Origin: Myxococcota bacterium
Lineage (GTDB): Bacteria; Myxococcota_A; UBA796; GCA-2862545
DNA length: 32,000 nucleotides
Assembly (NCBI GenBank): GCA_965216925.1
Contig: CBDCGT010000001.1
Span: 86,047-118,046 of the forward strand
Direction of reading: 5' to 3'
The position numbers were made by a program, and so were the translations under genes. A model generated the notes under the pieces. The model was given only the letters and a program-made list of their open reading frames with translations, was not told the origin of the DNA and made no database searches. Below, one piece after another: positions 1-32,000 of this stretch. How positions within the stretch are numbered: the first letter of the stretch is position 1; every line of letters begins with the position of its first letter.

Positions 1-172
1 GCAGGTTCAGGCCGCTGAGGCGGGCAAGCTGCTCGATAAGGGCGTCAGCGCCCAGCAGGTAGCTAGCACGGGGGCCAGCCATCTCGTCTGTGAGCGGCGT
101 CGGCATCTGCAGCACGCGCACGTACTCGTCCGTGGGCACCACGATCTTCAGGAAGTCCTCGTTCAGGCCCAT
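1..172 (-). CDS. 5' end of an unidentified protein-coding gene that runs off the left edge (MGLNEDFLKIVVPTDEYVRVLQMPTPLTDEMAGPRASYLLGADALIEQLARLSGLN...)
   Basis: Own translation of the minus strand: ATG at 172-170, open to position 1, mostly G/C third positions. It is absent from the ORF track because it has no stop in the window. No family recognised and no clear SD. The same frame stays open upstream to 352, but that stretch does not look coding. Confidence 0.4.
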   Translation of the reverse strand, partial: MGLNEDFLKIVVPTDEYVRVLQMPTPLTDEMAGPRASYLLGADALIEQLARLSGLNL

Positions 173-630
173 GGAGCTGGTCCAGAGGCAGATTCGAGCC
201 CTTCGTGGTTGCGCGTTGAATGTTGGGTGCAGACGCACTTGTGCGCCGCCGCCGAGGCGGATATCTTGATCATGGTGTTTGCCTGGCCGCGGGGATGCGT
301 TGAGGGTGTCCCTGCGGCCGACCCACCAAGAGGCTCGACCGCAGCCGCAGCATCAATATCGTATACGGTTGCTTCAGTCATCGCCAGGGCAGAGGGCGAG
401 CGGGCGGCCTGATTGGCTATTTAATGGGGATTCGCGAGCCGACGATGCCGCGTCGTCTCGTGGTTGCGTTTGCGCCATTTGGTAACCGTCAACCCAAATT
501 AACAAATAACTTGATGGTGACCAATTGCGCGTCATTCGTTCAACGTCCAGCGCTAGATCCCCAGGGAATGGCAACGATGGAGCATCGCCCTCCATCCTGC
601 CGGCCGATGACATCCCGTGACAACCACATC

Positions 631-648
631 ATCTATCAGATGATAGAT
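631..648. promoter_or_regulatory. Perfect 8-bp inverted repeat ATCTATCA-GA-TGATAGAT, a candidate operator overlapping -10-like hexamers (TAGATA/GATAAT/TAATAT, 644-653) just upstream of the HTH gene ATG at 656
   Basis: Read directly from the sequence. It lies in the only AT-rich stretch (about 480-655) of a 480-nt intergenic region. No SD fits between the -10-like hexamers and the ATG, so the transcript may be leaderless. Confidence 0.4.
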
Positions 649-655
649 AATATGC

Positions 656-946
656 ATGGCCATCACACCAGACCGCATCAAAGAACTTCGAGACGCCGCC
701 GGCCTTCGTCAGGAAGACCTTGCCTTTCTGCTGGGGGTCGGCATCGCCAGCATCCCCCGGTGGGAAAGGTCAGGGGGCACGCTCCCCGGCGGCATGACCC
801 GGCAGCTGCTCGAGGTCATCGGTGAGCTGCACGACGCCGGCTTCGACCTCTCGGTCGTGGGACCGGCGCTTCGGCACTCCGGCAACATGGGGGCGCTGCG
901 CCTGCTGTTGAACGCGTACCACGACCTGAAGAAGGGGGCGTCATGA
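656..946 (+). CDS. XRE/Cro-type helix-turn-helix transcriptional regulator (96 aa)
   Basis: N-terminal ITPDRIKELRDAAGLRQEDLAFLLGVGIASIPRWERS fits the XRE HTH pattern (helix, turn, recognition helix, W-E-R). The stop overlaps the next start (ATGA at 943-946). Confidence 0.8.
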   Translation: MAITPDRIKELRDAAGLRQEDLAFLLGVGIASIPRWERSGGTLPGGMTRQLLEVIGELHDAGFDLSVVGPALRHSGNMGALRLLLNAYHDLKKGAS

Positions 947-3900
947 AGCTGACGGGCCGCCATGGCGAGTACAAGGTCATCCGCCAGCTCAACGAGGGCT
1001 CCTTCGCCCGGGTGATGCTGGCCAGGGACGCGAACAAGCGACCAGTCGCCCTGAAGGTGCTGATGGACGTCAACGACAACGACGCCGTCGAGCGCTTCGC
1101 GCGCGAACAGCGCATCCTCTCGGGCTTCCATCATCCGAACGTCGTGCCGTTGGTCGACGACGGCGTCGACGAGAAGGGGCACCCCTGGTACGCCATGCCG
1201 GCCTACGAGACCGACCTCGTGTCGGTGATCGGCGACGAGCCGGGTGCCGGGCGGGTGGCCGAGCTCGTCGGGGACATCGCCCGAGCGCTGGCTGCCTACC
1301 ACGACCGTGGTGGTATTCACCGTGATCTGAAGCCCGACAACGTGCTCATGGACGGCGACACGCCCCGTCTGGCCGACTTCGGTGTTGCGCGATGCCCTTC
1401 CCTCGACGGCGAGAGCCTGACGCGAACGGCACTCGGCACGGTCGAGTACATGGCGCCAGAGGTGTGGCGAGGTGAGGCCTCGCCAAAGTCCGATATTTTC
1501 GCGCTCGGCATCGTCCTGTGGGAGCTGGCGAACGGGACGCGTCGGAAATTCTCCGACCCCGGGCCGCCGCCGGAGTCGCTCGACGCAGGGCCGCAGTTCG
1601 CGGTCATGAACCCGCTTTACCAGCAGATGACGGCGAAGGATGCGTCCTCGCGCCCCACAGCGGCAGAGGTCGTGACAGCATGCGACGAGATCATCCGTCG
1701 CTCGGTGAAGGCGGGGATGTCGTTCACCGAGGCCCAGATCGAGGCGATCCAGCACTCTGGTTCGCACCTGCAGCTCATCGCGTGCGCGGGGTCGGGCAAG
1801 ACCGAGGTCGTTGCTCGGCGGGTGGCGACCCTCCTGGACCCGGCTCGGGAGCCGAGGTTGAGCCCAGCGAACATCGTGGCCTTCACGTTCACCGAGAAGG
1901 CGGCCGGCGAGCTCAAGCAGCGCATCGTGGAGCGCACGCGAGACGCCCACGGCGAGGTGGTCGGCATGGCCGAGATGTTCGTCGGCACCATCCATGCGTT
2001 CTGCCTCGAGCTGCTGACCACGGAGGTCCCCGAGTACATGAAGTACGAGGTGTTCAACGCGGTGCAGCAGAGTCTCTTCATCGACCGGAACAGCAGGAAG
2101 AGTGGCCTCACTGCCACCGTCGATCTCAATGGGAAGCCGCTGCGCCGGTACCTGGACACGCCGCACTACAGCAGCGCGTTGCAGATCCTCCGGGAGGATG
2201 ATGTCGACGATGCGCTGGTGAGCTCGAGTTTGAAGAGCGGCCTTGCCGCCTACCAGGCGCTCCTCGCGCAGCATCACTACCTCGACTACTCGGCCATCAT
2301 GGACCGAGCCGTGATCGAGCTCGAGACCAACGACGACTTCCGCAAGCGGATCGGCGAGCGCATCAAGCACGTCATCGTCGACGAGTACCAGGACGTGAAC
2401 CCCATTCAAGAGCGCCTGGTTCGCGCCATGGCCGATGCGGGTGCGCACGTGTGCGTGGTTGGCGACGACGACCAGACCATCTACCAGTGGCGCGGAAGCG
2501 ATGTCTCGAACATCCTCACCTTCAAGGACCGCTACGCGAACGTGCACCAGGTGCGGCTACAGGAGAACTTCCGTAGTAGTGAAGGGGTCATCGATCTCGC
2601 TCGGGAGTTCATCAAGCAGAACCAGCACCGCCTGGACAAGGCGATGGTGCCGACGAACGCCCAGCCCTACGAAAAGGGCGACATCGTGGCCCTGGGCCAC
2701 GACACGCCCGAGGAAGAAGCTCGGTACATCGCCGAGACCATCAAGGAACTCGTAGGAGTCGCGTTCACCGATGCGGACGGCACGCGGCGAGGGCTGTCGT
2801 GGTCCGACATGGCCATCCTCTTCCGCTCCGTCGCCAAGAACGCGGCGCCGGTCATCGCGGCGCTCGACGAGGCCGGGATTCCCTATGTCGTCGAAGGGAT
2901 GAACAATCTCTTCCACACGCACGAAGCCGAAGCCGCGCGTCAGCTCTTCTACTTCATGGACGGGAGAATGGGTGCCAACGAACTGGCCGCGTACTGGCGC
3001 ATTCCCCGGTTCGGCTTCGACAGCGATGCGGTGCACACAGCTGTCGCGAACGCTTCGAAGGCGCGCAGTCGGCTGCTGAACAACGCGGGACAGGAGCATT
3101 GGTCGCTCTACAATCTTCAGCGGCAATTCATGTCCTTCCTCGAAGACCTCGGGCTCAAAGAGGAGAACATTTCCGACGGTGAGGTCGTGCTCTACAACCT
3201 CGGCAAGTTCAGCCAGCTGATCTCGGACTTCGAGGCCATTCACTTCCACTCCGACCCGCAGCGCAAGTACGAGGAGTTCGCCAAGTTCCTCGAGTACGGC
3301 GCCGAGGGCGCGTACCCCGAGGGCTGGCAGGACAGCCAGTATGCCAACGTCGACGCCGTGCGGATCATGACCGTCCACAAGGGCAAGGGCATGCAGTGGC
3401 CAGTCGTGTTCGTGCCCGCGCTGCTGAGGAACCGGTTCCCCTCGAAGCGGCAGGGCGGTCGCAGTGTGTGGCACCTCCTGGACGAGAACGCTGTCGACGA
3501 CCACATGCGGTACCGCGGGAGCGTCGAGGACGAGCGCCGGCTGTTCTACGTTGCGGTGACCCGGAGCCAGAAGTTCCTCTTCCTGACCCATGCGCCCATC
3601 GCGAACAACCGCCTGTACAAGCGCCCGTCCGACTTCTTCGAAGACGTTCTGGTCTCGAAGTACGTCAAGCGCCGCCGGCAGACCTACGATGACCGCGACC
3701 GCCTCGAGCCGCAGGCAAAGAAGTCGGTGGCCAACGTCACCCTATCGTTCAGCGACGTGAAGTACTTCTTCGAGTGTCCGTATCAGTTCAAGCTGCGCAT
3801 TCTGTACGGGTTCAACGCCCCGATTCACGAGGCGCTCGGATACGGCAAGTCACTGCACGATGCCCTGGCCGAGGTGCATGCCCGCGCGATTCGCGGTGAC

Positions 3901-4467
3901 CTTGCCGGTGAAGCCGAGGTCGAGGAGCTGGTGAGGCGACACCTTCACGTCCCGTATGCCTACCCAGCCCTGCGCGAGACTCTCGAGGCCAGTGCTCGCA
4001 AGGTCGTGTCGAACTACCTCGCCGACAACGCCGAGCTCCTCCAGAACATCGAGTTCAGCGAGAAGACCATCTCGATCGACCTCGGCGACGGCATCACCGT
4101 CTCGGGACGCATCGACCTGGTTCGGCGTCTCGATACCGACGAGACCACCATCGTCGACCTGAAGAGCAAGGACCGCGTGCAAGTCGACGAGGTGACCGAG
4201 ACCCAGCTCCACATCTATGCCCTGGGCTACCGCGAGCTCACCGGCCACGACGCCGACTTCGTCGAGATCTACAACCTCGAGGAGCGCCAGAAGAAGCCGC
4301 GCTCGGTCGACGAGGACTTCATCGAAGACGTGCGGAGCGACGTGCGCGACGCGGCGAACTCGCTGCGTCAGAACGACTTCCCGGTGAAGACGAGCCACAA
4401 GGCGTGCTCGACCTGCGACTACCTGGGCATGTGCAGCGCGGGGCAGAGAAAGGTGGAGGGCCCGTGA
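943..4467 (+). CDS. Fusion protein (1174 aa): Hanks-type Ser/Thr protein kinase + UvrD/PcrA-family SF1 helicase + C-terminal Cas4/AddB-like PD-(D/E)xK nuclease with a four-Cys (Fe-S type) arrangement
   Basis: Kinase motifs: EGSFARV loop, VALK (K38), HRDLKPDN (nt 1318-1341), DFG (nt 1375-1383), MAPE. Helicase motifs: ACAGSGKT, FTFTEKAAGELKQR, GTIHAFC, VIVDEYQDVNP, VVGDDDQTIYQWRGS, QENFRSS, TVHKGKGMQWPVVFV, RRLFYVAVTRSQKFL. Nuclease motifs: YFFECPYQFKL, GRIDLV...IVDLKSK, QLHIYALGY, CSTCDYLGMC. Confidence 0.9.
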   Translation: MKLTGRHGEYKVIRQLNEGSFARVMLARDANKRPVALKVLMDVNDNDAVERFAREQRILSGFHHPNVVPLVDDGVDEKGHPWYAMPAYETDLVSVIGDEPGAGRVAELVGDIARALAAYHDRGGIHRDLKPDNVLMDGDTPRLADFGVARCPSLDGESLTRTALGTVEYMAPEVWRGEASPKSDIFALGIVLWELANGTRRKFSDPGPPPESLDAGPQFAVMNPLYQQMTAKDASSRPTAAEVVTACDEIIRRSVKAGMSFTEAQIEAIQHSGSHLQLIACAGSGKTEVVARRVATLLDPAREPRLSPANIVAFTFTEKAAGELKQRIVERTRDAHGEVVGMAEMFVGTIHAFCLELLTTEVPEYMKYEVFNAVQQSLFIDRNSRKSGLTATVDLNGKPLRRYLDTPHYSSALQILREDDVDDALVSSSLKSGLAAYQALLAQHHYLDYSAIMDRAVIELETNDDFRKRIGERIKHVIVDEYQDVNPIQERLVRAMADAGAHVCVVGDDDQTIYQWRGSDVSNILTFKDRYANVHQVRLQENFRSSEGVIDLAREFIKQNQHRLDKAMVPTNAQPYEKGDIVALGHDTPEEEARYIAETIKELVGVAFTDADGTRRGLSWSDMAILFRSVAKNAAPVIAALDEAGIPYVVEGMNNLFHTHEAEAARQLFYFMDGRMGANELAAYWRIPRFGFDSDAVHTAVANASKARSRLLNNAGQEHWSLYNLQRQFMSFLEDLGLKEENISDGEVVLYNLGKFSQLISDFEAIHFHSDPQRKYEEFAKFLEYGAEGAYPEGWQDSQYANVDAVRIMTVHKGKGMQWPVVFVPALLRNRFPSKRQGGRSVWHLLDENAVDDHMRYRGSVEDERRLFYVAVTRSQKFLFLTHAPIANNRLYKRPSDFFEDVLVSKYVKRRRQTYDDRDRLEPQAKKSVANVTLSFSDVKYFFECPYQFKLRILYGFNAPIHEALGYGKSLHDALAEVHARAIRGDLAGEAEVEELVRRHLHVPYAYPALRETLEASARKVVSNYLADNAELLQNIEFSEKTISIDLGDGITVSGRIDLVRRLDTDETTIVDLKSKDRVQVDEVTETQLHIYALGYRELTGHDADFVEIYNLEERQKKPRSVDEDFIEDVRSDVRDAANSLRQNDFPVKTSHKACSTCDYLGMCSAGQRKVEGP

Positions 4468-5453
4468 AGTCAGAGGAGTTCGAGGCACTGGTGCTCGAGG
4501 GCGAGAAGGAGACAGTGGACTTCAAGGCCTTCTACGACTGGGCCCACGGCGGAAAGAGCGAGGTCGCGGAGTTCTCGAAGGATGTCATGGCGATCGCGAA
4601 CCTGCTGCCGCCGGGTACGACGCCGGGCCACATCCTCCTGGGCGTCGAGGAGTTCAAGGACTCGGGTGCAAGTGGGGGCCGGATTACCGGCCTCTCTCCG
4701 CAACTGCGCACGTCGGACTCCGCATCGATGACGCAGCGACTACAGCGGCATCTCAACAGCGTCCCGAGGATCGAGTACGAAGAGCTGCAGGTCCCGCGCC
4801 ACGATGACGAGTCCGTTCTCGTCTGGGTGGGAGTGCTGACGATTCGTCCGGGTGGCCGCCCCTACTACGCCAAGCGCGAGTACCCGAACAAGCTGATCGG
4901 CGGTGTGGCCTACCGCCGGGCTGGCACGTCGACGCAGATCGCCACGCCGCGCGATATCGAGCTGTGGCTGGTAGAGGACCAGCGGCTCGACCCAGCAAAA
5001 CTCGACCTCGAGAAGCGGAAGCTCGAAGCGGAGATCGCCGGGCTGCGAGGCGCCATCACCCCGGTCCCATTCGCCAAGTTCCAGGACGCCGGTGGGCGGG
5101 GGCAAGCGGCGAAGGTGAGCTGCTCCATTCGGTTCGAGAATCACGGGATGTGCCCATACCGGGCGCAGGTGCTCGACTTGGCGGTCGGCCGGCAGAGTGT
5201 CGACGGCGTGACCTGGACACAGGTACTGCACGCATCTCTGGATTTCGGCCTGCATCCGAACACCGCTCGCATGGAGACGTTCGAAGTCGACGCGAAGGAG
5301 TTTTCGCAGGCGTCTTCGGCCCAGGGCGCCAACGCGGCGGTCAAGGACTACGCGGCCCTCGCCGAGACGCTTTGGATCCAGATCACGCTCACCTGCGTTT
5401 CCCACGCTGGCATCCGCATCCAGCGGCAGTTCCTGCGCGCCCCCGTTCGGTGA
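4464..5453 (+). CDS. AlbA_2 / Schlafen-like (divergent AAA-4 'putative DNA-binding') domain protein with an unknown C-terminal half (329 aa)
   Basis: The pattern EGEKETVDFK ... FSKDVMAIANLL ... GHILLGVEE ... ITGL ... VLTIRPGGRPYYAK ... VAYRRAGTSTQIATPRDIELW matches the AlbA_2 layout (E-x-E-F-K, AfaN, GG-liiGV, yiR-gs-t). I place the start at GTG 4464, overlapping the upstream TGA (GTGA), rather than at the track start 4404. Confidence 0.7.
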   Translation: MKSEEFEALVLEGEKETVDFKAFYDWAHGGKSEVAEFSKDVMAIANLLPPGTTPGHILLGVEEFKDSGASGGRITGLSPQLRTSDSASMTQRLQRHLNSVPRIEYEELQVPRHDDESVLVWVGVLTIRPGGRPYYAKREYPNKLIGGVAYRRAGTSTQIATPRDIELWLVEDQRLDPAKLDLEKRKLEAEIAGLRGAITPVPFAKFQDAGGRGQAAKVSCSIRFENHGMCPYRAQVLDLAVGRQSVDGVTWTQVLHASLDFGLHPNTARMETFEVDAKEFSQASSAQGANAAVKDYAALAETLWIQITLTCVSHAGIRIQRQFLRAPVR

Positions 5454-5468
5454 GCGCCAGGCCCACCC

Positions 5469-8186
5469 CTAAAACAACTCCCACAGCCGCAACAGCACCT
5501 CGGCATCCAACGCCGCGTACGCCTCCTGCCTCGGCGTCAGCGGGCGCCGCGTCCAGTCGCTCGTCTGCTGCGCCTTGTCGAGCTCGATGCCGAGCTCGCG
5601 CAGGCAAACCGCCTTCAGGCTGTGACCGCCCTTCGCCCTCTTTCTCATCACCCGTGAGCGCTCGAGGGTGTCGACGACGTTCTCGATCTCGATGCCGTAC
5701 TTCCGCAGCACCGACCGCTCGAAGTTGGCGTTGTGGATGACCTTCACGATGGTGTCGTCGGCCATCAGCTCGCCCAGGGGTGCCAGGTCGGACAGCTCGA
5801 GGGCGTCCATGAGGAACACGCGGTCCTTCGTCGCGACCTGCACGAGGCACAGCGCCCGGCTGGCAAGCGTGGTCTCGACGTCGAGGCCGAGCACCTCGGA
5901 CTCCGACAGCATCGCGCACGCTTCTCGGAGACCCTCCTCATCGCGAACCCAGTGCACAGGCAACGAGCCGCGCACCTTCGGCTCCGACAGGTCGACGTGT
6001 TCGACGCGCTCGGGCACCTCGCTCTCGTCGGCTCGACGCTCCCGCAGCGATGCGGGCACCCGCACGAGCTCGCCGGCCTCGCCGCCTGCGAGCCATGCCC
6101 AGGCGCCCGCGACGTCGAGCAGGTACTCGCCGAGCATCTCGCGCTCGACCCAGGGCGGCATCAGCGGCTGGAACTTGCTCAAACGGTAGTTTGGAAGCGA
6201 CTGGCCGACCTCGTCCCAGAGTGCGTCGTTCTCCCAGAACTCGACCTCGGACAACGCCGCCACGGCCTCTTGGAATCGGCGCTCATCGAGGTCGTCGCTG
6301 CGCACCTTCACGAGGTAGTTGTCGGGGATGACCTTCCAGTCGCTGCCCACGGCCTCGAGGGCGTAGCGCAGGGTCGAGTTGATGCGACCGCCGGCGAAGG
6401 TCCACCAGCGAATCTCGCCGGGCTCGACCTCGATGCCGCCACGCACGGGCTCGAGCATTCCGTCGAAGCCCTCGCGCTGCTGTCGGAGCACCTCGACGGC
6501 CGTCTCGTGCAGGTAGGGGTAGGCCTCGTCCGAGGTCAGCACCTCGAGCACCTTCTGACAGACGTCGAAGCCCAGGAACTGCGGCAGGTAGCCGCCCCAT
6601 GTCGGCTGCCGACCCCGCGGGGCAGGCTGAACGACGATGCGCCGGTCGTCGTGGAAGATGCGGTCGACCGCCCACGCCCGACCGCCCAGCAGGAAACAGC
6701 TCACTCCGTCGACGAGACGGTCGACGAAGCCCTGCTGCAGTGTGCCGATGGGCTGCCCGGCACCCGTCTGCACCGAGTAGCTCTGCGGGCTCGAGAAGAC
6801 GGCGAACAGCTCCATGAAGTTGCGTCGGCCGAAGCGCTTCTCGGCACGAGGGCCGAGCACGAGGCGGCCGCTCATCTGCAGCAGTGCCCGGTCTCGCAAC
6901 ATCCAGGCCACCAGGCGCTCGAACTCGGCCCGGTGGATGCGTCGGAAGTCGGGTACCTGGCTCAGGTGTGCCCAGGCCTCTTCGAGGGGAATCCCGTCGG
7001 CCGCGAGTGCCATCGCGAGCAGCTGGTGAACCAGCACCGGCCAGCACCGGTCGGTGACCTCGACCGACTCGACCCATCCCGCCTTGGCGAGCTCGACGAG
7101 CGCGATGGACTGGGTCACCGCCTCGGTCGTCTCGCAGAAGAAGGTCGTGTTCGCTGCCTGACCAGCTCGGCGGCCCGTGCGGCCCATCCGCTGCAGGAAC
7201 GAGCTCACGGTGTCCGGGGCCTCGGCCTGCAGCACGCGGTCCAGGTCGCCGACGTCGATGCCGAGCTCGAGGGTGCTCGTGGCCACGATGCACGCATCGG
7301 AGCCGTGGTGGAAGCGCTCCTCGGCGAGCGCTCGCTCTTCCTTCGACACCGCGCTGTGATGCACGAACACCGTCGTTCCCGACCGGCGCATGTGCTCGGC
7401 AACTGCCTCGGTCGCCGCACGGGACTGGCAGAAGAACAGGCTCTTCTTGCCACGAGCCATCACGGCAGCGTCGTGGGCGAGCAGGCCGAGCTCCGCGCGG
7501 TGCACGACGAGCAGCTGCTTGCGACCTGGCTTCTTGGGAGGGTCGACGACGCGGCCTGGTCGCTCCGAGGTGCCCTGGAGCCAGGTGAGGATGGCATCGG
7601 GGTTGCCGACGGTCGCGCTGAGGCCCACGCGCTGCACGTCGTGCCGCGACAGCTTGGCCAGGCGCTCGAGCACGCTCATCAGGTGCGCGCCTCGGTCCGA
7701 ACCCGCCAGTGCATGGATCTCGTCGATGACCACGATGCGCAGGTCGGCGAACAGCTTCGCCGCGTCGACACGCTTCGAGACGAGCATCACCTCGAGGGAC
7801 TCGGGTGTGGTCATCAGCAGCTCGCTCGGCTGCTTCAAGAACTTCGTCCGGGCGCTCGACGAGGTGTCGCCGTGCCAGACGAATCGGTCCAGGCCGACCA
7901 TCTCTGTGTAGAGGCCCAGACGGTCAGCCTGGTTGTTGAGCAGGGCCTTGATCGGAGCGATGTAGAGGGCCGCGAGTCCTCGAGGCGGGTCGTCGACCAG
8001 GTTCGACAACGTCGGGAACATCGACGCTTCGGTCTTGCCCCCGGCCGTCGGGGCCAGGACGACGGCATTGCACCCGTCGAGCAGCGCTGCCCCAGCCAGT
8101 TCCTGCACCTCGCGCAGGCTCGACCATCCCAGCCGAGCGACGATGGCCTCCTGGAGGCGTGGGTTGAAGCGGGCGAAGACGCTCAC
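5469..8186 (-). CDS. brxHI: BREX BrxHI: Lhr-like DExH helicase with a C-terminal DEDDy 3'-5' exonuclease (RNase D/WRN-exo-like) domain (905 aa)
   Basis: Helicase motifs: VLAPTAGGKTEA, VVIDEIHALAGSDRGAHL, GLSATVGNP, ATSTLELGIDVGDLD, LQRMGRTGRR, followed by a long Lhr-type C-terminal region. Exonuclease motifs in roughly the last 165 aa (nt about 5469-5965): LGLDVETT (ExoI), HNANFERSVL (ExoII), YAALDAEVL (ExoIII Y-x3-D). The start is set at GTG 8186 (AGGA 6 nt upstream), overlapping the upstream TGA. The track start at 8306 adds a non-coding-looking extension. Confidence 0.85.
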   Translation of the reverse strand: MSVFARFNPRLQEAIVARLGWSSLREVQELAGAALLDGCNAVVLAPTAGGKTEASMFPTLSNLVDDPPRGLAALYIAPIKALLNNQADRLGLYTEMVGLDRFVWHGDTSSSARTKFLKQPSELLMTTPESLEVMLVSKRVDAAKLFADLRIVVIDEIHALAGSDRGAHLMSVLERLAKLSRHDVQRVGLSATVGNPDAILTWLQGTSERPGRVVDPPKKPGRKQLLVVHRAELGLLAHDAAVMARGKKSLFFCQSRAATEAVAEHMRRSGTTVFVHHSAVSKEERALAEERFHHGSDACIVATSTLELGIDVGDLDRVLQAEAPDTVSSFLQRMGRTGRRAGQAANTTFFCETTEAVTQSIALVELAKAGWVESVEVTDRCWPVLVHQLLAMALAADGIPLEEAWAHLSQVPDFRRIHRAEFERLVAWMLRDRALLQMSGRLVLGPRAEKRFGRRNFMELFAVFSSPQSYSVQTGAGQPIGTLQQGFVDRLVDGVSCFLLGGRAWAVDRIFHDDRRIVVQPAPRGRQPTWGGYLPQFLGFDVCQKVLEVLTSDEAYPYLHETAVEVLRQQREGFDGMLEPVRGGIEVEPGEIRWWTFAGGRINSTLRYALEAVGSDWKVIPDNYLVKVRSDDLDERRFQEAVAALSEVEFWENDALWDEVGQSLPNYRLSKFQPLMPPWVEREMLGEYLLDVAGAWAWLAGGEAGELVRVPASLRERRADESEVPERVEHVDLSEPKVRGSLPVHWVRDEEGLREACAMLSESEVLGLDVETTLASRALCLVQVATKDRVFLMDALELSDLAPLGELMADDTIVKVIHNANFERSVLRKYGIEIENVVDTLERSRVMRKRAKGGHSLKAVCLRELGIELDKAQQTSDWTRRPLTPRQEAYAALDAEVLLRLWELF

Positions 8187-8614
8187 GGTTCCTGCTCTCG
8201 AAAATGCCCGCTGGCGCCACCCCGAGAAGCACTCATCCCGTGTACACGGAAGCTCTCGGCCGCGAGCGGCACATTCGGGAAGTGGTAGCAGCGCTTCTCT
8301 TCCCACGACTCGGACTCGGTGACCTCACCGAAGACGTCCTGGAGCTCGCCGAGGGTCATCGCGATGGCCCACGGAGCCACGCCCTTCGGCCGGATGTACT
8401 GCACGAGGATTCCGTCTGGTGGCAGCATCTCCCAGGCGTCTCGCTTCATGTGCACGCGGGTGCTGGAGTAGGCGACCAGCACGGTGTCGCCGATGTGATG
8501 CCGCTGGGGCCGTGTTCCCGGGTCGCCACGCTCGAGCAGGGCTCGAACAGCCGGGTGCGCCACCACGCTTCCGCGCGATGCCGGCCGTGTCCAGCGGCGC
8601 CGAGGGCCCCCCAC
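8183..8614 (-). CDS. Hypothetical protein (up to 143 aa) wedged between brxD and brxHI
   Basis: Strong G/C third-position bias through the body (…HIGDTVLVAYSSTRVHMKRDAWEMLPPDGILVQYIRPKGVAPWAIAMTLGELQDVFGEV…). GTG 8614 lies 3 nt after the brxD stop, and the TGA overlaps the brxHI GTG. No family recognised, and the exact start is uncertain. Confidence 0.6.
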   Translation of the reverse strand: MGGPRRRWTRPASRGSVVAHPAVRALLERGDPGTRPQRHHIGDTVLVAYSSTRVHMKRDAWEMLPPDGILVQYIRPKGVAPWAIAMTLGELQDVFGEVTESESWEEKRCYHFPNVPLAAESFRVHGMSASRGGASGHFREQEP

Positions 8615-8617
8615 GGG

Positions 8618-12797
<4,180 letters not shown>

Positions 12798-12801
<4 letters not shown>

Positions 12802-13430
12802 GGGTCCTTCCGCGCGATGGAATCGGTCAGCCTGTAGAAGCTTGTTGTTGGATTCCGGCCGGACTCGTCCATCTCGTCGGCGTCTTCATCGAGTGCGCGG
12901 GCGCGTCTGGTGGCATCGCCGACCCCCGCCGCGACCGTCGTGAAGGTGAGACCCTTGTCGTAGCTCGGAATGAACGAGGCCAGCATCGCCTGGACATCGT
13001 GGCGGTGTCTGGCCCCAGGGCTGTCCCGGAAGTGTAGGAGGAGCCAGAGCTCTATGCATGGGTTCGAGACGGCCAATTTGAAGGCGTTGGCTCTGGCCAT
13101 CGTGCAGGCGTCATGGAAGCGCTCGTGCTCATCCCGGTCGAACACGCACCATACTTCGTCGAACTTCAGGTAGTCGTCGCCGTGTTGCTTCGCCTGCCGA
13201 GCGGCGTCCTCTGCCAGCGCCTTGGCGATTTCCACCACCTTCTTGGGGTCGCCCTGTTCATTGGGGATGGCGACCTCCACGGACGCGTTGCGGACATGCC
13301 GTTGATAGCCCTTGATGTACTCGGGCTCCGTCCGCTTGCCCTCACAGACTACCAGTAGCCTCCGTCGAGGATCCCGGGTTGCAGCACGCCTTGCCGAACG
13401 ACGGGCTCGGTTTCTCCGGTTGCTCCCCAT
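12798..13430 (-). CDS. RloB-like (AbiLii-type, Toprim-like) protein (210 aa)
   Basis: Hallmark RloB motifs: LLVVCEGKRTEPEYIKGY, VWCVFDRDEH, KLAVSNPCIELWLLLHF. The start is set at ATG 13430, 4 nt after the ATPase stop. The track start at 13568 overlaps the ATPase gene. Confidence 0.85.
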
Positions 13431-13434
13431 TCCG

Positions 13435-14712
13435 CTACTCCGGCACGCGTGTGAGGTCGCCCAGGAAGGGAATGGCACCGTAGCGCCCCTGTAGGTAGCC
13501 GCGCTCCAGGTTTTCCGCCTTTCTCGGCTTGTAATCCGTGAGTGGATAGGCGCAGGTTGCCCCCTCATTGCTCTTCTCGGTCAGCCAGACCTGATCACGA
13601 CGCAATGCGGTCTCACCGGTGGTCGTCCCCAGAAGATTGGTGTCGTGCGTGGTGAAGAGCAGCTGGGCATTTCGCGGGTTGGTGGCCGGATCGTTGAACT
13701 GCTGCAGCACCCTGAGAGCGAGGAGAGGGTGGAGGCTCGCCTCCAGCTCATCGACAACGAGTAGGCCTCCCCGGTGTAGAACGTCGAGGAGCTCTGGGCC
13801 CAGTTGAAAAAGGGTCAGGGTGCCTTGGGACTCCTCTTCGAGGGGCAGCCAGGCTTCCTCCGAGGCGCTTTGGTGACGGACGAGGATTCCCTCGCGCCGC
13901 CACGGTGGTCGGTCGCTAGACTCCTCGTCCGCGGACTCGAGTTTGAAGTCCAAGATACCGACATCCGCTGCCTGGAGAAGGTCGCGGAACGAGTCTAGGC
14001 GACCGTCCTCCTCCCGCTCAAACAGAGTCGTCTGTGTGCGACCGTTGGCTCTCTGGGCAAGGGCGCGGCGGAACCAGTTGCGCCGGAAGAGCCCCAGACC
14101 TCGATGCCTGTTTCGGCGACCACCGACTGCACCTACGCTCCGGAACCACCAGTAGATGGGTGCGAGCTGCTGGTGCTTGTGCTGCACGGCCGCCGCGAGG
14201 AACAGGGCATTGGGTCGCGTGACCTGCTCGACCAGACGGTTCTCGCCATGAAGGTGATCACCGAACTTGAAGTCGTCCCCTTCGCGCTCGAACCAGGTTT
14301 GCTTCCGCCCCCGCGGCCAGGCGTACAGCCACTCCTCGAGGAACCGCTCATCGTCCGCGACGAAGCCGTACCGGTAGCGCACCTCATCGACGAGGATGGT
14401 GACCTCGAACAACGATGGCTCCTGCGTCTTGGTGCCCCAGGCGAACGGCTCTCTGGGGACGCCTCCCTCCGGAGCCCATGCGCGATGAGACATCATTACC
14501 GCGTTGCCCATGAAGCTCATCGCTGCCAGAAGATTGCTCTTGCCGCTCGCATTCGCTCCGTAGACTGCTGCAGCGGGAAGAAGAGGAGTTTCGTGCCCCG
14601 GGACCTTGCGCGGTCGCTGGTCGCTCGCATCCCCGCCACGCCCTGCTTCCATGGTCACCACCTGCTCATCTCGGATTGAGCGGTGGTTCTCGACGCGAAA
14701 CTCGATGAGCAT
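13435..14712 (-). CDS. RloA/AbiLi-like ABC-type (AAA_21-like) ATPase (425 aa)
   Basis: MLIEFRVENHRSIRDEQ..., Walker A YGANASGKSNLL, Walker B/D-loop LLVVDELEASLHP, H-loop LFTTHDTNLL. The start is ATG 14712, with GGAGG 6 nt upstream. Confidence 0.85.
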   Translation of the reverse strand: MLIEFRVENHRSIRDEQVVTMEAGRGGDASDQRPRKVPGHETPLLPAAAVYGANASGKSNLLAAMSFMGNAVMMSHRAWAPEGGVPREPFAWGTKTQEPSLFEVTILVDEVRYRYGFVADDERFLEEWLYAWPRGRKQTWFEREGDDFKFGDHLHGENRLVEQVTRPNALFLAAAVQHKHQQLAPIYWWFRSVGAVGGRRNRHRGLGLFRRNWFRRALAQRANGRTQTTLFEREEDGRLDSFRDLLQAADVGILDFKLESADEESSDRPPWRREGILVRHQSASEEAWLPLEEESQGTLTLFQLGPELLDVLHRGGLLVVDELEASLHPLLALRVLQQFNDPATNPRNAQLLFTTHDTNLLGTTTGETALRRDQVWLTEKSNEGATCAYPLTDYKPRKAENLERGYLQGRYGAIPFLGDLTRVPE

Positions 14713-14814
14713 CGTGGACCTCCGCCCGCATCCTATGCGTGTCACGTCGTGATTTCTGCAATGAATTTGCGGATTCGGAGAGGTAAGCGGGCCGTCCGCG
14801 GGTTTAGGGTGGCG

Positions 14815-19037
<4,223 letters not shown>

Positions 19038-19041
<4 letters not shown>

Positions 19042-20537
19042 TGGGGGGCTCCGACTGCCGTGCGTAGCAGTGACTCGGTCTGCTCGACGAGGTGCGGGTG
19101 ATTCCAGTTCTCTGGGCCGAGGACGACCAAGACGGCGGTGTCGTCGAGTCGCGGGGTCGGCCCGTCGACACCCCACGCGGCGGTTGCGCGTGCCCACCGC
19201 TCGTCGCGAAGACCGGTTGGTCCCTCGATGTTGAAACGTAGCGCGGCGAGGTCTTCATCGACGCGTGCTCGCAGGCGAGCGCTGTGTGGAAGTACACCGG
19301 TGCGCGTCAACCATCCCCCCTCGGTCCACTGGAAACGACGCCTGCCCGCCTCGTCCCGCCCGACGAGTCGAAGCAGGATCTCGGAGACGGAACGATAGAG
19401 CGCACGTGAGACCGGGCTCCACGCCCGAATTCCGCGTCTAAGCTCAGGAATATGCAACCGGGGCGCGTGTGGGGACGACGCGGCACCGCGCGTATTCCAG
19501 GCGCGGTCTGGCGTCAGTCGGTGCAGCTGGCGAAGCGCTGATCGGCCGTGTGCGAGCGCGGCGGCGAAGTCGGCCTTCCGTAGCGTGCGGTTGCCGTCAG
19601 AGGTCAGAATGTCGAGTATGTACCAGCGCTTTTCTCCGGCCGCTCGACGCCAAGGCGTCGTCTCATTCCTCAGCGCCCGTGCCAGGGCCTTGTTGGCATA
19701 GATTTCGAGCTTCCATCGGACCCTCTGCGCGGCGCTGCCGGCATCGATCGAGAGGCACAACCCCTGGATCGCGGTCCCTGGGAGGGAGCTGTTGAACCAC
19801 AGTCCAGGTCCCCACCCTTCGCTGGGATCGCATCGGAGCTTCTTCCGCTGCAGTGACCGCTCGAGCTTCGTTCGGATGGCGTTGTTTGGCCCCAACGCCA
19901 CCAGAACCGCCTCTAGCTTCTCCTTGAGTCGGGGAAAGCGCTTCATGAGCTGGTCTGCCCTGTTCCAGGCATCCGCTTCGAGGGCGAGGCGGGCGTCGCC
20001 TACTTGAGCTCGCAGCATGAGATCCCGCAGGTCTCGCCGCGAGGCTCTCTGTGCCTTGGAGCCTGCGGCAAGGCCCTCCAGCACGTCGTCCCAGGTCAGG
20101 ACCGGCGACGAAGTCGGGCATCGACCTGCCCGGCGCCTTTCTACGAGCGAGACGACGAGCGCCCCCGGGAACGCCGTTCGGTAGCTGTCGAGCTGCTCTT
20201 CTGACGGCTCGTCGTCACCGACCTTGGCTTCGAGAACCAACAGTGCTGATTGCGCCACTCCGAGGAGACATAGGACGACGTCTGCCCGAACAGCACGGTC
20301 CTCCTCGGCGAGCCACACGGTCACCTGTGTCTGAACCTCGACGCGTCCATTCCAACTGCGTGGCGCCGACCAGCTCCCCAGGCGTCCGTGTTGACCCAGA
20401 ACGCGGTCCACCAGGAACCGGGTCAGTCGCCTATCGCGCTCCAGCTGACGGCCGAGGCACAGGCTGACGAAATCCTCCCTCGGAACCCGCTTGGTCGCCC
20501 GTGTGAGCTGATACAGCTGATCGAGGAAGCCCTCCAC
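19038..20537 (-). CDS. Hypothetical protein (499 aa) with an N-terminal PD-(D/E)xK (RecB-like) nuclease-type motif set, inserted between brxC and pglX
   Basis: N-terminal roughly 170 aa contain RADVVLCLLG...LLVLEAKVGDDEPSEEQLDSY, i.e. D...E-x-K followed by Q-x3-Y as in RecB-family nucleases. The remaining roughly 330 aa are not recognisable. The start is set at GTG 20537, 1 nt after the brxC TAG, and the stop overlaps the pglX ATG. Codons ending in A/T (CGA, GGA, TCA, CTA, GTA) are visibly more frequent than in flanking BREX genes. Confidence 0.6.
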
Positions 20538-20538
20538 G

Positions 20539-23500
20539 CTACACCAGCCGAATACGCACGCCGGCAGCAAGCTGCTTGGTGAGCCGTTCACGAATTTCAG
20601 TCAGGAGCGCTTCGACCTCTTCATCGGTCTCCAGCTCGCGGTTACGTAGCTTCAAGTTGACCTTGCGAATGATCGGTGTGGGCCCTGTGCTCAGCAGCTC
20701 ATCGAGCCGATCGTTGGCTTCGTCCTCTGCTCTGCGGAGAGCTACGACGAAGGGATCCTTCAGCGCTGCAAGGCTGGGCGCGACGGCGTCGGTCGTCGTC
20801 ACCGTCATGGCCTCGGTGATCGGCCTCAGCACGTGGTGCGATTGGTCGCCGGTGAGCGTGCTGAAGCCGTTTCGCACCTTGACTCGGCTACGAGCTTCAT
20901 CGGCCTCGTCTCCCTGCCACGTGAGGCGTCGCTGCCGCTCGGCCGTGTACGCATCGCGAATGGCCTTCAGGTCGGCCTCCAGGGATGAGACGTCCCGCCA
21001 TGGGCGCTTGCCGTCGAGGTGTGCGGTGACCCGATCACCGGCTTCCCCGACCTCGGAGCTGAGAGCGCCGCTGTCCCGTAGCTGGGCGAGCTGGTGGTCC
21101 CTGACGCGGCCAGCCGTCACGACATCCTGGATAGCCTGTGATGTGAGCTCGGCATCGTAGATGTTCAGCAGCTGGATGCCGTCTCGAAGCTCATCCAGGC
21201 GCCGCTTGACGAGCTGCACGGTCGGCTTGGTCTGTCGGCTGGAAGCTACGCACCGCTCGAGAACGTCCTGGAGCTTTGCCAGGGCCTCGGGGACTCCGCC
21301 ATGGCCTGGTAGCTGGTCGATGCGCTCGAGCACGCTGCGCAGGCGGCGTGCCTGCCCTGGGAAGAGCTGTGACACGGCGTCGGCGATGGCGTGGTCTTCG
21401 CGGTCCATCTGGTGGTCGAGCTGCTTGGCGAAGAAGCTGCAGATCTTCGCGCGAGCCTGGAACCCGATGTCGTCCTCGCCCGAGGGAAAGAACGAGGCCC
21501 GCCGGAAGCCGCGGTCCTTGTCGAACAGGTCGCGAACGCCGGCGTCTCGGATGGCGGTGATCTCGGCCCCGCCGTCAGGCTGCACCCGGAGCTTGCCGGC
21601 ACGCAGAAGTCCGGCGACACACGCCTTCACGACGTTGGCGGTGTAGCCATACGGTGGGCCGCCGAAGTGCGCGAGCAGCGTCGTGCCACCCAGGCCACCC
21701 TCGGCCTCGATGTACTCCTGTACCCGCCGAGGAACGACGCCAGCGCAGGTAGGCACGTGTCGGCCGGCATCGAGCTCGAGGATGCCGAGCTCGCCAGACA
21801 AGAACTTCGGCGACGGCCCCGACAGCTCGCTCTCGACGAGCTGCATGAGCTCGCTCGGCGCGATGTTCGTGGCCACGATGTGCGGGAACAGGTCGGGCAG
21901 GGTTCGTGTGGCTGCTTGGCTCAGGGCGGCGGGGAAGGTGGGGCCATGCTCCTTCGGATCGATGGCACGACCGCGGAAGTACATGCGGCCGGCCAGCCAG
22001 GCGTGTGCGACCGCTTCACGCACCCGTGGCTCGAGGTCTTCGACCCGGTTCTCTTCTTGCTGCAGCAGCAGTTTGCGAGCGGCGTTCAGGGACTCGCGCC
22101 GCGGTTTGTACTTGTCGACCATCTTTCGGGAACGGGCGAGATCCCGAGCCTTCTCGTCGATCTGGTCGGTGTCGCCGCAGACCCATACCAGGCGGTTCTC
22201 GAGAGCGGTCTCGGCGCTCCGCTTCACCCAGGTGCTCTCGGTGCGCTCGTCCTTGGCCACGAACCGGAAGTCCACGCGCATTGCGGCGTCATCGCGCGGG
22301 TCGACGACGATGGCATCGTCGAGTCGCCGCCCATCCGAGAGAACGCCGGCCCAGGGGAAGGGACGGCCGCCCATTCGGGGACGGTCTGGGCGTGCGAGCA
22401 GGTACTTCAGCGCGTCCATGACAATGTCGCTGATGACTTCTCGGGGAACGCCGAGGTCGCGTCGGTCTCGCTCCCATTCCTCGCCGGCCGAGGACTGAAT
22501 CTTGTAGCCGTGCTTCTCGGAGTACCCCAGCAGGTTGCGTCGCTTGAGCTCCTCGAGCGCCTCGGTCACCGCCGGCACGTTGTTGCCGAGGTCGACGCGG
22601 TCGTACAGGCATTGGGCCACGAGCTTCGCGTCGGTCGCGATGGTGTCCTGGATGAGCTCGAGAAGGGCCACGGCCTTGGCCGCGCGAACCAGGAGTCCGG
22701 AGTCGTCGTTGGCGCACTGATTGAGGATGCGGGCCATGCTGGCCTGCACATCGGAGTCGAGCGCGGTGTGCTGCACCTCGTAGATCTGGTCGAGGGTGAC
22801 CAGCGTGCCGACCGGCATCTCGGCCAGCTTCTGATCGCGGAACAGCTCGCCGAGCAGCTGCAGCAGCCCTCGGATGGCCTGGTCGTCGCCCTGGGCCCGA
22901 CTCGAGCGGGTGCGAAGGGCGCTCGTGATCTGCAGCAGCAGGTCGATGTGCCCCGGCAGCATCGGGTAGACCTCGACGAACTCCTCGGGCGTGACCGCTT
23001 CACAGCCGTAGGCGTACAGCTTCAGGCTCGGCCGATTCGCGTCGAACATCGACCGAAGATCAGCCTCGGCAGACGACTTCTTCTGCAGCAGGCGCTTGTG
23101 CACGACGTCGCGGATGTTGGTCGCGTGGAGGTGCACGCGCAACTTCGGGGGGAAGCGGTCTTTGGCCCACACGAGAAAGCTGTTGCCGGCCTGCTGGTCG
23201 ATCATCTGCTGGCCGAGTGCGAGCAGCCACACCGCGCCCTTCTGCCGAGCGCCGAGCGCCGAGGTGAAGGCACGCAGGCGGTCGACCCGGTCGGAGTGAC
23301 CGAGCACGTACTGGGAGACCTCGTCGATGACCAGGAAGAGCGTCGAGCCGGGGCGGCGGAAGCCGACCATGTCTCCGATCGCGCGAACGGCCTCTTCGGG
23401 AGACTCCGCACGAGCATGGGTGCCCGCCCGCGCGATGAACCAGCTCATCGGGTCGGTGTAGCGCTCCGGGTACATGGCGTTCATCACCTGGGAGAAGGCT

Positions 23501-24168
23501 TCCTCGGCCAGTGCGCTGTCCTTCACCGCCGACCACGGCTCGCCCAGGGCCTCTGCGGCGACCTTCTCGAAGCGAGCCCACTCGCCGTCGCGCTCGAGCG
23601 CGAGCTCGAAGTCGGCCACCAGGGGCTCCGTGGTGCAGTACCCCAACCGGGTCTGCACCTGCCGGACCGCGGCGGCGTGGATCTGCTCGTTGTCTCGGGC
23701 GATGCCGCCGATGTCGAACACGACCGCGATGGGGTCGATCTTCTGACGCAGCGTGGCCCAGGCACTTCGAAGCTCGTCGGCCCTGGGTGACGTGTCCCGC
23801 GCGAGCCACGCCTCGGCCAACGACCGTCCGTCGGGCAAAGCCACGCCGTCGAGGGAGAGTCCGAGGAGCTTCGCGAAGCTCGACTTACCGGATCCGTAGA
23901 AGCCAGAGATCCAAGCCGTCGGCAGCTCGGGCCCGCCCTTCTTGTCGAGCTCCTCGGAGATGCTGCGCAACAGTCGCGTGTACTGCTCGTGAATTCCGTT
24001 CGGAACCCGCTTGTGGTTCGGGTGTTCGGCAGGCCAGCCGCCGGTGATGATGTACTCGGACACCTCATCCGCGAGCTTCTCGGGGCTCTGCTCGTGGAAG
24101 TACACGACCGGGGGGATGTCGCGGGTGACGTCAGAGACGAACAGTTCTCGAATCAGCATGGTGCTCAC
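20539..24168 (-). CDS. brxC: BREX P-loop ATPase BrxC/PglY (1209 aa)
   Basis: N-terminus MLIRELFVSDVTRDIPPVVYFHEQSPEKLADEVSEYIITGG and Walker A GFYGSGKSSFAKLLG (nt about 23866-23904) are typical of BrxC. The GTG start at 24168 overlaps the brxB TGA. Confidence 0.9.
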   Translation of the reverse strand: MSTMLIRELFVSDVTRDIPPVVYFHEQSPEKLADEVSEYIITGGWPAEHPNHKRVPNGIHEQYTRLLRSISEELDKKGGPELPTAWISGFYGSGKSSFAKLLGLSLDGVALPDGRSLAEAWLARDTSPRADELRSAWATLRQKIDPIAVVFDIGGIARDNEQIHAAAVRQVQTRLGYCTTEPLVADFELALERDGEWARFEKVAAEALGEPWSAVKDSALAEEAFSQVMNAMYPERYTDPMSWFIARAGTHARAESPEEAVRAIGDMVGFRRPGSTLFLVIDEVSQYVLGHSDRVDRLRAFTSALGARQKGAVWLLALGQQMIDQQAGNSFLVWAKDRFPPKLRVHLHATNIRDVVHKRLLQKKSSAEADLRSMFDANRPSLKLYAYGCEAVTPEEFVEVYPMLPGHIDLLLQITSALRTRSSRAQGDDQAIRGLLQLLGELFRDQKLAEMPVGTLVTLDQIYEVQHTALDSDVQASMARILNQCANDDSGLLVRAAKAVALLELIQDTIATDAKLVAQCLYDRVDLGNNVPAVTEALEELKRRNLLGYSEKHGYKIQSSAGEEWERDRRDLGVPREVISDIVMDALKYLLARPDRPRMGGRPFPWAGVLSDGRRLDDAIVVDPRDDAAMRVDFRFVAKDERTESTWVKRSAETALENRLVWVCGDTDQIDEKARDLARSRKMVDKYKPRRESLNAARKLLLQQEENRVEDLEPRVREAVAHAWLAGRMYFRGRAIDPKEHGPTFPAALSQAATRTLPDLFPHIVATNIAPSELMQLVESELSGPSPKFLSGELGILELDAGRHVPTCAGVVPRRVQEYIEAEGGLGGTTLLAHFGGPPYGYTANVVKACVAGLLRAGKLRVQPDGGAEITAIRDAGVRDLFDKDRGFRRASFFPSGEDDIGFQARAKICSFFAKQLDHQMDREDHAIADAVSQLFPGQARRLRSVLERIDQLPGHGGVPEALAKLQDVLERCVASSRQTKPTVQLVKRRLDELRDGIQLLNIYDAELTSQAIQDVVTAGRVRDHQLAQLRDSGALSSEVGEAGDRVTAHLDGKRPWRDVSSLEADLKAIRDAYTAERQRRLTWQGDEADEARSRVKVRNGFSTLTGDQSHHVLRPITEAMTVTTTDAVAPSLAALKDPFVVALRRAEDEANDRLDELLSTGPTPIIRKVNLKLRNRELETDEEVEALLTEIRERLTKQLAAGVRIRLV

Positions 24169-24806
24169 GGGTAGATTCGGGGGCGGTAGTCGTTGTCGGG
24201 GTTCAGGGTGCCCATGAAGGACAGGCCTGTCGGGCCGCGCCGCTCCCCTGGGTAGAGGAGCACGACCGGGACGTTGCTCGTGCGGCCGTCGAGGTGCCGC
24301 AGCAGCGCCGACGAGCGGAAGAACGGGTAGAGAGCCCCCGCCCGTCCAACGAGCGCCAGGGTGCGGTCGACCTTGTCGGGGTGGGCCTCGGCGAAGTCGG
24401 TGATGACGCGGCTGCAGTCGGCCGCAATGCCCTCGGGGCCCTCGATGAGCGGGGCGAGCTTGGACTTCAGGTAGTTCAGACCGCGCTCGTCATCGATCTC
24501 GCTCAACCGCTTTTCCATCTGGATGACGCGGTCGATCCACTCCTGACCCTGGTCGCGAGCCCGGTCGAGCAGCAGCTTCTGAAGGGAGATGGATATTACG
24601 ACCCAGCCGTGTGCCACGAGCTCGTTCGACAGCTTCTGAACCTCGCCTCGAAGCTCGAACTCCTCGGACGGGTCGTAGGGCACGATGGCGAATCGGTAGT
24701 TGCGCATCGTGCTGATGCGGGGCCCGTCCTCGTGCACCAGGTCCTCGCGCAACGCGGCGAGGGCGCGCTGGAATGGCTTGCGCTGGAAGAGAGGGGCGTC
24801 CTTCAC
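24165..24806 (-). CDS. brxB: BREX protein BrxB (DUF1788 family, 213 aa)
   Basis: Position between brxA and brxC. The sequence …RNYRFAIVPYDPSEEFELRGEVQKLSNELVAHGWVVISISLQKLLL…ALVGRAGALYPFFRSSALLRHLDGRTSNVPVVLLYPGER… fits BrxB. The start is GTG 24806, with GGAGG 6 nt upstream, overlapping the brxA TGA. The track ORF extends to 25340 through an out-of-frame shadow of brxA. Confidence 0.85.
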   Translation of the reverse strand: MKDAPLFQRKPFQRALAALREDLVHEDGPRISTMRNYRFAIVPYDPSEEFELRGEVQKLSNELVAHGWVVISISLQKLLLDRARDQGQEWIDRVIQMEKRLSEIDDERGLNYLKSKLAPLIEGPEGIAADCSRVITDFAEAHPDKVDRTLALVGRAGALYPFFRSSALLRHLDGRTSNVPVVLLYPGERRGPTGLSFMGTLNPDNDYRPRIYP

Positions 24807-25579
24807 CACCCACCTCCGGCGGCCTGTCCGTCGCCATCGGAGGCCCAGGCGGTCAGCGTCGGGTACTGCCAGCCGAAGTCCAGCAGATCGCCCTGCCGGC
24901 GGAAGCGCAACGCCTCGAGACCCTTCAGCCGGTCCTCGAGGAACGAGCCATCGAGGCCGACCGAACGGAAGTAGGGGTTGTCCAGGAGCGTGCCTTCGAT
25001 CTCGACCCCACGGAGCAGGTACACGCCGTAGGTGAGGGCGGAGTCGGTGACCCGGGGGATCAGGATCTTCCGTGGGCCGCGGTGCTTCTCGTCGAGCAAT
25101 CCGGCACCGGACGCGCACGAGAGCAGCTTGCTGGCGAACTGGATTCGGGTGGTCATCGTCCAGCGACCCGGCCCCTGCTCGGCGACCCACCCCACGACCA
25201 GGTCGCGGGTGACGTCGTCGCGGAACCCCTCGCGACGTTCGACCAGGTAGTCGCCGGTGAACTGCCGATACAGCGGGTCGGCGAGCTGCAGGTGCCAGTG
25301 GCAGATGATCTGCCGAGTCTCGGGGTCCATGTGCTGCCACTCGTGCAGCACGCGGAAGGCGTCGGGGTAGGCATCGAAGCGCAGGCGGAAGTTGCGGAGG
25401 AGCACCTGAACGCGAGCGAGGCTCTTGGCGCCAAACCAGTAGTTGTCGAAGGCCTCCTGGGCGTCAGCCACATGGCCAGGTGTTGCCTGCCGCCAGTAGG
25501 AGCGGCTGTCGTCGACCTCGAGCGCGCACTTCAGCAGGCGCGTGTGAATCTCGGTGGTCTCGACGGGCTGCTTGCTCAC
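24803..25579 (-). CDS. brxA: BREX protein BrxA (DUF1819 family, 258 aa)
   Basis: Position immediately upstream of brxB. The N-terminal IHTRLLKCALEVDDSRSYW and downstream YWFGAKSLARVQVLLRNFRLRF resemble DUF1819/BrxA. The GTG start at 25579 overlaps the upstream TGA. Confidence 0.75.
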   Translation of the reverse strand: MSKQPVETTEIHTRLLKCALEVDDSRSYWRQATPGHVADAQEAFDNYWFGAKSLARVQVLLRNFRLRFDAYPDAFRVLHEWQHMDPETRQIICHWHLQLADPLYRQFTGDYLVERREGFRDDVTRDLVVGWVAEQGPGRWTMTTRIQFASKLLSCASGAGLLDEKHRGPRKILIPRVTDSALTYGVYLLRGVEIEGTLLDNPYFRSVGLDGSFLEDRLKGLEALRFRRQGDLLDFGWQYPTLTAWASDGDGQAAGGGW

Positions 25580-26154
25580 GGCGTGCTCCGGTAGTGCGGC
25601 ATCGGGTAGGCGTCGCCCAACGGAGCCAGCGCCGCCACCAGGTGCTCGGTGGCGAGCTCGAGGGAGTCGGGCATCGTTCCCCGGATGCGACGCCCGGCGG
25701 GGGCCGTGACCGCGTCGGATTCGCGATGGGCGGATACCCAGCTCGCGAAGGCGTCGCGGTCCCAGTCTTCGGTGATGATCTCGCCAAGGCCCGGCAGTGC
25801 CTGCTTCGGGTCACGTCCGGCGCTCTTGAGGTCATGGAAGCGCTCGTCGAGCCGCTCGTCGATGTGGAACCCGAACCGGAGCAGGGTGCGTAGCTGGTCG
25901 GGGTCGGCGGCCTTGCCCCGGAGCGCAGCGTCTTGCCGGCGAGCGGCCTCACGAACCCCCTGGAGCACTGCCCAGCGCCAGGTGTGGGGCAGCAGCCGGC
26001 GGAAGAGGTCCTCGCCTCCGAACTCGTTGGCGAGGTCGGTGCGCCACCAGCCGAGACGCGGCTCGTCGCCACCTTCGCCGGCCCAGGCGACGGCCAGCTG
26101 GGCGGTGAGGATGAGGTCGAGGGTGGATGTGGGGATGGGGGATGTGGTGGTCAT
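25576..26154 (-). CDS. brxE: First gene of the BREX operon (192 aa), in the BrxE position of type 6 BREX. Function unknown.
   Basis: ATG 26154 (MTTTSPIPTSTLDLILTAQLAVAWAGEGG...) with GAGG upstream, good G/C third-position bias, and a stop overlapping the brxA start. Called BrxE by position only; I cannot verify homology from memory. The track ORF start at 26586 is an unlikely extension. Confidence 0.5.
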   Translation of the reverse strand: MTTTSPIPTSTLDLILTAQLAVAWAGEGGDEPRLGWWRTDLANEFGGEDLFRRLLPHTWRWAVLQGVREAARRQDAALRGKAADPDQLRTLLRFGFHIDERLDERFHDLKSAGRDPKQALPGLGEIITEDWDRDAFASWVSAHRESDAVTAPAGRRIRGTMPDSLELATEHLVAALAPLGDAYPMPHYRSTP

Positions 26155-26461
26155 GAGGCGCCTCGCCCGCAAGTGCGAGCTGGACCGGGGAACGTGTCCA
26201 GTCACGTCAGAGAGACGGAGAGGATTACCACAGGAGAACGGCCTGGCCGGGCGGGATCTGCATTCCGCTGCGTTTTGGGTGTAGAGCCCAGCCGACATGT
26301 TGCGCCACCCCTCGGATCCATTGGTTGAGTGAGGCGTGGCGCGGTGTGACCCGATGGGTGCTATGATCGGACTTGAAACAGGGTGGTTGGTGTGCTTGCT
26401 GTGCGCGTGCCACGGCATTCCAATTGTCCACGACTCGAACATGTGGTCGCGCGGGTACTGG
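26155..26461 (-). promoter_or_regulatory. 307-nt non-coding region upstream of the BREX operon: presumed promoter plus 5' leader. It contains the inverted repeat CTGGAC-N10-GTCCAG (26180-26201) about 25 nt upstream of the brxE ATG.
   Basis: No credible ORF on either strand. It is the only sizeable gap upstream of twelve co-oriented genes. The inverted repeat was read directly. No confident -35/-10 assignment is possible by eye. Confidence 0.3.
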
Positions 26462-27331
26462 CTAGTCCAGTTCACCGCAAAGCTCGCTGTGGTCGAGTTC
26501 GGACCAATCTTTGGCGTAGTTCCGGAGTTGCTCGACGTTGGCCAGGTATACTTCCAGGTTCCCCTTCGTGCAGCCCTTGTAGTCAAGCGATAGCTGAAAT
26601 GCCGCGCGTTGGGACGTCAACTCCGCGGACTCCTTCAGCTCCGCCGCGGCCTGATTTACCGCTGTGACAACGCTGCCACACGACTTGTCTGTGAATGAGT
26701 GGTGCGCCGCGCCGATCAGGTCGCCTAGACTAAAGTTGAACCGCCGTAGTGCGACCTTGAGCTGTGCGTTTCGCGCGGCCAGGGGATCGTCGGCGTCCTT
26801 CGCCAGGTCGTCGGGAGTGGCGACTTCGACAAGAATGCGGATCAGAGGGTGCTCGAAGAGCTCTACTGCGGAGACAACGTATGGGAAGTGACGCTGGGCC
26901 CACGTGCGAATACGGTCCGCTCCGAGCTTCTGCATTGCGGCGTCCTTAACGGGGGCTTGGAGTGTACTTCCCAGCTGATCCGTCAACCGTGAGACGACGA
27001 GGGGTGGGGCGGGCTTGAGCGTGCCAACTGAATCGCAACCGGCAGGGAATCTGGCTGCATCTGTCGGTCCCCCGTACGAAGGGCCAGGGGTACCATCGAC
27101 GCCATTGCCATAGACGGAGTCCAACGGCAGGTGAATGACCACGGCTCGTGGCCGTTCTGGGTCCGTTGGCTGAAACGGCCCAGAAACTGCGGCGCCGAAT
27201 GGATCCGGCGCATCTGGTGAGAACGGATCCCGGCTTCCTTCCAGCGCGCTTTCGTCCTGGCCGAGCTCAAGGCCGTCGTCTTGGGCACCAGCGACGCCCA
27301 CCAGGATGGTGGCGAACAGAAACGATGTCAT
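26462..27331 (-). CDS. Secreted protein of unknown function (289 aa), translationally coupled to the MACPF-like gene
   Basis: ATG 27331 overlaps the upstream TGA (ATGA). N-terminal signal-like MTSFLFATILVGVAGAQDD. Four Cys in the mature part (AGCDS, KSCGS, KGCTK, ELCGE). The track ORF start at 28009 is an out-of-frame shadow of the upstream gene. Confidence 0.6.
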   Translation of the reverse strand: MTSFLFATILVGVAGAQDDGLELGQDESALEGSRDPFSPDAPDPFGAAVSGPFQPTDPERPRAVVIHLPLDSVYGNGVDGTPGPSYGGPTDAARFPAGCDSVGTLKPAPPLVVSRLTDQLGSTLQAPVKDAAMQKLGADRIRTWAQRHFPYVVSAVELFEHPLIRILVEVATPDDLAKDADDPLAARNAQLKVALRRFNFSLGDLIGAAHHSFTDKSCGSVVTAVNQAAAELKESAELTSQRAAFQLSLDYKGCTKGNLEVYLANVEQLRNYAKDWSELDHSELCGELD

Positions 27332-29088
27332 TCCTCGCTGCCTGACGTCAGGGGCGCCTGCTTTGCGGTGGTGTAGTGCTGAAGCCAGTCGTTGTCGCAT
27401 CTGTAGGGCTTGGTTTTGGTAAGTGCAAGCCAAACTGCGGGGTCGTCCGCGGGCGGCGTGAGCCGTCGAGTTACAGTGAGATGGAGGTCGCCTCCCACCC
27501 ATGAGCCGACGGTCGCGGCCCCCTCTTTCGGAATCATGTATTCTTTCCATTCCCAGTCTTTCTTTGGCGTGGTGGTAACCACGACTGAAACGCTGTAGTC
27601 GGGCCGCGGCATTATTCGCCACTCTTGTTCGTCTTGCTTGCTTGGACGTCCATATAAGACCCGATATCCACGGCTTTTGGTTGTCGGGTCCCCTTCGATG
27701 TTGACGGGCATCTTCGCGACCCCCTCGCAATAGGTGTCTCCCGCTGTCGGGTCTCCGTAGGGGTGGGCACGGTAGTGGACGAAAATGTGGTCGAGAAGGT
27801 CGGGCGAAGGCTGTGAGACTAGGACCTTCTCTAGAACCGCGGCTGTGTCTTCTGCAGTGCAACCCGGTGGTGGACCAGATGAGCTCCCAGTCGTTCGGTA
27901 GTTTTCCTTGGCGAGAGCGACGCACTCTTCCGCATGTGCAACTATGGTGCTCTGTGCGTCTTGGATCATGCTGTTCCAAGCTGCTAGTTGAGCCTGGCCT
28001 TCCGCCCATTGTTCCAGGTGTGGCCTAATGCGATCCAGAAGTACGGCCTGGTGGTTCACCGTCTCTACCGCTCGGAAGAGGTGGCCCAAGTCTGCCGTGT
28101 CCGGAATGCCAGCAGTCGCCCGTCGGCGATTGATCTGGAGTTTTGGGTACGGCCGCAAAACGTATACCAGTGGGATTGGTTCGAGCTTGCCGGTCGATAG
28201 CTCGTTGAGGAGCGTGGTCTGGTGCTGAGACCAGGCATCACGGAAGGCGCCCAGCATCTGGGTACCCTTGGCGGTGGAGAATGCGCCGACCCCAGACCCT
28301 GAACCATCGGCATGGTATTCCCAAGACAATTCTAGGTTCATATCGTTTGTGATTTCATCGATTTCGACAGCGCCGGTATAGCCGGCTTCTACGCTGGCGA
28401 TGTGGCCAAGGCGTGCTGCAGACGTCAGCGAGAGTCGGTTCTTTGTGTACTCCTTCTTCTTCTGTGCGCTAAACCTAACGTTTCCTGTCGCGTATGCTTC
28501 TGTGCCAACGTGAACCTCCGCAATATAGTGTGTTCCGCAATGGTCGCGCAACGCCTGTTCACCACCACTTCTCCACGCTTTGCGTGCCTCGTCCGTCAGC
28601 TCGATTTCGTTGGTGGGCACGGAGTAGATTGCCGAGGTGAGGGCGATTTCGCCGAGTATGGAGATTGTCTCTTCCGACCTTGAACTGCGCATCACTGATT
28701 GTGTTTGCGCGCTGGCACCACCGCCGGCTGCCCCTAGCCCAAAGCTTCCGAGTGCCCATGCGTAGCCGTCGTGGAACGCGGAGCGAGAACGGTACGTTGT
28801 GTGGTGGTCTAGACGTCCTCGCGCCTGCTGGTAAACATTTCCCTTGCCTGGTGGATTTGGGGAGTAGACAAGGCAGCGTGCTCGCGCGCGCGAATCCGCA
28901 GAGCCTAGGTCGACGCCAACACCGAGCACCGTTGACGCGGGTTCCATCCAGTCGGGCCGGGATTCGTCGCGAATTGCTACAACCTTGATTTCGTTTTCGG
29001 CTGCCTCAGCTGTTGCCGGAGCATTTGCGCAGATCAGCGCGAGAAGGAGGGAGGCTCGTCTTGTCGGCATTTCGACTATGGTTGTCAT
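27328..29088 (-). CDS. Secreted MACPF-like (membrane-attack complex/perforin-type) putative pore-forming protein (586 aa)
   Basis: GAGGA lies 5 nt upstream of ATG 29088. Sec-type signal MTTIVEMPTRRASLLLALICANAPATAEA. CGTHYIAEVHVGT (nt 28501-28539) is close to the MACPF signature (Y/W)-G-(T/S)-H-(F/Y)-x6-G-G, in the context ALRDH-CGTHY, like F..YGTHY of C9/perforin. The CDS call is solid. The family call rests on one motif plus size and secretion. Confidence 0.55.
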   Translation of the reverse strand: MTTIVEMPTRRASLLLALICANAPATAEAAENEIKVVAIRDESRPDWMEPASTVLGVGVDLGSADSRARARCLVYSPNPPGKGNVYQQARGRLDHHTTYRSRSAFHDGYAWALGSFGLGAAGGGASAQTQSVMRSSRSEETISILGEIALTSAIYSVPTNEIELTDEARKAWRSGGEQALRDHCGTHYIAEVHVGTEAYATGNVRFSAQKKKEYTKNRLSLTSAARLGHIASVEAGYTGAVEIDEITNDMNLELSWEYHADGSGSGVGAFSTAKGTQMLGAFRDAWSQHQTTLLNELSTGKLEPIPLVYVLRPYPKLQINRRRATAGIPDTADLGHLFRAVETVNHQAVLLDRIRPHLEQWAEGQAQLAAWNSMIQDAQSTIVAHAEECVALAKENYRTTGSSSGPPPGCTAEDTAAVLEKVLVSQPSPDLLDHIFVHYRAHPYGDPTAGDTYCEGVAKMPVNIEGDPTTKSRGYRVLYGRPSKQDEQEWRIMPRPDYSVSVVVTTTPKKDWEWKEYMIPKEGAATVGSWVGGDLHLTVTRRLTPPADDPAVWLALTKTKPYRCDNDWLQHYTTAKQAPLTSGSEE

Positions 29089-29238
29089 CGGGGTCCTCGA
29101 TTAGTGACGGAAGAATACTCGTGAAGAGTCGCATATCAATTGGAAGTATTCAACCGGCAGCACGAAGCATTCTCGGATGCACCTGCGGTCGGGCGAACTC
29201 ACGACGTCTTTTAGTCGAATGAAGCCCACAGAAGAGAC

Positions 29239-29766
29239 ATGTCGTTCTCCAGCATCGAGATCCCCCAGGCGAACGACGTCGACCTGATCTTGAAGCTCGT
29301 CGCCATCGTCGTGGCCGGCGAGGAACTCACCCCAGGCTCTCTCGGCGTCGTCGAGCGGCAGGTCGGCTACTACCGCGTGGCCGCTCGATGCCTTCGAATG
29401 GTCGATGCTGACTGCCGCCCAACGCCCACCGGTCGGGTGATCGCGGGTCTCGACCGCCGCATGCAGCTGGCCCGCCTCGCCATCGCCTTCGACTACTCCG
29501 AGTGCGGGCGCGCGTGGTGTCGCCGCTCCGGCGTGGCCTCATTGGTCAACGTCGATGTCGCGACAGCCAAGGAGTTCGTCCTCGCGCAGGACGGACCACC
29601 TGCGGTTCGCGACGGCGTACTTCACGATTCACGGCTTCGAGGATTTGACGACACCTCTCGAGAGTGCCCGGATGCATCTGCTTGTAGGAAGCTCGACGGC
29701 TCGAGAAGAAATCACCGACGTCATCGCGATGTTCCGACACAGCATCGAGCGCGGGCACCCAACTAG
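29239..29766 (+). pseudogene. ORF whose first roughly 118 codons (29239 to about 29592) look like a genuine N-terminal domain. The rest is out-of-frame read-through of the PLD-SNF2 gene, so there is an apparent 1-nt frameshift at about 29593.
   Basis: G/C third-position bias is high in this frame up to ...AKEFVLAQD (cag gac, 29587-29592) and then collapses. The +1 frame picks up high GC3 and a sensible sequence from gac cac ctg (29594) onward: DHLRFATAYFTIHGF. Skipping G29593 gives a continuous ...KEFVLAQD-DHLRFATAYF... protein. Confidence 0.45.
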
Positions 29767-32000
29767 GCGGAAGCGAGAGCTGGCCCTTCGCCTGTACCGA
29801 GCACTCCTCGGTGGCAGCGCTCGCATCCGCCACATGGACGCTCGGTACAAGAAGATGCACGCGAAGGTCGCAATCTTCGATGACCGAGCGGCCTACGTCG
29901 GATCGGCGAACCTGACTGGGAGCGGCCTGCGCCGGAACATCGAGGCGGGCTGTGTCGTCGTCGAGGACAACGAAGTCACCTTCTTCACGCAGCGCTTCGA
30001 CGACTATTTCGACCAAGCAAAGCACCTGCTCGACCAGGTCCTACCACCGCTCGAGGAGTCCTGGAGCCTGGCCGAACCCGCGGCCCCGTATCTGCTGTAC
30101 CTACGGGCCCTCTTCGAGGTTTTCGGCGATGTACCAGCTCCGTCGCATCAGGGCAGGTTCAAGCTGGCCGCGTACCAGAAGATGATCGTCGGGTCGGCCC
30201 TCTCTGATCTCCTTCGTCACCGCGGAGCCATGTTGATTTCCCCCACGGGAACCGGGAAGACGGTGATGGGGGCGTACATCGCCTCGGTGATGCTGGCAAA
30301 AGAGTGTCGTCGGGTCGTGGTCTTGCCGCCGAACGAGGCCGTTGCGGACAAGTGGCTCCACACGATGAGGGCGTTCCACGTGACCCCCGAAATCCTCACG
30401 CACGGCAGGGTTCAGGGGAAGGGGAAGAGGTCCGAGCGCACGGCTCGCCATTTGCAGGAGGTGCTCGGAGACCTCGCGCCGACCGACCTTCTGATCGTCG
30501 ACGAGAGCCATGCCTTCCGAAACGACGAGACCAATGGCTTCGAGGGGCTCATCAGCTACCTGGGTGGCGCTGGCCCGGAGCGCCCGTTCATCCTCTTGCT
30601 GACCGCCACGCCGGTCAGCGCGGTGCCGGAGGAGATCAATCGCCAGGCCGTTCTGGCGGGTCTCGGGTGCCGAATCGGGTCTATCAACGACGTGTCCACG
30701 GCAGAGGGCATCGTGAACGTGTCGCTTCCGTTCATTGTGCAGCGATTCGGAGTGACTACCAAAGAGGGCGACCGCGCCCTCGAGTTCGGTGACGAGCGGC
30801 GCTTCTTTCCTTCGGTATCGGGGCGGACGAAGGAGTACGAGACGCACCTGGACGCAGTGTTCGAGGCCATCTCGGGCATGGAGCTCGCCATGGGCGTACC
30901 TGACGAGGAGCTCGGTCTCTTCGACGACGTGCCGATGCTCAAGAACCGGGGCGGAACCGGGTTCCTGCGGGTCGTGCTCTGGCGCTTGGCGGAGAGCAGC
31001 GTGGCTGCGCTGGTCGCCGGCCTGGAGCGGATGCGCAGCCGAATCGCCGCCGGTGAGTGCACGCCGCTGCGGCGCGAGCGGTTCTTCGAGGGGCTCGATG
31101 CGCTCGACGAGCTCATCGCGGAAGCCGGTGATGATGCCAAGCTCGACGAACTCCTGAAGCTCCTGCCGGAGGAGAGGCACGAGAAGACGCTCATCTTCAT
31201 CTGCCACCGCGATACCGCCGAGTACCTTGCTCAGGCGATCGGGCGGCACCTACCCGAGCTTCGTGTCGAGGTGCTCACCGGGGAGACATCGCGGCCTGAC
31301 CGGGACAACCTGGTGAAACGCTTTGCGCCAGTGGCGAATGGCCGGTCGCGTCGCAGGCGCAATACCGACATCGACGTCCTGGTGGCCACCGACACGCTGT
31401 CCGAGGGGCTCGACCTTCAGGACGCTCGTACCGTCATCAACTACGACCTCCATTGGACACCGATGCGGCTGATTCAGCGCATGGGACGGGTCAATCGACC
31501 GACGACCGAGCCGCGCCATGTCTGGGTGTGGAACTTCTACCCAGGAACCGAGGTGTTCGAGCGTCTCGTCGGTCTCCACGGGCGTCTGGGGACGCGTTCC
31601 GAATACTATCGGGACCTCGCAGGTACCGTCGTGACGGGGGACTACGACCGGACCCTCCGAGACATAGAAGAGGCCGATGTCGGGGCTGTCCGAGCCATCT
31701 ACGAGGGCCAGGACTACGAGTCGTTCTTGGACCGACTGCCCCAGACTACGAGCCAGGTGATGCAGCTGGGGTGCGCATCCGCCGCCGACCTCGCCGATGC
31801 CAGGAGCCTGCCAGTAGGTGCGAGATCATGTCGTGTCGGAGACAGGCCCGGGCTGTTCTTGCTGCTCAAGGTCGATGACCTGGACTCTCCCCACTGCGCC
31901 TTCTTTCCGGCTGTCGGCGAGCCAGACTTCGCACCGTGGGTTCGCGGCTTCGACCTGGTGCTCGGCTACATCGAGTGCGAGCCCGGGCAGGCTGGGCTCG
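29555..32000 (+). CDS. PLD-family (single HKD) nuclease fused to an SNF2/DEAD-like helicase. It is 3'-truncated by the window edge, and its 5' end is uncertain (ATG 29555, or fused to 29239 via a frameshift).
   Basis: Own translation; the frame is open from 29441 to 32000 and is not in the ORF track because there is no stop. HKD motif HAKVAIFDDRAAYVGSANLTGSG (nt 29858 onward, H-x-K-x4-D-x6-G-S-x-N). Helicase motifs: LISPTGTGKT, LLIVDESHAFRN, ILLLTATP, VLVATDTLSEGLDLQ, NYDLHWTPMRLIQRMGRVNR. Confidence 0.85.
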   Translation, partial: MSRQPRSSSSRRTDHLRFATAYFTIHGFEDLTTPLESARMHLLVGSSTAREEITDVIAMFRHSIERGHPTRRKRELALRLYRALLGGSARIRHMDARYKKMHAKVAIFDDRAAYVGSANLTGSGLRRNIEAGCVVVEDNEVTFFTQRFDDYFDQAKHLLDQVLPPLEESWSLAEPAAPYLLYLRALFEVFGDVPAPSHQGRFKLAAYQKMIVGSALSDLLRHRGAMLISPTGTGKTVMGAYIASVMLAKECRRVVVLPPNEAVADKWLHTMRAFHVTPEILTHGRVQGKGKRSERTARHLQEVLGDLAPTDLLIVDESHAFRNDETNGFEGLISYLGGAGPERPFILLLTATPVSAVPEEINRQAVLAGLGCRIGSINDVSTAEGIVNVSLPFIVQRFGVTTKEGDRALEFGDERRFFPSVSGRTKEYETHLDAVFEAISGMELAMGVPDEELGLFDDVPMLKNRGGTGFLRVVLWRLAESSVAALVAGLERMRSRIAAGECTPLRRERFFEGLDALDELIAEAGDDAKLDELLKLLPEERHEKTLIFICHRDTAEYLAQAIGRHLPELRVEVLTGETSRPDRDNLVKRFAPVANGRSRRRRNTDIDVLVATDTLSEGLDLQDARTVINYDLHWTPMRLIQRMGRVNRPTTEPRHVWVWNFYPGTEVFERLVGLHGRLGTRSEYYRDLAGTVVTGDYDRTLRDIEEADVGAVRAIYEGQDYESFLDRLPQTTSQVMQLGCASAADLADARSLPVGARSCRVGDRPGLFLLLKVDDLDSPHCAFFPAVGEPDFAPWVRGFDLVLGYIECEPGQAGL

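Follow-up and report, generated by a model that had tools for sequence, protein, structure and literature searches.

The UvrD-Cas4 proteins are a monophyletic family described by Hudaiberdiev et al. in 2017 (BMC Evol Biol; PMC5704561) and proposed as an ancillary component of restriction-modification (R-M)-type defence, with type III R-M and Dcm/Vsr as reported contexts. A UvrD-like motor is likewise coupled to a RecB-type nuclease in AddAB, AdnAB and RecBCD. Mokosh type I MkoA (Millman et al. 2022) combines a Ser/Thr kinase with an SF1 helicase and works with the nuclease MkoB. PglW is a protein of 1400–1600 aa without a helicase; it combines a NERD nuclease with a pseudokinase and a kinase, and further has three wHTH domains and an inactive STAND domain.

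Auxiliary and back-up nucleases are found around BREX, and one model has nicking by PglZ followed by auxiliary degradation (PMC12839542). Schlafen proteins beside BREX have been reported in at least 1017 taxa, the commonest carrying a histidine-kinase-like ATPase and a wHTH domain. The bacterial Schlafen defence proteins (pSlfn; Nat Microbiol 2026) have the catalytic residues E15 and D20 (PMC13056530).

Layout of the locus

The window, the 32,000-nucleotide stretch analysed here, carries three plus-strand genes (Table 1) whose stop and start codons overlap, as the original prediction had read (ATGA at 943–946 for genes 1 and 2, GTGA at 4464–4467 for genes 2 and 3, the latter opening with GTG). 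All three are strong profile matches, which excludes chance ORFs; the predicted identities of gene 1 (HTH), gene 2 (Hanks kinase, UvrD helicase and Cas4-like four-cysteine nuclease) and gene 3 (AlbA_2) are borne out by Pfam. An alternative GTG start for gene 3 at 4404 was rejected, since the family alignment begins at 4464. Long minus-strand ORFs within the cassette region have the look of shadow ORFs, which are common in DNA of 65% G+C.

The minus strand encodes a type 6 BREX: BrxE, a weakly matched BrxA, BrxB, BrxC, PglX, PglZ, BrxD and BrxHI, the last gene of the cluster. Because the gene 3 stop codon lies at 5451–5453 and the convergent brxHI ORF ends at 5469, the gap between them is 15 bp. 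PADLOC and the coordinates thus agree with the predicted position in a defence island at the BREX 3' end.

Table 1. Features of the cassette and the neighbouring BREX cluster (positions in the window)
Feature	Position	Strand	Evidence
Promoter-like site upstream of HTH gene, GTGACA + 16-nt spacer + GATGAT	617..644	+	Consensus scan
Perfect 8-bp inverted repeat, ATCTATCA-GA-TGATAGAT	631..648	.	Sequence read
Gene 1, Xre-type HTH protein, 96 aa	656..946	+	HTH_31 and HTH_3 above Pfam cut-offs
Gene 2, 1174-aa fusion: Ser/Thr kinase + UvrD-like helicase + Cas4-like Fe-S nuclease	943..4467	+	Pfam, alignments
Hanks-type kinase domain, residues 1–255	943..1707	+	Pkinase residues 10–200, 7e-32
Fusion junction: linker RSVKAG, SD-like GAAGGCGGGG, ATG 1708–1710 (M256)	1690..1710	+	Sequence read
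UvrD/PcrA-like SF1 helicase core, residues 256 to about 900	1708..3642	+	Pfam, PDB matches, alignment
Cas4/AddB-like PD-(D/E)xK nuclease domain, four cysteines, residues 933–1164	3739..4434	+	
Gene 3, Schlafen/AlbA_2 protein, 329 aa	4464..5453	+	SLFN_AlbA_2 residues 14–158, 2e-10
Spacer between convergent stop codons, 15 bp	5454..5468	.	
BrxHI, Lhr-like helicase with C-terminal 3'-5' exonuclease domain	5469..8306	-	PADLOC BrxHI 1131 bits
Remaining type 6 BREX	8618..26150	-	PADLOC matches
BrxD	8618–9937	-	
PglZ	9934–12801	-	
AbiLii/AbiLi pair inserted in BREX	12798–14745		
PglX	14815–19197	-	
BrxC	20539–24168	-	
BrxB	about 24165–24773	-	
Probable BrxA	24803–25579	-	Weak Pfam match
BrxE	25576 to about 26150	-	

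The helicase-nuclease and its family

Judged by alignment, residues 256–1174 of the fusion protein are an ordinary member of the widespread UvrD-Cas4 family (about 920 aa; PMC5704561), whose architecture they share. This part of the cassette, which the original prediction took as a whole for a candidate undescribed module, is already described. Pfam places UvrD-helicase at residues 262–531 (3e-53), UvrD_C at 741–883 (7e-33) and PDDEXK_1 at 933–1164 (2e-26), with Cas_Cas4 at 1.5e-7. The best PDB matches of the helicase are PcrA and UvrD (about 1e-43 to 1e-45), and among the PADLOC models those for Cas4 score best on the nuclease domain. The helicase motifs (Walker A K286, DEYQD and R874) and the nuclease residues (D1058, D1072/K1074, Q1088/Y1092 and C945/C1155/C1158/C1164) are intact. 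In an alignment of the window protein with 119 homologues, each of them is retained in no fewer than 119 of the 120 sequences. The four-cysteine arrangement is similar to that of AddB and Cas4. In contrast to AddAB, AdnAB and RecBCD, the family is a mobile single chain found in defence contexts, outside the core repair set.

The search found 6813 homologues of the helicase-nuclease. Query aside, the best 120 of these are about 892–953 aa long, apart from one of 1306 aa with an SF2 helicase, and are 62–81% identical over residues 256–1174; none has a Pkinase domain. In the 80 loci taken from GTDB species representatives, the match always begins near residue 250, except for one that reaches back to residue 193.

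In about 40 of 82 loci, co-directional genes for Mod (N6_N4_Mtase) and Res (ResIII + RE_endonuc) lie directly 3' of the helicase-nuclease gene, which most often opens a type III mod-res operon. Others adjoin type I, IIG or ISP R-M genes, DruA/NurA or sacsin/NOV_C proteins, and some plasmid-borne copies adjoin Dcm, a type II REase and Vsr. These contexts independently reproduce those of 2017 (PMC5704561). Our search of the literature found no experimental test of any family member.

The window member likewise adjoins a methylation-based defence system, but its neighbour is a tail-to-tail type 6 BREX, a context unlisted in PMC5704561. The closest clade comprises six sequences clustering at ≥70% identity by average linkage (the window, L084, the P0003 contig, L001, L002 and L083). 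The helicase-nuclease gene is tail-to-tail with brxHI in four of the six, is not in one, and in one this cannot be told; the brxHI orthologues of L001, L083 and L084 are 71–92% identical to that of the window. A link to BREX is seen in the more distantly related L057 too. In this small sample of five loci, the tail-to-tail placement could reflect a shared integration hotspot and not cooperation.

The HTH–kinase pair, the fusion junction and the Schlafen gene

The kinase domain retains K38, E55, D128, N133, D145 and E173, all invariant among its nearest relatives, in line with the predicted conservation of the catalytic residues; the glycine loop is degenerate (LNEGSFARV). These relatives are stand-alone proteins of 295–304 aa with 41–46% identity, which carry a hydrophobic C-terminal tail that the fusion protein lacks. 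The three nearest score 186–224 bits and the next best 129 bits. Each of the three has a small HTH gene directly 5', overlapping or abutting, whose product is 44–47% identical to the window HTH protein over its full length. The best PADLOC matches of the kinase core are mad6 (1e-49) and PD-T4-6 (3e-46), and the MkoA model matches residues 8–253; the likeness to PD-T4-6, Stk2 and MAD6 is confined to the generic catalytic core. We know of no partner HTH, palindrome or hydrophobic tail in the descriptions of these three kinases.

The HTH protein is likely an autoregulator of the cassette. The promoter-like site upstream of its gene is a pattern match alone, and its -10 element overlaps the inverted repeat, a candidate operator of the HTH protein as far as the sequence indicates. 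The palindrome core TATCA-NN-TGATA is kept 10–20 nt 5' of the HTH start in an alignment of the window, L089 and L085, and the shorter form ATCA-NN-TGAT(A) in L088; the DNA around it shows no conservation. L089 carries a 94%-identical copy of the HTH gene and the kinase start behind an unrelated upstream gene. Relative to this copy, dN/dS is 0.07 for the HTH gene and 0.06 for the first 79 kinase codons; both are under purifying selection. The HTH and kinase genes are a separate, rare and mobile two-gene module.

Kinase homology in the fusion protein stops at about residue 249. M256 aligns with the codon at which UvrD-Cas4 proteins normally start, and all aligned homologues begin there (MKFT in the homologues, MSFT in the window), and the reading frame is unbroken across the junction. 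In a collection of 5.8 billion proteins the fusion sequence occurs once, on one contig of 6.87 Mb, and neither the best 120 of the 6813 homologues nor the 80 GTDB loci contain a second kinase–UvrD-Cas4 fusion. It is a one-off, present in one genome only as found. The L089 contig stops before the junction position, so that a further strain may carry the fusion as well. The original prediction knew of no named system with this fusion, and indeed no PADLOC or NCBIfam model covers the whole. To say that such a fusion has no precedent would be too strong, as a Ser/Thr kinase and an SF1 helicase already form one protein in MkoA. Mokosh uses a Upf1-like helicase (COG1112) and a PLD nuclease encoded by a second gene, whereas the window helicase is UvrD-like and its Cas4-like PD-(D/E)xK domain is fused.

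The N-terminal Slfn domain of the gene 3 product scores 41.7 bits (SLFN_AlbA_2, Pfam cut-off 25.3) and contains the motif E14-x4-D19-x-K21. At E ≤ 1e-10, its family counts 58 representatives in variable gene contexts; most of these proteins measure about 300–335 aa (~320 aa). The family alignment shows a conserved N-terminus with E14, D19 and K21 present, and a divergent C-terminus. A low-confidence model predicts a helical linker and a β-rich C-terminal domain, and there is a weak profile match to the Schlafen protein CbCash (PDB 9ylu, E 0.0096). The gene fits the class of published single-gene bacterial Schlafen defences (PMC13056530): it shares with pSlfn the N-terminal Schlafen domain, E-x4-(E/D)-x-K, a variable C-terminus and a place in a defence island beside BREX. 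Its likeness to tested pSlfn such as RorSlfn5 is one of motif and architecture. Unlike the commonest BREX-linked Schlafens, it has neither the histidine-kinase-like ATPase nor the wHTH domain.

One system or stacked modules

Two of the three modules are of kinds already described, and the interest of the locus lies in the link between BREX and UvrD-Cas4 and in the one-off kinase fusion. Given the layout of the genes, the families and contexts of the parts, their intact motifs, the purifying selection seen for the HTH–kinase part and the single fusion copy, we consider it probable (roughly 60%) that the cassette consists of three defence modules of separate origin, each mobile by itself, which were stacked next to the 3' end of the type 6 BREX and in one case fused. 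The original prediction had offered an autonomous sensor-effector system as one option. In this reading the kinase would sense infection and activate the fused helicase-nuclease, with the HTH protein as antitoxin or repressor and the AlbA_2 protein as co-effector. Intact catalytic sites, the single promoter-like site with its operator-like palindrome 5' of the gene set, and the lack of a named PADLOC or NCBIfam system covering the trio agree with such an autonomous system, and the overlapping stop and start codons also fit a single functional unit. We regard it as unlikely: the gene combination is found in one genome, the parts belong to separate families that occur in other settings, and the HTH and AlbA_2 proteins have no tblastn match in any of 84 loci encoding helicase-nuclease relatives, a comparison that the prediction had itself named as its refutation test. 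The three genes do not make up a new, conserved system.

A reading that is also doubtful, though somewhat less so, sees in the fusion a functional counterpart of PglW that was recruited to the type 6 BREX and would work with BrxD, BrxHI and PglZ in the way of PglW in type 2. As in type 2, BrxD and BrxHI are both present in the cluster of the window; Goldfarb et al. in 2015 are said to have given types 2 and 6 as the BREX types with both. For type 2, this is confirmed in the published description. PglW and some DndF proteins also join a PD-(D/E)xK (NERD) nuclease with kinases, so that PglW, like the fusion, has a kinase and a nuclease of this superfamily in one polypeptide beside a BREX with BrxD and BrxHI, and the closest helicase-nuclease clade repeatedly abuts brxHI. 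Yet the domain order and families differ, and the similarity is one of generic kinase core only (50–59 bits), with NCBIfam BREX_PglW at 50.5 bits against a cut-off of 990, which disposes of PglW identity; Pfam found no NERD, second kinase or STAND-type domain in the 1174-aa protein. The BREX-linked relatives of the helicase-nuclease have no kinase, and BREX linkage is therefore independent of it; the kinase stems from an unrelated module and brought its HTH partner along, and the fusion gene is convergent with BREX, outside its operon. It is improbable that an error in assembly or sequencing, or a recent deletion of neutral or mildly harmful effect, gave rise to the fusion and that the helicase-nuclease translated from M256 is the active product, even though the fusion is a singleton and keeps an SD-like sequence and the family ATG inside the ORF. 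A one-base error cannot both remove a tail of about 40 codons and keep the frame, which runs uninterrupted through the junction, and the kinase has all its catalytic residues and an N-terminus under strong purifying selection relative to L089. Very improbable is a role of the helicase-nuclease in housekeeping recombination or repair, as a single-chain counterpart of AddAB/AdnAB that adjoins BREX by chance. Sequence similarity to UvrD/PcrA, AddA, RecB and AdnB would suit it, but NCBIfam repair equivalogs all score far below their cut-offs, most inspected contexts hold defence or R-M genes and not repair genes, and the 62–64% identity across unrelated phyla indicates horizontal transfer.

In this genome a deletion would have replaced the hydrophobic C-terminal tail of the kinase with the helicase-nuclease, joined exactly at the start codon of the latter. 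The stacked modules appear to be co-transcribed from one HTH-controlled promoter, and we infer all of the following biochemical steps. The HTH repressor would bind TATCA-NN-TGATA over its own -10 element. Known defence kinases include Stk2, PD-T4-6, PglW, MAD6 and MkoA, and by analogy the kinase would phosphorylate host or phage proteins upon infection. The helicase-nuclease, to judge from gene context an auxiliary DNA-degrading effector, would load on unmodified phage DNA at a nick (like UvrD) or an end (like RecB/AddB) made by the neighbouring methylation-based system, and would then unwind the DNA and digest it with its Fe-S PD-(D/E)xK nuclease. More speculatively, tethering could allow the kinase to switch the helicase-nuclease through phosphorylation in cis, or could instead bring the kinase to phage DNA together with the helicase-nuclease; with the SD-like sequence and the ATG still in place at M256, the helicase-nuclease may also be made alone. 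The AlbA_2 protein would, by analogy, be a Schlafen-type nuclease whose C-terminal domain evolves fast, a phage-triggered tRNase serving as a back-up abortive-infection layer. In L085, an AlbA_2 gene with no sequence similarity to that of the window also lies near the HTH–kinase pair, and there may be a loose functional link between such kinase modules and Schlafen proteins.

Three modules behind one candidate operator

The cassette is assembled as a mosaic from three modules, each with a distribution of its own; all have kept their catalytic residues and stand behind one candidate operator. ORF calling and Pfam searches reproduce the coordinates, overlaps and domains that the original prediction gave for its three genes. 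The genes are chained by overlapping stop and start codons (ATGA at 943–946 and GTGA at 4464–4467), and the stop of the AlbA_2 gene lies 15 bp from that of the convergent ORF. No tRNA genes were found in the window.

Features of the window, with positions in window coordinates
Feature	Position	Strand	Annotation
Palindrome	631–648		ATCTATCA-GA-TGATAGAT
HTH gene, 96 aa	656–946	+	Pfam HTH_31 / HTH_3
Fusion gene, 1174 aa	943–4467	+	Pkinase 10–200, UvrD-helicase 262–531, UvrD_C 741–883, PDDEXK_1 / Cas_Cas4 933–1164 (Pfam)
Promoter-like site	3087–3114		Within the fusion gene
AlbA_2 gene, 329 aa	4464–5453	+	SLFN_AlbA_2 residues 14–158 (Pfam)
Type 6 BREX	5469 to ~26150	−	BrxHI, BrxD, PglZ, PglX, BrxC, BrxB, probable BrxA, BrxE
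Convergent ORF	5469–8306	−	
AbiLii/AbiLi pair	12798–14745	−	Inserted between pglZ and pglX
ORF of ~500 aa	19038–20591	−	Fits exactly between brxC and pglX
Stretch of lower G+C	26400–29100		58–62% G+C, just past brxE
Two long overlapping ORFs	26462–28009, 27328–29088	−	

The core of the palindrome, TATCA-NN-TGATA, sits 10–20 nt 5′ of the HTH start and is complete in the window and in L089 and L085, two loci carrying homologues of cassette parts; a third such locus, L088, retains the shorter form ATCA-NN-TGAT(A). The DNA around the palindrome is not conserved. A promoter scan places the window palindrome over the −10 element of the sole promoter-like site preceding the HTH gene, the one further site in the scanned stretch being internal to the fusion gene. 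A palindrome that is kept upstream of the HTH start and overlaps the −10 element argues that the HTH protein is a repressor of its own operon.

The kinase domain has three nearest relatives, all stand-alone proteins of 295–304 residues with 41–46% identity (186–224 bits; the next best match scores 129). Immediately 5′ of each is a small HTH gene, overlapping or abutting, whose product is 44–47% identical to the window HTH protein over its full length. An additional copy occurs in L089, a 1340-bp contig (SRR23274481) in which the HTH gene and the opening 79 codons of the kinase are 94% identical to those of the window, and which ends before the junction. Its homology starts at window position 599–600, behind an unrelated upstream gene; L089 aside, the left flank of the cassette (1–655) has no homology to any fetched locus. 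Between the window and L089, dN/dS is 0.07 for HTH and 0.06 for the 79 kinase codons. Because the L089 copy stands behind an unrelated gene and dN/dS is low, we regard the HTH–kinase module as mobile and under purifying selection, and these comparisons identify HTH and kinase as a separate module. We found no description of an HTH–kinase pair with such a conserved palindrome.

Kinase residues K38, E55, H126-R127-D128, N133, D145-F-G, A-P-E173 and R237 are present and invariant in an alignment with the nearest stand-alone kinases, in line with the apparently intact catalytic sites that had been noticed from the DNA alone. The glycine loop is degenerate, with only the middle glycine left (LNEGSFARV), and has the same form in the L089 copy. 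In PADLOC, the best kinase matches are MAD6, PD-T4-6, MkoA and, weakly, PglW, all through the generic kinase core only. The surroundings of the nearest stand-alone HTH–kinase pair, in locus L085 (594–3652 and 7161–8525), are another defence-island setting: the pair lies beside two divergent genes, for a 593-residue protein of unknown function and a 426-residue AlbA_2 protein, and near an OLD-like ATPase/TOPRIM gene.

At their C-terminus, the stand-alone kinases carry about 25 hydrophobic residues resembling a membrane anchor. In the window protein the junction peptide reads ...CDEIIRRSVKAGMSFTEAQIEAI... Since, in the alignment, kinase homology stops at about residue 249 of this protein and the helicase–nuclease begins six residues later, the fusion is explained by a deletion in which the next gene took the place of the kinase tail, a change beyond the reach of a single-base error. 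Met256 (ATG 1708–1710) coincides with the start codon of the helicase–nuclease family (MKFT... in the family, MSFT... in the window), and a purine-rich, SD-like sequence is retained directly before it, within the fused ORF.

The SLFN_AlbA_2 domain of the third protein scores 41.7 bits against a cut-off of 25.3 in Pfam. A word-indexed homologue search returned the protein itself alone, and an exhaustive HMMER search gave a family of 58 representatives at E ≤ 1e-10, mostly of about 300–335 residues. In a 32-sequence alignment of the family, E14, D19 and K21 (E-x4-D-x-K, one form of the catalytic motif E-x4-(E/D)-x-K of bacterial Schlafen nucleases) are nearly invariant within a conserved N-terminal Schlafen domain, followed by a weakly conserved linker and a C-terminal half that is poorly conserved except for a short N-x-G motif. 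A low-confidence, single-sequence AlphaFold2 model (mean pLDDT 39.9, unreliable) suggests that the linker is helical. The protein has a weak profile match to the Schlafen protein CbCash and none in PADLOC or NCBIfam. No constant neighbour of the family emerged across 12 metagenome loci, one of which has an integrase, ParB and an Mrr-like gene close by. In bacterial Schlafen defence proteins, the tRNase domain is conserved and joined to sensor domains that evolve fast, for example an Ig-like β-sandwich; the catalytic residues of RorSlfn5 are E15/D20, the sensor domain of pSlfn5 is Ig-like, and for about 70% of these proteins a known defence gene is found no more than 10 kb away (PMC13056530). 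The AlbA_2 gene probably belongs to the bacterial Schlafen defences, to which the weak CbCash match also points, and would work like them.

The AlbA_2 gene of L085 was considered as a relative of that of the window and rejected, the sequences being dissimilar. A relative of the AlbA_2 family in another locus (L095, 245–2890) is found beside a divergent 881-residue membrane Ser/Thr kinase (Pkinase and DUF4013). A kinase near a Schlafen-type gene is thus seen three times (window, L085 and L095), which may be coincidence.

The UvrD-Cas4 part and its place beside brxHI

We searched 5.8 billion proteins with the fusion and examined the best 120 of 6813 homologues for architecture. The query aside, nearly all of these 120 have about 892–953 residues (one, of 1306, carries an added SF2 helicase); they align to residues 256–1174 with 62–81% identity and possess UvrD and PDDEXK_1/Cas4 domains, the kinase domain being absent. 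Because the extra domain of a homologous fusion would outscore kinase-less relatives, the same search contains no second kinase fusion among relatives of about 55% identity or more. Among 185,579 species, each represented by one genome, a scan recovered 386 relatives; the 80 best all match from about residue 250 on, with one reaching back to residue 193. The fusion sequence itself has one member, on one 6.87-Mb contig.

Pfam recognizes UvrD-helicase (3e-53), UvrD_C (7e-33), PDDEXK_1 (2e-26; a pfam12705-type nuclease) and Cas_Cas4 (1.5e-7). The 120-sequence alignment shows conserved Walker A, DEYQD, motif III, motif V and motif VI, all of which the window protein possesses, together with nuclease residues D1058, D1072/K1074 and Q1088/Y1092 and cysteines C945, C1155, C1158 and C1164; at least 119 of the 120 sequences retain the key catalytic residues and cysteines. 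The full UvrD/PcrA motif set and the four-cysteine, Cas4-like PD-(D/E)xK domain noticed originally are therefore real. A sequence search of the PDB with the nuclease domain alone gave no match at E ≤ 1.

The helicase–nuclease, residues 256–1174, has all four features that define the UvrD-Cas4 family: an intact UvrD-like helicase, a four-cysteine Cas4-like nuclease, close relationship to the family over its full length, and a place beside R-M-type defence genes, in this case tail-to-tail with brxHI. We made this assignment by sequence for the 919-residue part and more than 100 proteins of about 920 residues, grouped by identity clustering. The cassette had been put forward as a candidate undescribed module; this part of it is the UvrD-Cas4 of Hudaiberdiev et al. 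2017 (PMC5704561), who named the monophyletic fusion, described its type III Mod/Res and Dcm/Vsr contexts and occasional HTH/WYL regulators and Schlafen-like proteins among its neighbours, and proposed that it is ancillary to several defence systems. We found no experimental study of UvrD-Cas4, and in the literature searched the name is used only by those authors. Since identities of 62–64% are found in phyla as different as Planctomycetota, Burkholderiales, Binatia, Acidobacteriota and Dehalococcoidia, the family appears to have spread horizontally.

ORFs called and compared in the fetched helicase–nuclease loci independently reproduce the type III Mod/Res and Dcm/Vsr contexts. About 40 of 82 loci have, immediately 3′ of the gene and usually within tens of bases, co-directional genes for a type III modification subunit (N6_N4_Mtase, 840–1020 residues) and then a restriction subunit (ResIII and RE_endonuc, 930–1110 residues), and additional loci supplied further examples. 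Other members lie 5′ of a type ISP enzyme, a type IIG Eco57I/MmeI-like enzyme, type I HsdM, DruA and NurA, or large sacsin/NOV_C proteins. Two distant homologues on plasmids adjoin Dcm methylases and type II endonucleases, with a Vsr gene in the vicinity of one. Two weak kinase matches near other helicase–nuclease genes, 2.4 and 9.5 kb away, were judged unrelated on account of distance and low identity.

In the window, PADLOC matches every type 6 BREX component but BrxA, for which there is a weak Pfam match (E 9e-4), so that the cassette does abut a type 6 BREX as proposed. The window protein belongs to a clade of six sequences with at least 70% identity (average-linkage identity clustering), four of which stand tail-to-tail with brxHI; a further member had no DNA from which to judge. 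Besides the window these are L084 (81% identical, with a convergent fragment that matches the BrxHI C-terminus at 92% identity), L083 (75% identical; stops 1 bp apart, with BrxD and PglZ beyond) and L001 (78% identical), in which a 1903-residue sacsin-like gene (weak sacsin match) separates the two. Clade member L002 belongs to another island, one that has Mrr and GmrSD genes, and a more distant homologue (L057, 58%) also precedes BrxHI, BrxD and PglZ.

The genes on the other sides vary. 5′ of the helicase–nuclease we find HTH and kinase in the window, proteins of 86 and 525 residues in L001, Peptidase_S8 in L083, and an Exo_endo_phos protein with a methyltransferase on the P0003 contig; between it and brxHI there is nothing, the AlbA_2 gene or the sacsin-like gene. 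The conserved element is therefore the helicase–nuclease beside brxHI, not the trio, which the original prediction had put forward as a candidate module. A 2026 survey reports auxiliary or back-up nucleases around BREX, including PD-(D/E)xK enzymes and PARIS-like pairs, as well as Schlafen RNases in at least 1017 taxa (PMC12839542). Its text and the supplements that we searched do not mention UvrD or Cas4, and RecB is absent from those supplements.

The AbiLi protein encoded within the BREX cluster also matches AriA of PARIS (1e-34). PARIS-like inserts in BREX have been reported (PMC12839542), and L083 has other genes (DUF8245 and others) at the pglZ–pglX position. For the ORF between brxC and pglX, Pfam, PADLOC and NCBIfam give no match; it may represent an uncharacterised gene embedded in the BREX cluster. 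The stretch where G+C falls holds two ORFs lacking Pfam or PADLOC matches and may be the far edge of the defence island.

Named systems and possible roles

PADLOC, NCBIfam and Pfam give domain-level matches only, and no model in them covers the full-length fusion. To that extent the claim that no named system has this fusion holds, but a kinase fused to an SF1 helicase has a precedent in MkoA of Mokosh type I. MkoA combines a kinase with a COG1112 Upf1-like helicase, and MkoB is a PLD nuclease. Its model matches the kinase part of the fusion only; the helicase here belongs to the UvrD family and not to AAA_11/AAA_12, and Pfam finds no PLD domain. PglW, a protein of 1400–1600 residues, comprises a NERD nuclease, a pseudokinase, a kinase, three wHTH domains and an inactive STAND domain (PMC12839542). 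Like some DndF proteins, it resembles the fusion in pairing a PD-(D/E)xK nuclease with kinases. However, the fusion scores 50.5 bits with NCBIfam BREX_PglW (cut-off 990) and 59 bits with PADLOC PglW, through the kinase core only, and Pfam detects neither a NERD nor a second kinase domain.

GajB of Gabija is a UvrD-like helicase encoded beside GajA, an OLD-type ATPase-TOPRIM protein. GajB models match the helicase core only, and the adjacent genes include none that is GajA-like; the first OLD/AbiL-like gene is met about 8 kb away, inside the BREX cluster. PD-T4-6, Stk2 and MAD6 models match the kinase (1e-49 to 1e-46) over about their first two thirds, which represent the generic core; NCBIfam MAD6 scores 102 bits (cut-off 460). 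The HTH protein and palindrome recall HipBA, in which an Xre-type HTH antitoxin with a palindromic operator is paired with a HipA-fold kinase toxin, but the analogy is one of logic only: the kinase here is of Hanks type and does not have the HipA fold, and the couple_hipB match is weak and far below its cut-off.

We put the probability of the following overall picture at about 60%; the mosaic is well supported, the biochemical steps are not. The UvrD-Cas4 part would be an auxiliary effector of the neighbouring methylation-based system, loading at nicks or ends in unmodified DNA and then degrading it. The kinase would act like other defence kinases and, being tethered, may also regulate the helicase–nuclease or be delivered by it. 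The Schlafen protein would serve as a back-up, phage-triggered RNase, and the HTH protein would keep the cassette repressed.

An autonomous three-gene system is improbable, since the test of conservation failed for the trio. The analogy with the nuclease–kinase pairings of PglW and DndF makes a PglW-like recruit to the type 6 BREX attractive, but the BREX-linked relatives of the helicase–nuclease are without kinase, the kinase came with its own partner and the similarity to PglW is generic, and we consider such recruitment unlikely. A singleton could be an artefact or a neutral accident; a clean in-frame junction and selection on the kinase leave little room for this. That the helicase–nuclease is a housekeeping repair enzyme is contradicted by its genomic contexts and is very improbable indeed.

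It is also doubtful that the fusion is a working, phosphorylation-gated DNA-degrading arm of the type 6 BREX. In that reading, phage DNA without methylation would be marked and nicked by BREX, the helicase–nuclease would enter at the nick, and the tethered kinase would license it or spread the alarm. If so, the fusion would have converged on PglW from unrelated parts, and these BREX, which otherwise seem to be missing a nuclease effector, would have one in the UvrD-Cas4 clade abutting brxHI.

Returning to the mosaic, three points are new: the kinase–UvrD-Cas4 fusion, of which a single genome is known; a UvrD-Cas4 clade that repeatedly lies against brxHI; and the HTH–kinase pair with its conserved palindrome. 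How BREX blocks phage DNA is still debated; a recent proposal is that PglZ introduces nicks, that auxiliary effectors exploit them and that neighbouring auxiliary nucleases finish the task (PMC12839542). UvrD-Cas4, which is widespread, heads type III restriction–modification operons and has one clade against brxHI, is a concrete candidate for an auxiliary BREX effector. The one-off kinase fusion is a natural experiment on whether phosphorylation can gate a helicase–nuclease, and the HTH–kinase pair with its palindrome is a small, rare candidate for a defence or toxin–antitoxin-like module. These findings do not add up to a new class of system, and the main practical consequence is that the trio is not to be catalogued as a system.

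Accessory genes around UvrD-Cas4 in other loci

In L009 (12763–15945), L007 and L028, a protein of about 1060 residues with AAA_11/AAA_12 helicase, PLDc_2 and Zn-ribbon domains is encoded between the UvrD-Cas4 gene and mod. We take its architecture, a helicase and a PLD nuclease in one gene, to be that of Mokosh type II. A C-terminal Peptidase_S24, of the family that includes LexA, is present in two enzymes downstream of UvrD-Cas4 genes, a type III Res subunit (L026, 15609–18935) and a type ISP enzyme (L044, 12700–18126), and is an unexpected domain for restriction enzymes. Sacsin-type proteins, some with NOV_C, are encoded directly 3′ of UvrD-Cas4 in L001 (4637–10348), L073 (12757–15900) and L079 (12706–15945).

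In one subclade, a RadC (JAB-like) gene for about 240 residues lies 5′ of UvrD-Cas4 (L104, 2314–3272; also L105–L109, L003, L015 and L081), and its stop overlaps the UvrD-Cas4 start in L104–L109. These operons vary in their 5′ accessory genes; L104, L105 and L003 also have a small upstream HTH gene, which is unrelated to that of the window.

What the first reader, a model, noticed from the sequence alone, without database searches (positions are those of the whole stretch)
19038..20537. Unknown 499-aa protein with a RecB-like nuclease motif, spliced between brxC and pglX
Seen in the sequence:
- The gene starts 1 nt after the brxC stop and its TGA overlaps the pglX ATG, so it must be co-transcribed and probably co-translated with core BREX genes.
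- The N-terminus carries D...ExK plus QxxxY (ADVVLCL...LVLEAKVGDDEPSEEQLDSY).
- The C-terminal roughly 330 aa are unrecognisable.
- Third-codon positions are visibly more A/T-rich than in brxC or pglX.

Established knowledge: canonical BREX of any type has nothing between brxC and pglX. Embedded accessory effectors do have precedent, for example the type IV restriction enzyme BrxU in the pEFER BREX.

Inference: this is a horizontally inserted accessory nuclease, or a BREX-coupled effector or sensor, of a family I cannot name.
Basis: partly seen in the sequence, partly recalled or inferred. Interest (0 to 1): 0.7.

Follow-up and report, generated by a model that had tools for sequence, protein, structure and literature searches.

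The report
Rare accessory nuclease inside BREX operon
A 499-residue protein from a very rare, unnamed family, with an intact RecB-type nuclease site, sits as an optional extra gene between two core genes of a type 6 BREX phage-defence operon; extra nucleases inside BREX loci are already a known theme, so this is a new example rather than a new principle.

Summary
A minus-strand ORF (19038-20537, GTG start) begins 1 nt after the brxC stop, and its TGA overlaps the pglX ATG (ATGA). The locus is a complete type 6 BREX: brxE-A-B-C, target, pglX, AbiLi/ii, pglZ, brxD, brxHI.

The protein matches nothing in Pfam, NCBIfam, PADLOC or PDB sequences. It belongs to a family of about 25 clusters among 1.84 billion representatives.

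E21-D22, D86, E103xK105 and Q115xxxY119 are kept in all full-length members but one. An AlphaFold model (pLDDT 92) has the alpha-beta-beta-beta-alpha-beta nuclease core. Foldseek returns only weak hits, the interpretable ones being PD-(D/E)xK nucleases. The C-terminal ~340 residues fold confidently but match nothing.

It is not a core component. None of 79 other type 6 loci has it; 41 of 70 have brxC abutting pglX, and 23 of 70 carry other cargo in that slot (PDC-S27, PDC-M15, OLD-type ATPase pairs, an IS, a second pglX).

Yet 7 of 12 family contexts lie in exactly this slot, without co-divergence with BREX. The other five are outside BREX.

Best reading: an optional, exchangeable accessory nuclease co-expressed with BREX-6. 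Its trigger, and any dependence on BREX, are unknown.

The parts
19038..20537 (-). Target gene: 499 codons plus TGA, GTG start. Member of an unnamed family of ~500-aa proteins.
   Evidence: ORF and junctions. Start fixed by alignment of homologue N-termini. Family. AlphaFold model pLDDT 92.1, pTM 0.89.
20067..20537 (-). N-terminal PD-(D/E)xK (RecB/Cas4-like) nuclease domain, aa 1-157. Helix 20-34, strands 65-76, 81-92 and 98-104, helix 113-122, strand 127-132.
   Evidence: Secondary-structure order. Foldseek gave only weak hits (none at E <= 0.001; best 4e-3). The interpretable ones are PD-(D/E)xK nucleases: AF1548, MspJI, PaqCI, Can2, BamHI, Cap4 (mixed with aminotransferase chains) and Cas4, RecB-family, UL24, VRR-NUC.
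20181..20282 (-). Catalytic core motif D86 ... E103-x-K105 ... Q115-x-x-x-Y119.
   Evidence: Of 24 members covering this region, D86, E103 and K105 are kept in all but the degenerate P0017. Q115 is kept in 20 and Y119 in 21. Chance occurrence is 0.3% or less.
20472..20477 (-). E21-D22 (the 'REDF' motif) in the first core helix, the usual position of the additional acidic residue of PD-(D/E)xK sites.
   Evidence: Kept in all full-length members but P0017. Lies in helix 20-34 of the model.
19041..20066 (-). Helical linker (aa ~160-230) and two alpha/beta regions (aa ~240-345 and ~360-495). Family-conserved residues include G243, G259, W275, E278, W305, R332 and a PxAPR motif at 356-360. Function unknown.
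   Evidence: Confidently folded. No hit to any family, to PDB sequences or to BREX proteins. No internal duplication.
20535..20541 (-). Upstream junction: brxC TAG, one base, then the target GTG.
19038..19041 (-). Downstream junction ATGA: the target TGA overlaps the pglX ATG. A GGAG lies 8-11 nt upstream, inside the target's coding sequence.
   Evidence: pglX start supported by orthologues.
20539..24168 (-). brxC (1209 aa), type 6 BREX core ATPase.
   Evidence: PADLOC BrxC PDLC02486 full length (E = 0) and NCBIfam BREX_BrxC.
14815..19041 (-). pglX (1408 aa), type 6 BREX methyltransferase.
   Evidence: NCBIfam BREX_6_MTaseX 2121 bits, PADLOC PglX, Pfam Eco57I and MmeI_Mtase.
12798..14745 (-). 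Second embedded cargo: AbiLi (OLD-type AAA_21 ATPase) plus AbiLii (RloB), between pglX and pglZ.
   Evidence: GC3 0.75.
5469..12801 (-). Rest of the locus downstream: pglZ (9934-12801), brxD (~8618-9937), brxHI (5469-8306).
   Evidence: NCBIfam BREX_PglZ_6. PADLOC PglZ, BrxD (1e-172) and BrxHI.
24165..26170 (-). Rest of the locus upstream: brxB (24165-24770), brxA (24803-25579), brxE (25576 to ~26170).
   Evidence: PADLOC BrxB, BrxA and BrxE. NCBIfam BREX_6_BrxE.

Best explanation
The gene encodes an optional accessory nuclease carried as exchangeable cargo in the brxC-pglX slot of a type 6 BREX operon.

Shown:
- It is a real, conserved protein-coding gene of an unnamed and very rare family.
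- Its first ~157 residues have the fold order and the full catalytic signature (E/D ... D ... ExK ... QxxxY) of RecB/Cas4-type PD-(D/E)xK metal-dependent nucleases.
- It is absent from most type 6 BREX loci, where the slot is empty or holds other defence cargo.
- The family recurs in this same slot in distantly related versions, and it also occurs without BREX.

Inferred:
- It is transcribed with brxC and pglX and translationally coupled to them.
- It cuts DNA.
- The conserved ~340-residue C-terminal part targets or gates the nuclease, for example by recognising a DNA feature or a phage-derived cue.
- It gives the BREX-6 locus an additional DNA-cutting layer, in the way BrxU, PARIS/AbiL-type modules and other embedded nucleases are thought to back up BREX.

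Because it occurs alone elsewhere, it is probably able to act on its own.
For: Junctions and coding.

BREX-6 identity of all neighbouring genes.

Family: 25 real clusters at 50% identity among 1.84e9 representatives, nearly all ~500 aa (P0021 is spurious).

Catalytic residues are kept at 24-42% overall identity in every full-length member but one.

Structure: AlphaFold pLDDT 92.1, with a core of helix, three strands, helix, strand. Foldseek gave no hit at E <= 0.001. The best and most of the interpretable hits are PD-(D/E)xK nucleases in PDB (mixed with aminotransferase chains) and in BFVD.

Not a core component: 0 of 79 type 6 loci have it. In 41 of 70 the brxC-pglX gap is <=60 bp. In 23 of 70 the insert exceeds 300 bp, with PDC-S27, PDC-M15AB, a PDC-M07A-like OLD ATPase pair, an IS, or a second pglX. 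The nearest BREX relatives (Micromonospora, Streptomyces) have the empty site.

Slot preference: 7 of 12 interpretable family contexts lie after brxC in BREX-6 (+49, 43+46, 66, 76).

Exchange rather than vertical descent: window versus L097 shows PglX N-terminus 81% and BrxC C-terminus 67% identical, but the family protein only 29%. BREX and non-BREX members interleave in the tree.

Lower GC3.

Precedent: embedded PD-(D/E)XK, HNH and OLD/TOPRIM effectors in BREX loci (PMC12839542); BrxU and PARIS between BREX genes (PMC11341690).
Against: - There is no biochemical or genetic evidence for nuclease activity or for defence.
- The Foldseek matches are weak (best E = 4e-3) and cover the N-terminal third only.
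- No sequence profile of a known nuclease family matches. Only single-member marginal hits appear: PDDEXK_4 at 0.09 and NucS_C at 0.18.
- The function of two thirds of the protein is unknown.
- One lineage (P0005, L092) sits alone between transporter genes, which is not a defence context.
- The family is absent from phage, plasmid and IMG/VR collections, so no mobile vector is seen.
- Enrichment in the BREX-6 slot may mean real dependence on BREX, rather than autonomy.
Confidence: 0.6

Rival explanations
1. Obligate BREX-6 partner. The protein works only together with BREX-6 proteins, either as a nuclease directed by PglX/BrxC site recognition or as a guard that fires when PglX or BrxC is inhibited. 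On this view it is a facultative subunit, not independent cargo.
For: - 7 of 12 family contexts are in the same slot of a system found in only ~506 taxa (PMC12839542).
- Even the deepest branch (P0016, 24-29% identical) sits at brxC|fam|pglX.
- In 5 of the 6 loci where pglX is visible, the gene is the one immediately 5' of pglX. Spacings run from a -4 nt overlap to 89 nt, even when other cargo is present.
- In one non-BREX locus it directly follows ORC/STAND-type ATPases distantly like BrxC/BrxD.
Against: - Five lineages live without any BREX gene within the available flanks. One has 10 kb on each side.
- There is no co-divergence with PglX or BrxC.
- No fusion to a BREX protein is seen, and no sequence is shared with one.
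- In L093, ~1.9 kb separates it from pglX.
- Most type 6 loci do without it.
Confidence: 0.2
2. Selfish or mobility nuclease. On this view it is a homing- or recombination-promoting nuclease that maintains itself in, or drives cassette exchange at, the brxC-pglX hot spot. It would not be a defence effector.
For: - It occupies the same slot in closely related BREX loci with very different alleles, and the tree is interleaved.
- It lies at the pglX-proximal edge of multi-gene inserts in L001, L005 and L008.
- L008 has a tandem duplication.
Against: - 23 of 70 hot-spot inserts exist without it, so cargo insertion does not need it.
- It is always in the operon orientation with tight coupling.
- The empty and occupied junctions that were printed and inspected (not scanned for repeats) show no obvious repeats or target-site scars.
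- It is absent from phages, plasmids and viral contigs.
- The large conserved C-terminal part is unlike known homing or Rpn nucleases.
Confidence: 0.07
3. Not an active nuclease. On this view it is a nuclease-fold DNA-binding or regulatory protein, or a housekeeping repair factor that merely landed in the operon.
For: - Two thirds of the protein is of unknown function.
- One lineage is in a transporter neighbourhood.
- P0017 has lost the catalytic residues.
Against: - Every other full-length member keeps all of E21-D22, D86 and E103-x-K105, and nearly all keep Q115 and Y119, at 24-42% overall identity. That implies selection on catalysis.
- Most contexts are defence loci.
Confidence: 0.08
4. 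Unrecognised core component of type 6 BREX (for example a divergent BrxD).
For: It sits inside the operon with no intergenic space.
Against: - BrxD is present elsewhere in the locus (8618-9937, PADLOC 1e-172).
- 0 of 79 type 6 loci carry the family.
- The target gives no BREX model hit.
Confidence: 0.01

Closest known systems
Auxiliary PD-(D/E)XK 'REase' effectors embedded in BREX and BREX-related loci (comparative survey, PMC12839542, section 35)
   Same: A PD-(D/E)xK nuclease gene lying within the core BREX operon, flanked by core genes, optional, and proposed to act as an auxiliary or backup effector.
   Different: This family has no model or name. It carries a conserved ~340-aa C-terminal part with no recognisable relatives. 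It shows a marked preference for one slot (brxC-pglX) of one subtype (type 6). Whether that survey already counted it cannot be told from the text.
[quoted passage not shown]
   Same: A single-gene nuclease embedded among BREX genes that complements BREX (PMC11341690; PMC12839542).
   Different: By published description, BrxU has a ParB-like domain and an HNH domain, lies in the pglX-pglZ interval of a type 1 system, and recognises modified DNA. The target has a PD-(D/E)xK site and matches no Pfam or PADLOC family at all. It lies between brxC and pglX of a type 6 system.
PARIS (AriA/AriB) and AbiL-type OLD-ATPase/TOPRIM pairs embedded in BREX
   Same: Optional cargo inside the BREX operon. The window itself has AbiLi/AbiLii between pglX and pglZ, with the same lowered GC3.
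   Different: Those are two-gene ATPase plus TOPRIM systems with a known trigger logic (Ocr for PARIS). The target is a single gene with no ATPase domain.
RecB / Cas4 / AddB-type nuclease domains (Pfam PDDEXK_1, Cas_Cas4)
   Same: The motif set (acidic residue in the first helix, D, ExK, QxxxY) and the fold order. Cas4 and RecB-family proteins are among the Foldseek hits.
   Different: There is no significant profile match to PDDEXK_1 or Cas_Cas4. No helicase partner domain was detected. Whether the Cas4-type Fe-S cysteine cluster is present was not examined.
Single-polypeptide 'sensor plus PD-(D/E)xK effector' defence nucleases (Cap4, Can2/Card1, Shedu SduA, MspJI-type type IV enzymes)
   Same: General layout of a nuclease domain joined to a larger non-catalytic part. 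Weak structural hits to the nuclease domains of MspJI, Can2 and Cap4.
   Different: No SAVED, CARF, DUF4263 or SRA domain was detected. The structural matches cover only ~90-190 columns. No signalling enzyme is present in the locus.

Membership tests
PD-(D/E)xK (restriction-endonuclease-like) superfamily | Core fold: helix, three-stranded antiparallel sheet, helix, strand | tested here: met
   AlphaFold model (pLDDT 92): H20-34, E65-76, E81-92, E98-104, H113-122, E127-132. Foldseek hits are weak (best E ~4e-3); the interpretable ones in PDB and BFVD are PD-(D/E)xK nucleases.
PD-(D/E)xK (restriction-endonuclease-like) superfamily | Catalytic D in strand 2 and (D/E)xK in strand 3, conserved in homologues | tested here: met
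   D86, E103 and K105 are kept in 23 of 24 members covering the region.
PD-(D/E)xK (restriction-endonuclease-like) superfamily | Metal-dependent phosphodiester cleavage | not testable with these tools
   Needs purified protein.
RecB/Cas4-like nuclease family (PDDEXK_1, Cas_Cas4) | QxxxY motif in the helix after the ExK strand | tested here: met
   Q115 is kept in 20 of 24 and Y119 in 21 of 24 members, within helix 113-122.
RecB/Cas4-like nuclease family (PDDEXK_1, Cas_Cas4) | Significant match to the family profile | tested here: not met
   No Pfam hit for the target. Across 25 members there are only single marginal hits: PDDEXK_4 at 0.09 and NucS_C at 0.18.
Core component of type 6 BREX | Present in most or all type 6 loci | tested here: not met
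   0 of 79 loci have it. In 41 of 70, brxC and pglX are <=60 bp apart.
Core component of type 6 BREX | Match to a BREX protein model (BrxA-E, BrxHI, PglX, PglZ) | tested here: not met
   No PADLOC or NCBIfam hit. BrxD is found elsewhere in the locus. No similarity to any BREX protein of the window.
Embedded accessory cargo of a BREX operon | Lies between core genes in the operon orientation; absent from closely related loci; the same site holds alternative cargo elsewhere; the family also occurs outside BREX | tested here: met
   empty site in Micromonospora and Streptomyces relatives; PDC-S27, PDC-M15, OLD pair, IS, second pglX; non-BREX contexts.
BrxU / GmrSD type IV restriction enzymes | ParB-like N-terminal domain and HNH C-terminal domain (as described in PMC12839542) | tested here: not met
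   The target matches no Pfam or PADLOC family at all.
Shedu (SduA, DUF4263), Cap4 (SAVED), Can2/Card1 (CARF) | The family's sensor domain and nuclease profile | tested here: not met
   No Pfam or PADLOC hits. Foldseek alignments to Cap4 and Can2 cover ~125-140 columns only, at low probability for Cap4.
Anti-phage defence gene (functional class) | Confers resistance to phage when expressed | not testable with these tools
   Only guilt by association: 7 of 12 contexts are in BREX-6, and others lie beside type I R-M, STAND ATPases or an Mrr_N protein.

The most novel reading that the evidence does not exclude
The family is a dedicated, hot-swappable partner of type 6 BREX. Its unknown C-terminal domains would dock on PglX or BrxC, or sense their inhibition by phage anti-BREX proteins. 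Its RecB-type nuclease would then cut DNA. Some BREX-6 systems would thereby gain a true restriction or guard arm. The divergent alleles found in otherwise near-identical BREX loci would be the trace of an arms race.
Probability: 0.18. Interest if true: 0.7.

Novelty: new member of a known kind. Interest (0 to 1): 0.42.

Why it matters
How BREX stops phage is still debated, and type 6 BREX has, to my knowledge, not been studied experimentally.

This gene offers an uncharacterised, compact nuclease family. It has a clear catalytic site and a large domain of unknown fold, and it turns up again and again in one precise slot of BREX-6. That makes it a tractable handle. Deleting the gene, or mutating D86, E103 or K105, in a cloned locus would show whether embedded nucleases act independently, back up BREX, or guard it.

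The survey also shows that the brxC-pglX junction of type 6 BREX is a second cargo hot spot, besides the known pglX-pglZ interval. That is useful for mining new defence genes.

If the protein is simply an autonomous nuclease, it is one more entry in a long list.

Tried and rejected
- **BrxD hypothesis.** I suspected from memory that type 6 BREX might place brxD between brxC and pglX. This was rejected: BrxD lies after pglZ, and the target has no BrxD hit.
- **Word-indexed homologue searches.** They found only the protein itself and one relative, even with an 18-sequence profile. The exhaustive HMMER search was needed.
- **First AlphaFold run.** With a 2-sequence alignment it was useless (pLDDT 41.7). 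The 25-sequence alignment gave pLDDT 92.
- **Profile searches of the family.** Pfam and PDB sequence searches gave nothing meaningful. The apolipoprotein hit is compositional.
- **Internal duplication.** Nuclease domain versus the middle and C-terminal regions: none found.
- **Similarity to the window's BREX proteins.** None found.
- **Co-divergence with PglX or BrxC.** Rejected (Spearman -0.17).
- **Recombination tract into the brxC 3' end.** The low identity and low GC3 there are general features of BrxC, not specific to this window.
- **Mobile vectors.** Plasmid, phage and IMG/VR collections gave no match.
- **Promoter and terminator scan.** Nothing around the gene.
- **P0021.** This hit of the family search is an unrelated tandem-repeat protein.
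- **Source organism.** It could not be named: no accession was returned and the exact look-up failed.
Full report
**1. What is in the sequence**

The finding lies on the minus strand. brxC ends with TAG at 20541-20539. One base follows, and then GTG at 20537 opens a 499-codon frame. That frame ends with TGA at 19040-19038 and overlaps the ATG of the next gene at 19041-19039, reading ATGA.

The longest possible ORF starts 18 codons earlier, at GTG 20591, and this is the 517-aa version held in the public protein collection. All homologues begin at the position of the GTG at 20537 (M-x-D-F-L-x-R-L-Y).

A loose form of it arises in 0.3% of shuffles of this protein. A form that includes the hydrophobic context arises in none of 20,000 shuffles.

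GC3 is 0.733. The core BREX genes have 0.84-0.90, and the other inserted gene pair of the locus has 0.75.

**2. The surroundings**

The window holds a complete type 6 BREX operon on the minus strand:

| Gene | Coordinates |
|---|---|
| brxE | 25576 to ~26170 |
| brxA | 24803-25579 |
| brxB | 24165-24770 |
| brxC | 20539-24168 |
| target | 19038-20537 |
| pglX | 14815-19041 |
| AbiLi/AbiLii pair | 12798-14745 |
| pglZ | 9934-12801 |
| brxD | ~8618-9937 |
| brxHI | 5469-8306 |

The assignments rest on subtype-specific NCBIfam models (BREX_6_MTaseX, BREX_PglZ_6, BREX_6_BrxE) and on full-length PADLOC matches.

I first suspected the target might be BrxD. It is not: BrxD sits after pglZ. No promoter-like or terminator-like site lies near the gene. 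The ribosome-binding GGAG for pglX lies inside the target's last codons. Co-transcription and translational coupling are therefore the natural reading, but they remain inferences.

**3. What the protein is**

It matches no model in Pfam, NCBIfam or PADLOC and no PDB sequence.

The indexed homologue search found only itself and one 38%-identical protein. An exhaustive HMMER search of 1.84 billion cluster representatives found 26 hits. One of them is a spurious repeat protein. The real family is thus about 25 clusters, almost all ~500 aa long, and extremely rare.

The following residues are kept in every full-length member but one degenerate sequence, at overall identities of only 24-42%:

- E21-D22
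- D86
- E103-x-K105
- Q115-x-x-x-Y119 (in most members)

An AlphaFold model built on the 25-sequence alignment is confident (pLDDT 92.1, pTM 0.89). Its first 157 residues show helix (20-34), three strands (65-76, 81-92, 98-104), helix (113-122) and strand (127-132). The conserved residues fall where a PD-(D/E)xK site expects them.

Foldseek scores are weak (best E about 4e-3), with no match at E <= 0.001. The best and most of the interpretable matches are PD-(D/E)xK nucleases, and they cover only ~90-190 columns:

- Against the PDB: AF1548, MspJI, PaqCI, Can2, BamHI and Cap4, though many of the listed rows are aminotransferase chains that I regard as spurious.
- Against viral models: Cas4, RecB-family exonucleases, UL24 and VRR-NUC.

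From established knowledge, the combination D...ExK...QxxxY is the signature of RecB/Cas4-type nucleases. I therefore regard the nuclease fold and an intact active site as well supported. Formal membership of PDDEXK_1 or Cas4 is not met at the profile level.

The remaining ~340 residues comprise a helical linker and two alpha/beta regions. They are conserved (G243, G259, W275, E278, W305, R332, PxAPR at 356-360) and confidently folded. They match nothing, show no internal duplication and share nothing with BREX proteins. More sensitive structure libraries were unavailable.

**4. Is it a standard part of type 6 BREX?**

No. Using the PglX N-terminus I retrieved 79 type 6 loci from species-representative genomes. 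In 70 of them both the brxC end and the pglX start are visible:

| Distance from brxC to pglX | Loci (of 70) |
|---|---|
| <=60 bp | 41 |
| 61-300 bp | 6 |
| >300 bp | 23 |

None of the 79 loci contains the family, by tblastn or by an HMM search of the ORFs in 25 of the 29 gaps above 60 bp.

The closest BREX relatives of the window (Micromonospora, Streptomyces, Actinomadura) have the empty site. There, the brxC stop is followed by 17-20 nt containing GGAGG and then the pglX ATG.

The occupied sites carry varied cargo:

- PDC-S27 (three loci)
- an OLD-type ATPase with a small partner (PADLOC-scanned in L021; L077 inferred from matching ORF sizes only)
- PDC-M15A/B
- a DDE transposase
- a second pglX (Pfam- and PADLOC-scanned in L033; L035 inferred from a matching gap size and a ~1240-aa ORF only)

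The brxC-pglX junction of type 6 BREX is therefore a cargo hot spot. It is additional to the pglX-pglZ interval, where BrxU and PARIS are known to sit (PMC11341690) and where this window has its AbiL pair.

**5. Where the family lives**

Twelve distinct family contexts could be read. Seven are in type 6 BREX downstream of brxC:

| Locus (family member) | Arrangement |
|---|---|
| window | brxC, fam, pglX |
| L010 (P0008) | brxC, fam, pglX |
| L097 (P0016) | brxE-A-B-C, fam, pglX |
| L001 (P0002) | brxC, ZorA-ZorB-ZorE, fam, pglX |
| L093 | same as L001, with ~1.9 kb before pglX |
| L005 (P0004) | brxC, PDC-M15A/B, fam, pglX |
| L008 (P0006) | brxC, Mrr_N protein, fam, a 42%-identical tandem paralogue |

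Five contexts show no BREX gene in the available flanks:

| Locus (family member) | Neighbourhood |
|---|---|
| L003 (P0003) | directly after two ORC/STAND-type ATPases |
| L007, L092 (P0005) | alone between transporter genes |
| L011 (P0009) | element with a DUF927 primase-helicase, beside a type I R-M system |
| L096 (P0013) | next to an SNF2/RapA-like helicase |
| L095 (P0010) | short contig |

The family is absent from the plasmid, phage and IMG/VR collections.

BREX and non-BREX members interleave in a neighbour-joining tree. There is also no co-divergence with BREX. The window and L097 share 81% identity in the PglX N-terminus and 67% in the BrxC C-terminus, but only 29% in the family protein. 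The slot has thus been filled or refilled several times by different lineages of the same family.

GC3 of family members is 0.02-0.14 below that of their neighbours in every locus. The fast-evolving C-terminus of BrxC shows the same dip. I therefore read the GC3 signal as compatible with horizontal origin but not as proof of it.

**6. How it most likely works**

*Shown:* the gene is real and conserved; it has an intact PD-(D/E)xK/RecB-type site; it is optional and exchangeable inside a BREX-6 operon; the family is strongly enriched in this slot but not confined to it.

*Inferred:* it is made together with BrxC and PglX; it cleaves DNA with a divalent metal; its large C-terminal part targets or gates the nuclease; it adds a cutting layer to BREX. 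This mirrors the published view of embedded REase, HNH and OLD/TOPRIM modules as auxiliary or backup effectors (PMC12839542).

I put this reading at 0.6. The rivals are:

- Obligate BREX-6 partner or guard: 0.2. Slot fidelity across deep branches argues for it. The five BREX-free lineages and the lack of co-divergence argue against it.
- Selfish or mobility nuclease: 0.07.
- Non-catalytic or housekeeping protein: 0.08.
- Unrecognised core component: refuted.

**7. Comparison with the known, and verdict**

The closest precedents are:

- the auxiliary PD-(D/E)XK nucleases reported in BREX loci;
- BrxU;
- PARIS and AbiL modules;
- at the domain level, RecB/Cas4 nucleases.

The target works like these, as far as can be inferred. 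It is not a member of any named family. It fails the profile test for PDDEXK_1 and Cas4, and it lacks the defining domains of BrxU, Shedu, Cap4 and Can2.

I rate it a new member of a known kind. It is an unnamed, very rare nuclease family with an uncharacterised C-terminal module and an unusual fidelity to one slot of type 6 BREX. Interest is moderate (0.42). The principle is known. The family is a clean experimental handle on how embedded nucleases relate to BREX, and the hot spot itself is a useful place to look for further defence genes.

Noticed in passing
window 12798-14745 (-): A second embedded cargo lies between pglX and pglZ: AbiLi (OLD-type AAA_21 ATPase, 436-aa ORF) plus AbiLii (RloB domain). 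Its GC3 is 0.75, like the target's. This interval is the same one where BrxU and PARIS sit in type 1 BREX.
   Followed up: partly
window 943-4467 (+): A 1174-aa fusion of a Ser/Thr protein kinase, a UvrD-type helicase and a PDDEXK_1/Cas4-like nuclease. PADLOC gives PD-T4-6-like and GajB-like hits. It lies just beyond brxHI and is probably a further defence gene of the island.
   Followed up: partly
window 20538-20591 (-): The version of the target in the public protein collection is 517 aa (GTG 20591) and overlaps brxC by 53 nt. Homologue alignments indicate that the real start is GTG 20537 (499 aa).
   Followed up: yes
L001 9050-9994 and L093 9097-9975: The ZorE (HNH, DUF8245) proteins of the Zorya type II cassettes embedded in two BREX-6 loci end with ~55-75 residues similar to the C-terminus of type 6 PglZ (window PglZ aa 877-950; blastp 4e-8 and 6e-9; PADLOC PglZ model positions 901-950). 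This could be a shared docking module between embedded cargo and BREX.
   Followed up: partly
L013-L091 (79 type 6 BREX loci), brxC-pglX junction: The junction is an insertion hot spot: 41 of 70 loci are empty, and 23 of 70 carry more than 300 bp. Cargo includes PDC-S27 (L059, L063, L064), an OLD-type ATPase with a ~196-aa partner (L021; L077 by matching ORF sizes), PDC-M15A/B (L023), a DDE transposase (L090) and a second full-length pglX (L033; L035 by ORF size). Several inserts of 0.4-3 kb were not identified.
   Followed up: partly
L008 1806-4909: Two tandem paralogues of the family (42% identical) follow a 497-aa protein with a weak Mrr_N domain, all downstream of a brxC 3' end.
   Followed up: partly
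L003 785-6364: Outside BREX, a family member directly follows two P-loop ATPases: AAA_22, and AAA_16/STAND with a winged helix and a sub-threshold BrxC_BrxD Pfam hit. It precedes an unknown 546-aa protein. This may be a separate small system that pairs the nuclease with ORC/STAND-type ATPases.
   Followed up: no
window 20539-21440 (-), brxC codons ~900-1209: The C-terminal ~300 residues of BrxC are the most divergent part in every pairwise comparison (36-64% against 70-88% elsewhere). Their GC3 is lower (0.75), so composition dips in this locus track fast evolution as well as insertion.
   Followed up: yes
window 26462-29088 (-) and 30101-31579 (-): Long ORFs upstream of brxE (515, 586, 382 and 109 aa; the first two overlap) have no Pfam or PADLOC hit. 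In this high-GC DNA some may be spurious. They were not examined further.
   Followed up: no
L097 11486-13477: In this BREX-6 locus the gene called after the family member is a 663-aa PglX-like methyltransferase, about half the usual length, ending 26 nt before the contig end. It may be a split or truncated pglX.
   Followed up: no
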